Source of the DNA: a virus
Strand: one strand, 5' to 3'
Virus record (IMG/VR): IMGVR_UViG_3300045988_064749
Length of the DNA: 45,508 nt
The translations under genes and the position numbers were made by a program. The notes below the pieces were generated by a model that did not search any database, had not been told where the DNA came from, and saw only the letters and a program-made list of their open reading frames with translations. Every line of letters begins with the position of its first letter. Within the stretch, counting starts at the first letter, position 1. Below are positions 1 to 45,508 of the stretch, in pieces.

Positions 1-99
1 ACGCACTTTCCGAGTCTCTAAGGCGGTTGAAAGCCGCTACTGCTCCTGTGAGCAAAGGCGGAGTTGGCCTTGGCGCATTATCGAACTCCCTAAAAAAAT
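1..99. repeat. Terminal direct repeat. It is identical to 45410-45508 and reflects either a circular-assembly overlap or a short terminal redundancy.
   Basis: Reading both ends shows the same 99 nt (acgcactttccgagtctctaagg...ctccctaaaaaaat). Confidence 0.95.
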
Positions 100-3000
100 T
101 CAGCCAAAGCGTTTCTGGATTGACTGGGCTGACCCTTGCTAAAGAGCAGGTGCAGGGTCTTGTGGACGCTCTCAAGCCTTTGGAGAGTGTTCAAAAGTCC
201 GGGTTCAACTCTCTGGCTTCCGGGCTGGATAAGCTCGTAAAAATCGCCCCTCAGATTGACACTGTAACAGAGTCGCTGAGAAAGACAGACCTTGATTCTT
301 TCGCAGACCAGTGTAACCGGGTTGCCACTGCCATTACACCGCTTGCTACGCAGATGGAGAAGGTGGCGGCTGGCTTCTCAGCTTTTCCTGCAAAAATTCA
401 GCGGTTGCTCAAAGGTAATACAAACCTTGCCGCAAGCAATACAGTGCTTGGGAAATCCTATGTGAACCTTGCCGCAAAGATTAGCTTGGCGTACATGGGC
501 ATGAGAAGAATTGCCGGTGTTATCGCAAGCTGGATTACTGACTCGAACAGCTACATCGAAAACCTCAACCTGTTCAATGTGTCTATGGGGCAGTATGCGG
601 AAGAAGCCCGGCAGTATGCGGAAGCGGTTGGGGAAATCATGGGCATTAACCCCGGAGAGTGGATGCGTAATCAGGGTGTCTTCATGACAATCACTGAGGG
701 CTTCGGCGTTGCAAGTGACCGGGCATACACCATGAGTAAGAATCTTACTCAGCTCACCTACGATTTGGCTTCCTTCTTCAATATCAGTACTGCTGACGCT
801 TTCCAAAAGTTAGAGTCTGGTATATCTGGCGAACTTGAGCCGCTTCGCAGACTTGGTTATGACCTGTCTGTAGCTCGTCTGCAACAGGAAGCGTACAACC
901 TCGGTATTGATAAAAGTGTTATGAGCATGACTCAGGCTGAGAAAGCTGAGTTGCGTTACTACGCTATTATGACACAGGTTACGAACGCTCAGGGCGATAT
1001 GGCTCGTACTCTGGAAGCACCTGCGAACCAGCTCCGTATCCTGCAAGCGCAGGTAGAACAGGCTACTCGTGCTTTAGGCAACCTTTTCCTCCCGGTTTTG
1101 AAAGCGATTCTGCCATACGCAATCGCACTGGCGAAAGCAATTCGCATGGTCGCTGAGATTATCGCCGGGTTCTTCGGCGTTTCGATTCCAGAGTTCGACA
1201 TGGGAGCGGACGCAATCGGCGGTGTAGCAAGCGGAGCGGGTGAAGCCGCTGACGGTTTGGGGGACGCTTCTAAAAAGGCGAAAGAACTGAAAAGCGCACT
1301 CCTTGGTATTGATGAACTGAATGTTATCTCCCCTCCTGACGATAGCGCAAGCGGTGGAGCTGGCGGTGCTGGCGGCATTGGTGGCGGCGGTCTTGGCTTT
1401 GACCTCCCAACCTATGACTTTATCGCAGACGCAGTGAACGAACAGGTTGACAAGATCATGGCGAAGATTCAGCCCTTCCTTGATTGGGTAAGGGACAACA
1501 TTGATGAAATCCTCGCCGGTGTGCTTGCCATTGGTGCGGCGTTCCTTGCATGGAAAATCGCCAAGGGTGTTCAAGACTTCTTGAAATGGCTGTCCACCAT
1601 GAAAGGCTTTAACATCGTAGGCAGTATCGGCTTCAAAATTGCGGGGCTGGGGCTGTTCTTGGACGCATGGAACACCATGAAGGAAGCCATTCAAGACATC
1701 ATGGCAAACGGCCCCAATTTCACCAATGTCACCAAGCTAATCAGTGGCTTTGCAGAAGCCCTCGGTGCGGCGTTTCTCCTGTTCGGCAATATCAAGATGG
1801 CTGGGGCAATGCTGGTAATCTCTGGGCTTTCTGGTATCGTTTCCGCTATCAGCGACATGGTGAACAATGGAATAAACTGGGACAATGCGTTGTTCTTGGT
1901 GAAAAATCTTGGCTTGTTCCTGAGCGGTTTGGGTCTGCTGACCGGCAACACCCAACTCGGCGGTATCGGTTTGATTATCGCTGGCGCAACTCTTATTGTG
2001 GACAATCTCAAAGGCTTCATTGAAGCAATCCGCACTGGTGATTGGTCTGGCGTTGACATGATAGAAGTTGTCGCAGGAGCCTTGATGATGGCTGGCGGCT
2101 TCATTCTCACCCTTAAAAAGCTGGACGCTTTGAAAGACAGTGCAAACGCTGGACAGGCGGCACAACAAGCCTTTGATACAGTTACCGACACCACCTCCAA
2201 GCTGGACAACACCATCAACACCGGCTTATCCCCCAAGCTCGTGTCTCTTGCGAAGAACCTTGCTTTGGGGCTTGCGGTTATTGCGGAAGTTTCTGCGGCG
2301 GCACTGCTCATTGTAGGCGCAATCGCACTGATGGGCATGGAGCTGGAACAGGTCGGTATCGCATGGGAGCCTGTTATCGCCAATGGAGAGACTGTAGCAA
2401 CCGCAATCGGTCTTGGTGCGGCTATTTTAGGCGCAGTTGGCTTGGCGGCTTACGCTCTCGGCACTGGCGGTGCGACCATTGCAGTGAACATCGGTATCGG
2501 TACAGCTATCCTGCTGGAACTCGGCGTTGCCGCTGGCCTGTTTATCGCTGAAATTTGGGTGATTGGCAAAGGCTTGGACGAGATCGGACAAGCGTGGGAG
2601 CCTGTGCTGAACAACGGTGAGCGTATTGCTACCGCAATCGGTGTCGGCACTGGTTTACTGGTCGCAATCGGCGTTGTCACGGCGGCTCTTGGTGCGGCTA
2701 CGGTCGCTTCCGCTGGCTTGTTGCCACTGGCAATCGGCCTTGGTACGGCACTGCTCGTGGAGCTTGCGGCGGCGTTTGTCCTCTTTGTAGAGAGCTTGGT
2801 TGCAGTGGCAGACGAGCTGAATTACCGGCTTGACCCTCCGCTAATGGCACTGAATGAAAAGCTCCCCGGTCTTTCCAGCAATATGAGCGATTTTGTGGAC
2901 TTTATGACAGAGTTCGCAGGACAGGTCGTTCGGTACACGGAAGTTTCCGCTATCGCTGGCCTGAGCGCAACGATTGACACGATCATTGACTGGTTCACAC

Positions 3001-4262
3001 AAGACCCGATTGAGAAACTGGCGAACGATGTGGAAAATATCTCCAATCAGACCGCAAACCTTAACGACAAGCTGGAAATCGCCGTTCCTGAGTTGCAGAC
3101 TGCCGCAGACCTGTTGCAGGAATACAAAGACCTCCTCACTCAGATTGAAAATCTGTGTGACAGCAATGTAGAGCTGTCTACGGGTATGTTCGTCAACATG
3201 AAGGAAGTCGGGCAGAGCCTTGTCACCGGATTTGTGGACGGTATTCAGTCGAAGTCCGGGGATTTCAAAAATGCGGCAAGAGACTTGGTAGAGGGGTTCA
3301 AAGCACAGCTCACCAGCAGTGCGGAGACCTGCCGGTCTGTCATGATCGCTTGGGCAAACAATGTAAAGAACTGGTTCACACAGAGTAGTTACGGAGGTAT
3401 CAACCGTACCACTTTCCAGAACTACGCCAAGGATATTGTGTCCGGGTTCGCTTCTGGTATCACCAGTTCCTATAGTAGCTCTAAGTCGAGCGTAACAACA
3501 TGGGCTTCCAATGTGAAGCAGTGGTTCACCGGGGAGGGGTACGGTGCAGTAAACCGTACCACTTTCCAGAACTACGCCAAGGATATTGTCAGCGGGTTTG
3601 GCAGTGGGATTACAACCTCCTACAACAGTTCCAAGTCCAGCATGACTTCTTGGGCGAGCAATGTGAAGTCGTGGTTCAGTGAGATCGCTTCCTACAGTGC
3701 GTTTTACAACATCGGCAAAGATGTGGTGAACGGGTTCAACGCTGGCATAAACGATTTTTACTCTACTACTGCTTCCTATATGCGCAAATGGGCAAATGCG
3801 GCTAAGAACGCATACAAGGCGGCGTTGGATTCCAATTCCCCGTCTAAAGTGTTCATGCGAATTGGTGAAGATACGGTGCTTGGCTACAATCTTGGCATTA
3901 TGAACCTTGGAAGCACCACTAAGAGCGTTGTGGACACTTGGGCAAACTCTTTCACCAGCGTAAGCCCCGTCATGCGTTTTGCGGTGGACACCTCCGCTCT
4001 CAAATACTACACCAGCGATTCTTTCTCCAAGTCGGTGTCCGCTGATGTGACAAGTAGCCGTAATTTCTCCGTTACCGGCTTCAAAGAGGGCATGGAGGAA
4101 TTTTACAGGGAGTATATCGAACCTACGCTGTCTCAGATGGCAGACGATATGCGCCGACAGGCTGACAAAAACGAACAAACCATTGTACAGATCGGAAACC
4201 GTACTGTCACTGACGCTGTAACCACTCAGCGCAAGGCCAATGGTTATGTGTTCGTGAAGTAA
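1..4262 (+). CDS. Tape measure protein. This is the main part; the gene starts at ATG 45340 and wraps across the window junction.
   Basis: The ORF is over 1400 aa and stays in phase with 45340 once the 99-nt overlap is collapsed. It lies directly downstream of the G/GT chaperone pair. The centre has long Gly/Ala/Leu-rich hydrophobic stretches and the C-terminus has 50-aa repeats. Confidence 0.9.
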   Translation, partial: ALSESLRRLKAATAPVSKGGVGLGALSNSLKKFSQSVSGLTGLTLAKEQVQGLVDALKPLESVQKSGFNSLASGLDKLVKIAPQIDTVTESLRKTDLDSFADQCNRVATAITPLATQMEKVAAGFSAFPAKIQRLLKGNTNLAASNTVLGKSYVNLAAKISLAYMGMRRIAGVIASWITDSNSYIENLNLFNVSMGQYAEEARQYAEAVGEIMGINPGEWMRNQGVFMTITEGFGVASDRAYTMSKNLTQLTYDLASFFNISTADAFQKLESGISGELEPLRRLGYDLSVARLQQEAYNLGIDKSVMSMTQAEKAELRYYAIMTQVTNAQGDMARTLEAPANQLRILQAQVEQATRALGNLFLPVLKAILPYAIALAKAIRMVAEIIAGFFGVSIPEFDMGADAIGGVASGAGEAADGLGDASKKAKELKSALLGIDELNVISPPDDSASGGAGGAGGIGGGGLGFDLPTYDFIADAVNEQVDKIMAKIQPFLDWVRDNIDEILAGVLAIGAAFLAWKIAKGVQDFLKWLSTMKGFNIVGSIGFKIAGLGLFLDAWNTMKEAIQDIMANGPNFTNVTKLISGFAEALGAAFLLFGNIKMAGAMLVISGLSGIVSAISDMVNNGINWDNALFLVKNLGLFLSGLGLLTGNTQLGGIGLIIAGATLIVDNLKGFIEAIRTGDWSGVDMIEVVAGALMMAGGFILTLKKLDALKDSANAGQAAQQAFDTVTDTTSKLDNTINTGLSPKLVSLAKNLALGLAVIAEVSAAALLIVGAIALMGMELEQVGIAWEPVIANGETVATAIGLGAAILGAVGLAAYALGTGGATIAVNIGIGTAILLELGVAAGLFIAEIWVIGKGLDEIGQAWEPVLNNGERIATAIGVGTGLLVAIGVVTAALGAATVASAGLLPLAIGLGTALLVELAAAFVLFVESLVAVADELNYRLDPPLMALNEKLPGLSSNMSDFVDFMTEFAGQVVRYTEVSAIAGLSATIDTIIDWFTQDPIEKLANDVENISNQTANLNDKLEIAVPELQTAADLLQEYKDLLTQIENLCDSNVELSTGMFVNMKEVGQSLVTGFVDGIQSKSGDFKNAARDLVEGFKAQLTSSAETCRSVMIAWANNVKNWFTQSSYGGINRTTFQNYAKDIVSGFASGITSSYSSSKSSVTTWASNVKQWFTGEGYGAVNRTTFQNYAKDIVSGFGSGITTSYNSSKSSMTSWASNVKSWFSEIASYSAFYNIGKDVVNGFNAGINDFYSTTASYMRKWANAAKNAYKAALDSNSPSKVFMRIGEDTVLGYNLGIMNLGSTTKSVVDTWANSFTSVSPVMRFAVDTSALKYYTSDSFSKSVSADVTSSRNFSVTGFKEGMEEFYREYIEPTLSQMADDMRRQADKNEQTIVQIGNRTVTDAVTTQRKANGYVFVK
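3351..4080 (+). repeat. About five tandem 150-nt (50-aa) repeats inside the tape measure gene.
   Basis: Units begin with Trp-Ala codons at 3351, 3501, 3651, 3789 and 3939. A 38-nt core is identical at 3402-3439 and 3552-3589 (NRTTFQNYAKDIV). Confidence 0.8.
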
Positions 4263-4275
4263 GGAGGTGCGGGAT

Positions 4276-4647
4276 ATGTCCTATATCGCAATCAACGGCT
4301 ATGAATTGCCCCCTCCCAAACGAGGGGTACACCCCATAGTAACGACTGTAGTAGACGCTGGCAGAAATGCCAACGGCTCTGTTGTGGGTCAGCGTGTAGG
4401 TCGAGACCAGTACAAGATTGACGGTCTTGAATGGCCTTGGCTCACCGCTGAACAGTGGGGGCAGATTCTCAACGCTCTCAGCAATTTCTTTGTCTATGTA
4501 ACATTTGTAGACCCTGTTACCAATTCCCGGAAGACCATTAAAATGTACCCCGGCGATAGGACGGGAGAACCCTATTGGGCAGACAGTAGCGGTAAACCGA
4601 CACACTACAGGAATTGCAAGGTGAATCTGGTGGACTGCGGCGAGTAA
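4276..4647 (+). CDS. Tail-tip module protein of unrecognised function.
   Basis: The ATG lies 8 nt after GGAGG (4263-4267). The gene sits immediately after the tape measure gene. Confidence 0.6.
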   Translation: MSYIAINGYELPPPKRGVHPIVTTVVDAGRNANGSVVGQRVGRDQYKIDGLEWPWLTAEQWGQILNALSNFFVYVTFVDPVTNSRKTIKMYPGDRTGEPYWADSSGKPTHYRNCKVNLVDCGE

Positions 4648-4658
4648 GGAGGGATTTT

Positions 4659-6908
4659 ATGCAAAAGGTTTCAAAAGCATACAAAGAAAGCATGAAATCC
4701 TCTCTCCGGGAGAGGGCATACATCATGCTCTCTTTCGGCCTTATTAACCAAGAAGCCCAAGCGAAAGCCACTGTTGAGGACGGGGATTTTGCGTATTACG
4801 CAAACGCCAAAAATGTCCTCGGTGAAAAAAGTGACGATACGGTTTACGCCACGCTTGAGGAAAATTTTACACGGGTAGACGGGTCAATGTTCTTCCTACC
4901 ACGGGAGAACCAGTCTGGCACTTACCTTGACACCGGGATTATCAGCGATAAGCTACTGACCGAAGCGACCTTCGAGCTGACGATCAACCTCAACATTGTA
5001 GCAACCGATTTTAAGGGTATCACCATCAATTTCGGGGAGAACTACCCTGTTGATTTCGACATGGTGAGCAGTAGCGGACAGGTTATTGAGTTCCGGGGCA
5101 ACGACCAAGCGGTGTTCTCCACTGAGGAAGTGTTGACCGACACCACGCAGGTGAAACTTGTGTTCTACACCATGAAAAACCCGAAAAGCCGGGTGCGTAT
5201 CTACTCTATCCGTTTTGGCTACGGCTTGGTGTACTACAACCAAGATGTTATGAGTTCGTCCCTTGAGAGCTATGTGTCTCCCATCGGGGCAGATGTGCCG
5301 CAGATTGATTTCTCGGTACAGCTCAAAAACTACGACCATTATTTCAATGTTGACAACCCTAAATCCGCAATCAACTTCCTTGAGACCGGGCAGGAAATGG
5401 AAATCTATTATGGTTATCAGCTCCCGGAAACAGGGGAAATTGAGTGGGTTCGAGGGAACCGGCTGTTGTGCTCGGAGTGGGAATCGGACGATTATACCGC
5501 TACGATTCGCTGTCAGGATATTTTCAGAAATATGGATTCTGAATACTACAAGGGAATGTACAACAGTGCGGGGGTGAGCTATTACGAACTGACGGAAAAA
5601 GTTCTGCAAGACGCTGGGCTGACGGATTATTATATCGACCCTCAGCTTAAAACGCTTTTTACGAAAAACCCTATACCGAGGGTACAGCACAAAGAAGCGT
5701 TGCAGATTATTGCCAACGCTTGCAGGTGCGTCCTCACACAGACAAGATTCGGAACTATCCAGATCAAGTCCAATTTCGTCCCGGAAGCGAGCGCAAGCGC
5801 AAAGACACAGGCTGTGTACTCCAATGCGGATAAAATTCTGGACGATACTGTCAAGGACGAATATGCTTCGCTGAACACAAATTACACCACAGCGGACGGG
5901 AAAATGTTCTTCCTCCCCCGTGACCTCAGCGGAAAGAGCTTCAACACAGGTTTCGTCTCTGCGGAGCTTTCCGATGAAAACGGGCTGTTTACAAACAACC
6001 CTGTGGTTACGATTGAGCAGGAAGTGGCCTGTATGTATTATGGTGCAAAGTTTGTGTTCGGTAATACCTTACCTGCGGCGTTCACTATCCGCACTTTCAA
6101 CGACAGTCAGCTTGTGACGGAGTATGAAGTAGGAGCGGACGAAATCGAACGGGTTACGATACTCCACATCGACCTTGACGATTTCGACACCATGGAGATT
6201 GAGTTCACCAAAACCGCAGAGCCGTATAACCGCATTGTACTGAACAATTTCAGCTTTGGCGATATTACGGATTTTACCATGACCCGGACAGACATGACTT
6301 CTTCCCCGAAAGCCATCAAGCAGGAGCTTATTAAGGAAGTGATCGTCCCCTGCTACAGCTATCAGAACGGCACACAGGAAGATAATCTTGTGGGTGAAGA
6401 TGTGGAGGTCACTGCCGGTGATGTGGAAACTTTCTTTATCGGGGAACCCTCGTATGGATTCCGGGCAGTGCTGGAAGACACGGACGGAGGGGTCACGATT
6501 GAAGATTGGGGTAACTACTATATTACGGTGAAGTTCAGCGTGACGGGCAAATATCGTTTGGAAATTTACGGCTATCGGTACAAGATCGTAGAGCGGTACG
6601 CAGTCAAGACCCTCAACAACCGGGGGAAGACCATCAAATGGGAAAACCCGATGATGTCCGACATGGGCATGGCGAACGACCTCGCTGAGTGGCTTGGCGA
6701 TTACTACGCTTCTGGTATCGAATATGAGTACGACACGAGAGGAAACCCGGAAATTGATGTGAACGACATTGTGTATCAGGAGAACGAGTTCCACAAGGAC
6801 ATGAAAGTGAACATCTACCGTCAGACACTTAACTTCAATCAAAGTTTTTCGGGCAAGGTAACTGCCCGGAGAGTAGGAGGTGCGAAATATGGCTTGGCAA
6901 ACCCCTAA
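4659..6908 (+). CDS. Large tail-tip/baseplate structural protein with an internal domain duplication.
   Basis: AAGGAGGG RBS precedes ATG 4659. The protein is 749 aa. The motif Y-A-x-L-x-x-N-(F/Y)-T-x-x-D-G-x-M-F-F-L-P-R occurs twice (nt ~4858 and ~5875). Its position in the tail module supports the call. Confidence 0.65.
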   Translation: MQKVSKAYKESMKSSLRERAYIMLSFGLINQEAQAKATVEDGDFAYYANAKNVLGEKSDDTVYATLEENFTRVDGSMFFLPRENQSGTYLDTGIISDKLLTEATFELTINLNIVATDFKGITINFGENYPVDFDMVSSSGQVIEFRGNDQAVFSTEEVLTDTTQVKLVFYTMKNPKSRVRIYSIRFGYGLVYYNQDVMSSSLESYVSPIGADVPQIDFSVQLKNYDHYFNVDNPKSAINFLETGQEMEIYYGYQLPETGEIEWVRGNRLLCSEWESDDYTATIRCQDIFRNMDSEYYKGMYNSAGVSYYELTEKVLQDAGLTDYYIDPQLKTLFTKNPIPRVQHKEALQIIANACRCVLTQTRFGTIQIKSNFVPEASASAKTQAVYSNADKILDDTVKDEYASLNTNYTTADGKMFFLPRDLSGKSFNTGFVSAELSDENGLFTNNPVVTIEQEVACMYYGAKFVFGNTLPAAFTIRTFNDSQLVTEYEVGADEIERVTILHIDLDDFDTMEIEFTKTAEPYNRIVLNNFSFGDITDFTMTRTDMTSSPKAIKQELIKEVIVPCYSYQNGTQEDNLVGEDVEVTAGDVETFFIGEPSYGFRAVLEDTDGGVTIEDWGNYYITVKFSVTGKYRLEIYGYRYKIVERYAVKTLNNRGKTIKWENPMMSDMGMANDLAEWLGDYYASGIEYEYDTRGNPEIDVNDIVYQENEFHKDMKVNIYRQTLNFNQSFSGKVTARRVGGAKYGLANP

Positions 6909-7320
6909 AACTGATTGGTACGGGGCTACTGATTCTGATGGGAATTACACAGGGGACAGGTTTAACGCAACCGATTTTAACCGTATTAAGAACAATCTTT
7001 CTTACCTACGGGATTTGGCAAGCCGCCTTTATGACGAGTTCTCCATCGTTTCTCTCGGAGAAGACCGCACCCCTGCGGACTACTTCTATGCTGACGAAAT
7101 CAATCAGCTTGAGGAAAATCTGAAAACAGTGAACAACGGCTCCCTAAACAGGGATTACGGAAACCCGCCGACCTATGTTGACAACGGAAATGTGATGGAT
7201 TTCTACGAACTCAACCGGCTGGAAGGAGCAATCCTTGATCTCTATGACAGGCTTACCAATGAGTTTGAGGGCAGACGAATGTTCACTTGGAGCTTTGGGA
7301 CGAAAGGAGGAGAACTGTAA
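6889..7320 (+). CDS. Tail-fibre-associated protein.
   Basis: GGAGG RBS. The MAWQTPKTDW N-terminus resembles those of the next two genes (MAWELLP, MSWAEAKW). The gene lies in the fibre module. Confidence 0.55.
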   Translation: MAWQTPKTDWYGATDSDGNYTGDRFNATDFNRIKNNLSYLRDLASRLYDEFSIVSLGEDRTPADYFYADEINQLEENLKTVNNGSLNRDYGNPPTYVDNGNVMDFYELNRLEGAILDLYDRLTNEFEGRRMFTWSFGTKGGEL

Positions 7321-8015
7321 TGGCATGGGAGCTTTTACCTGTCAATTACACTGACGCAACTTGGAGCGGATTGAAAAAATACACCGAAGTCCAAAACAGT
7401 GACGGGACTGTCTCATTTCAAGATGTGACAGTGTACAGCAATAAGGAAAATTCGTTTTTTGGCGCAAAAGAAGCCAACCGCATGAATGAAGCCTTGAACA
7501 CCCTCATGTCGATGGTGGAGAACGGCACTGACCTCTATACGGCTTTTCAGAACTATTTCACCACACAGAAAGGTTTGTTTGAGGACACCGCAGACGCTAC
7601 ACAGGAGGATTTCACCGCCTATGTAGAGGGGCTGGAAGCTCAGGGTGACAGCATTATCCAGACAATCAAGACGGACTACAGCAAGGAGATCGCCGATTTT
7701 GAAACTCAGCAGGAACAGCTATTCAACACTTGGTTTGAGTTTGTGAAAAACCAGCTTGGTGAAGATGTGGCGGGAAACCTGCAAAACCAGATTGATTCAC
7801 TCGATGTAAAAACCGATGGATTTGACCCTCGAAAAACCGTTTTTTCCGCAGACGGGCAGACCATCACCGAGACTTACGGCAATAAAAAGATCGAGACTAA
7901 CTTCGTTTCGGCAGACAAGATTGTCCAAAAGCTGTATGAGGGCGAATTGCTGACCCTGACGAAGACGATCACCTTTAGCGGTGACGGTCTGACAATTAAC
8001 GAGGAGGTAAAGTAA
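7320..8015 (+). CDS. Tail-fibre-associated protein.
   Basis: TAATG start/stop overlap with the upstream gene. The gene lies in the fibre module. No named domain was recognised. Confidence 0.55.
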   Translation: MAWELLPVNYTDATWSGLKKYTEVQNSDGTVSFQDVTVYSNKENSFFGAKEANRMNEALNTLMSMVENGTDLYTAFQNYFTTQKGLFEDTADATQEDFTAYVEGLEAQGDSIIQTIKTDYSKEIADFETQQEQLFNTWFEFVKNQLGEDVAGNLQNQIDSLDVKTDGFDPRKTVFSADGQTITETYGNKKIETNFVSADKIVQKLYEGELLTLTKTITFSGDGLTINEEVK

Positions 8016-9956
8016 ATGAGTTGGGCAGAAGCAAAATGGACTGTAGACCAGATTTTGCAGAAAGTTGGGCAAGCCCCTAACAATATGAGGGCGTTCACCG
8101 CTTATGCGAAATCCAAAACCAGTGTGGGTCTGAAATTTCTGGAACCCGCAGACAGCTATGACAGCACAGGGAACCTGCTCTGTTCTGTCGGCGGCGTAAT
8201 GATTCGCATGGGCGAGGAAAGCTATCCCACCAAGCCTACCGAGGGTACGCTGGTTGTCGACAATAAAGACCTCGGCAAATACGAAAACGAGGAATATGTT
8301 GTGAGCAGTCTCACAGAGGGGACAACCTATTATTTCTCCGCTTTTCCGTATTCCACGCAAGGCGTGTATAACCTGTCGAGCAATGAGAACAACCGTGCGA
8401 ACGCAACTCCCGCCAACGGTGAGACCGCCAATGTCACCATTACCATTGACGATGACAGCGCATTTACCAGTGTCCTTATCACCTGCGTAGACGAAACGGA
8501 CGGGCAGTACACCAAGACCGCAACCCTCACTAAAACTCAGAAAACAACCTCCTTTAATATCCCTATCGGGCATACCTACCACATCGAGTACGGAGCGGAG
8601 GACGGTTATTCCAAGCCTGAGAACACCAGCCCGAAGGTGTCTGTTGCAGGTGCGGTATCGAACTATGAAGCAACCTATCACCACTTCACCGCCACTATCA
8701 ATGTGACTTACCCTGCCGGGGCAACGCTGACCTGCTCTCTGGACGAGACAACCTACACGGCTACGACCACGACTGGCACTTACCAGTTCCAAGTCCACAA
8801 GGTAGGCACATGGACGGTAAAGGCCGTAAGCGGCGGCGAGACCGCTTCCGAGCAGGTTATTATCACCTCTGACGGGCAGACCGAGAGCGTAGAGCTGTCG
8901 TTCGTGAAAATCTACGGTATCAGCCGTGATGTCACCACTTCTTCCCCCGCATGGGCGAGAACTGATAACGCTGTCGGCATGACCGCCACCGCTTCTGTAG
9001 GGGCAAGCGCAGGCCACAGCGATTTTGACAACGCTATGCCTTGGAAAGGTATGGTACGGGAGACCTTATCCACCAACGATGTGATGGTTAAAATCCCGAA
9101 GTTCTATTATCGCCGCTACAAGGAAGGGAATGTGGAACACATTCAGATTGCGGACAAGCCTACTGCCGGGTTCTCCGTACACCCCCTGTTCAATCATGCG
9201 GGGCAGGAGAGCGAGTACGCCTATGTGGGTGCGTATAAGACTTCCAGCAATAACAAGTCTGTCACTGGGGCGAGTCCGCAGGTATCGCAGACGAGAACGC
9301 AGTTCCGCAGTAACGCCAAGGCAAAGGGAGCGGGTTGGAGCCTGATTGATATTGCGGCGGTATCTGCTATCCAAATGCTCATGCTGGTGGAGTTCGCAGA
9401 CAACAATGTGCAAAACAAAATCGGCAGAGGATATTGTGACGGTAACAGCGGCTCTCTGAGAACTGGTTCCTGCGATTCCGTACCGAATCTCACCGGCAGA
9501 CCTTCTGGCACGGACGGTAAGACTGGCGTTGTCTACAGAGGTATTGAGGACTTCTGGGGCAATGTGTGGGAATGGGTAGACGGTGTGAACTGGAACAACG
9601 GCACTTACTATGTGTGCAATGACCCGTCCAAGTATGCCGATGATACTACAAGTTACTACGACCAGCTCTCATTCAAGGGAAGTACGAGTTGGGGTAGTTC
9701 TTATATCACAGAAGAAGGTCTTGACACAAGCGCATTGAGAAACACTCATGTCATGCTCCCCGCCACGGCTGGTAGCGGCAGTGAGTCCACCTATTACTGT
9801 GACGCTTGTTGGAGTAGCACAGGTTGGCGAGTGTTCCAGCGCGGCGGTATTTGGAATAATGGGTCGGAATGCGGTCTGTTTGCGGCTTTTTTGTCCTACA
9901 CTTCGTCTTATTCCAGCGCGACCCTTGGCTCTCGCCTGCTTTATATCCCCTCCTGA
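8016..9956 (+). CDS. DGR target: tail-fibre/receptor-binding protein with a C-terminal variable domain (C-type-lectin/FGE-sulfatase-like fold).
   Basis: The C-terminal region reads ...GIEDFWGNVWEWVDG...GG(I)WNNGSECG..., ending in the VR 14 nt before the stop. It is the last gene of the tail module. TR and RT lie immediately downstream. Confidence 0.85.
   Translation: MSWAEAKWTVDQILQKVGQAPNNMRAFTAYAKSKTSVGLKFLEPADSYDSTGNLLCSVGGVMIRMGEESYPTKPTEGTLVVDNKDLGKYENEEYVVSSLTEGTTYYFSAFPYSTQGVYNLSSNENNRANATPANGETANVTITIDDDSAFTSVLITCVDETDGQYTKTATLTKTQKTTSFNIPIGHTYHIEYGAEDGYSKPENTSPKVSVAGAVSNYEATYHHFTATINVTYPAGATLTCSLDETTYTATTTTGTYQFQVHKVGTWTVKAVSGGETASEQVIITSDGQTESVELSFVKIYGISRDVTTSSPAWARTDNAVGMTATASVGASAGHSDFDNAMPWKGMVRETLSTNDVMVKIPKFYYRRYKEGNVEHIQIADKPTAGFSVHPLFNHAGQESEYAYVGAYKTSSNNKSVTGASPQVSQTRTQFRSNAKAKGAGWSLIDIAAVSAIQMLMLVEFADNNVQNKIGRGYCDGNSGSLRTGSCDSVPNLTGRPSGTDGKTGVVYRGIEDFWGNVWEWVDGVNWNNGTYYVCNDPSKYADDTTSYYDQLSFKGSTSWGSSYITEEGLDTSALRNTHVMLPATAGSGSESTYYCDACWSSTGWRVFQRGGIWNNGSECGLFAAFLSYTSSYSSATLGSRLLYIPS
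9823..9942 (+). repeat. DGR variable repeat (VR).
   Basis: It aligns to 10037-10156 at a constant +214 offset. In the core 9857-9942 all 9 differences fall at TR adenines. Confidence 0.9.
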
Positions 9957-9962
9957 GGGGGT

Positions 9963-9983
9963 GTGGGGGATTCCCTCCCCCAC
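9963..9983 (+). other. GC-rich hairpin immediately downstream of the VR and target stop codon.
   Basis: gtggggga-ttccc-tcccccac forms a perfect 8-bp stem. No U-run follows. Confidence 0.6.
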
Positions 9984-10036
9984 ATAGGTGGGTGAACACG
10001 CCATATTAAAATTGAAAACACATTAAGGCGCACGGT

Positions 10037-10156
10037 AAAAGCGGGTGTTCCTACACGGCGGTAATTGGGCTAATGGGTCGGAATGCGGTCTGTTTACGGC
10101 TTATTTGTCCAACACTTCGTCTAATTCCAACACGAACATTGGCTCTCGCCTACTTT
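10037..10156 (+). repeat. DGR template repeat (TR).
   Basis: This is a non-coding copy of the VR located upstream of the RT. It retains adenines where the VR has G, T or C. Confidence 0.9.
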
Positions 10157-10271
10157 TGTTAAAAGGTAATATTCATTGGTCGCTGTTTCGCCGTACCCAT
10201 TGGTAAAAAATAGTTTGGAGGGATAGGGTTAGTAGGTTCACTCTCGAAAGCCCTATGAGAAACAAAAGCAA

Positions 10272-11369
10272 ATGAAACGCTATGGCTTTTTATACGAACA
10301 GATAGTTTCGGTCGATAACTGTAGGCTGGCTATCATAAACGCTTCCCACAAAAAGAAAAACCGAAAAATGGTGAAGAAGGTCTTCGACAATTTGGAGTAT
10401 TACGCAAACGACCTGTCGGAACGCCTGATTCACATGGATTTCCTCTCCCCGTACAAGACCCGTATCATCAAGGACGGGCTATCCGGGAAAGAGAGGGAAC
10501 TGCAAGTCCCGGCGTTCTATCCCGACCAGTGCGCTCACCACGCTATCATGCAGATTCTCAAACCGATTATTGAGAAATCCTCCTATCATTGGAGTTGCGC
10601 CAATATCCCAAACCGGGGCATTGACCTTGCTTGCAAGGGTGTGGAGCGAGCCACGATACGGGACAGGAAACACGCCAAATATTGCGTGAAAATGGACATC
10701 AGCAAGTTCTACCCGTCCATTCCACACGGCAATCTGAAAGCCCGTCTGCGGGAGAAAATCAAGGACGAAAAGGCGTTGCAGATCATCTTTAAGGTGATTG
10801 ATTCCCATGGTCCGGGGCTTCCCATCGGGAATTATACTTCCCCTTGGCTTGCAGAGCTATACCTGCAACCGCTGGATTATCTTATCAAGCAGAAGCACAG
10901 AATACGGCACTATGTCCGCTATGCTGACGATCTGGTTTTGATAGACAACAATAAGCGGAAACTGCGGAAAGCCCTCTATGACATCTTTGCGTTTGTGGAA
11001 AGCCTTGGCATGAGAGTGAAGCACGATTATCAATTATTCCGTATTCAGCGGTATTGCAAAGAGAAGAAAGACCGCAAGGGACGGAAGATTGATTTTGTGG
11101 GAAGGTGCTTCGGTATAGGTTTTACCACTATACGCAAGCGCAGGGCGTTGGCACTTATGCGGCAGAGCAGGTTTATTCAGAAGCTACAGCGGGAAAAACG
11201 CCCTGTCTCATACCGAATGGCTTCCGGGTTTTTGTCCCGGTGCGCCTGTTTTAAGCACACTGATTCCTATGCCATGCGGAAAAAGTATTATGAAACCGTC
11301 AACATCAAACAGTTAAAGGAGGTTGTCAGCAATGAGAGTAAGAGGAAATGTCTCGCCCGAATCGCTTAG
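10272..11369 (+). CDS. DGR reverse transcriptase.
   Basis: RT motifs present: MDISKFYPSI, LPIGNYTSPWLAELYL and RYADDLVLI. The gene is adjacent to the TR. The C-terminal ~110 aa are Lys/Arg-rich. Confidence 0.9.
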   Translation: MKRYGFLYEQIVSVDNCRLAIINASHKKKNRKMVKKVFDNLEYYANDLSERLIHMDFLSPYKTRIIKDGLSGKERELQVPAFYPDQCAHHAIMQILKPIIEKSSYHWSCANIPNRGIDLACKGVERATIRDRKHAKYCVKMDISKFYPSIPHGNLKARLREKIKDEKALQIIFKVIDSHGPGLPIGNYTSPWLAELYLQPLDYLIKQKHRIRHYVRYADDLVLIDNNKRKLRKALYDIFAFVESLGMRVKHDYQLFRIQRYCKEKKDRKGRKIDFVGRCFGIGFTTIRKRRALALMRQSRFIQKLQREKRPVSYRMASGFLSRCACFKHTDSYAMRKKYYETVNIKQLKEVVSNESKRKCLARIA

Positions 11370-11649
11370 TATTGAGCCGTTCGCACCCATGCCGGGGTAT
11401 GTGGAGGTTCGTCTGAGAGAGAACATCAAGGACATTACGGCGGTTGATGAAATGACCGATCAGGAAGTCCCCATGTTCGAGTATGACGAGTACACCTTCC
11501 ATCTGGCAAATAAGGAGGGTCTGCGGGAGGAAATCGAGGGTAATATGAGCGACTGGCTTATCACAGGCAGAACCCTTGAAATCAATGAGGGTGCAAGCAT
11601 TGTGCAGGATATGAAGGAAGCTCTGGAAATTGTGGGGGTGAGTTTATGA
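11332..11649 (+). CDS. Hypothetical acidic protein.
   Basis: AAGGAGG (11316-11322) lies 9 nt before the ATG. The gene overlaps the RT 3' end by 38 nt. Confidence 0.6.
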   Translation: MRVRGNVSPESLSIEPFAPMPGYVEVRLRENIKDITAVDEMTDQEVPMFEYDEYTFHLANKEGLREEIEGNMSDWLITGRTLEINEGASIVQDMKEALEIVGVSL

Positions 11650-12071
11650 ACATGATTGAACAGGCACAGGCTATCCGGGAAGCTATGGATTACGCTGGGG
11701 CAAGTCTGGACGAGGACACCGCACTGATTTGCGTTGCGCTCTACCGTCCTTGGGCGGTTGGCGTTTCTTACAAGGTAAATGATTATTTTACCTACGGCGT
11801 GAACAGCGTGGGAGACCCTCAACTCTACCGGGTAGTACAGGCGCACACTTCTCAGGCAGACTGGACTCCTGACAGCGTACCCGCTCTGTACACCCCAATC
11901 GGTCTCACCGAGGAGGGCTACCCCGTCTGGTCTCAGCCTACAGGTGGACATGACGCTTATAACACCGGGGACATTGTTCAGTACAACGGCAAGCTGTACA
12001 AGTCTCTGATTGATGGGAATGTGTGGTCTCCCGATACCTACCCGCAGGGGTGGGAGGAATATACCCCCTGA
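11646..12071 (+). CDS. Protein with two CBM5/12-like carbohydrate-binding repeats.
   Basis: ATGA overlap with the upstream gene. Two repeats are recognisable: YxVNDYFTYG...AHTSQADWTPD...ALY and YNTGDIVQYNGKLYKSLIDGNVWSPDTYPQGW. Confidence 0.6.
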   Translation: MNMIEQAQAIREAMDYAGASLDEDTALICVALYRPWAVGVSYKVNDYFTYGVNSVGDPQLYRVVQAHTSQADWTPDSVPALYTPIGLTEEGYPVWSQPTGGHDAYNTGDIVQYNGKLYKSLIDGNVWSPDTYPQGWEEYTP

Positions 12072-12104
12072 CGAGTAATCAAATTTTGTCGAAGGAGAAC
12101 CCCG

Positions 12105-12635
12105 ATGGACGAGTTTTTGAAGGTTTTTGGCGATATTACGATCTCCACCGTTGCGATTATCATTGTCGCTCTGGTGTTCCTTTGGAAGATATACAATATC
12201 GTCAAAAACCACCTGATTGAGAAGTACAAGCAGGAAGAAGAAAAAGAGAAGAAGGTGCAGAAAATCATCGAACAGGCAAGCCATTATCCAGAATGGCGGC
12301 AACAGAGCATTGACATTCAGAAAAAATTTTCTGACGCTATCGCCGCTATTGAGGTTTCTCAGCGCACCAATCTGGAAAGTTTGAACCGGCTGGCAAAGAT
12401 GATCGCCGAAAATGAAGCTACCACCTGCCGGTACAGGATTCTACGCTTCAATGATGAAATTCTGCATGACCAAAAACATACAAAAGAGCATTTCGACCAG
12501 ATTCTTGACGATGTGACCCGGTACGAAAAGTTCTGCGCCGAACACCCTGAGTACGAGAACAACAAGGCTGTTATGGCTATCGAGAACATCAAGAGGGTCT
12601 ATCAGAAATGCTCCAATGATAACACATTCTTATAA
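12105..12635 (+). CDS. N-terminally membrane-anchored protein of the lysis module, function unknown.
   Basis: GAAGGAG RBS. One TM segment (ISTVAIIIVALVFLW) is followed by a charged helical region. Confidence 0.6.
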   Translation: MDEFLKVFGDITISTVAIIIVALVFLWKIYNIVKNHLIEKYKQEEEKEKKVQKIIEQASHYPEWRQQSIDIQKKFSDAIAAIEVSQRTNLESLNRLAKMIAENEATTCRYRILRFNDEILHDQKHTKEHFDQILDDVTRYEKFCAEHPEYENNKAVMAIENIKRVYQKCSNDNTFL

Positions 12636-12649
12636 GGAGGAATGACGAA

Positions 12650-13594
12650 ATGGCATACACAAACAGTTCCTTGGTGAAGTACACCAGTCTCAGCCCGAAC
12701 CATTCCGGGCAGAGGACACACAGTATCGACAGAATCACCCCCCACTGTGTTGTGGGACAGCTTACCGCAGAGGGTATCTGCGCCTGTTTCCCGAAAGGGA
12801 GGGAAGCGAGCTGTAACTACGGTATCGGCAAGGACGGGAAAGTTGCCCTCTGCGTGGAGGAAAAGAACCGCTCTTGGTGTTCCTCCTCTGCTGAGAACGA
12901 CCAGAGGGCAGTTACCATCGAGTGCGCTTCTGACAGCACCGCCCCGTATGCGTTCAACACCGCTGTTTACAATGCCCTGATTGAACTGTGCGTGGACATC
13001 TGCAAGCGTAACGGCAAGAACAAGCTCCTGTGGCTGGGCGATAAGACCAAGACTCTGAACTACGCTCCGAAGTCCGGGGAAATGGTACTTACCGTCCACC
13101 GCTGGTTTGCCAACAAGTCCTGCCCTGGCGATTGGATGTACTCTCGCATGGGAGACCTCGCTACGACCGTCACAAAGCGTCTGAGCGGCGTTTCTGGCGG
13201 GGGTAGTACAACTACTACCCCTACGGGAAAAACACTCTACAGAGTGCGTAAGAGCTGGTCTGACGCAAAGAGTCAGATTGGTGCTTTCTCTGTTCTGGCA
13301 AACGCCAAGTCTCTGGTGGACAAGAACCCAAGCTACAAGGTCTTTGACGAGAGCGGCAAGGTAGTCTACGAGAAAGGTAGCACCTCCACTGCGTTCAAGC
13401 CTTATACAGTGCGTGTGACCGCCACAGACTTGTATATCCGCAAGGGGGCTGGCACGAACTACAGCGCAAACGGTTTTAGTAAGCCGGGTGTCTACACCAT
13501 TGTGGCAGAGTCGAGCGGTCAGGGGGCTACCAAGTGGGGCAAGCTGAAATCCGGGGCTGGCTGGATTTCCCTTGACTACGCCAAGAAGCTCTAA
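12650..13594 (+). CDS. Endolysin: N-acetylmuramoyl-L-alanine amidase (Amidase_2/PGRP-like) with C-terminal SH3b-like wall-binding repeats.
   Basis: AAGGAGG RBS. The catalytic-domain pattern is ...ITPHCVVGQ...NYGIGKDGKVALCVEE...NDQRAVTIECAS. The C-terminus has YRVRKSW...GAFS and an SH3-like KWGKLKSGAGWISLDY segment. Confidence 0.8.
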   Translation: MAYTNSSLVKYTSLSPNHSGQRTHSIDRITPHCVVGQLTAEGICACFPKGREASCNYGIGKDGKVALCVEEKNRSWCSSSAENDQRAVTIECASDSTAPYAFNTAVYNALIELCVDICKRNGKNKLLWLGDKTKTLNYAPKSGEMVLTVHRWFANKSCPGDWMYSRMGDLATTVTKRLSGVSGGGSTTTTPTGKTLYRVRKSWSDAKSQIGAFSVLANAKSLVDKNPSYKVFDESGKVVYEKGSTSTAFKPYTVRVTATDLYIRKGAGTNYSANGFSKPGVYTIVAESSGQGATKWGKLKSGAGWISLDYAKKL

Positions 13595-13893
13595 TGGCAC
13601 GGCGTAGACGGAAAAAGCAAAAACCCGCTTCGGAATTTTCTAAGAAAATTGTAGTCGTGGTTTTCTCCATCAACATCGTAGTGATTGTGTTCGCTCTCAT
13701 TATGATGTGGCGCACCTGCGACCTCTCTCCGATGGCATACCTCATTCCAGCAGTTGCCGCAGAGACCGCAACGGGGACAGGCTTCTACTACTCCAAGGCC
13801 AAGGTTGAGAACCGTATAAAGCTGATGAAGCATTACAACATCGAACCGTCCGAACAATCTTTCAACGAACAAGGAGGATATTACAATGGTTGA
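13594..13893 (+). CDS. Putative holin or small membrane protein.
   Basis: TAATG overlap with the endolysin gene. A basic N-terminus is followed by a TM segment (VVVVFSINIVVIVFALIMMW). Confidence 0.5.
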   Translation: MARRRRKKQKPASEFSKKIVVVVFSINIVVIVFALIMMWRTCDLSPMAYLIPAVAAETATGTGFYYSKAKVENRIKLMKHYNIEPSEQSFNEQGGYYNG

Positions 13894-14188
13894 TCTTACC
13901 CCTATCATCACCGCAGTGCTGACGCTGATTATCTCCCTGATTTCCGCTTTTCTGATTCCCTATATCAAGGCGAAGACCACTGACGAGCAGTTCAACACTA
14001 TCAAACTGTGGGTGCAGGTTGCCGTACAAGCCGCTGAAATGCTCTATGTGGGCAGTGGCAGAGGTGAGGAAAAGAAGAAATATGTGGTGGATTTCCTCAA
14101 CAGCAAGGGCTTCACGCTGAACACTGAGGAGATTGACAACCTCATTGAGTCCGCTGTCTTGGAGCTGAAACAGTCGCAGATGAAGTAG
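13886..14188 (+). CDS. Holin, LL-H-like.
   Basis: AAGGAGG RBS. An N-terminal TM segment (IITAVLTLIISLISAFLIPYI) is followed by an amphipathic domain ...AVQAAEMLY..G.G..K. Confidence 0.6.
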   Translation: MVDLTPIITAVLTLIISLISAFLIPYIKAKTTDEQFNTIKLWVQVAVQAAEMLYVGSGRGEEKKKYVVDFLNSKGFTLNTEEIDNLIESAVLELKQSQMK

Positions 14189-14313
14189 TTAAAGTAGTTC
14201 AAAATCGGTTTTTGCGTAAACTTTCTCTATATACGCGTGTACTATGCAAAAGTTATACGCAAAAACCAAAGAACCACTACTTCAACTACTTCTATAAGAA
14301 TAAGAAGAATAAG
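14182..14313. repeat. Palindromic repeat element, copy A (core 14182-14290 plus a shared ATAAGAATAAGAAGAA tail).
   Basis: Terminal inverted repeats GAAGTAGTTAAAGTAGT / AACTACTTCAACTACT. It aligns with copies at 32020 and 36753. It contains the holin stop codon. Confidence 0.85.
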
Positions 14314-14324
14314 TTTACAAGACA

Positions 14325-14357
14325 AGAGGAGGTAGGCCAAATCAGCCTACCTCCTCT
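14325..14357. terminator. Perfect 13-bp-stem hairpin spanning the integrase stop codon. It is a likely int terminator and an alternative attP-core candidate.
   Basis: agaggaggtaggc-caaatca-gcctacctcctct. A T-rich run follows on the minus strand. Confidence 0.55.
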
Positions 14358-15889
14358 ATATTTACCACAAACCCAAAACAATGTTTTATGAAAAACAAGG
14401 TGTTCGGATTTGCACTGTTTGGTGGAGCGGCACACGCTATATCCGAACACGAAAGCGTGGCTGTGTTTTGCCCGGAAATATTGAAAGTGAAAACGATTCT
14501 CCGTCCCTTTTTTCCATCATCGTAAACATACACCGAGTTTACCAGAGTATCTATCACTCTGCGCCGATACTCAATATCATCTATATCACCACTCTTGAAC
14601 GAGTAGAGCCAATACATTATGCGCTCTTTCGTCAGGAGTGGTTTTTTCATTTCTTCACGAGCTATTTTCCCCTCCACCTCGTTCTTTTCAAGTTCCAACT
14701 CATTCATTCTTTCCTTGATGGTGGAAGTGATAATTCCTTGCTCAATAGCGTTCATAAGGTTTTTGATTTTCTTTTTAATGTCTTTCAATTCGCTTTGAAG
14801 CCCATCAATATATGTGGTATCTGCCGATTCCTTTTCGATGATCTCCATTGCCTTTTCCGCAATGCGCTCGATGTTTTCATCGGTAAGAACTTTTTGGACG
14901 GTGAAACGCACTACCAGTTCTTCTATCCAATCTTTCTTCTCCACAGCTTTTTTACATTTACGGTTTCGTTTGCGATCAATGCACTTGTAGTAATGATGGA
15001 GCTTGCCTGATTTTGAAGTACCACTCTCACCTACCATAGCAGAGCCACAATGACCGCAAAACAGTTTGGTGGTGAGAAGATAATCGTCTTTGGCTTTCTT
15101 TCTTGCACGAGCTGAGTAATTGTGTTTAAGCATAGCCTGTACCTTATCGAACAATTCCCGGCTTATGATTGGTGGTATTCCGTCTTCCACAATGACATCT
15201 GCGAAACGATAGATTCCGATATATCTGTCATTCTTCAACATCGTTCTGAGACTGTTTTTATTAAAGGCGTTTCCCCGTGAGGTTTTGTACCCTCGTTTGT
15301 TACATTCGTTGATGATCTGAGTTGCTGACATACCATCAGCGTACATCTGAAAAATCTCTTGAACTATTTTAGCTCCTACAGGGTCAATTTTATACTTTCT
15401 ATCTTCCCCTACAATGTAACCCAATGGCATACCAGCTCCACCGTTGGCAAGACATTGTAGGGCATTTTCTTTCATACCACGCTTGATGTTGCGAGATAGA
15501 TTCTCCGAGTAGTATTCAGCATATCCCTCCAACACGGATTCAAGAATAATGCCCTCCGGGGTGTCTGGCATGGGTTGTTTGGCATAATAGACCCGCACAC
15601 CGTTCTTTTTCAGCTTTGCTTTATAGATTGCAGAGTCGTATCTGTTTCGAGCAAAACGATCAAGGGTGTACATTATCACTGCCTCAAACTGACCTTTTTC
15701 GCTGTCTTTTATAAGCCGCTGAAAGTTCGGACGGTTATCGGTTTTTCCAGAGATTGCTCTGTCGCAATACTCGCCGATAATCGTCATTCCGTTTTTTAAG
15801 GCGAAGTCGTGACACTCACGAAGCTGTCCCTCGATTGACTCCTCTCTTTGATTGTGGCTTGAGTATCGAGCATATATTACCGCTTTCGT
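14342..15889 (-). CDS. Large serine recombinase (integrase). The start is non-canonical, most likely ACG at 15889-15887.
   Basis: The catalytic N-terminus (T)KAVIYARYSSHNQREESIEGQ lies upstream of the first ATG (15787). GGAGG lies 7 nt before the ACG. A recombinase domain, a Cys-containing zinc-ribbon-like segment (CGHCG...YYKC) and a coiled coil follow. Confidence 0.85.
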   Translation of the reverse strand, partial: TKAVIYARYSSHNQREESIEGQLRECHDFALKNGMTIIGEYCDRAISGKTDNRPNFQRLIKDSEKGQFEAVIMYTLDRFARNRYDSAIYKAKLKKNGVRVYYAKQPMPDTPEGIILESVLEGYAEYYSENLSRNIKRGMKENALQCLANGGAGMPLGYIVGEDRKYKIDPVGAKIVQEIFQMYADGMSATQIINECNKRGYKTSRGNAFNKNSLRTMLKNDRYIGIYRFADVIVEDGIPPIISRELFDKVQAMLKHNYSARARKKAKDDYLLTTKLFCGHCGSAMVGESGTSKSGKLHHYYKCIDRKRNRKCKKAVEKKDWIEELVVRFTVQKVLTDENIERIAEKAMEIIEKESADTTYIDGLQSELKDIKKKIKNLMNAIEQGIITSTIKERMNELELEKNEVEGKIAREEMKKPLLTKERIMYWLYSFKSGDIDDIEYRRRVIDTLVNSVYVYDDGKKGRRIVFTFNISGQNTATLSCSDIACAAPPNSANPNTLFFIKHCFGFVVNIEEVG

Positions 15890-15910
15890 AGTATCACCTC
15901 CAATCGCTTT

Positions 15911-16300
15911 TTACGCCTGAGCAGTTCTATGGGGATTACCTTCGCTGTGTGTAGAAGATTCTTTATCCCCCTCTAATTCTTCCCTGTGTTCAAATTCATA
16001 CGCCATTGACATGAACTCATGCTTTGCCCGTCTGGAAAGCGAACGGTAAATCCTAAGAATATCTGCTTCGTCCTCATTCTGTGATTCATTTTGCGGAGCG
16101 AGGTCTTCTTCGTCCATGAAGAAATCAATGACGGAGCAATTCAAAATCTTTGCCATTTGCACCATTTCATCTTCTTTTGGAAGTGACCCTTTGTTGATGG
16201 AGCTTGTAAATGAAGACGAGCCTTTGACTTGTTTAACGACTGCCGTTAGGTTTGTGCCACGCTCAAGGCAAATACGGTTGATATTCTCTTTGAAAGACAT
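15911..16300 (-). CDS. XRE-family HTH repressor (CI-like).
   Basis: N-terminal HTH (RICLERGTNLTAVVKQVKGSSSFTSSINKGSLP). The gene is divergent from a cro-like gene and sits immediately upstream of int. Confidence 0.75.
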   Translation of the reverse strand: MSFKENINRICLERGTNLTAVVKQVKGSSSFTSSINKGSLPKEDEMVQMAKILNCSVIDFFMDEEDLAPQNESQNEDEADILRIYRSLSRRAKHEFMSMAYEFEHREELEGDKESSTHSEGNPHRTAQA

Positions 16301-16349
16301 TGAAATTCTCCTTACACAAATTTTAATTCTGATTTTTTGAATTTGCCTA

Positions 16350-16378
16350 TTGACAATTCGTTAAAGAAGAATTATAAT
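16350..16378 (+). promoter_or_regulatory. Consensus sigma-A/sigma-70 promoter (early/lytic, rightward).
   Basis: TTGACA (16350-16355), 17-nt spacer, TATAAT (16373-16378). Confidence 0.75.
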
Positions 16379-16407
16379 AAGACCAAGAAGTTCGGGAATT
16401 ACGAATT
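16355..16407. promoter_or_regulatory. Two operator-like 19-bp palindromes (16355-16373 and 16389-16407).
   Basis: AATTCG-N7-AGAATT and AGTTCG-N7-CGAATT. The same palindrome type recurs at 32996-33014 and 39204-39222. Confidence 0.55.
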
Positions 16408-16478
16408 GACAATAAGAAACCAGCCCCCTCGAAAGTGCCAATTTCAAGGAGGGACAAGGATTGAGTAGTCCTATAAGA

Positions 16479-16507
16479 ATAATAACATCAATTCGCTTTG
16501 TTGTCAA
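16479..16507 (-). promoter_or_regulatory. Consensus promoter reading leftward toward the repressor and integrase.
   Basis: Minus strand reads TTGACA (16507-16502), 17-nt spacer, TATTAT (16484-16479). Confidence 0.65.
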
Positions 16508-16547
16508 GATAATTCCTGATTTCTGAACTGTGAAAGGAGGTAAAAGC

Positions 16548-16742
16548 ATGAGTCATATTCAAGAACGAATGAAAAAGCTCGGTGTCAAGCAGGTGGATTT
16601 GATTCTTGAACTGCGTAAGCGAGGTATCACAGTTCAGCCGCCCGAAATGTCGAGCATAATTCGAGGGGTCTACACTTACCCCAAGGCAACGGTTGTTCTA
16701 AATGAATGTGACAAAATCCTCACTGAATACAAGTCTCACTGA
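16548..16742 (+). CDS. Cro-like small DNA-binding protein.
   Basis: AAAGGAGG RBS. 64 aa. It is the first gene of the rightward operon, opposite the repressor. Confidence 0.6.
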   Translation: MSHIQERMKKLGVKQVDLILELRKRGITVQPPEMSSIIRGVYTYPKATVVLNECDKILTEYKSH

Positions 16743-16829
16743 CTCGCAAGTATCAGACCTCGCACGACCATTGATGGGTATTTTGCAGAAGTTCTACGAA
16801 GACCCGAAGAATGAGGAGGATTTTCAAAA

Positions 16830-17477
16830 ATGGCTACGCAATGTAGAGAAAGTAAAAAGAAACCAAAGCGCAATTTTGCAAGACTGTACACCGCTTTCCT
16901 CGTGATTGCTCTCTTGGGAGGATTGATTGGTTATGCCATCGGAGCAGTTTACACGCCGCAAAAGACAGTGACAGTTACGGAGACCATAGAAGTACCTGTG
17001 CATGAGTCTGAAAATCTGCCGCAGGACACAGAAGTGTTTTTATTTGACATTCCTTTGTCCGATTCCCTACAGAGATACATCTACGAAATTTGCGCTGACG
17101 AGGGTGTTCCCGTAACACTGGCTCTTGCCATGATTGAGCATGAGAGCGGGTTTAACCCGGAGGTGATAAGCTCCACTGATGATTATGGTCTTATGCAGAT
17201 CAATGCCATAAACCATGAATGGCTTGAGGAAAAGTACCGAGTCGCTGATTTCCTTAACCCATACCAAAACGCATTTTGCGGTATCACCATTATCGGTAGT
17301 TACATCGAGAAGTACGGTGATTACGGCAAGGCTCTGATGGCGTACAACATGGGAGATTACGGTGCGCAAAAGTCATGGGAGAACGGGGTAACAAGCAGTT
17401 CCTACTCTACCACCATTCTTGATCTCATGCAGAAGTATGAGGAGGTGTTACACAATGCCGAACACGATGGAGCCTAA
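16830..17477 (+). CDS. Membrane-anchored lytic transglycosylase (SLT domain).
   Basis: GAGGAGG RBS. An N-terminal TM segment is followed by ...MIEHESGFNPEVISSTDDYGLMQIN..., the SLT catalytic Glu-Ser motif. Confidence 0.75.
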   Translation: MATQCRESKKKPKRNFARLYTAFLVIALLGGLIGYAIGAVYTPQKTVTVTETIEVPVHESENLPQDTEVFLFDIPLSDSLQRYIYEICADEGVPVTLALAMIEHESGFNPEVISSTDDYGLMQINAINHEWLEEKYRVADFLNPYQNAFCGITIIGSYIEKYGDYGKALMAYNMGDYGAQKSWENGVTSSSYSTTILDLMQKYEEVLHNAEHDGA

Positions 17478-17883
17478 AAATCGTTCTACAGCTATCAGGG
17501 GGGGGGGACAAGTGGAATCAGGCAAAAGAGTACGATTGCCAAAATTGTTTTACGAACGCCCTCTGACTCCAAAAGAAGCCCAATTTGCCGAAGACAATCT
17601 TTATATTGTCTGGTGGTACTTAGATCAGCAGAGACTTGACCGAGCAGAATGGTTTGATATGGTGATCTTCCGCTATCTGATTAGTGTGAAAAGATGGTTT
17701 GCCGTTCCTGATGTGCGGAAAAGTCGGTTCGTAACTGTGGCCTGTAGTGCTATGAAATCTGCTATTGGAAATGAAAGAAAAAAGCAGAACAGGGAACCCA
17801 AAACCGTAAGCCTGTACGAACCTATACCCGGAACAGAGGGCTTGCTGTATATCGACACGATAGCGGCTTCTCAGATTTTTTGA
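17455..17883 (+). CDS. Putative sigma-70 region-2-like transcription factor carrying an in-gene G10 tract.
   Basis: GAGGAGGTG lies 7 nt before the ATG. The pattern ...AEDNLYIVWWYL...FDMVIFRYLISVKRWF...FVTVACSAMKSAIGNERKKQNR resembles sigma region 2. Confidence 0.4.
   Translation: MPNTMEPKNRSTAIRGGGQVESGKRVRLPKLFYERPLTPKEAQFAEDNLYIVWWYLDQQRLDRAEWFDMVIFRYLISVKRWFAVPDVRKSRFVTVACSAMKSAIGNERKKQNREPKTVSLYEPIPGTEGLLYIDTIAASQIF
17498..17507 (+). repeat. Homopolymeric G10 tract (codons 15-18 of the gene at 17455).
   Basis: Counted directly: cag gggggggggg aca. Confidence 0.95.
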
Positions 17884-17895
17884 GGGGGTAATGAA

Positions 17896-18180
17896 ATGGA
17901 AATCAAATACAATGTCCAAGTCCCACCTAAGAAATCATTTAATGGTGGAGCTAAAAGTGAAGAAGTCAAGGCCATTGAAGATTTTCTGACAAGCGGAAAT
18001 GTCAAGAATATGTGCTTTGAGTATGGCACTGATAAGGAAGCCAAAACTAAACTTTCCACGGTTTCTTCCCACCGGCGCAAGTGGAACGAAAAAAGCTCCA
18101 AAATGTATGACGCTTACCGGGTGGGCAACTGCATTTATATCATTCGTTTACGCAGTCAGGATATGAAAAAGCAATCGTGA
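17896..18180 (+). CDS. Hypothetical protein.
   Basis: GAGGGGG RBS and a 94-aa ORF. Confidence 0.55.
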   Translation: MEIKYNVQVPPKKSFNGGAKSEEVKAIEDFLTSGNVKNMCFEYGTDKEAKTKLSTVSSHRRKWNEKSSKMYDAYRVGNCIYIIRLRSQDMKKQS

Positions 18181-18196
18181 AAGGAGGACGAGAAGC

Positions 18197-18592
18197 ATGA
18201 CAAACAAGAAGCTCGGAAACAGCTTTGAGTCCACTTTCTGTGAAATCCTCTTTCAGCAAGGCTTCTGGTGTCACAATCTTGCTCAGAATCAGGCGGGGCA
18301 ACCGGCTGATGTGATTGCTGTCAGAAATGGTAAATCCTATCTGATTGACTGCAAGGTGTGTTCAAGAGGGAGATTCCCTTTTTCCAGAATTGAGGAAAAT
18401 CAGCATTGCGCTATGAGTGCGTGGCAGGAAAGCGGGAACGGAAAAGGCTGGTTTGCTCTTTTGTGCTCAGGCCATATTTTCATGGTGGATTATGAGACGC
18501 TGGCACGGCTGGCAAAGACGCAATCAGGTATCAGCTATTCTGAAATGTGCTTCTATGGGTGCTCATTGGAAGCGTGGGTGGTGTTCGCATGA
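18197..18592 (+). CDS. Holliday-junction resolvase-like PD-(D/E)XK nuclease (RecU/Hjc-like).
   Basis: AAAGGAGG RBS. The pattern is G.SFE...(30 aa)...ADVIAV..GKSYLIDCK......F...RIEENQ. Confidence 0.55.
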   Translation: MTNKKLGNSFESTFCEILFQQGFWCHNLAQNQAGQPADVIAVRNGKSYLIDCKVCSRGRFPFSRIEENQHCAMSAWQESGNGKGWFALLCSGHIFMVDYETLARLAKTQSGISYSEMCFYGCSLEAWVVFA

Positions 18593-20001
18593 TTATCACA
18601 GTTTCCAGCACACTCACCATCGAAAATCCAACGGCAGAAATGCTCGTATGGTGCAGTAAGCATATGAGAATTGCAAACCCTGAGTACCAGAAGAAAGTTC
18701 GCATGAATTTGTGGCTCGGCAATACTCCGAAAACCTTGAGCCTATACGAGCAGAGAGGAAACACCCTTGTGCTCCCATTCGGTACGCTGAGGACACTTCC
18801 TGACTTTGTAAAAAAGAACGCTGTCTTCATAAGCGATTTCAAGGCCGCTGAGGAGGTTCCCTACGGAGGGGTAGATATTCCCCTCTATGACTATCAAAAG
18901 GCCGCTGTGGACGCTGTGGCGGCACAGCAGTACGGTATTCTGCAAAGTCCAGCAGGTAGCGGAAAAACACAGATGGGAATTGCTCTTGTGAAACGGTTTG
19001 GGAAGAAAGCTCTTTGGCTCACCCACACGCTCGATTTGCTCAAGCAGAGTAAGGAACGAGCAGAGCTGTACATGGACAAACGGGTTATTGGAACAATCAC
19101 CGAGGGAAAGGTCAATATCGGAAGCGGTATCACCTTCGCTACTATTCAGACCATGTGTAAGCTCGATCTATCGCAATACAAAAACTTGTGGGACACCATT
19201 ATCGTAGACGAGTGCCACCGCTGTTCCGGGACACCTACTGCTATGACGCAGTTTTACAAGGTTCTGAACTCTTTGGCGGCTCGACACAAAATTGGTCTCT
19301 CAGCTACCGTACACAGGTCTGACGGAATGATTGAAGCCACCTATGCACTTCTCGGTCATGTGGTCTACACCGTCCCTGATAAAGCGGTCGGTGACAAAAT
19401 CATGAAGGTTGGTATTCTCCCTGTCGGAACAGGGGTGGAAATCAGCCGAGAGTGTATGAACACTGACGGAACGCTGAACTACTCGAAATTGATTACCTAT
19501 CTCACCGAAAATCTTTGCCGGGAGGAAGTAATCGTAAACACCATCAAGCTGAACGAGGGCAAGAGCTGTCTGATATTGTCAGATAGGCTCGGTCACTTGG
19601 AGCACCTTATGAGCTGGCTACCGGCTCACATGAGACGGGACGCTGTGATGGTGAGCGGCAAAATGACAACGAAAAAAGGCAAGGCAGAACGAGAGAAAGC
19701 CATTGAGGATATGCGGTCGGGCAAGAAGAAATACCTGTTTGCGACCTATTCTCTGGCAAAGGAAGGGTTGGACATACCTCGTTTGGAGCGGTTGTTCCTT
19801 ACGACCCCTCAGAAAGATTACGCTGTGGTGACACAGAGTATTGGCAGAATCGCTCGTGTTTTTGAGGGAAAGGCAGAACCGATTGCCTACGATTTCGTGG
19901 ACAATATCGCATACCTCGTGAAGTCCTACAAGAAACGATGTACGACCTATCGCAAGAATGGGTGCTACTTCATCGGAGAGGAGGAGCAGAATTGCGACTA
20001 A
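18589..20001 (+). CDS. Superfamily-2 DEAD/DEAH-type helicase.
   Basis: ATGA overlap with the upstream gene. Walker A is QSPAGSGKT, Walker B is VDECH, followed by SAT. C-terminal helicase motifs are present (ATYSLAKEGLDIP, QSIGRIAR). Confidence 0.8.
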   Translation: MIITVSSTLTIENPTAEMLVWCSKHMRIANPEYQKKVRMNLWLGNTPKTLSLYEQRGNTLVLPFGTLRTLPDFVKKNAVFISDFKAAEEVPYGGVDIPLYDYQKAAVDAVAAQQYGILQSPAGSGKTQMGIALVKRFGKKALWLTHTLDLLKQSKERAELYMDKRVIGTITEGKVNIGSGITFATIQTMCKLDLSQYKNLWDTIIVDECHRCSGTPTAMTQFYKVLNSLAARHKIGLSATVHRSDGMIEATYALLGHVVYTVPDKAVGDKIMKVGILPVGTGVEISRECMNTDGTLNYSKLITYLTENLCREEVIVNTIKLNEGKSCLILSDRLGHLEHLMSWLPAHMRRDAVMVSGKMTTKKGKAEREKAIEDMRSGKKKYLFATYSLAKEGLDIPRLERLFLTTPQKDYAVVTQSIGRIARVFEGKAEPIAYDFVDNIAYLVKSYKKRCTTYRKNGCYFIGEEEQNCD

Positions 20002-22502
20002 TTTCGTATGACTGTGAGGTGTTTGCTTATGACTGGCTTGTAACATTCAAGGACAAAGAAACAGGTCAGCGCACACGAATATGGAACGACAACGAAGTTC
20101 TAAAAATGGCACTCTCCGAAGAAGGTGTGTATGTCGGTTTCAACTCGAAACATTACGACCAATTTATCATCAAGGCTATTGCCGCAGGATTTACAACACA
20201 AGAAGTAAAACAGGTCAACGATTTCATTATCGGCGGCGGTCAAGGTTGGGAATGTCCGCTACTCAAAGATTTCTACTTTCGCTTTAACAATGTAGATATT
20301 AAAGATGATATGCAGATGGGACTTTCTCTCAAAGCTATTGAAGGACACCTTGGAATGTCAGTGCAGGAAAGTACAGTTCCGTTCGACATTGACCGTCCTC
20401 TCACTGAGGAAGAACGCAGAGAGGTTGAGTTTTACTGCGACCATGATGTTGATACCACTGAGAGAGTCCTTGATATTCGTAAGGACTATCTGAAAAACAA
20501 AATCCACATTGGTAGGCTCGCCGGGTTATCAGATGTAAAGGCAATGAGTATGACAAACGCCAAACTGACTGCGGCTCTGTTGAGAGCAACGAAACAGCCA
20601 CACGATGATGAACGCAAATATGTCTACCCGGAAAACCTAAAGCGTGAATACATTCCACAAGAGATTTTCGATTTCTTTGACCGAATGTATGACCCGGGGA
20701 TTTCAGACAAAGACCTGTTCAGCGACAAGCAAACATTTTCTATCGGTGACTGTCCCGGCGTGGTAGGTTATGGCGGTATTCATGCCGCTATCCCAAACTA
20801 CTTTTTTACAGAATCAGAGGACAGAGTTATCCGAAACAAAGATGTAGCGAGTTACTATCCGCACCTAATGACATTATGCGGCTATACTTCGAGAAATATT
20901 CCATCAGCACAGGTTTTTGAAGATGTATTGGAAACTCGAATGAAAGCCAAAGCAAGTGGTGATAAGGCTACAGCAAATGCACTCAAACTGGTAGTGAACA
21001 CAACCTATGGGGCATTGCTGAACAAGTACAACGACCTGTTTGACCCTCTCATGGGACGCTCAGTGTGTATCACAGGACAGTTATTCCTCCTTGAGCTGGC
21101 AGAACATCTGTACGCCGATATTCCGGGGCTGAAAATAGTCCAGCTCAACACGGACGGTATCATGGTCGAGTGCAACCGGGCTGACCTTGGGAGACTGGAC
21201 GAAATCTGTAACGAGTGGCAGAAGCGCACCGGCTTTGAACTGGAAGAAGATTCCGTGAAGAAGATTGCGCAGAAAGATGTGAACAACTACATCGAGGTGC
21301 AACCGAGCGGTGAGGTCAAGGAAAAGGGCGGCTATCTCGTCAGGGGCATTTCCAGCGTGGGGGCTTGGAAAATCAACAATTCCTGCTGTATCGTTGCGAC
21401 CGCCCTCCGAGAGTACTTCGTTCACGGTACACCTGTGGAAGACACGATCAACGGCTGTGACGATATTTTCCAGTTCCAGATTATCGCAAAAGCTGGTGTG
21501 AAATATCGTGAAGCATATCACCTTGTCGATGGTGAGCAAGTCCCGGTACAGCGAGTGAATCGTGTATATGCCACGGCAGACGAGCGGTATGGGAAACTGT
21601 TTAAGGTTAAGGCAGAGAATGACTCCACCGCCAAAATCGAAATGCTCCCGGAGCATTGTATCATCGACAACGATAATCACTTAACCATTGCCGAGGTGGG
21701 CAAGCAGTTCTACATCGACATGGCAAAAAAGAGAGTCAATGACTTTTTAGGGATTAAGCCCGAAAAGAAAAAATCAACGAGGAGGACAAAAACAATGGCA
21801 ACGACCACCAAGACGGAGAATGTCTACCAGAAGCTCATTAAGGCGAGAGAACAGTTCCTCAATGCCGATGTGCAGAAGACGGGTAAGAATATGCACCTGT
21901 CGTTCAAGTATTTCGAGCTGGACGATATTGTTCCCACCGCAATCCGTATTTTCGCAACTGTAGGGCTTGTTCCTGTCGTGAACTTCACCACTGATACCGC
22001 CACCATGACGATTGTGAACACCGACAACCCGGAGGACACTGTGGCATTTGTGGCTCCGTTTAACCAGATCGCTCCCATTGTGAGCAACACTGGTAAACAG
22101 GCTACCAACGAAATGCAAGCCCTTGGTTCATCTATCACATATATGCGCCGCTACCTCTACATGATGGCACTGGACATTTGCGAGAGTGATTCCATTGACG
22201 CAAACGCTGGCAAGCCAGTGTCTACTCCCGCTCCTGCGGAAGCCGCACCCAAAGCACCTGCCACCCCGCAACAGCGTCAGGAGGTTAAAGAAGAGCTGAC
22301 TGCCCCTGCTGACAATGCCACTACCTTGCAGATTAAGGGTCTCAAGAGCGTCTTGAAAAAGCTCAAGGACGCCGACCCCACCAAGGAAGAAATGATCGCA
22401 CAGATTGCGGTGCAGACAAAGGGGTTCACTGAGATCAGCAAGTCTGACTGTGAAGCTCTGATTACCAGAATCACCACTATGTTGGAAGGGAGTAACGAAT
22501 GA
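19992..22502 (+). CDS. Family-B DNA polymerase ORF that continues in frame, without a stop, into an ERF-type annealase domain.
   Basis: TTG start after GGAGGAG. An exonuclease N-terminus is followed by polB motifs DVASYYPHLM, KLVVNTTYGAL and QLNTDGIMV. No stop codon occurs before the ERF part. Confidence 0.75.
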   Translation: MRLISYDCEVFAYDWLVTFKDKETGQRTRIWNDNEVLKMALSEEGVYVGFNSKHYDQFIIKAIAAGFTTQEVKQVNDFIIGGGQGWECPLLKDFYFRFNNVDIKDDMQMGLSLKAIEGHLGMSVQESTVPFDIDRPLTEEERREVEFYCDHDVDTTERVLDIRKDYLKNKIHIGRLAGLSDVKAMSMTNAKLTAALLRATKQPHDDERKYVYPENLKREYIPQEIFDFFDRMYDPGISDKDLFSDKQTFSIGDCPGVVGYGGIHAAIPNYFFTESEDRVIRNKDVASYYPHLMTLCGYTSRNIPSAQVFEDVLETRMKAKASGDKATANALKLVVNTTYGALLNKYNDLFDPLMGRSVCITGQLFLLELAEHLYADIPGLKIVQLNTDGIMVECNRADLGRLDEICNEWQKRTGFELEEDSVKKIAQKDVNNYIEVQPSGEVKEKGGYLVRGISSVGAWKINNSCCIVATALREYFVHGTPVEDTINGCDDIFQFQIIAKAGVKYREAYHLVDGEQVPVQRVNRVYATADERYGKLFKVKAENDSTAKIEMLPEHCIIDNDNHLTIAEVGKQFYIDMAKKRVNDFLGIKPEKKKSTRRTKTMATTTKTENVYQKLIKAREQFLNADVQKTGKNMHLSFKYFELDDIVPTAIRIFATVGLVPVVNFTTDTATMTIVNTDNPEDTVAFVAPFNQIAPIVSNTGKQATNEMQALGSSITYMRRYLYMMALDICESDSIDANAGKPVSTPAPAEAAPKAPATPQQRQEVKEELTAPADNATTLQIKGLKSVLKKLKDADPTKEEMIAQIAVQTKGFTEISKSDCEALITRITTMLEGSNE
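21795..22502 (+). CDS. ERF-family single-strand annealing protein. It is nested in frame with its own RBS.
   Basis: GAGGAGGACAAAAACAATG is the same RBS-spacer sequence as at 24120. Recognisable sequence: ...FKYFELDDIVP...GSSITYMRRYLYMMALDI. Confidence 0.65.
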   Translation: MATTTKTENVYQKLIKAREQFLNADVQKTGKNMHLSFKYFELDDIVPTAIRIFATVGLVPVVNFTTDTATMTIVNTDNPEDTVAFVAPFNQIAPIVSNTGKQATNEMQALGSSITYMRRYLYMMALDICESDSIDANAGKPVSTPAPAEAAPKAPATPQQRQEVKEELTAPADNATTLQIKGLKSVLKKLKDADPTKEEMIAQIAVQTKGFTEISKSDCEALITRITTMLEGSNE

Positions 22503-23524
22503 TGAAATGGCTCGATTCTAACCAGATTCAGATTACACCTCCGAAACGCACTAAAAAAGTGACCGGCACCCGCTTTGCTACTATCCTTGGGCTGAACCCT
22601 TGGTCTACCCCGTTTGAAATGTGGTGCGCTATCACCAAGACCTACGAGAAGCCCTTTGAGGACACGATCTACACCATTGCCGGTAAGACCATTGAGCCGA
22701 AACAGGCTGAGTATATGAAAAAATCTTATGGTATGGATTTGATTACCCCTACAGACCGTTACGGAGAGGATTACTTCAATAAGACTTGGGGAGATTTCTT
22801 CCCTGAGAATCCGCACTTTGGCGGTATGTGGGACTACCTCGGAGTGAATGAAAACGGCGAAGTGGACACCGTACTTGAAATGAAGACCACCAAGCGTATT
22901 GAGGACTGGCAGAATGACGCTCCCGAATACTACGCTCTACAGGCGGCTCTCTACGCATACCTGCTTGGAGTGGACAATGTTATCATGGTCGCTTCCTTCC
23001 TTGACGAGAAGGACTACACAGACCCCTCCAAGTATGTTCCCAATATCAAGAACACCATCACGGTAGAGTTCAAGGTGAGTGAGCGTTACCCGGACTTCGA
23101 GCGCATGGTCTCTGAGGTGAAGTCTTGGTGGGGAGAGTATGTGGCTGGCGGTATCTCCCCTGTCTATGACGAGAAGAAAGACGCTGAGATTTTGGCGGCT
23201 TTACGCACTCACAATTTCACCCCCGATACAGACATTGACGCTCTTATCAAGGAAGCCAAAAGTCTCAAAACAGAGGTGGACAAGGCCGCTACCGCTATCG
23301 CTGATAAAGAGAAGCGGCTGAAAGAGATCAATGACATCATTAAGGAACACGCTATGAAGCAGTTCCGGGACGGTGATAAAAAAGTGGAGATCAAAGGCTC
23401 CACTTACACTTGGACGGTTTCTCGTTCTGAAACCTCCACCATTGACAAAAAAGCACTGGAAGCTGACGGTCTGCTTGAAAAATATCAGAAGAAATCTGAG
23501 CAGTATCGTATGACTGTAAAATAA
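22499..23524 (+). CDS. YqaJ/lambda-exonuclease-like recombination exonuclease.
   Basis: ATGA overlap with the upstream gene. Recognisable sequence: ...GTRFATILGLNPWSTPFEMW...LEMKTT...YYALQAALYAYLLG. Confidence 0.75.
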   Translation: MMKWLDSNQIQITPPKRTKKVTGTRFATILGLNPWSTPFEMWCAITKTYEKPFEDTIYTIAGKTIEPKQAEYMKKSYGMDLITPTDRYGEDYFNKTWGDFFPENPHFGGMWDYLGVNENGEVDTVLEMKTTKRIEDWQNDAPEYYALQAALYAYLLGVDNVIMVASFLDEKDYTDPSKYVPNIKNTITVEFKVSERYPDFERMVSEVKSWWGEYVAGGISPVYDEKKDAEILAALRTHNFTPDTDIDALIKEAKSLKTEVDKAATAIADKEKRLKEINDIIKEHAMKQFRDGDKKVEIKGSTYTWTVSRSETSTIDKKALEADGLLEKYQKKSEQYRMTVK

Positions 23525-23536
23525 GGAGGATTTACC

Positions 23537-24007
23537 ATGAAATTCCAGAAATTTGTAAAAGCTCTTGGCTCTGACGGTATCGTTTACAACCGCAAAAATG
23601 GTGAACGCTGGCTTGCTTCTGACCGAGTGTTTATGAAAATCCCGGAAGACATTCACAGTGTTACCTGTGCTGATATTACAGATATGCCCGATTTTGCGGA
23701 GAACATCATCAATTACGACAGCTTCACCGACCCTTGCGAACTCCATGCGGCTGTCATGCCCTACGCCGATGGCGTTATCAAAGACTGCGTTCGTATTTAT
23801 GCTACCGAGGGAGAACAGAACAAGGTTGCCATTGACAACAGCTCTTATGCTCTTATTGAGCGAAAAGACATTGTAGAAATGTTTGTCAAATACAACGCCG
23901 AGGAAGAAATCAGTGAGGGCAAAGCTCTGGTAATTAAGCGTCCTGCAAATTTGTCCTCTGACGAAGAAGTGATTGGCCTGATTTTCCCGACAGATTACGA
24001 GAAATGA
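23537..24007 (+). CDS. Hypothetical protein.
   Basis: AAGGAGG RBS and a 156-aa ORF. Confidence 0.6.
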   Translation: MKFQKFVKALGSDGIVYNRKNGERWLASDRVFMKIPEDIHSVTCADITDMPDFAENIINYDSFTDPCELHAAVMPYADGVIKDCVRIYATEGEQNKVAIDNSSYALIERKDIVEMFVKYNAEEEISEGKALVIKRPANLSSDEEVIGLIFPTDYEK

Positions 24008-24017
24008 GGAGGGCACC

Positions 24018-24119
24018 ATGTATATTGACCCGTTCGTTGCCGGTGTAATTTCTACTATTTTGGTGGAACTCGTACTGATTGTCGGCTATGCCATGTATGT
24101 GAGCACTAAGAAGAAATAA
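24018..24119 (+). CDS. Small hydrophobic (single-TM) protein, 33 aa.
   Basis: GAGGAGGG RBS. Sequence MYIDPFVAGVISTILVELVLIVGYAMYVSTKKK. It is shorter than the ORF-track cutoff. Confidence 0.45.
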   Translation: MYIDPFVAGVISTILVELVLIVGYAMYVSTKKK

Positions 24120-24133
24120 GGAGGACAAAAACA

Positions 24134-24661
24134 ATGGCAAGAATCCCTATGACGAGTGGTTTCACTCTCATTCCAGAAGGAACCTATGTGTTCCGGGTAT
24201 ATGACGCTACCTATGACGAGGAGTTTGGCAAGATTAAAGTAAAGCTGGTAAATGCCGCTGGTATGACCCATACCGAACGCTTTTCAATTAAAGATAAGAA
24301 TGACGAGCTGAATGAAAAGGCTTTGAACGCTTTCTCTTATTTTGCCAAGACGGTAATGGGTGATTACACCTTGGAGGATATTGACCCATCTGAGCTTATC
24401 GACCATTTTGTTTGCGCAGAGGTCGTTCACACCAAGCTCCCCTCCAATAAAGACCCGAACAAGACCGTTACCTTCGCAAATCTCGGCGATAAATCCCCGG
24501 CAGAGTATTTTGACACCGAGCCTGTAGCTCGTGCTTTAACCCTTGGAAAAGAGAAGGACGCTTCTGTCGCACCGAAAGCCGCCGCACCTGCCCCTGCTCC
24601 TACCCCTGCGGCGCAACCTGCAAAGGGTCTCGACCTTGACGCTCTGCTTGGCGATCTGTAA
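24134..24661 (+). CDS. Putative ssDNA-binding protein (DUF669-like) with a low-complexity Ala/Pro linker and an acidic tail.
   Basis: AAGGAGG RBS. It lies next to the recombination genes. The C-terminus reads ...AAPAPAPTPAAQPAKGLDLDALLGDL. Confidence 0.45.
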   Translation: MARIPMTSGFTLIPEGTYVFRVYDATYDEEFGKIKVKLVNAAGMTHTERFSIKDKNDELNEKALNAFSYFAKTVMGDYTLEDIDPSELIDHFVCAEVVHTKLPSNKDPNKTVTFANLGDKSPAEYFDTEPVARALTLGKEKDASVAPKAAAPAPAPTPAAQPAKGLDLDALLGDL

Positions 24662-24680
24662 GCGTTGAGCAGGTGCGGCG

Positions 24681-24881
24681 GTGAGTATAAAATGTTGCAA
24701 AGACTGTGTAGCACCTAAACGCCATGTCGGTTGTCACGCTACTTGCGCCGAATATTTATCCGAAAAGAAAGCCTATGACGAACTCAAGGAAAAAGAGCGC
24801 AAGTGGCGTGAAGCCGAAAATGGTTTATATGTTCAAAGAACCAAGGGTGTCTACAGAGCTTTGCGGAGCAGGAGGAAATGA
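24681..24881 (+). CDS. Small Cys-rich protein.
   Basis: GTG start. Sequence CCKDCVAPKRHVGCHATC followed by a basic helix. Confidence 0.45.
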   Translation: MSIKCCKDCVAPKRHVGCHATCAEYLSEKKAYDELKEKERKWREAENGLYVQRTKGVYRALRSRRK

Positions 24882-24882
24882 A

Positions 24883-25170
24883 ATGGAGATCGCAAAAGAC
24901 GATAAAGGGAAAGCAAAACTTTCTCTTGTTCCCGTTCAGATCATTCGTGATATTGCACTTGTCAGGGAGTATGGCACTGAGAAATACCATGACCCTGATA
25001 ACTGGAAAAAGGTAGAATTGCAACGATATATAGACGCTTTTTACCGGCACTGGCTCTCTTTCATTGAGGATAACCATTCAAAAGACATGGAGAGTGGTAT
25101 AGAGCACTACAAACACATGGCCTGTAATATGGCGTTTATCTGTGAACTGATGAAGGAGGAAGACCAATGA
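24883..25170 (+). CDS. dNTP pyrophosphohydrolase-like protein (DUF5664/dATP-dGTP diphosphohydrolase N-terminal-like).
   Basis: GGAGGAAATGAAATG start context. Recognisable sequence: KLSLVPVQIIRDIALVREYGTEKY..PDNWKK......YIDAFYRHW...D.ESGIEHYKHMACNMAF. Confidence 0.5.
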   Translation: MEIAKDDKGKAKLSLVPVQIIRDIALVREYGTEKYHDPDNWKKVELQRYIDAFYRHWLSFIEDNHSKDMESGIEHYKHMACNMAFICELMKEEDQ

Positions 25171-25739
25171 CTGAATTAGAGCGAGTCCAATTATTTGAAG
25201 CCGCTGGTCTTGACAAAATCATTTCAAAAGATTTTAAGGCTTATCTGATTGCAAACGGTTTCTTCCGTTCACCGGCAAGCACAAAGTTTCACGGCGCATA
25301 CGAAGGTGGCTTATTCGATCATTCGCTGATGGTGATGAACACTCTTGTAGACCTGTCTGCGAAAAACGGCCTGAAATGGCAGAGAGCCGAAAGCCCTTTC
25401 ATTGTGGGTATGTTCCACGACCTGTGCAAAATAGACCAGTACCGTCACCCTATCTCAGGAACGATTTACGATGGGAGCAAGGAATGTCCAGTTTATGACG
25501 AGCAAGCGTGGGAATACAACCCCGACACAATTCTGAAAGGCCATGGGGATAAATCGGTTATTCTTTTATCTCAGCACATGACTATGACCGAGGAGGAATC
25601 TCTGTGTATTCTCTTTCACATGGGTGCTTTCACCGAGCAAGATCAATGGAGGAGCTACACTAACGCTGTACACCAGTTCCCCAATGTGCTTTGGACACAT
25701 CACGCAGATATGATCGCTTCTCATGTGGTAGGTGTTTGA
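25167..25739 (+). CDS. HD-domain phosphohydrolase.
   Basis: ATGA overlap with the upstream gene. Recognisable motifs: ...FHGAYEGGLFDHS...GMFHDLCK...GHGDKS... Confidence 0.7.
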   Translation: MTELERVQLFEAAGLDKIISKDFKAYLIANGFFRSPASTKFHGAYEGGLFDHSLMVMNTLVDLSAKNGLKWQRAESPFIVGMFHDLCKIDQYRHPISGTIYDGSKECPVYDEQAWEYNPDTILKGHGDKSVILLSQHMTMTEEESLCILFHMGAFTEQDQWRSYTNAVHQFPNVLWTHHADMIASHVVGV

Positions 25740-25740
25740 T

Positions 25741-26076
25741 ATGCCGGTTTTCAAAAGAAACCGAGGTCATATCTTTGGCGTACAGTTCAGTACAAAAGAA
25801 CAGAAAGCCATAGACGCTGAAATATTGCGCCAATGCGCCGAGTTCGACAAAAAGAACGCCAATGAGATAGACGCTCTGGTTTTATGGCTACTTCACGAAA
25901 AATTTGGATTTGGTAAGAAACGGCTGAGAGCTTTTTACGACTACTTTTTGACTGAGATAGACGCTCTGGCAAAGTGGTACGAAATGGGTGACGAGGACAA
26001 AGCATGGCTTTGCACCTACAAGCTGAAACAATACGGTATTGACATTGCCGAATGGAACAAGGAGGGCGAAAAATGA
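25741..26076 (+). CDS. Hypothetical protein.
   Basis: The ORF is tightly packed in the operon. Confidence 0.5.
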   Translation: MPVFKRNRGHIFGVQFSTKEQKAIDAEILRQCAEFDKKNANEIDALVLWLLHEKFGFGKKRLRAFYDYFLTEIDALAKWYEMGDEDKAWLCTYKLKQYGIDIAEWNKEGEK

Positions 26077-26315
26077 ACTATAAGCTGAAAAATACGAACG
26101 GGAAAGTGACTTTTCTACTTCGTACAGGCAAGGATTTGGTAAAAAATCAGATGGCGATTGCGTCCGCACAACATATTATCGACAACGGAAAACTGCTAAA
26201 ATCCGATGTTGACGGTTATCCCATCAATATTGACAACAGGTGGTATTTCGAGGGAGAACTCTCCAAGCGGACGGTTTCAAACAAAAGTGATGTCAAAGCG
26301 GAGGACAAGGAATGA
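26073..26315 (+). CDS. Hypothetical protein.
   Basis: ATGA overlap with the upstream gene, preceded by GGAGGG RBS. Confidence 0.5.
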   Translation: MNYKLKNTNGKVTFLLRTGKDLVKNQMAIASAQHIIDNGKLLKSDVDGYPINIDNRWYFEGELSKRTVSNKSDVKAEDKE

Positions 26316-26605
26316 GAACTTATTATTCTGAGTATATCCAGCATTGCATGAGATTTTACGCTCGCCACCCCCACCCCAAGTTCCACTCTGACGCAGACAA
26401 GCAGAACTGGTATGCGTGTGAGAACGCTCTAAAAGGCTTCTCTGACAGCGAAAAAGACATTCTGTTGTTTATTTACCGAGAGGGCGATACTGTTCCTGAT
26501 AATGTCTACAGAGCTTCTGTAGATAAGAACATCAAACAGGACACCATCTGGAAACTTGTCAATGAATTAGAGCGAAAGATCGCCAAAAGGAGGAACTTGA
26601 TTTGA
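26312..26605 (+). CDS. Possible sigma-region-4/RinA-ArpU-like transcriptional activator.
   Basis: ATGA overlap with the upstream gene. The ...SEKDILLFIYREGDTVPDNVYRASV...IWKLVNELERKIAKRR pattern resembles region 4. The assignment is weak. Confidence 0.3.
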   Translation: MRTYYSEYIQHCMRFYARHPHPKFHSDADKQNWYACENALKGFSDSEKDILLFIYREGDTVPDNVYRASVDKNIKQDTIWKLVNELERKIAKRRNLI

Positions 26606-27390
26606 CGCACTACGAGAACATACCCGAAGAACTGAAACAATTAAATCAGTGGGTCTGCACTCGCAGTGACAGCAAGGTTCCCATGAAAGCATTTGAGCGG
26701 GAAGCCGCTTCGTCTACCAATCCAGAAACATGGTCTTCCTTCGACACGGCTCTCAAGGCTGTGTCGGAGGGACACTATGATTATTGTGGGTTTGTCTTTA
26801 ATGATAACGGTTATGTGGGCATTGACATTGACGATGGGTACGACCAAGACGGGTTTCTTTCTCCGTTGGCGGCTGAGATCATCGGTATGTGCGAGAGTTA
26901 CACTGAAAAATCAAAGAGCGGCAGAGGGTTTCATATTTTACTCAGAGGTACGCTCCCCTTTAAGGGAAAGAACAACCTTGCAGGTGTAGAGATTTACAAG
27001 GCGGCTCGCTACTTCATTATGACCGGCGATACGCTTTTATACAACACCATCGAAGAAGACCAAGGAGCCATTGATTATGTGGTAGAGAAGTTTTTCCCTG
27101 AGACCAGAGAGGAAAAGGACGGGGAGAAATACGGCGGCAGAATTTACTCTCCAATATGGAGTCTTCCTGAGAACAACCGTATAAAGCTCCGTCCAGTATA
27201 TCCTCGGATTCCTGACGGAAGCAGGAACATTTGCCTTACCTCTCTCGCCGGTATGCTTCACAATCAGGGGTACAGTAAACAGCAAATCTATGACGAGCTG
27301 TTGTATGCCAACATGGTCGCTTGTGACCCTCCACTTGATCGAAATGAAATTCGCACAATCTGCAATAGCGTGACTCGCTACAAAAGATAA
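26602..27390 (+). CDS. Bifunctional primase-polymerase (prim-pol) with a PriCT-like C-terminus.
   Basis: AGGAGG RBS and TTG start. Motifs: GIDIDDG, SKSGRGFHILLRG. Confidence 0.7.
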   Translation: MTHYENIPEELKQLNQWVCTRSDSKVPMKAFEREAASSTNPETWSSFDTALKAVSEGHYDYCGFVFNDNGYVGIDIDDGYDQDGFLSPLAAEIIGMCESYTEKSKSGRGFHILLRGTLPFKGKNNLAGVEIYKAARYFIMTGDTLLYNTIEEDQGAIDYVVEKFFPETREEKDGEKYGGRIYSPIWSLPENNRIKLRPVYPRIPDGSRNICLTSLAGMLHNQGYSKQQIYDELLYANMVACDPPLDRNEIRTICNSVTRYKR

Positions 27391-27408
27391 AATATAACAC
27401 AAAAGGGA

Positions 27409-27437
27409 TTGACAAACAATCTTTTCCATGTTATTAT
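27409..27437 (+). promoter_or_regulatory. Consensus promoter upstream of the MazF-like gene.
   Basis: TTGACA (27409-27414), 17-nt spacer, TATTAT (27432-27437). Confidence 0.65.
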
Positions 27438-27490
27438 TTAATCGCAAGAAGACAACAAGTAATCTTGTTAAGATTGAGGAGGTACTTGCT

Positions 27491-27931
27491 ATGATTCAAG
27501 ATTATTGCCGGGGTGACATCTTCTTTATCGCAGAGGGCGCATACACAGGCTCGGAGCAAAACGGTGGTAGACCCGGTGTTATTGTCTCAAACGATGTCGG
27601 CAATAAACATTCCCCTAATGTTGAGGTCGTGTTTCTTACATCACGAGAGAAGAAGCCCATGCCTACTCATGTAGAAGTGTTGTGCAAGGTTCCGTCAACC
27701 GCTCTCTGCGAAAACATTCAGACTGTATCAAAAGAACGGCTTGACAGTTTTATCCGTTCCTGCACTACCAGTGAAATGAAGAATATCGACAACGCCCTGT
27801 TGTGTTCGCTGGGGCTTCACGCTCCTGCGGTTGTCGGGGGGGGACTCAAGTTCCTACAACGGCTCCTGCGGCTGTTTCCGAAGCGGAAATTGAGCGAAAC
27901 TTGTACAAGGCTTTGTATGAACAGCTTTTAG
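27491..27931 (+). CDS. MazF/PemK-family toxin-like protein with no adjacent antitoxin gene. Its C-terminal tail depends on the G-tract length.
   Basis: GAGGAGG RBS. Recognisable sequence: GDIFFIAEG..TGSEQNGGRPGVIVSND..N...PNVEVVFLTS......PTHVEV...ALCENIQTVSKERL. Confidence 0.75.
   Translation: MIQDYCRGDIFFIAEGAYTGSEQNGGRPGVIVSNDVGNKHSPNVEVVFLTSREKKPMPTHVEVLCKVPSTALCENIQTVSKERLDSFIRSCTTSEMKNIDNALLCSLGLHAPAVVGGGLKFLQRLLRLFPKRKLSETCTRLCMNSF
27836..27843 (+). repeat. Homopolymeric G8 tract.
   Basis: Counted directly: gtc gggggggg act. Confidence 0.95.
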
Positions 27932-27953
27932 ATAAAGTGATGGTGAGCAAGTC

Positions 27954-28422
27954 TTGAACACTAAAATAATGTTCAGCAGTAAAACTGACGATTGGGCTAC
28001 GCCGCAGGACTTCTTTGATAAGCTAAACTTGGAGTTTCAGTTCACTCTTGACCCCTGCGCTGACTCCTTCAATCATAAATGTTCCAGATATTACAATCGG
28101 GAACAAAACGGTTTGTCTCGTGATTGGGGGGGGGGAACGAGTTTTCTGTAATCCTCCATACGGTAGGGAAATTGGGAAATGGGTTCAGAAATCTTTTGAG
28201 GAAAGTAAAAAGAAGAATACTCTTGTGGTAATGCTCATTCCAGCAAGAACGGACACAAAATATTTTCACGATTATATCTATGGTAAAGCTGAGATCAGAT
28301 TCATTCGTGGCAGATTGAAGTTTGGAAATGCCAAAACTGCCGCCCCTTTCCCTTCGATGGTCGTGATATTCAGAAGTAAGGAGGATTCCAATGTTAGTCA
28401 CACTCATACAGGCAACGCCTGA
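27954..28422 (+). pseudogene. Phage Dam-like N6-adenine DNA methyltransferase, split by a frameshift at a G10 tract. G9 would give one intact ORF.
   Basis: The upstream half (frame 0) reads DWATPQDFFDKLN..FTLDPCA and stops at 28151. The downstream half (frame 1) reads VFCNPPYGREIGKWV...MLIPARTDTKYFH...RFIRGRLKF...APFPS. Confidence 0.8.
28126..28135 (+). repeat. Homopolymeric G10 tract.
   Basis: Counted directly: gatt gggggggggg aacg. Confidence 0.95.
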
Positions 28423-29005
28423 CCCCATCAAAACTATTGCGAAGATCGCAAGCATTTGCTATGACAGTGACCCTAAAAACCCGATCGGACTGGTGAAGCA
28501 CTTGTACCGCAACGGACATCACAGTGTTTTCGAGCACATCTATTTCACCTTCAAAATCGAGGGGATTTCTCGTGCTTGCTCCCATCAACTCGTGCGGCAT
28601 AGACACTGTAGCTTTACTCAACGGTCTCAGAGATACTGTTCTGAGGACGGATTTTCAGCAGTGCTACCTTGCTCTGTAGAGGAAACGGGTGGTGATTATG
28701 ACTATGGTATGGTTATGAATCGGATTGCGGAATTTTACGAGGAATGTCAAAAAGTTGGTGTTCCAAACGAGGACGCCCGGTATGTACTTCCCAATGCCTG
28801 TGAAACCTCCCTGTTCCTTTCCTGCAACCTGAGAGAGCTTATTCACATGGCGAATGAACGCCTGTGCATGAGAGCGCAGTGGGAAATCCGAGAGCTGGTG
28901 AAGCTGATGGTGGCTGGTGTAGACCCCGACCTTCAATTCATGCTTGTTCCCAAGTGTAAGAGCGGTCGTATTATCTGCAATGACCCCTGCGGTATGGAGG
29001 TATAA
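28391..29005 (+). CDS. thyX: FAD-dependent thymidylate synthase ThyX.
   Basis: AAGGAGGA RBS. The ThyX signature RHRHCSFTQRSQRY is present, along with HHSVFEH. Confidence 0.85.
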   Translation: MLVTLIQATPDPIKTIAKIASICYDSDPKNPIGLVKHLYRNGHHSVFEHIYFTFKIEGISRACSHQLVRHRHCSFTQRSQRYCSEDGFSAVLPCSVEETGGDYDYGMVMNRIAEFYEECQKVGVPNEDARYVLPNACETSLFLSCNLRELIHMANERLCMRAQWEIRELVKLMVAGVDPDLQFMLVPKCKSGRIICNDPCGMEV

Positions 29006-29008
29006 GAT

Positions 29009-29170
29009 ATGATGGACGAAAGCAATAAAATCTGTCCTCTATTCTACATTTGTTCTGAGTGCAACACTCTTGATTCGTGCCTTTGCCGCAAAGAGGATTG
29101 TGCATGGTGGGTAGAGGACAAGCAAAAATGTGCTATTGCGGTAGGAGGTGAACGCAGTCGTGGCAAGTGA
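29009..29170 (+). CDS. Small Cys-rich protein (53 aa).
   Basis: ATG at 29009. Contains ICPLFYICSECNTLDSCLCRKEDCAWW. It is below the ORF-track cutoff and its RBS is weak. Confidence 0.35.
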   Translation: MMDESNKICPLFYICSECNTLDSCLCRKEDCAWWVEDKQKCAIAVGGERSRGK

Positions 29171-30683
29171 TAGAGAGCTTTTCGAGCTTCGCAACGGCAG
29201 GGTTATTATGGACGAAGACCTGTCCGAAAAAATGTACATTATCAAATCCTACCACCCTGAGAAAGCGGACGAAACCAGTTCTGGCTTCGAGTGGTCGGAA
29301 ATGGGTATGGCAAACCTGTTCGGTATGCTTTACAATCGGGAAGCTCGCTATTGTACTGAGCACAAAAGCTGGTACACCTACTTTGAGGGAGCATGGCGCA
29401 AAGACGAGGGCGCAATCCTTGTCTCCGAAAAAATCAAGGACTTTGTGCGGCTGATGATTCTCTACTGCGGAGAGATCGTAGACGATGAAATCCGAAAAGC
29501 CTATACCTCTTTCGTAAACAAGATGGGTGACAGGCGCATGAGAGATAGAATCCTCAAGGACGCAACCGGCGAACTGCGTATTTCGGCTACTGAGTTTGAC
29601 GCTGACCCATACCTTATAAATTGTCTGAATGGTACTTACTCTCTCCGAGACTTTTCATTCCGAGAAGCTAAGTGGGACGATTTTCTCACCATGCAGACCA
29701 ATTTTCGTCACACTGTCCGCAGGGACATCAAGTGTGAACGGTGGGAGCAGTTTATTGACGAAGTTACACAGGGCGATAAGGACAAGGCCGATTTCCTACA
29801 ACGCTCCCTTGGTTATTCTATCCTTGGTATGAGCAATGAGGAGTGTATGTTCATTCTTCATGGTAAAACGACCCGTAACGGAAAATCCACCTTGCTCAAC
29901 ACCATTGAAACCATGCTTGGTGATTACGCCAAGGTTGCACCTGTCGGTATGATCTGCCGGGGAGACAGGCAGAAGGACGCAGAAGCGGCTTCCCCTACCC
30001 TCGCCGGTCTAAAGGGAAAACGCTTCGTAACTATGAGCGAGTCCAACGAGTATGGCAAGCTGGACGAGGAGAAAATCAAGCAGTTTACAGGCGGTGAAGA
30101 AATCTCAGCTCGTGCGCTGTACCAGTCAGCAATCACTTTCAAACCGCAATTTACGCTCTGGCTTTCTTGTAATGATCTGCCCATGGTGACGGACAAGTCC
30201 CTATTTGCTTCCGAGCGTATCAAGGTTATTGAGTTTAACCGGCACTTCTCCCCCGCCGAGCAAGACACGCACCTTAAAGACGAGCTTACTTCTCAGGAAG
30301 CCATGAGCGGTATCTTCATGTGGCTGGTGCGTGGGTACATCAAGTACAAAGAGTATGGGCTTACCATGTCAGAGCCGTTAAGGTCTGTTGTAGCGAAATA
30401 CGAGCGGGATAATGACCTGGTGCTTCAATTCCTCGAAAACCGCTGTGTACGAGTTCCAGAGGAAGAATACAACCCGCTTGGTGAGAAGAATAAGTGGACA
30501 ACTATCAGAGCCAAAGACCTCTATCAAGCGTTCAAAATATGGGCGAAATCTGAGGGTGCTTATGTGCTCTCTGCGAGAAAATTCAACTCAGAGATGGAGC
30601 GTCACCCCGAATGGTTTGACCGCAAATCAACTTCCAGCGGTTTCGTAATCTATTGGGGGTTGAAGCTCAAGGAGGTTGTGTGA
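29148..30683 (+). CDS. D5/P4-family primase-helicase (SF3 NTPase). The start codon is uncertain.
   Basis: D5_N-like region followed by Walker A LHGKTTRNGKST. The C-terminal region is typical of phage/plasmid primase P4-type proteins. Confidence 0.75.
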   Translation: MNAVVASDRELFELRNGRVIMDEDLSEKMYIIKSYHPEKADETSSGFEWSEMGMANLFGMLYNREARYCTEHKSWYTYFEGAWRKDEGAILVSEKIKDFVRLMILYCGEIVDDEIRKAYTSFVNKMGDRRMRDRILKDATGELRISATEFDADPYLINCLNGTYSLRDFSFREAKWDDFLTMQTNFRHTVRRDIKCERWEQFIDEVTQGDKDKADFLQRSLGYSILGMSNEECMFILHGKTTRNGKSTLLNTIETMLGDYAKVAPVGMICRGDRQKDAEAASPTLAGLKGKRFVTMSESNEYGKLDEEKIKQFTGGEEISARALYQSAITFKPQFTLWLSCNDLPMVTDKSLFASERIKVIEFNRHFSPAEQDTHLKDELTSQEAMSGIFMWLVRGYIKYKEYGLTMSEPLRSVVAKYERDNDLVLQFLENRCVRVPEEEYNPLGEKNKWTTIRAKDLYQAFKIWAKSEGAYVLSARKFNSEMERHPEWFDRKSTSSGFVIYWGLKLKEVV

Positions 30684-30856
30684 TGGAGAAATGGCAGTAT
30701 GAAATGTTGCAAGACCAGTTTTCCAGAAAAGCAGAGAACAATCCTTACGGAAAGAACGGCAACTTCAAATATGAGGAAGGTTACAAGCAGGGTATTCTTG
30801 CGGCTAAAAGTATTCTCTCCGACTTCTATCATCGGCATTACGAAAAGGATGATTGA
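30683..30856 (+). CDS. Hypothetical protein.
   Basis: GGAGG RBS and a TGATG overlap with the upstream gene. Confidence 0.5.
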   Translation: MEKWQYEMLQDQFSRKAENNPYGKNGNFKYEEGYKQGILAAKSILSDFYHRHYEKDD

Positions 30857-30858
30857 TT

Positions 30859-31062
30859 ATGAACGCAAGCTGTATCGACGAAAACGCTAAGTTCAAGCTC
30901 TGCCCTTATCGTGTCTACACCGAAGAACACCCGCCTGTTCTGCGTGGGAATGGGGCGATCACTACTCAGCAGTTTTATCCCTGTTTGGGAGAAGCGTGTG
31001 TTGCGTATCATGTGGGTGTTTGTCTTAGACTGTCAAAGCGTGTGAAGGAGGTATCGAAATGA
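30859..31062 (+). CDS. Hypothetical Cys-containing protein.
   Basis: The ORF is packed in the operon. Confidence 0.45.
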   Translation: MNASCIDENAKFKLCPYRVYTEEHPPVLRGNGAITTQQFYPCLGEACVAYHVGVCLRLSKRVKEVSK

Positions 31063-31328
31063 AAATCAAAGTTGAGCATGAAGTTTCTCCCGAAAAAGAA
31101 ACTTGCACTCACGATGGAGATTTTTGGGGAAAGAGCATTTGCCGGTATCACACTCACAGGGATAGAACACATGGTCGAAAAGCTCCTGTTGAGCGACATC
31201 TTCCGAAATGCACATTATTTGATTGTTGGCTCAAAAGGGATTATGTGAAATGTGAAGCCTGTAAAAATGCGTGTAATGAAGCTGAGAGGGAGAAAAATGT
31301 TTGCAATACAGAACATCAAAACGGGTAA
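31059..31328 (+). CDS. Hypothetical Cys/His-rich protein.
   Basis: GGAGG RBS and ATGA overlap with the upstream gene. Confidence 0.5.
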   Translation: MKIKVEHEVSPEKETCTHDGDFWGKSICRYHTHRDRTHGRKAPVERHLPKCTLFDCWLKRDYVKCEACKNACNEAEREKNVCNTEHQNG

Positions 31329-31614
31329 TTTTCTGTATGGAACAGACTACCGATATTTCCCGCCGCACCAGAGAACGAGCAGAAATCAGGCTCTCACCTA
31401 TGACTCTTTAGCAACTGCGAAAGCCGACTTTCTCCACAGAAGATGTGGTAAGGACTATCGGGTGGTGTGCCTTAAAACCATTGAAATAAAACGAATTATA
31501 GATTTTGACGCAGAAAATTGCTACGAAATCTATGACGAAGATTGGAGTGACGAGGGTGGAGAAGAAAATTCTGAGAGAAATGCAGGGCTTGTTGGAGGAC
31601 ATCAACCGGGTTGA
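31297..31614 (+). CDS. Hypothetical protein.
   Basis: GAGAGGGAG RBS before ATG 31297. Confidence 0.5.
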   Translation: MFAIQNIKTGNFLYGTDYRYFPPHQRTSRNQALTYDSLATAKADFLHRRCGKDYRVVCLKTIEIKRIIDFDAENCYEIYDEDWSDEGGEENSERNAGLVGGHQPG

Positions 31615-31735
31615 GATCGTATCTCACCTGCTCGATGGCACTCTCCTGTCTTGGCTTAATAACTGGAAAATGCGAATGGGAATGTTGTTGGCGTTCCTGA
31701 TTGAAAACGAGAGGTGCAAAAATGAGCGACTTTGA
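31532..31735 (+). CDS. Hypothetical protein. The start is uncertain (ATG 31532, GTG 31547 or GTG 31556).
   Basis: Open frame overlapping the upstream gene. GGAG lies at 31544-31547. Confidence 0.35.
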   Translation: MTKIGVTRVEKKILREMQGLLEDINRVEIVSHLLDGTLLSWLNNWKMRMGMLLAFLIENERCKNERL

Positions 31736-31922
31736 ACTTCTGAAAGCTCTGCAAAACGAGCTGGTGGAGACTTTGGAGAAACGGAAAAACACAGAATATA
31801 TAACCCATGAAACGAGCAAAGCAAAGGTCAATCGACTGCGACTTTCCATCAATGAAGTCATGCTTCGTATCGAAAGAAAGTGTACTTCATTTTACAGACA
31901 CGAGCAAGAGGGTTGGGAATAG
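31722..31922 (+). CDS. Hypothetical protein; last gene of the early operon.
   Basis: GAGAGGTG RBS before ATG 31722. Confidence 0.5.
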   Translation: MSDFELLKALQNELVETLEKRKNTEYITHETSKAKVNRLRLSINEVMLRIERKCTSFYRHEQEGWE

Positions 31923-32019
31923 CTGAAATTATCCAATTTGGATTGAAAAACAATCTAAAACGACATTTAGAAAACAGTCTAAATCGGATTGCTATTTGTC
32001 TTTTAGAAAAGTTATAGGT

Positions 32020-32149
32020 GAAGTAGTTAAAGTAGTTCAAATCTTGATTTTGCGTAAAAGTCCTCTATAAGGGGTCTATATAGTAAAAGTTTACGGAAAA
32101 ACCGATTTTTAACTACTTCAACTACGCAATAAGAATAAGAAGAAAGAGG
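32020..32149. repeat. Palindromic repeat element, copy B (core 32020-32125 plus the ATAAGAATAAGAAGAA tail).
   Basis: It aligns with copies A and C and has the same terminal inverted repeats. Confidence 0.85.
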
Positions 32150-32173
32150 ACTCTCGGAGGAGGTAAAACGACT

Positions 32174-32770
32174 ATGGCAGTGAAGAAAAACACTGGTGGA
32201 ACTAAGAGAAACAACCCAAATGGAATTGGTTTACCTGCAAGCAAAAGTTCACTCATGCTTGAAGATGGTGACAATGCGAAGTTTACCAGTATGAATTTGC
32301 ATTTTATGAATCTCCCGAAAATCGACCTGCATGACGAAAAAGCTGTGCAGGACAGGCTCAATGAGTATTTCGACTTTATGATACAGAATGATATGAAGCC
32401 CTCTGTATCTGGTATGGCTATGGCATTGGGGCTTGACAGAAGAAGACTGTGGGAAATCAAGACTGGTAATACACAAGGTAGCGGAGCATTGGGTGGACTG
32501 TCCTCGTTGCCGCAGGAAGTAACGGACTTAGTAAAAAAAGCCTATCAACTTTTGGAATGTCTGTGGGAGGACTATATGCTCAATGGCAAAATCAACCCCA
32601 TGGCTGGTGTATTCCTTGGTGTCAACAACTATGGCTATCAAGATGTCAAAAAGGTCGATGTCGCTCCTATCCTGCCCAACAATAAGGACAACGACTATGA
32701 CGCTGACGCAATCCGGGAACGCTACCTTATCGACTCTAACGACTCCGACTCTGACTCAGACAACGACTAA
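32174..32770 (+). CDS. terS: Terminase small subunit.
   Basis: GGAGGAGG RBS. HTH-like segment PSVSGMAMALGLDRRRLWE, then ...GKINPMAGVFLGVNNYGYQD, typical of the Terminase_2 family. The tail is acidic. Confidence 0.7.
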   Translation: MAVKKNTGGTKRNNPNGIGLPASKSSLMLEDGDNAKFTSMNLHFMNLPKIDLHDEKAVQDRLNEYFDFMIQNDMKPSVSGMAMALGLDRRRLWEIKTGNTQGSGALGGLSSLPQEVTDLVKKAYQLLECLWEDYMLNGKINPMAGVFLGVNNYGYQDVKKVDVAPILPNNKDNDYDADAIRERYLIDSNDSDSDSDND

Positions 32771-32807
32771 CGACTTTCGACTATCAAACGACTACCGACT
32801 ATCGACT
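32731..32807 (+). repeat. Array of nine CGACT pentamers plus one TGACT, straddling the terS stop codon.
   Basis: CGACT occurs at 32731, 32740, 32746, 32764, 32771, 32778, 32789, 32796 and 32803. TGACT occurs at 32752. Confidence 0.85.
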
Positions 32808-32810
32808 ATG

Positions 32811-32867
32811 AAACCGCCGCTTATGATCGCTGGCTTTTGCCGGGAGAAATGCGGCGGTTTTTCTTTT
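32811..32867 (+). terminator. Intrinsic terminator after terS (10-bp stem, large loop, U-run).
   Basis: aaaccgccgc...(30 nt)...gcggcggttt followed by ttctttt. Confidence 0.6.
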
Positions 32868-32990
32868 GGTGCTGATTGTCCCCCGGTGGAAGTGGAGCCG
32901 GTGGAGCGTGGGCGGGTTTTCGTTTTCGCTTATATAATGTATAGAGGACAAAAAGCAATCCGAAAAAGATAAAAAATTTCCGAAAACCTC

Positions 32991-33019
32991 TTGACAATTC
33001 GTTAAAAGCGAATTATACT
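32991..33019 (+). promoter_or_regulatory. Consensus promoter with an operator-like palindrome in the spacer (32996-33014).
   Basis: TTGACA, 17-nt spacer, TATACT. The spacer contains AATTCG-ttaaaag-CGAATT. The first 16 nt (TTGACAATTCGTTAAA) are identical to the promoter at 16350. Confidence 0.7.
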
Positions 33020-33074
33020 ATAATCACAACAGGACAACAAACAATCCGAACAAGATTGACAGGAGGTTTTTAGA

Positions 33075-33305
33075 ATGAGAAAATACGAATTGACACCGAC
33101 AGACGGACGCAAGAGTTTTTACGGAAAAGCGGTTGTAATTGTGGAGGACAACGGGACAGAAACGCTATACAGCTATAACACCCCTATTATTAAACGGCTT
33201 GTTTCCGGGGAGCTTGTCAAGTTGTGGGACGGGTGGACAGCCACAACAGGCCGACACATTCAAGCGTTTTGCGGGTTGAATAAAGCCGCTTTCATGAGTT
33301 TATAA
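33075..33305 (+). CDS. Hypothetical protein (mobile-element cargo type).
   Basis: CAGGAGG RBS. 76 aa, containing ...DGRKSFYGKA...SYNTPI...TTGRHIQAF. Confidence 0.6.
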   Translation: MRKYELTPTDGRKSFYGKAVVIVEDNGTETLYSYNTPIIKRLVSGELVKLWDGWTATTGRHIQAFCGLNKAAFMSL

Positions 33306-33318
33306 GGAGGTAAAGAAA

Positions 33319-33852
33319 ATGTATATCAGTAGAGAAAATGAAAAATTGTATTTGCGTCCGCTTGATTTTAATATGTGTCGTATTATGACGCAATTAGCGA
33401 AGATCGTAAAAAATAACGGCGGTAAAGTAAAGCCTATTAGAAATGCTTTTGTTTGTGATAGAGCTTTAGAAAATTCTAAATTTATACAAGTAACCCATAC
33501 AACATATATTTGTTTTATTTATGATGAAACGGCCTTTTATTTCCAGATTGATCAAAACCCGTTTTTCTCGTTCTATTACACTAAAACGCCCGTTAAAAAT
33601 GGGAAATTTTCAAAAGACGCTTGCCTTGATGAATTTACAAAAAAGTGGCTATTTGATTGTCTTTGGAAGTCAGAAGTACCAGACGCAATTATTAAACAGG
33701 CCGCACAAATTATTTTTGAAGAGCTTGTGAAAGCACGATTTTCCATAATCCGTCGAGATAGTCACCGGGAAAAAGTTCCTAACACATTTTCCCCCGGCTG
33801 GCATTGGGAAACAATTTACAACCCGGAACGATGGGAAAAAGTAGATTTTTAG
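33319..33852 (+). CDS. Hypothetical protein.
   Basis: AAGGAGG RBS. The gene is visibly AT-rich. Confidence 0.6.
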   Translation: MYISRENEKLYLRPLDFNMCRIMTQLAKIVKNNGGKVKPIRNAFVCDRALENSKFIQVTHTTYICFIYDETAFYFQIDQNPFFSFYYTKTPVKNGKFSKDACLDEFTKKWLFDCLWKSEVPDAIIKQAAQIIFEELVKARFSIIRRDSHREKVPNTFSPGWHWETIYNPERWEKVDF

Positions 33853-33864
33853 GAGGGTTTGAAA

Positions 33865-34221
33865 ATGAGGGCTTACACATGGACGGAAAACGGCTTTACT
33901 TTCAAGCGGATAAACAAAAAACAAGCACGACAGGCATATAACAACGGTTTAACGGTTCGTTTCTGCCCTTGCAATTTGCGCCCCGGTTCGGTTTTTCGGC
34001 TTGATATGGATATGAACAAAATACAAGAGAATTGCGCCGGGGCAAGTTTTGACAGACTTGTTAATGTGTTTGAAATGTTTAATTGTAGAGACAGGGAAAC
34101 GGGAAAATATACCGCCTTTTATATCCCGGTTGAAACGGTGGACAGATTTACCGGGGAAAAGCCCACGGCGGGAACATTGGGAACGGTTGAACAATACGCA
34201 TATAGCTATATGGAGGGCTGA
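33865..34221 (+). CDS. Hypothetical protein.
   Basis: AGGAGGG lies 7 nt before ATG 33865. Confidence 0.6.
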   Translation: MRAYTWTENGFTFKRINKKQARQAYNNGLTVRFCPCNLRPGSVFRLDMDMNKIQENCAGASFDRLVNVFEMFNCRDRETGKYTAFYIPVETVDRFTGEKPTAGTLGTVEQYAYSYMEG

Positions 34222-34224
34222 AAA

Positions 34225-34572
34225 ATGAAAAAATACATTTTCAAAACCACTGCTACAATGAAACCATACAATAATAAAAATTGGTGGATTGATGGCGGCA
34301 TTATACCAGTAAAACATATTGAAGCGGAAACGGTGAAAGACGCTTTACAGATTTTCCGGGATATTGTAGACGAACAACATTATATTAGCATTTCCGATAG
34401 AGCATTAAAGAATAAAAACCCCATGTATAGAGATACCGAAACCGGGAACGCTTTACAAGTTGGTTATGTTATTACTGGAAAAACAGAATTTCAAAAGGAT
34501 TCCGGGGAATGGGTTACACAGTATATTGATTTATGGGTTGAAATTATTACCACTGTGGAAACAATCTTTTGA
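34225..34572 (+). CDS. Hypothetical protein.
   Basis: GGAGGG RBS. Confidence 0.6.
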   Translation: MKKYIFKTTATMKPYNNKNWWIDGGIIPVKHIEAETVKDALQIFRDIVDEQHYISISDRALKNKNPMYRDTETGNALQVGYVITGKTEFQKDSGEWVTQYIDLWVEIITTVETIF

Positions 34573-34591
34573 GAGGGGAGGGGGTTATATT

Positions 34592-34885
34592 ATGACTGAT
34601 TACAACAAAATCGCAATGGACAATCTCAACGGCCTAATGCGTGAAATTGCGGAATATTCCCGCATGGCTGAGGAAATAGGCGCAACGCTGGACAGTTTGA
34701 AAGACAGCTTGAAAAAGTACATGGACGAAAACGGGCTTGACAGTATCGCCGGGAATGAACACAAGGCAAGTTATAAAGCCGTTACAAGTTCCCGCATTGA
34801 TACAACGGCATTAAAACGGGATATGCTCGAAATAGCCGCAAAATATACCAAAACGACAGAAACAAGGCGTTTTCTATTCGTGTAA
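34592..34885 (+). CDS. Hypothetical coiled-coil protein.
   Basis: GAGGGGAGGGGG RBS. 97 aa. Confidence 0.55.
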   Translation: MTDYNKIAMDNLNGLMREIAEYSRMAEEIGATLDSLKDSLKKYMDENGLDSIAGNEHKASYKAVTSSRIDTTALKRDMLEIAAKYTKTTETRRFLFV

Positions 34886-34898
34886 AGGAGGGCAAACA

Positions 34899-35098
34899 AT
34901 GTATAAAATGTTTTCGATCTTTCCCCCGCTGAAATGGAGGAATTAAAGCAATCGTATTTTTACCAGTTACAAGACGAAAACCCGGAAATATTGCAAGGTA
35001 TTACAGAAGCCGAACAAATACCAGATGATATTATACAAGAACATTATAACGGCGTTGAGTTTGTAAATGATGATTTCTTTTGTAATATGGAGGGTTAA
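34899..35098 (+). pseudogene. Small acidic protein gene apparently frameshifted near its 5' end.
   Basis: AAGGAGGG plus ATG 34899 opens a 15-codon frame. The conserved-looking body (FDLSPAEMEELKQSYFYQL...DDFFCNMEG) lies in the +1 frame and ends at 35098. A T4 run at 34911-34914 is the likely slip point. An internal ATG occurs at 34934. Confidence 0.4.
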
Positions 35099-35101
35099 AA
35101 A

Positions 35102-35170
35102 ATGGGGTTTGTGATCTTGCTTGTTTTTCCGTTTATGCTCATGGCTGAAATTTTGAAACGAAACAAATAA
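35102..35170 (+). CDS. Possible 22-aa hydrophobic peptide.
   Basis: GGAGGG RBS. Sequence MGFVILLVFPFMLMAEILKRNK. It is followed by a strong terminator. Confidence 0.3.
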   Translation: MGFVILLVFPFMLMAEILKRNK

Positions 35171-35179
35171 TTACATATA

Positions 35180-35205
35180 CCCCGCCTATATTGGGCGGGG
35201 TTTTT
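35180..35205 (+). terminator. Intrinsic terminator.
   Basis: ccccgcc-tatattg-ggcgggg followed by ttttt. Confidence 0.85.
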
Positions 35206-35308
35206 CGTGCCCTCTATAATCGGCCTGTAATGCCCTATAGAAAGCTTTTATATTTGGGGGTATCTCTTTTTACCCCTTGCCCCTTATGCGGCATATATGG
35301 CTTACCAT

Positions 35309-35652
35309 GGGCTTATATATGAGGGCTTTATATAATGAGCTTATATTATACCCTTGTTTTATTTATTATGATCTTGTGTTATGGGCTTGTGTTTTTGCGT
35401 TTCTCTGTTATGATCTTGTGCTATGGTATAGGGTTATATAGAGGGCTTGCGCTATTCTCTATTATGGGCGGGTTGTCCTCCTCGCTATTTTTAGAGTATA
35501 TTCTATTGATAGCGGCGGGGCTTGTGTCAATAGGGTTTGAAAGCTATGTTTTGAAAGTGCTATCACGGTTTTATAATGCTATTGACAGCGGGACAGGCAA
35601 GCCGGGAGCCGGGACAGCTCGCCCCGGAGGGCATACCCCCGGAGGGGGACAG
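35309..35652. repeat. Non-coding repeat block with iteron-like and GC-rich direct repeats.
   Basis: GGGCTT occurs five times (35309, 35323, 35383, 35443, 35518). The 19-nt direct repeat TTATGATCTTGTG(T/C)TATGG occurs at 35366 and 35408. CCCCGGAGGG occurs at 35622 and 35637. GGGACAG occurs at 35590, 35611 and 35646. Confidence 0.7.
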
Positions 35653-35740
35653 CGACCCGGCACAGGAGCCGCAGGGAGTGGCGTGAGTAGCCGAAAAACC
35701 GAAAAAGAAACAAAAAGGATATTTTATTATCTTTTTAGTA

Positions 35741-35769
35741 TTGACAACAATCGTTTCAAATGCTATACT
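35741..35769 (+). promoter_or_regulatory. Consensus promoter for the HTH/invertase operon.
   Basis: TTGACA (35741-35746), 17-nt spacer, TATACT (35764-35769). Confidence 0.65.
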
Positions 35770-35797
35770 AATCCTACAAAGACAACGGAGGTGCATT

Positions 35798-36013
35798 ATG
35801 GTATTAAACAATATCGAACTTGATGTGAAAGTCAAATGCCTTGAATCCAACATGAACCAACTGAACCTTGCTGAGAAAATCGGCACGACAGGTCAGTATG
35901 TCAATCGTATCATCAAGCGCAAGGACGGTCTGTTGAACAAGACCTTTGTTGAGATTATGGAAGCTCTCGGATATGACATCGAATTTACCTATGTGAAGCG
36001 GGGTGAAAAGTAA
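35798..36013 (+). CDS. XRE-family HTH regulator.
   Basis: GGAGGTG RBS. HTH segment: MNQLNLAEKIGTTGQYVNRIIKRKDG. Confidence 0.7.
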   Translation: MVLNNIELDVKVKCLESNMNQLNLAEKIGTTGQYVNRIIKRKDGLLNKTFVEIMEALGYDIEFTYVKRGEK

Positions 36014-36171
36014 TGGGAGTTATTTTAACAAAGAAAGCAAAAAGTAAGATCATAAAAATATTTGAACACCCGAATGAAGTGTATTCGATTTATCTAAAGG
36101 ATTCAGATGATGTTGTCTGGATAGAGGGTAAAGTCAACTTATACGCTTTCCTGCAACAGTTGTCTAATTGA
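36013..36171 (+). CDS. Small hypothetical protein (52 aa).
   Basis: TAATG overlap with the HTH gene. It is below the ORF-track cutoff. Confidence 0.4.
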   Translation: MGVILTKKAKSKIIKIFEHPNEVYSIYLKDSDDVVWIEGKVNLYAFLQQLSN

Positions 36172-36190
36172 AGCGGGGGGAGGTGAGTAC

Positions 36191-36763
36191 ATGAAGGTCG
36201 GTTATGTACGAGTGAGCACCGCAGAACAAAACCCGGCGAGACAGATGGAATTGATGAAATCCCTTGGTGTGGAGAAGATTTATCAAGAGAAGCGCAGTGG
36301 CAAGAACACGGACAGGCCGCAGTTCAACGAAATGCTCTCTTTTCTGCGTGATGGGGACACGCTCTATGTGGAGTCATTTTCCCGCCTGTCCAGAAGCACA
36401 CGAGATTTGCTTTCTACTGTAGCAACGCTGACAGAGCATGGTGTGAATCTTGTGTCGGACAAGGAGAATTTTGACACCAGCACACCACAGGGAAAATTTG
36501 TGCTGACGGTGTTTGCGGCTCTTTCGGAGTTTGAACGGGAAAGCATTTTGGAAAGACAGCGGGAAGGAATTGAAATCGCCAAAGCTGAGGGAAAATACAA
36601 AGGACGCAAACCCATTCCTGCCAACGAAAAGTTCTTCACAGTAGCAAAGGCTTGGGCAGATGGAAAGGTCGCTCTCAAGGACGCAATCCGGGAGTCTGGT
36701 ATGTCCTCGTCCACATTCTTTCGCAAATGCAAGCAGTATGAAATTAGCAGGAGAAGTAGTTAA
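36191..36763 (+). CDS. Small serine recombinase (resolvase/invertase family, Hin/Gin/Pin-like) with a C-terminal HTH.
   Basis: GGGGGGAGGTG RBS. Sequence: MKVGYVRVSTAEQNPARQ...DRLSRS-like (FSRLSRSTRDL)...GRKP... Confidence 0.85.
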   Translation: MKVGYVRVSTAEQNPARQMELMKSLGVEKIYQEKRSGKNTDRPQFNEMLSFLRDGDTLYVESFSRLSRSTRDLLSTVATLTEHGVNLVSDKENFDTSTPQGKFVLTVFAALSEFERESILERQREGIEIAKAEGKYKGRKPIPANEKFFTVAKAWADGKVALKDAIRESGMSSSTFFRKCKQYEISRRSS

Positions 36764-36860
36764 AGTAGTGGAAAATCATGTTTTGCGTATAACTTTTCAT
36801 AGTATGCGCGTATTAAGTAAAAGTTTACGGAAAAACCGAAAAACAACTACTTTAACTACT
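36753..36860. repeat. Palindromic repeat element, copy C.
   Basis: It aligns with copies A and B. Its left arm supplies the recombinase stop codon (TAA 36761-36763). The right arm AACTACTTTAACTACT is the exact complement of the left arm. Confidence 0.85.
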
Positions 36861-36872
36861 TGAGAGGAGTGA

Positions 36873-37454
36873 ATGACCATGGGGCGATATGATAATTTTC
36901 ACAATACCAAGAACATCGAAAAGGCTCAGAAGAAGCTCGACAAGCTTCTGAGCAAGCGCAAGCCCGACCAGTATCAGATTGACTTGGCAAGGGAAGCTCT
37001 TGCCCAAGCGAAGCTGTTTGAGAGCTGTCAGATTTTCAAAAGTTTCAGCGGGTATGCGCCGAACGAGAACATCATGTTCAGTGATGATAACCGTGTGATG
37101 TGGTTTATCAAGTACCTTGTCCCCTATGATGAAATCAGCTCGTACTCCATCGTGGAGAATGTGGTGCAGAAAGCGCAGACGCAAACCAAGAGCCGGGGCG
37201 TTATCTCACGAGCTATTATCGGCGGGGCGATTGCAGGTGGTGTCGGTGCTGTCGTTGGAGCGGCTTCGGCGGGGTCGAAATCTCAAACGACCTACTACAA
37301 CGAGGGCGAGGGCTTTTTCCTGCAAATCTTCACGAAGAACGGCGAACGATATAGCTGTCACATTGAAAGCAACGGGTTTATTGCGAATAAGGTTCACCCG
37401 AAATGGCTTGAGCTTGGAACGAAGTTACAATCCATTATTGACGGGAAGGTATAA
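36873..37454 (+). CDS. Hypothetical protein with a glycine-zipper segment (moron candidate).
   Basis: GAGAGGAG RBS. Contains SRAIIGGAIAGGVGAVVGAASAG. It is bracketed by palindrome C and hairpin R1. Confidence 0.6.
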   Translation: MTMGRYDNFHNTKNIEKAQKKLDKLLSKRKPDQYQIDLAREALAQAKLFESCQIFKSFSGYAPNENIMFSDDNRVMWFIKYLVPYDEISSYSIVENVVQKAQTQTKSRGVISRAIIGGAIAGGVGAVVGAASAGSKSQTTYYNEGEGFFLQIFTKNGERYSCHIESNGFIANKVHPKWLELGTKLQSIIDGKV

Positions 37455-37466
37455 ACCAGATTATTA

Positions 37467-37522
37467 AATGGCGCATGATTGCGAGAGCGTAAAGCTCAAA
37501 CGGTCATGCGCCATTTTCTTTT
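37467..37522 (+). terminator. Structured terminator-like hairpin R1, immediately upstream of terL.
   Basis: aatggcgcatga...tcatgcgccatt forms a 12-bp stem followed by a T-rich run. An inner gagc-gtaaa-gctc stem-loop is present. R1 shares a 17-nt sequence (TGGCGCATGATTGCGAG) with R2. Confidence 0.65.
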
Positions 37523-37532
37523 GGAGGTATTT

Positions 37533-39173
37533 ATGCGAAATCTACTTGATACGATTTATGAAAAAGTGAGGACGGGTCATGCCTATCAATCTATGGAAGA
37601 CCTGTATTACATGAGCAAGGAAGCAATGAAAACCGACACCGCTCTCGCTGTGAAGTTTTTGAAGCTCCTCTCTGCTGAATGTGAGAGAGCCATGCGTGAC
37701 AGGTCTATGTCCGGGGAACAGGTGCGATTGATCTATGACCTGCACAGGAGGGTTTGCCTTACCGCCGCCCCTTACGATTTTGACTGCTATCTGCTCTATG
37801 TGGAATGGAACCGGGAGCCTGACAAGAAGTTTTACCCTCCTCGCCGTAAGGTTTTGAAGCAGGTGGTGGACGCTCTGCAAGAGCTGGCAGACGATAAACT
37901 TGACTTGTTGGCGGTTTCCCTCCCTCCCGGTAGCGGTAAGACCACCCTTGCGATTTTCTACCTCACTTGGCTTGGTGGGAAAATTCCCAATGAACCCATG
38001 CTGACAGGTTCACATTCCAATTCTTTTGTGCGTGGCGTTTATGATGAATGTCTGCGAATTATGGACGAAAACGGCGATTACCTTTGGCATGATGTTTTCC
38101 CCAATGTAAAGGTGTCCAACACTAACGCAAAGGACTGCCGTATTGATCTCGACAAGAGACAGCGTTTTGAAACTTTGGAGTTCACCTCCATCGGAACCGG
38201 CAACGCTGGTCTGTATCGTGCCGCTACCCTGCTCTACTGTGACGATTTGGTGTCTGGTATCGAGGTGGCATTGTCGAAAGAGCGTCTGGACAAGCTGTGG
38301 GAGACCTACACCACGGACTTGAGACAGCGTAAAATCGGAGACCACTGCAAGGAGCTTCACATTGCAACACGGTGGTCTGTCCACGATGTCATTGGGCGGC
38401 TTGAGCGGGAGTATATCGACAGCGATCGGGCAAAGTTCATCGTGATTCCCGCTCTTAACGAGAATGACGAGTCCAATTTTGATTACGCTTACGGTGTCGG
38501 GTTCAGCACGAGTTTCTACCGTGAGCAGAGAAACATCATGGACGATGTGAGCTGGCGAGCATTGTATATGAACGAGCCGATTGAGCGAGAAGGTCTTGTC
38601 TACTCTGAGGACGAGCTTCGCCGTTATTTTGAGCTTCCAAAGGAAGACCCTGACGCAGTTATTGGTATCTGCGACACAAAGGACAAGGGGGCTGACTATG
38701 CTTTCCTGCCGGTGGCCTATGTGTATGGGCATGACTACTATATTGACGATTGCGTTTGTGATAACGGTCTGCCCAATATTGTAGACGCTCGGCTGACGGA
38801 AATCCTTGTCCGAGACAAGGTGAAATCCTGCCGGTTTGAGTCTAATTCCGCAGGTCGGCGAGTTGCCGAGAAGATACAGGAAGAAGTAAAGAAAAAAGGC
38901 GGTATCACTCACATCACCACCAAGTTCACCACTGCCAATAAGGAAACCAAAATCATTGTGAACAGCGCATGGGTTAAGGAGCACTGTTTGTTCAAAGATT
39001 CTTCTCTTTACCAGAGAAAATCTGATTACGGAAAAATGATGGATATGCTCTGTTCCTATACGATGGCGGGTAAAAACAAGCACGATGATGTCCCTGACGG
39101 TATGGCAATGCTGGCAGAATACGCACAAAGTTTGAACGGGCGGAATGTGGAGGTATTTAAGCGTCCATGGTAA
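37533..39173 (+). CDS. terL: Terminase large subunit.
   Basis: GGAGG RBS. Walker A is SLPPGSGKTT. The C-terminal half is nuclease-like. The gene lies upstream of the portal gene. Confidence 0.85.
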   Translation: MRNLLDTIYEKVRTGHAYQSMEDLYYMSKEAMKTDTALAVKFLKLLSAECERAMRDRSMSGEQVRLIYDLHRRVCLTAAPYDFDCYLLYVEWNREPDKKFYPPRRKVLKQVVDALQELADDKLDLLAVSLPPGSGKTTLAIFYLTWLGGKIPNEPMLTGSHSNSFVRGVYDECLRIMDENGDYLWHDVFPNVKVSNTNAKDCRIDLDKRQRFETLEFTSIGTGNAGLYRAATLLYCDDLVSGIEVALSKERLDKLWETYTTDLRQRKIGDHCKELHIATRWSVHDVIGRLEREYIDSDRAKFIVIPALNENDESNFDYAYGVGFSTSFYREQRNIMDDVSWRALYMNEPIEREGLVYSEDELRRYFELPKEDPDAVIGICDTKDKGADYAFLPVAYVYGHDYYIDDCVCDNGLPNIVDARLTEILVRDKVKSCRFESNSAGRRVAEKIQEEVKKKGGITHITTKFTTANKETKIIVNSAWVKEHCLFKDSSLYQRKSDYGKMMDMLCSYTMAGKNKHDDVPDGMAMLAEYAQSLNGRNVEVFKRPW

Positions 39174-39203
39174 TTCACAATTTCCACCAGATTTTCAACA
39201 ATA

Positions 39204-39256
39204 AATTCTTAAAAGAAGAATTATAACTTGACTTTCAAGAATTAAAATGCTATAAT
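39204..39256 (+). promoter_or_regulatory. Operator-like palindrome (39204-39222) abutting a consensus promoter (39228-39256).
   Basis: AATTCTT-aaaag-AAGAATT, then TTGACT, 17-nt spacer, TATAAT. Confidence 0.65.
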
Positions 39257-39283
39257 ATAGGCGAAAAAATATAGTGTGAAGTT

Positions 39284-39336
39284 GGCGCATGATTGCGAGT
39301 ATGGCGAAAGCCCTACAAACAGTCATGCGCCTTTTT
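39284..39336 (+). terminator. Structured terminator-like hairpin R2 in the leader of the portal gene.
   Basis: ggcgcatga...tcatgcgcc forms a 9-bp stem followed by ttttt. An inner ggc-gaaa-gcc stem-loop is present. It lies between the promoter and the portal RBS. Confidence 0.65.
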
Positions 39337-39362
39337 GATTTTTGAGGGAAGGAGGGACAATC

Positions 39363-40826
39363 TTGGGAAATGTAATCGACACTTCCAAGCCGGTGAGCGA
39401 AACCAGACAAATGAGTGGCAGACGGGTTATCAAGTCCAGCGTGAAAGAAATTACGGACGAGAATGTGGTCGCAGTTTTGCAAAAAGCACTTTCCGACCAT
39501 GATTTCAACCGAAGTGAGATTGATTACCTGTGGAATTACTACAAGGGCAAACAGCCGATTTTGAACCGGGTGAAAGATGTCCGTCCCGAAATCTGCAATA
39601 GGATTGTGGAGAACCGGGCGAACGAGATTGTCTCCTTCAAGGTTGGCTATCTCTGCGGTGAGCCGATTCAGTACATTGGCAGAAGCACTGACGAGAGCGT
39701 CACCAAGGGGATTACCGCTCTGAATGAGCTGATGTTCGCAGAGGACAAAGCCACGCAAGACCAAGAGATTGTAGAGTGGCAGATGATCTGCGGAACGGCC
39801 TACCGTCTGGTTCTGCCCGATGAACCCGGCGAGGAAGACGAGTCCCCATTTGAAATGTACACGCTTGACCCCCGTGACACTTTCGTTGTGTATTCCAATG
39901 AAATCGGAAACAAACCGCTGATGGCAGTGAAATACAGCAAAGACGAGAACGAAGTCACACATTATTCGGTCTACACCGAAAATTACTATTGGCTGATTGA
40001 CGGAGACATCATCAACCGAGAGGAGTCCAAACCTCATGCGCTGGATATGATTCCTATTTTTGAGTACCCGGCAAACAATGCTCGGCTTGGTTCTTTTGAA
40101 ATCGTCTTGCCCCTTCTGGACGCAATCAACAATGTGGAGTCTAACCGCATGGACGGTGTAGAGCAGTTTATTCAAGCGTTCTGGAAATTCATTGGTTGCC
40201 ACATTGAGAAGGAGAAGTTCAAGGAATTTCTTGAGGAGGGGGCAATTCTTGTGCCGCCCAACGATAACGGCGGGAACATTGATGTTGATCTCGTGGTGAA
40301 AGAACTAAATCAGGGGCAGACACAGACGCTCAAAGACGATCTGTATAACGCTGTCCTTACTATCTGCGGTATGCCAAACCGCAACGGCGGCAGTTCTACT
40401 TCTGACACTGGTGCGGCGGTGCTTCTGCGTGATGGCTGGTCTCTTGCGGAAGCGAGGGCTAAAGACAGTGAGCATATGTTCAAAAAAGCCGAGAAGAAAA
40501 TGCTCAAACTGGTACTTCGTATCTGTCGTGACCTGTCTGAGAATATCAATCTTCGCTTGAAGGACATCGAGTTGCAGTTCACCAGACGCAATTATGAGAA
40601 CATTCAGAGCAAGTCTCAAGTATTGGTGTCCATGCTACAACAGCCAAAAATTCACCCTCTGCTGGCGTTCCAGCATAGCGGCCTGTTCGTAGACCCTGAG
40701 AGAGCCTACACCCTGAGTATGAATTACTATGAGGAACAGCAGGAAAAACTGGCTCAACAGCAGATGGCGGCGCAAATCAATCCAAACAATTCGGGAAATC
40801 CGAATGGTTCTGAGGAAGACGAATAA
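39363..40826 (+). CDS. Portal protein (SPP1 gp6-like).
   Basis: GGAGGG lies 6 nt before TTG 39363. Contains ...IDYLWNYYKGKQPILNR... The gene follows terL. Confidence 0.8.
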   Translation: MGNVIDTSKPVSETRQMSGRRVIKSSVKEITDENVVAVLQKALSDHDFNRSEIDYLWNYYKGKQPILNRVKDVRPEICNRIVENRANEIVSFKVGYLCGEPIQYIGRSTDESVTKGITALNELMFAEDKATQDQEIVEWQMICGTAYRLVLPDEPGEEDESPFEMYTLDPRDTFVVYSNEIGNKPLMAVKYSKDENEVTHYSVYTENYYWLIDGDIINREESKPHALDMIPIFEYPANNARLGSFEIVLPLLDAINNVESNRMDGVEQFIQAFWKFIGCHIEKEKFKEFLEEGAILVPPNDNGGNIDVDLVVKELNQGQTQTLKDDLYNAVLTICGMPNRNGGSSTSDTGAAVLLRDGWSLAEARAKDSEHMFKKAEKKMLKLVLRICRDLSENINLRLKDIELQFTRRNYENIQSKSQVLVSMLQQPKIHPLLAFQHSGLFVDPERAYTLSMNYYEEQQEKLAQQQMAAQINPNNSGNPNGSEEDE

Positions 40827-40946
40827 TTAAAGCGATTTTCGCTTTGTTATGGTGAGGGAACACCTTAAAACGCAAAAGGGAGACAACCCTTCAAACAGAA
40901 ATCAGTGTAGAGTGAACTACCTATGAAACGCAAGGAGGAAACCAGT

Positions 40947-41522
40947 ATGAACCTTAAAGAAGTGCTTGGGAACGCTTACAAAGAGGGTATGACTTTTGAG
41001 GAGGTCGAAGCCGCTCTGGAAAAGGTGACTGTCCCGGAAGACAATTCCGCTGAAATCGAACGGCTGAAAAATGCCCTCTCCAAGAGCAACAGCGAAGCCG
41101 CTGGCTACAAGAAACAGCTCCGAGAGAAAATGACTGAGGACGAACAGAAGAAGCAAAAGGAGCAGGAGGAGCGGGAGGAGCTTCAAAACAAGTATGACAA
41201 GCTCCTGCGTGAATCCGTTATCGCCAAAAACAAGGCGAAGCTGGTCGCTCTCGGCTATGAGGAAGCTCTTGCCGATGAAACAGCAGAAGCTATGGCCGAT
41301 GGTGACTCTGAGAAAGTGTTCGCCAATCAGCAGAAGCACTTGACTTCTTTTGAGAAGAAGGTTCGTGCGGAAGCTCTCAAGAATACACCGAAACCTACTC
41401 CCGATGGGGATTCCAAGACCATGACGCTCGAAAAGTTCCGAAAACTCGACCCGATGGAGCGTCACAAGTTCTCTGAGGAACACCCGGAGGAATACAAAGA
41501 ACTTTATGGAGGTAAAGAGTAA
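40947..41522 (+). CDS. Scaffolding protein.
   Basis: AAGGAGG RBS. The protein is highly charged and coiled-coil-like. It lies between the portal and capsid genes. Confidence 0.7.
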   Translation: MNLKEVLGNAYKEGMTFEEVEAALEKVTVPEDNSAEIERLKNALSKSNSEAAGYKKQLREKMTEDEQKKQKEQEEREELQNKYDKLLRESVIAKNKAKLVALGYEEALADETAEAMADGDSEKVFANQQKHLTSFEKKVRAEALKNTPKPTPDGDSKTMTLEKFRKLDPMERHKFSEEHPEEYKELYGGKE

Positions 41523-42442
41523 TGGCGCATAAGATTTATGATAACTTCTATCTCTCCAATGAGATTGAAGACCAGTACAATTCCCACCTTGATCTGCAAC
41601 AGTTTTGCACTGTGGATAACTCCCTTGTGGGACAGGCCGGCATGATTCGCAAGATCAATGTCTACAAGGCCACCGATGGCACTGAAAAGCTGGAAATGAC
41701 TAAGGGTAATACCAAGTCTATCGAGGTCACTTACACCCCGGAGGAGTACAAGATTCTGCTTGCTCAGAACCGCTTCGAGTACTATGACGAACAGGCCATG
41801 ACTGACCCCATGCTGGTGCCTGTCGGTGTTCGCCACATGGGTACGGATATGTTCAACACCGTCAACAAGGACATCTACGGCGAGTTCAAGAAAGCCACTC
41901 AGGTTGTTGTCACCACCGGCTTCAATTTTGACTGTTTTGCTGACGCTCAGAGCGTACTGAACCTTGAGAACCTTGAGGGTGTGTCTATCTTCGCTTTCGT
42001 GTGTGCGTCTGACATGGCTGACATTCGTAAGGCTCTGAAAGACACCTTGCAGTATGTTGAGAAGTTCGCTGTGAACGGTTATGTCGGTACGGTTGCCGGT
42101 GTAAACCTGTACACCAAGAAGGACGCAACCCCCGGTGATATTATTATCGCCACCCGTGAAGCCGTTACCCTGTTCAACAAGAAGGGTACTGAGGTCGAAC
42201 AGCCCCCTCGTGATTCCGGGGACGCTAATATTCGTAAGAATACTATCTTCTCCCGTAAGTACTACCTTGCGGCTCTGACTGACGAGACCAAGGCGGTAAA
42301 AATTCACAAGGGTACTGCTACTCTCACTTCCGACACTTCTGTAACGCCTGATAAGGTTTACTACAAGAAGGTCGGCAATGGTTATGTGGTGGGGACTCCC
42401 GATACCAACCCGAACTCCGAGGGCTTTTACGAGATTGCCTAA
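41522..42442 (+). CDS. Major capsid protein.
   Basis: TAATG overlap with the scaffold gene. 306 aa. Position supports the call. Confidence 0.75.
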   Translation: MAHKIYDNFYLSNEIEDQYNSHLDLQQFCTVDNSLVGQAGMIRKINVYKATDGTEKLEMTKGNTKSIEVTYTPEEYKILLAQNRFEYYDEQAMTDPMLVPVGVRHMGTDMFNTVNKDIYGEFKKATQVVVTTGFNFDCFADAQSVLNLENLEGVSIFAFVCASDMADIRKALKDTLQYVEKFAVNGYVGTVAGVNLYTKKDATPGDIIIATREAVTLFNKKGTEVEQPPRDSGDANIRKNTIFSRKYYLAALTDETKAVKIHKGTATLTSDTSVTPDKVYYKKVGNGYVVGTPDTNPNSEGFYEIA

Positions 42443-42463
42443 GCTGAATGGAGGTGCGACAAC

Positions 42464-42781
42464 ATGACTCAGGAAGAAAAGCTGACCGCTCTCAAGGCCA
42501 TGGTAGGAAGTTTTGACTCTGACGAAGTGTTGTCCACCTACCTCAGTTTTGCGGGAAGCAAGATTCTTGCGAAAGCCTATCCGTATCAGAACGATGTGAC
42601 CGAAGTACCGGCGCAATACGCACACCTTCAAGTGGAAATTGCGGCGTATATGCTGAATAAGCGTGGGGCTGAGGGACAGACCTCTCACACCGAGAATGGT
42701 GTGTCGAGGAGCTATGAAAATGGTGATGTTCCTCCCTCCATGCTGAAAGCGGTCATTCCCGCTTGTGGGGTGATTCGATGA
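42464..42781 (+). CDS. Head-tail connector (gp6-like/Phage_connect_1-like).
   Basis: GGAGGTG RBS. 105 aa. Position supports the call. Confidence 0.55.
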   Translation: MTQEEKLTALKAMVGSFDSDEVLSTYLSFAGSKILAKAYPYQNDVTEVPAQYAHLQVEIAAYMLNKRGAEGQTSHTENGVSRSYENGDVPPSMLKAVIPACGVIR

Positions 42782-43185
42782 AGTGTATGAACCGAAACAA
42801 AGTCAAATTCCATTACGCCTTGTATGAGGGCAAAACTCCTATTACAGATGATTATGGGAATGTGACCGGCGAGTACGAAGTTCAGCATGGCAAGCCTACA
42901 GAGTTTTTCGCCAACATTTCAGCGGCAAAGGGAGAAACACAGACCCGGCAGTTTGGGGAAAACGAGTCCTATGACAAGGTGATCGTCATGGACGGTGACG
43001 CTCCCCCGATTGACGAATACGCTGTGCTTTGGGTTGACCGCACACCACAACTGGACGAGGAGGGCAATCTTGCGGTGAATGAAAAGGGCGAGGTTATTAC
43101 TCCTCATGATTACATCGTGAAAAAGGTCGCTAAAAGTCTCAATGTGGTGTCGCTGGCGATAAGCAAGGTGAGCGTAAGTGGGTAA
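42778..43185 (+). CDS. Head-closure/head-tail joining protein.
   Basis: ATGA overlap with the upstream gene. Position supports the call. Confidence 0.5.
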   Translation: MKCMNRNKVKFHYALYEGKTPITDDYGNVTGEYEVQHGKPTEFFANISAAKGETQTRQFGENESYDKVIVMDGDAPPIDEYAVLWVDRTPQLDEEGNLAVNEKGEVITPHDYIVKKVAKSLNVVSLAISKVSVSG

Positions 43186-43705
43186 AAAGGTAATTCGTAT
43201 CAGCCTGTCAGAAAAAGACATCGACAGGGCTATCAAAGAGCTTGAGCAATACAAGCGAGAGATTATCCGCAAAACGGAACTTCTTCGTACCAAAGTTGCG
43301 GAACGGATTGCGAACCTTGCACAGAGCGGGTTTAACGGTGCTGTTGTGGACGATCTCACCAATGAGAGCGGCGGCGCAAGGACAGCCGAGGTACAAGTTT
43401 CCATTGACGAACGGGAGAATGTCTCAATCGTTATCGCCGCTGGCGAGGACGCTGTTTGGGTGGAGTTTGGCGCAGGTGTGTATCACAACGGTTCAGCCGG
43501 TAGCTCTCCCCACCCGAAAGGTTCTGAGCTTGGTTTCACGATTGGCGGTTACGGCAAAGGCATGGGCAAGCGGCAGACATGGGGGTTCTATGAAAACGGA
43601 GAACTACGCCTGACACATGGTACTCCTGCCATTATGCCTATGTACAATGCGGTGAAAACCGTCTGTGATGAAATTGCGGATATTGCGAGGGAGGTGTTCA
43701 GATGA
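43178..43705 (+). CDS. HK97 gp10-like neck/tail-attachment protein.
   Basis: GTG start. Contains ...VWVEFGAGV... The call rests on this motif and on position. Confidence 0.5.
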   Translation: MGKKVIRISLSEKDIDRAIKELEQYKREIIRKTELLRTKVAERIANLAQSGFNGAVVDDLTNESGGARTAEVQVSIDERENVSIVIAAGEDAVWVEFGAGVYHNGSAGSSPHPKGSELGFTIGGYGKGMGKRQTWGFYENGELRLTHGTPAIMPMYNAVKTVCDEIADIAREVFR

Positions 43706-44106
43706 TCGACATGGAAACAGAGATTTTCAATGAGGTTTCGGCAAAAGTGCAAGATCAGTACCCGGACATCTTTATGACCGGCGAATATGCCAAAACCCCT
43801 TCTTCTTTCCCTTGCGCTTCTCTCGTGGAAGTGGATAACGCTACTTTCCGCAACACGCAGACCACAGAAAGCAAGGAAAACCATGTTGCGGTCATGTATG
43901 AACTGAATGTCTACTCCAACCGCACAAAAGGGAAAAAGGCTGAGTGTAAGGAAATCGCCGGTTTCATTGATGAAATCCTGATGGGGCTGAATTTTACCAG
44001 AACCATGCTTGAGCCTGTTCCCAACCAAGACGATGCGACCATCTATCGTATGCTCGGCAGATACCGGGCTGTGATTTCTAAAGAAAAGACAATTTACAGG
44101 AGGTAA
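43702..44106 (+). CDS. Tail terminator/tail completion protein.
   Basis: ATGA overlap with the upstream gene. It lies immediately before the major tail protein gene. Confidence 0.5.
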   Translation: MIDMETEIFNEVSAKVQDQYPDIFMTGEYAKTPSSFPCASLVEVDNATFRNTQTTESKENHVAVMYELNVYSNRTKGKKAECKEIAGFIDEILMGLNFTRTMLEPVPNQDDATIYRMLGRYRAVISKEKTIYRR

Positions 44107-44112
44107 TGAATC

Positions 44113-44541
44113 ATGGCGATTTCTACTTACAAGATTTTCCTGATGAAGAAATCCACTTCCACTTATGAGAAGCTGATTGACATTAAGGAATTTCCCGATC
44201 TCGGCGGTGCGCCCGAAATGCTGGAAACCACCACCCTGTCTGACAATATGCAGACCTACATTCCGGGTGTCCAATCTCTTGACGCTCTTGAGTTCACAGC
44301 GAACTACACCAAAGAGGACTTTACCAAGCTGAAAGCCCTTGAGGGTCAGGAGTGCGAGTTTGCGGTTTGGTTCGGCGGCACTGGCGAGGGCGGCACTCTG
44401 ACTCCTACCGGCACTGACGGTAAGTTTGAGTTCACGGGTCAGCTCTCCGTATTCCCGGTTGGCGGCGGTGTCAACGAAGTTGTGGACATGACCGTCACTA
44501 TCGCTCCCTCTACGCCTATCACTATGGCTTCTGAGGACTAA
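44113..44541 (+). CDS. Major tail protein.
   Basis: AGGAGG RBS. 142 aa. It precedes the G/GT chaperone genes. Confidence 0.7.
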   Translation: MAISTYKIFLMKKSTSTYEKLIDIKEFPDLGGAPEMLETTTLSDNMQTYIPGVQSLDALEFTANYTKEDFTKLKALEGQECEFAVWFGGTGEGGTLTPTGTDGKFEFTGQLSVFPVGGGVNEVVDMTVTIAPSTPITMASED

Positions 44542-44567
44542 GTAAGATTTAACAGGAGGACAGAAAA

Positions 44568-44897
44568 ATGGCAAAGCAGTTGAATTTCACCTATGATGGC
44601 AAGGACTACACGCTGGAATTTACCCGCAGAACGGTTGCGGAAATGGAGAAGAAGGGCTTTATCGCTTCTGACATCACCGAGAAGCCTATGACTACGCTCC
44701 CTGCGTTGTTTGCAGGTGCGTTCCTCGCCCATCATCGTTTCGTCAAGGAAGACATTATCGATGACATCTATTCCAAACTTACCAAGAAGGAAGACCTTAT
44801 CGGCAAGCTCGCAGAAATGTATAACGAGCCGATTCTGGCTCTGGTAGAGGAGCCTGAGAAAGCCGAGGGAAACTTGGACTGGACAGCGACTTGGTAA
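44568..44897 (+). CDS. Tail assembly chaperone (G-like).
   Basis: AGGAGG RBS. It lies upstream of the tape measure gene and contains the slippery site near its end. Confidence 0.75.
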   Translation: MAKQLNFTYDGKDYTLEFTRRTVAEMEKKGFIASDITEKPMTTLPALFAGAFLAHHRFVKEDIIDDIYSKLTKKEDLIGKLAEMYNEPILALVEEPEKAEGNLDWTATW

Positions 44898-45334
44898 GTG
44901 GATCGCTGTCCTCCACTGAGGGGAGTGGTGGTAGCTCTGCCACTGCTCCCCTCTCCACTTACGCAGAAAAATTTAATGAGTTGTTTCCCCACTACCTCGC
45001 TATCGGTATGACCGAGGAACAGTATTGGGACAAAGACTGTATGCTTGTGGCGGCATACCGAAAAGCAGAAGAACTCAGAATGAACCGCAGAAATCAGGAA
45101 ATGTGGCTACAGGGTGCGTATTTCTATGACGCTCTGTGTCGGGTGTCTCCAATCCTACACGCTTTTGCCAAAAAAGGCGCAAAGCCTGTTCCGTACCTCT
45201 CAGAAGCCTATGCGCTTACTGAGAAACAAGTTGAACTCCGAGAGGAGGAACACGCCAAGGGTGTGTACGACAAGGGCAAGAAAATGATGGAAGGGTTCAT
45301 GGTTAGCCACAATAAAAAGTTTGAAGGGAAGTGA
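44568..45334 (+). CDS. Tail assembly chaperone GT-like fusion made by a -1 frameshift at 44867-44873.
   Basis: The -1 frame is open from the slippery site to 45334. The downstream ORF has no RBS of its own. Confidence 0.7.
44867..44873 (+). promoter_or_regulatory. Programmed -1 ribosomal frameshift slippery heptamer G GGA AAC.
   Basis: X XXY YYZ pattern in the zero frame (codons GGA AAC), 8 codons before the G stop. Confidence 0.7.
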
Positions 45335-45339
45335 GCAGT

Positions 45340-45508
45340 ATGTCTACGACAATCGAGCAGTTGGAACTTGAAGTACAGTCTAATTCTACATCTGCCGTTG
45401 GCGGCATAGACGCACTTTCCGAGTCTCTAAGGCGGTTGAAAGCCGCTACTGCTCCTGTGAGCAAAGGCGGAGTTGGCCTTGGCGCATTATCGAACTCCCT
45501 AAAAAAAT
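45340..45508 (+). CDS. Tape measure protein, N-terminal 56 codons (continues at base 100 of the window).
   Basis: ATG 45340. Sequence MSTTIEQLELEVQSNSTSAVGGIDALSESLRRLKAAT... is in phase with ORF 27..4262. Confidence 0.85.
   Translation, partial: MSTTIEQLELEVQSNSTSAVGGIDALSESLRRLKAATAPVSKGGVGLGALSNSLKK
45410..45508. repeat. Terminal direct repeat (identical to 1-99).
   Basis: Direct comparison of the two ends. Confidence 0.95.

What the first reader, a model, noticed from the sequence alone, without database searches (positions are those of the whole stretch)
14182..14313. Family of three ~108-bp palindromic elements at module boundaries, touching both serine-recombinase genes
The copies are A 14182-14290, B 32020-32125 and C 36753-36860, all in the same orientation. 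The shared blocks are GAAGTAGTTAAAGTAGT, TTTTGCGTA(A/T)A, AAAAGTT(A/T)TACG(C/G)AAAAACC and AACTACTT(C/T)AACTAC. A and B also share ATAAGAATAAGAAGAA just outside the right arm. The two arms of each copy are complementary: a ~15-bp basal stem, an internal loop and a 12-17-bp upper stem. The ~20-nt centre differs in every copy (A tatacgcgtgtacta, B tataaggggtctatata, C catagtatgcgcgtattaag). That pattern implies selection on a hairpin or cruciform rather than on the central sequence. The left arm supplies the stop codons of the holin (TAG 14186-14188) and of the small recombinase (TAA 36761-36763). Each copy sits at the end of a transcription unit: A after the late/lysis genes and facing the integrase 3' end, B after the last early gene and before terS, and C after the invertase. 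Possible roles are RNase-III-type processing sites or bidirectional terminator/insulator hairpins, res/hix-like sites for the resident serine recombinases, or a MITE-like mobile sequence. For the recombination-site idea, the A-tract plus ACC/GGT half-motifs GGTTTTTGCG and CG(C/G)AAAAACC are reminiscent of Hin/Gin-type sites. I know of no described element with these repeats.
Basis: partly seen in the sequence, partly recalled or inferred. Interest (0 to 1): 0.75.

Follow-up and report, generated by a model that had tools for sequence, protein, structure and literature searches.

The report
Conserved palindromic junction repeats in gut phages
The three ~110-bp palindromic repeats are real and belong to a large, apparently undescribed family found in temperate phages of gut Clostridia, where they sit at the joints between gene modules; they look like protein-recognised DNA sites rather than RNA hairpins, and their biochemical job is still unknown.

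Summary
A (14182-14292), B (32020-32127) and C (36753-36861) are three copies of a ~110-bp quasi-palindrome, far beyond chance. The family is large: 254 copies in the 267 sequences I collected, mostly uncultivated gut phage contigs and prophages of Lachnospiraceae, Oscillospiraceae, Erysipelotrichaceae and Peptostreptococcaceae. I found no match in Rfam, GenBank phages, plasmids or the searchable literature.

Each element is two inverted ~45-bp half-sites. A half-site has two invariant AAGTAGT heptamers 9 bp apart, a variable spacer and a TTTTTGCGT..AACTT block. The two halves flank a variable AT-rich core.

Variation is not compensatory: pairing within an element is no better than between shuffled partners. 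Neither strand folds better, and there is no stable polarity. The arms therefore seem to be read as sequence, most simply by a DNA-binding protein, not kept as a hairpin.

By a purine-skew proxy for the coding strand, elements lie between co-directional or convergent genes and none lies between divergent ones. They sit at module borders. Homology between related phages ends at the element's outer edge about 10 times more often than expected. Serine-recombinase genes are adjacent in 32 of 75 contexts, but I saw no inter-copy rearrangement.

Best reading: a protein-bound boundary element that also serves as a recombination linker. Function remains unproven.

The parts
14182..14292 (.). Element A. 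Left half carries an A-type spacer (TCAAAATCGG) and a short inner arm. Right half carries a T-type spacer (GGTTCTTTGG as reverse complement) and a long inner arm. Core is TATACGCGTGTA.
   Evidence: folds.
14293..14313 (+). Purine-rich tail TATAAGAATAAGAAGAATAAG, shared with B and with about 30 other contexts.
   Evidence: When the tail is present it lies on the side of the downstream gene.
14325..14357 (.). Separate GC-rich hairpin between A and the integrase stop. It is a canonical terminator-like site and is not part of the repeat.
   Evidence: It persists in L180, which lacks the element.
13886..14188 (+). Holin gene. Its TAG stop (14186-14188) lies in the first heptamer of A.
   Evidence: Pfam Phage_holin_6_1; phrog_6918.
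14342..15787 (-). Large serine recombinase (integrase), convergent with the late operon. Its stop is about 50 bp from A.
   Evidence: Resolvase + Recombinase + Zn_ribbon_recom domains. The exact protein was found only on contigs of 45.5 kb or less, all in the circular arrangement.
31975..32000 (+). GGATTG-containing motif just upstream of B. It recurs next to B-type elements in other phages, and two inverted copies (32925-32963, 33033-33058) flank the sigma-A-like promoter at 32991-33019.
32020..32127 (.). Element B. The right half is the A-type spacer / short-arm form, the left half is a variant, and the core is the GGGGTC type.
32128..32149 (+). Purine-rich tail of B, running into the ribosome-binding region of the next gene.
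32174..32770 (+). 198-aa GP3_package-like protein, a candidate small terminase. It is the gene served by B-type elements.
   Evidence: Pfam PF16677, E = 4e-7. In 124 hits the order is element, then this gene, then a recombinase 2.1-3.6 kb further on.
35798..36013 (+). 71-aa XRE-type HTH_3 protein behind a consensus sigma-A promoter (35741-35769). It is a conserved partner of the small recombinase. In another lineage the element lies between this gene and the recombinase.
36191..36763 (+). 190-aa Gin-like DNA invertase. Its TAA stop (36761-36763) lies in the left arm of C.
   Evidence: Resolvase domain, E = 2.7e-43. Best solved relative is Gin (4m6f, E = 4e-30), and the YVRVST motif is intact.
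36753..36861 (.). Element C. It is followed directly by the ribosome-binding site (GAGAGGAG) of the next gene.
36873..37454 (+). 193-aa ORF (phrog_888, unknown function) immediately before terL. The true start is probably the ATG at 36879.
37479..39173 (+). Large terminase, the first recognisable gene of the structural (late) module that C precedes.
   Evidence: phrog_38, E = 6.5e-64.

Best explanation
A, B and C belong to a phage-specific family of ~110-bp intergenic 'junction palindromes'.

**Anatomy.** Each element is two inverted ~45-bp half-sites around a variable AT-rich core. A half-site has two invariant AAGTAGT heptamers with a 9-bp period, a 10-bp spacer of either the GAAAATCGG type or the GTTCTTGG type, and a TTTTTGCGT(A/ATA/GTA)ACTT block at fixed distance.

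**Proposed mechanism.**
1. The arms are read as sequence on double-stranded DNA by a conserved DNA-binding protein carried by these phages. Candidates are the XRE HTH_3 plus Gin-like recombinase pair, or the GP3-type small terminase, all encoded next to elements. The result is a protein-DNA complex at the borders of gene modules: early | terS, accessory cassette | terL and late genes, lysis | integrase.
2. As a consequence, the ~110 bp shared by otherwise unrelated flanks acts as the joint at which related phages exchange modules. The likeliest route is homologous recombination; the phage encodes an Erf-family annealing protein.

**Shown:** family membership, anatomy, invariance without compensation, lack of strand bias, intergenic placement, and excess of homology breakpoints at the outer edge.

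**Inferred:** that a protein binds, which protein it is, and what the complex does (boundary or roadblock, regulation of the packaging genes, or DNA bending for packaging).
For: - There are 254 elements in 267 sequences and about 24 true copies in genomes of Roseburia, Dorea, Faecalibacterium, Acutalibacter, Catenibacterium, Criibacterium and others.
- **Sequence is conserved, pairing is not.** Ten of 16 basal-stem pairs never vary. Pairing within an element (83.7%) is no better than with shuffled partners (84.4%), and the covariation score is below the shuffled value. There are 0 compensatory pairs.
- **Uncompensated variants.** The heptamer-linker pair is broken in 19 of 38 sequences, and the TTTTTCCG variant leaves an uncompensated G.G in 14 of 38.
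- **Independent halves.** Left versus reverse-complemented right identity is the same within and between elements for outer arms (0.93 / 0.93) and inner arms (0.81 / 0.81). Spacers are less alike within an element (0.42 versus 0.50; 295 of 300 permutations reach the observed value).
- **No strand preference.** Mean RNA folding energy is -36.7 kcal/mol for sense and -36.7 for antisense (n = 55, p = 0.74). There is no stable polarity: 9 versus 5 flank pairs.
- **Placement.** By the purine-skew proxy, 43 contexts are co-directional, at least 2 convergent and 0 divergent, out of 66.
- **Deep synteny.** The order element-terS...HTH_3-recombinase(-element)-terL holds even in a Peptostreptococcaceae isolate.
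- **Joints.** 22% of 5995 homology ends fall within 15 bp of the far outer edge, about 10 times a uniform expectation. Ten flank clusters have 2 to 5 different partners. Sharp breaks at the arm edge appear in L205, L042/L204 and L002.
- **Recombination protein.** An ERF-domain protein is encoded in this phage.
- **Precedent.** SPBRE in phage SPbeta is a repeated intergenic phage element bound by a recombinase-fold regulator, MrpR (PMC10516654).
Against: - No binding protein is identified, and nothing here tests binding.
- A 110-bp site with a conserved non-complementary spacer pair and a frequent one-base bulge also looks like a structured hairpin.
- The rarer core types are each individually palindromic (listing). 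This hints at some pressure for dyad symmetry, though the permutation result is weak (29 of 300).
- The window-centred breakpoint test is weak: 4 of 137 breakpoint bins lie near elements, which occupy 1.3% of the covered sequence.
- The edge enrichment is partly built in, because every compared locus shares the element itself.
- Elements are dispensable at particular joints. A phage whose invertase is 97% identical lacks C.
- Invertases sit upstream of the packaging genes in other Clostridia phages without any such palindrome.
Confidence: 0.4

Rival explanations
1. RNA-level boundary hairpin. The element is transcribed within the polycistronic early and late messages and folds into a bipartite hairpin with an internal loop. 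That hairpin is cut by RNase III or RNase Y, or protects 3' ends, separating and stabilising the messages of neighbouring modules. The model is the RNase III sites of T7 and of Bacillus phage SP82.
For: - Predicted hairpins are very stable (z = -3.7 to -9.8).
- By the strand proxy, elements lie between co-directional or convergent genes and none between divergent ones.
- Upstream ORFs stop in or at the first arm, and downstream ribosome-binding sites follow within 12-80 nt.
- The spacers are kept non-complementary, which conserves an internal loop.
- In A and B the hairpin is followed by a single-stranded purine tail and then a second hairpin.
- A palindrome would work on transcripts from either strand, which fits the convergent site A.
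Against: - There is no compensatory change in 34 pairs across 38 diverged members, and pairing is no better than with shuffled partners.
- The stems are invariant at the sequence level, which structure-reading RNases do not require.
- Mismatches inside the stems are common and uncompensated.
- There is no sense-strand advantage and no stable polarity.
- No Rfam family matches; only sub-threshold generic hairpin (miRNA precursor) matches appear.
Confidence: 0.25
2. Site-specific recombination site (res, hix or attC-like) for the resident serine recombinases. The Gin-like invertase, with the HTH_3 partner, or the integrase would act on the elements to invert, excise or load the segments between copies, for example the 4.7-kb B-C cassette.
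For: - A serine recombinase gene is directly adjacent in 32 of 75 contexts, in three different geometries.
- The invertase looks catalytically intact.
- The length and the position next to the recombinase gene recall Tn3 res (from my own knowledge).
- The A-type half-site TTGAAAATCGGTTTTTG resembles hixL TTGAAAACCAAGGTTTTTG with a core 2 bp shorter (hixL sequence recalled from memory).
- One inversion isomer exists. The interior of L073 is 99% identical to L066 and L120 as reverse complement, and 68% direct, within the same flanks.
- Halves assort independently.
Against: - There is no deletion, inversion or hybrid product between copies in any fetched relative. All loci that cover both B and C keep both, 4.0-4.5 kb apart and in the same order (9 of 13 loci; 16 more).
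- There is no canonical hix/gix site.
- The invariant part, the AAGTAGT heptamers, resembles no known serine-recombinase half-site as far as I can recall.
- Three directly repeated active res sites would delete essential modules.
- Half of the close invertase relatives lack the adjacent element.
- Where flanks have been exchanged, the whole element stays with one flank, so the joint is at the outer edge and not at the centre.
- Related invertases occupy the same genomic position in other phages with no such palindrome.
Confidence: 0.12
3. Recognition or assembly site for the small terminase (pac-like, or cosB-like in architecture). Heptamer arrays on bendable AT-rich DNA just upstream of terS and of the terL module would recruit the packaging machinery.
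For: - The most deeply conserved context is immediately upstream of the GP3_package-like gene.
- A second copy precedes the terL module.
- Inverted arrays of short repeats flanking a bendable centre are the architecture of lambda cosB and P1 pac (from my own knowledge).
- The interior is rich in A-tracts and T-tracts.
Against: - There are three copies per genome, and one of them (A) is at the lysis-integrase end, away from the packaging genes.
- Elements also occur between endolysin and holin.
- Copies are dispensable at individual positions.
- No terminus data are available. Contig ends at elements are equally explained by assemblies breaking at repeats.
Confidence: 0.1
4. MITE-like selfish mobile element with terminal inverted repeats, moved in trans by a transposase, comparable to Correia or RUP elements.
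For: - The architecture is terminal inverted repeats, with two end variants combined in different ways.
- There are 58 flank clusters and 36 flank pairs.
- Presence and absence vary between relatives (L180, L014, L142, L002, L205).
- Both orientations occur at one locus.
- The element supplies stop codons to upstream genes.
Against: - There are no target-site duplications.
- No empty site has both flanks conserved, among 267 sequences.
- Copy number is only 2-4 per phage, and about 24 copies were found in 185,579 species genomes.
- The A, B and C types are old, syntenic paralogues that differ by 28-40% from one another, while their orthologues in other phages are close.
- The strand proxy found none between divergent genes.
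Confidence: 0.07

Closest known systems
Conserved boundary or 'linker' sequences of modular phage evolution (Susskind-Botstein model; junction sequences in lambdoid phages), and the promoter-early stem-loop (PeSL) cassettes of T4-type phages. Cited from my own knowledge.
   Same: Short conserved intergenic sequences sit between otherwise unrelated modules, and homology between phages starts and stops at them. Here, 22% of homology ends fall at the outer edge of the element.
   Different: This element is much longer and more elaborate: 110 bp, four invariant heptamers and a bipartite palindrome. It contains no recognisable promoter. It is conserved across phages of several bacterial families.
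SPBRE, the SPbeta repeated element bound by the recombinase-fold master repressor MrpR (PMC10516654)
   Same: It is a repeated element in intergenic regions of a temperate Firmicutes phage. It was predicted in silico long before its binding protein was found, and that protein has a recombinase fold.
   Different: SPBRE is a 15-bp motif in promoter regions, bound by a catalytically dead tyrosine-recombinase-like protein. Here the element is 110 bp, lies between co-directional or convergent genes, and the neighbouring recombinases are serine type and look catalytically intact. Binding is untested.
RNase III processing hairpins of phage T7 (R0.3-R18.5) and of Bacillus phage SP82. Cited from my own knowledge.
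   Same: They form a family of related intergenic hairpins with a lower stem, internal loop and upper stem, lying between genes of one transcript.
   Different: Here there is no compensatory variation, the stem sequence is invariant, the length is about twice as great, and both strands are equally stable. Cleavage is untested.
Correia / NEMIS elements of Neisseria and RUP of Streptococcus pneumoniae (MITEs). Cited from my own knowledge.
   Same: They are palindromic units of about 100-150 bp with inverted ends that come in two variants combined in different ways. They abut genes and can fold in RNA.
   Different: This family shows no target duplication and no clean empty sites, has low copy number, and was found in phage or prophage settings wherever context was examined.
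Tn3 / gamma-delta res and the hix/gix sites of serine recombinases. Cited from my own knowledge.
   Same: The element is about 110-120 bp, lies next to a small serine recombinase gene, and contains A-tract/T-tract motifs like hix half-sites.
   Different: Its overall dyad symmetry and AAGTAGT heptamers are unlike res subsites. No full hix/gix site is present, and no recombination products were seen.
Integron attC sites. Cited from my own knowledge.
   Same: Both are imperfect palindromes at the 3' end of genes. The layout is an outer paired box, an unpaired spacer, an inner paired box with an extra base, and a variable tip. The element supplies the stop codon of the upstream gene.
   Different: attC conserves structure with little sequence and has a fixed strand polarity. 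Here the sequence is invariant, there is no covariation and no polarity. No tyrosine integron integrase is present.

Membership tests
Any Rfam RNA family | Match to a curated covariance model at or above its gathering score | tested here: not met
   The only gathering-level hit in the window is RT-18 at 10194-10271. At A and B only generic miRNA-precursor hairpin matches appear, far below threshold.
Structured RNA / RNase III-type processing hairpin | Base pairing maintained by compensatory substitutions across homologues | tested here: not met
   0 compensatory pairs by RNAalifold. 83.7% of cells pair against 84.4% when shuffled, and the covariation score is 0.055 against 0.068.
Structured RNA / RNase III-type processing hairpin | Cleavage or transcript ends at the site | not testable with these tools
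   No transcript data are available. This needs end-mapping RNA-seq in a lysogen, with and without RNase III.
Intrinsic (Rho-independent) terminator | GC-rich stem followed by a U-tract | tested here: not met
   The scan calls no terminator in A, B or C. A separate canonical hairpin lies at 14325-14357. The arms are followed by purine-rich tails or ribosome-binding sites.
hix/gix crossover site of Hin/Gin invertases | 26-bp site made of two 12-bp inverted half-sites (..AAAACC) around a 2-bp core | tested here: not met
   AAAACCNNGGTTTT with up to 2 mismatches gives 2 hits elsewhere in the window (3.4 expected) and none in the elements. The A-type half-site has a core 2 bp shorter.
hix/gix or res site | Recombination products (inversion or deletion between copies) in populations | tested here: not met
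   In 9 of the 13 loci with a relative of the 193-aa ORF, B and C are both covered and both kept, 4.0-4.5 kb apart. Sixteen further invertase loci cover both and show the same order. The only rearrangement found is one flip within a single element.
MITE | Target-site duplication and empty sites with both flanks conserved | tested here: not met
   No duplicated flanking bases. 0 empty sites among 267 sequences.
MITE | Many dispersed copies in host chromosomes | tested here: not met
   32 stretches in 185,579 species genomes, of which about 24 are true members at 1-3 per genome. Those I examined sit beside phage genes: L139 and L147 match window phage genes, and L123 and L137 show the conserved recombinase and terS contexts.
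Integron attC | Conserved R''/R' core sites (RYYYAAC / GTTRRRY) and a fixed recombinogenic strand | tested here: not met
   By eye, the arm ends GAAGTAGT / ACTACTTC do not fit the core consensus. No polarity relative to genes: 9 versus 5 flank pairs.
Protein-bound repeated phage element (SPBRE-like operator or boundary site) | Invariant sequence blocks at fixed spacing, varying without regard to the partner arm | tested here: met
   Heptamers are invariant in 38 of 38 sequences. GCG lies at a fixed 15 nt from heptamer 2. The halves vary independently.
Protein-bound repeated phage element (SPBRE-like operator or boundary site) | Demonstrated binding by a cognate protein | not testable with these tools
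   Candidates are named only by adjacency: the HTH_3 protein, the Gin-like recombinase and TerS.
Phage modular 'linker' / boundary sequence | Homology between related genomes begins or ends at the element more often than elsewhere | tested here: met
   1338 of 5995 homology ends lie within 15 bp of the far edge, about 10 times uniform. Ten flank clusters have 2 or more partners. Caveats: the window-only test is weak, and part of the enrichment is inherent because the element itself is shared.

The most novel reading that the evidence does not exclude
The elements are folded or looped recombination sites of a cassette system run by a serine recombinase, a 'phage integron'. In this reading the Gin-like invertase and its HTH_3 partner load, unload or flip gene cassettes at AAGTAGT-armed palindromes. 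That would explain four things: the variable 2-4-kb accessory region bounded by elements between terS and terL, the stop codons embedded in the arm, the independent assortment of half-sites, and the single flip isomer.
Probability: 0.08. Interest if true: 0.9.

Novelty: new variant of a known kind. Interest (0 to 1): 0.5.

Why it matters
If the reading holds, this is a concrete and abundant example of the conserved 'linker' sequences that the modular theory of phage evolution postulated, found in uncultivated gut phages.

- It is a 110-bp element with invariant arms, kept at the same module joints in phages of at least four Bacillota families.
- It marks where modules are exchanged.
- It gives annotators a marker for module borders and for the start of the packaging region.
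- It points to an unidentified sequence-specific protein that these phages share.

The question is directly testable, because cultured isolates carry prophages with the element: Dorea ammoniilytica Sanger_02, Catenibacterium mitsuokai DSM 15897 and Criibacterium bergeronii CCRI-22567.

Tried and rejected
- **Known RNA families.** Rfam at gathering and at permissive thresholds gave nothing relevant.
- **Known phages, plasmids and literature.** No match in GenBank phages with a 6-kb segment or with the element itself, none in plasmids, and none in full-text searches for the arm sequences. A general literature search found nothing useful.
- **Sense-strand RNA hairpin.** The sense versus antisense stability test showed no difference.
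- **Polarity relative to transcription.** An apparent 26:8 bias fell to 9:5 once counted per independent flank pair.
- **'Divergent' contexts.** The 12 divergent contexts from crude ORF calls were artefacts of spurious ORFs. A purine-skew strand proxy gives 0.
- **Promoter inside the element.** No sigma-70-type match. Hand-fitted -35/-10 candidates were too weak to report.
- **attP for the integrase.** Elements are intact inside an integrated Dorea prophage. In a related lineage the element lies upstream of the holin, not between holin and integrase. The exact integrase was never seen in host context, so junctions could not be checked.
- **Element-mediated deletion in L001.** The terL'-endolysin' fusion there has its endpoints inside the genes, not at the element.
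- **Analogous palindromes next to related invertases.** Looked in phiSemix9P1 and MT835537; none found.
- **AAGTAGT-array palindromes in other phyla.** These occur in Bacteroidota and other genomes. They have different interiors and, where I checked the flanks, ordinary chromosomal neighbours. I treat them as a separate phenomenon.
Full report
**1.

The 17-mer of the left arm, at up to 3 mismatches, occurs five times in the window. These are three left arms and two right arms on the other strand. The chance expectation is 0.08, and no shuffle out of 100 reaches five. Eleven of the 14 AAGTAGT heptamers in the window lie in the three elements.

A profile built from the three copies places them at 14182-14291, 32020-32127 and 36753-36861. 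Each folds as a basal stem, an internal loop and an upper stem, both as RNA (-41.2, -29.6 and -35.9 kcal/mol) and as DNA.

The window is a circular assembly, since bases 1-99 repeat at 45410-45508. The three copies therefore divide a ~45.4-kb temperate siphophage genome into three parts:
- a lysogeny and early module (A to B);
- a 4.7-kb cassette (B to C);
- the packaging, structural and lysis module (C to A).

The holin and the 190-aa recombinase both end on stop codons inside the left arm. The large serine integrase converges on A. A GP3_package-like protein follows B. C is followed by a 193-aa ORF and terL.

**2. It is a large family, and I found no description of it**

After further retrievals I held 254 elements in 267 sequences.

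A two-arm pattern scan of 185,579 species genomes returned 32 stretches. About 24 are true members. They come from Roseburia, Dorea, Faecalibacterium, Acutalibacter, Catenibacterium, Criibacterium, Erysipelotrichaceae and Oscillospiraceae, plus a few Bacteroid* MAGs that may be mis-binned. One Acutalibacter MAG contig is 98.5% identical to window 7835-14426, which suggests the host.

Nothing matched in Rfam, in GenBank phages, in plasmids or in the searchable literature.

**3. Anatomy**

Reading each half from the outside inwards gives:
- (G)AAGTAGT, one or two free bases, then AAGTAGT;
- a spacer of about 10 nt, of either an A-type (GAAAATCGG) or a T-type (GTTCTTGG);
- TTTTTGCGT, then A, ATA or GTA, then ACTT;
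- CTATATA or CTTAGTA, then the core.

The GCG lies a fixed 15 nt from the second heptamer. Cores fall into a few types: CGCGCG, GGGGGTC, GGGATTTTTC and some rarer ones.

Spacer pairs are (A,T) 39 times, (A,A) 16, (A,other) 17, (T,other) 2 and (T,T) never. Inner arms pair long with short in 41 of 60 cases.

A purine-rich tail (AATAAGAATAAGAAGAA) follows one end in about 30 of 75 contexts, on the side of the downstream gene.

**4. Hairpin or sequence?**

- On 38 non-redundant members, RNAalifold predicts 18 pairs and none shows a compensatory change.
- For the full two-helix structure, 83.7% of cells pair. When the 3' partners are dealt out among sequences, 84.4% pair. The covariation score is 0.055 against 0.068 shuffled.
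- Ten of the 16 basal pairs never vary. The pair at the heptamer linker is broken in 19 of 38 sequences. The G of GCG is unpaired in 14 of 38.
- Left half versus reverse-complemented right half is no more alike within an element than between elements: outer arms 0.93 / 0.93, inner arms 0.81 / 0.81. Spacers are less alike within an element, 0.42 against 0.50.
- Sense and antisense strands fold equally well, at -36.7 and -36.7 kcal/mol (n = 55).
- An apparent polarity of the A-rich loop disappears when counted per independent flank pair, 9 against 5.

The dyad symmetry therefore belongs to the consensus, which is two inverted copies of one half-site. It is not maintained by compensation. The invariant tandem heptamers with free linkers are what sequence-specific DNA-binding proteins usually leave behind. 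The conserved non-complementarity of the spacers, and the fact that the rare core types are each palindromic, keep a structural role from being excluded.

**5. Where the elements sit**

Crude ORF calls suggested every kind of context, but many of those ORFs were spurious. I used purine skew as a proxy for the coding strand, after validating it on the window. This gives 43 co-directional contexts, at least 2 convergent and no divergent ones out of 66.

Upstream genes very often stop in or at the first arm. Downstream genes start 12-80 nt after the last arm.

The recurrent contexts are:
- (i) upstream of the GP3-like terS, preceded by a GGATTG motif and followed by the tail;
- (ii) right after a 190-aa Gin-like invertase;
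- (iii) between a 70-aa HTH_3 gene and a 252-aa serine recombinase, just before terL;
- (iv) after the holin, facing a large serine integrase;
- (v) between endolysin and holin.

The window carries the HTH_3 gene at 35798-36013, ahead of its invertase. The order element, terS, 2.1-3.6 kb of variable genes, then recombinase holds in 124 hits, with one exception. It extends to a Peptostreptococcaceae isolate.

A serine recombinase is directly adjacent in 32 of 75 contexts. The invertase is Gin-like with an intact active-site motif.

**6. Recombination: what is seen and what is not**

Seen:
- Flanks assort. There are 58 flank clusters and 36 flank pairs, and ten clusters have 2 to 5 partners.
- For homology that enters from one flank, 22% of 5995 ends fall within 15 bp of the far outer edge of the element. 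This is about ten times a uniform expectation, and few ends fall inside.
- There are sharp examples. L204 shares the invertase and the whole of C with the window and then diverges at the arm edge. L205, whose invertase is 97% identical, lacks C and diverges 1-2 nt before the arm. L002 keeps a 98%-identical recombinase flank with no element.
- One locus shows the interior flipped within unchanged flanks: 99% identity as reverse complement against 68% direct.

Not seen:
- Any deletion, inversion or hybrid between copies. In every fetched relative that covers both B and C, the two are kept 4.0-4.5 kb apart and in the same order.
- Any empty site with both flanks conserved.
- Any target duplication.
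- Any canonical hix/gix site.

Further points:
- Related invertases sit upstream of the packaging genes in other Clostridia phages with no such palindrome.
- The window-only breakpoint test is weak.
- Part of the edge enrichment is inherent, because the element itself is shared sequence.
- The phage encodes an ERF-domain annealing protein, so homologous exchange within 110 shared bases is plausible.

**7. Interpretation**

The best-supported reading is a protein-read inverted half-site array at module borders. As a consequence, it is also the shared joint at which modules are swapped (confidence 0.40). I cannot name the protein. Adjacency points to the HTH_3 and recombinase pair or to TerS. 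The SPBRE-MrpR case in SPbeta shows that a repeated intergenic phage element can be the target of a recombinase-fold regulator (PMC10516654).

Rivals, with my confidence in each:
- an RNA processing or stabilising hairpin, 0.25. Placement and stability favour it; the lack of covariation and the invariant stems count against it;
- a site-specific recombination site, 0.12;
- a TerS or pac-like site, 0.10;
- a MITE, 0.07.

**8. Novelty and score**

The kind of thing is known: conserved intergenic repeats or boundary sequences in phages. This family, its architecture and its breadth appear to be new. I rate it a new variant of a known kind, with interest 0.5.

The most novel reading still open is a serine-recombinase cassette system that uses these palindromes. 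I give it a probability of about 0.08, with high interest if true.

Noticed in passing
window 9827-11369: A likely diversity-generating retroelement. An RT-18 RNA (Rfam RF03021, 44.7 bits) lies at 10194-10271, directly upstream of a 365-aa reverse transcriptase ORF (10272-11369, RVT_1). A repeat pair at 86% identity (9827-9942 and 10041-10156) looks like the variable and template repeats, at the 3' end of the 646-aa ORF 8016-9956.
   Followed up: partly
window 1-99 and 45410-45508: An exact 99-bp terminal direct repeat shows the window is a circularised assembly of about 45.4 kb. The exact integrase protein occurs only on contigs of 45.5 kb or less in 48 collection blocks, always in the circular gene order and never with host flanks.
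   Followed up: partly
window 31975-32000, 32925-32963, 33033-33058: Three copies of the motif TCGGATTGCTwTTTGTC. One lies upstream of element B. Two inverted copies bracket a near-consensus sigma-A promoter (32991-33019) that resembles the promoter at 16350-16378. They look like operators. The same GGATTG..AATC motif sits next to B-type elements in many other phages.
   Followed up: partly
window 35312-35435: A cluster of five degenerate ~36-nt iteron-like direct repeats, spaced 13-33 nt apart, overlaps the start of ORF 35335-35823 inside the B-C cassette. It follows a strong terminator at 35179-35201.
   Followed up: no
L119:6978-7098, L130:7785-7902, L133:129-247, L135:118-217, L140:3120-3228, L146:5220-5333, L141:3998-4111, L125:5464-5571: In Prevotella, Parabacteroides, Bacteroides nordii, Mediterranea, Tannerellaceae and two other MAGs there are different palindromes. 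They are built from 3-6 tandem (A)AGTAGTn units on one side and their inverse on the other, with unrelated interiors. Most lie between ordinary chromosomal genes such as efflux, TonB-dependent receptor and MiaB genes. The heptamer array is therefore more widespread than the phage family.
   Followed up: partly
L001:200-1420: The 15.9-kb contig behind L001 is a deletion derivative. The N-terminal part of terL is fused to the C-terminal end of the endolysin, so the whole structural region is missing. It keeps the integrase, early genes, terS, the recombinase and three elements. It is either a defective prophage or possibly a satellite-like element.
   Followed up: partly
L073:378-487 versus L066:9367-9475 and relatives: This is the only clear flip isomer. 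The ~75-bp interior of the element is inverted between identical endolysin and holin flanks. Either the inversion is rare or assemblies capture only the dominant state.
   Followed up: yes
L267 (KX905163 55745-56302), NC_021325 38534-38959, L268 (MT835537 103-657): A Gin/Hin-like invertase gene sits at the record end or start in C. difficile phage phiSemix9P1 and C. perfringens phage CP51, where packaging genes usually follow. In the fecal phage MT835537 it lies about 2.4 kb upstream of terL. The role of an invertase at this position seems unexplained.
   Followed up: partly
window 3351-3650: Two tandem 150-nt repeats at 71% identity lie inside the 1411-aa ORF 27-4262, which I presume is the tape measure gene.
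   Followed up: no
L205:6560-6700: A close relative, with an invertase 97% identical, lacks element C. Instead it carries a canonical promoter (TTGGAA-17-TATAAT with an upstream TG) driving what looks like a lipoprotein gene. This is a moron-type replacement that starts exactly where the element would begin.
   Followed up: partly
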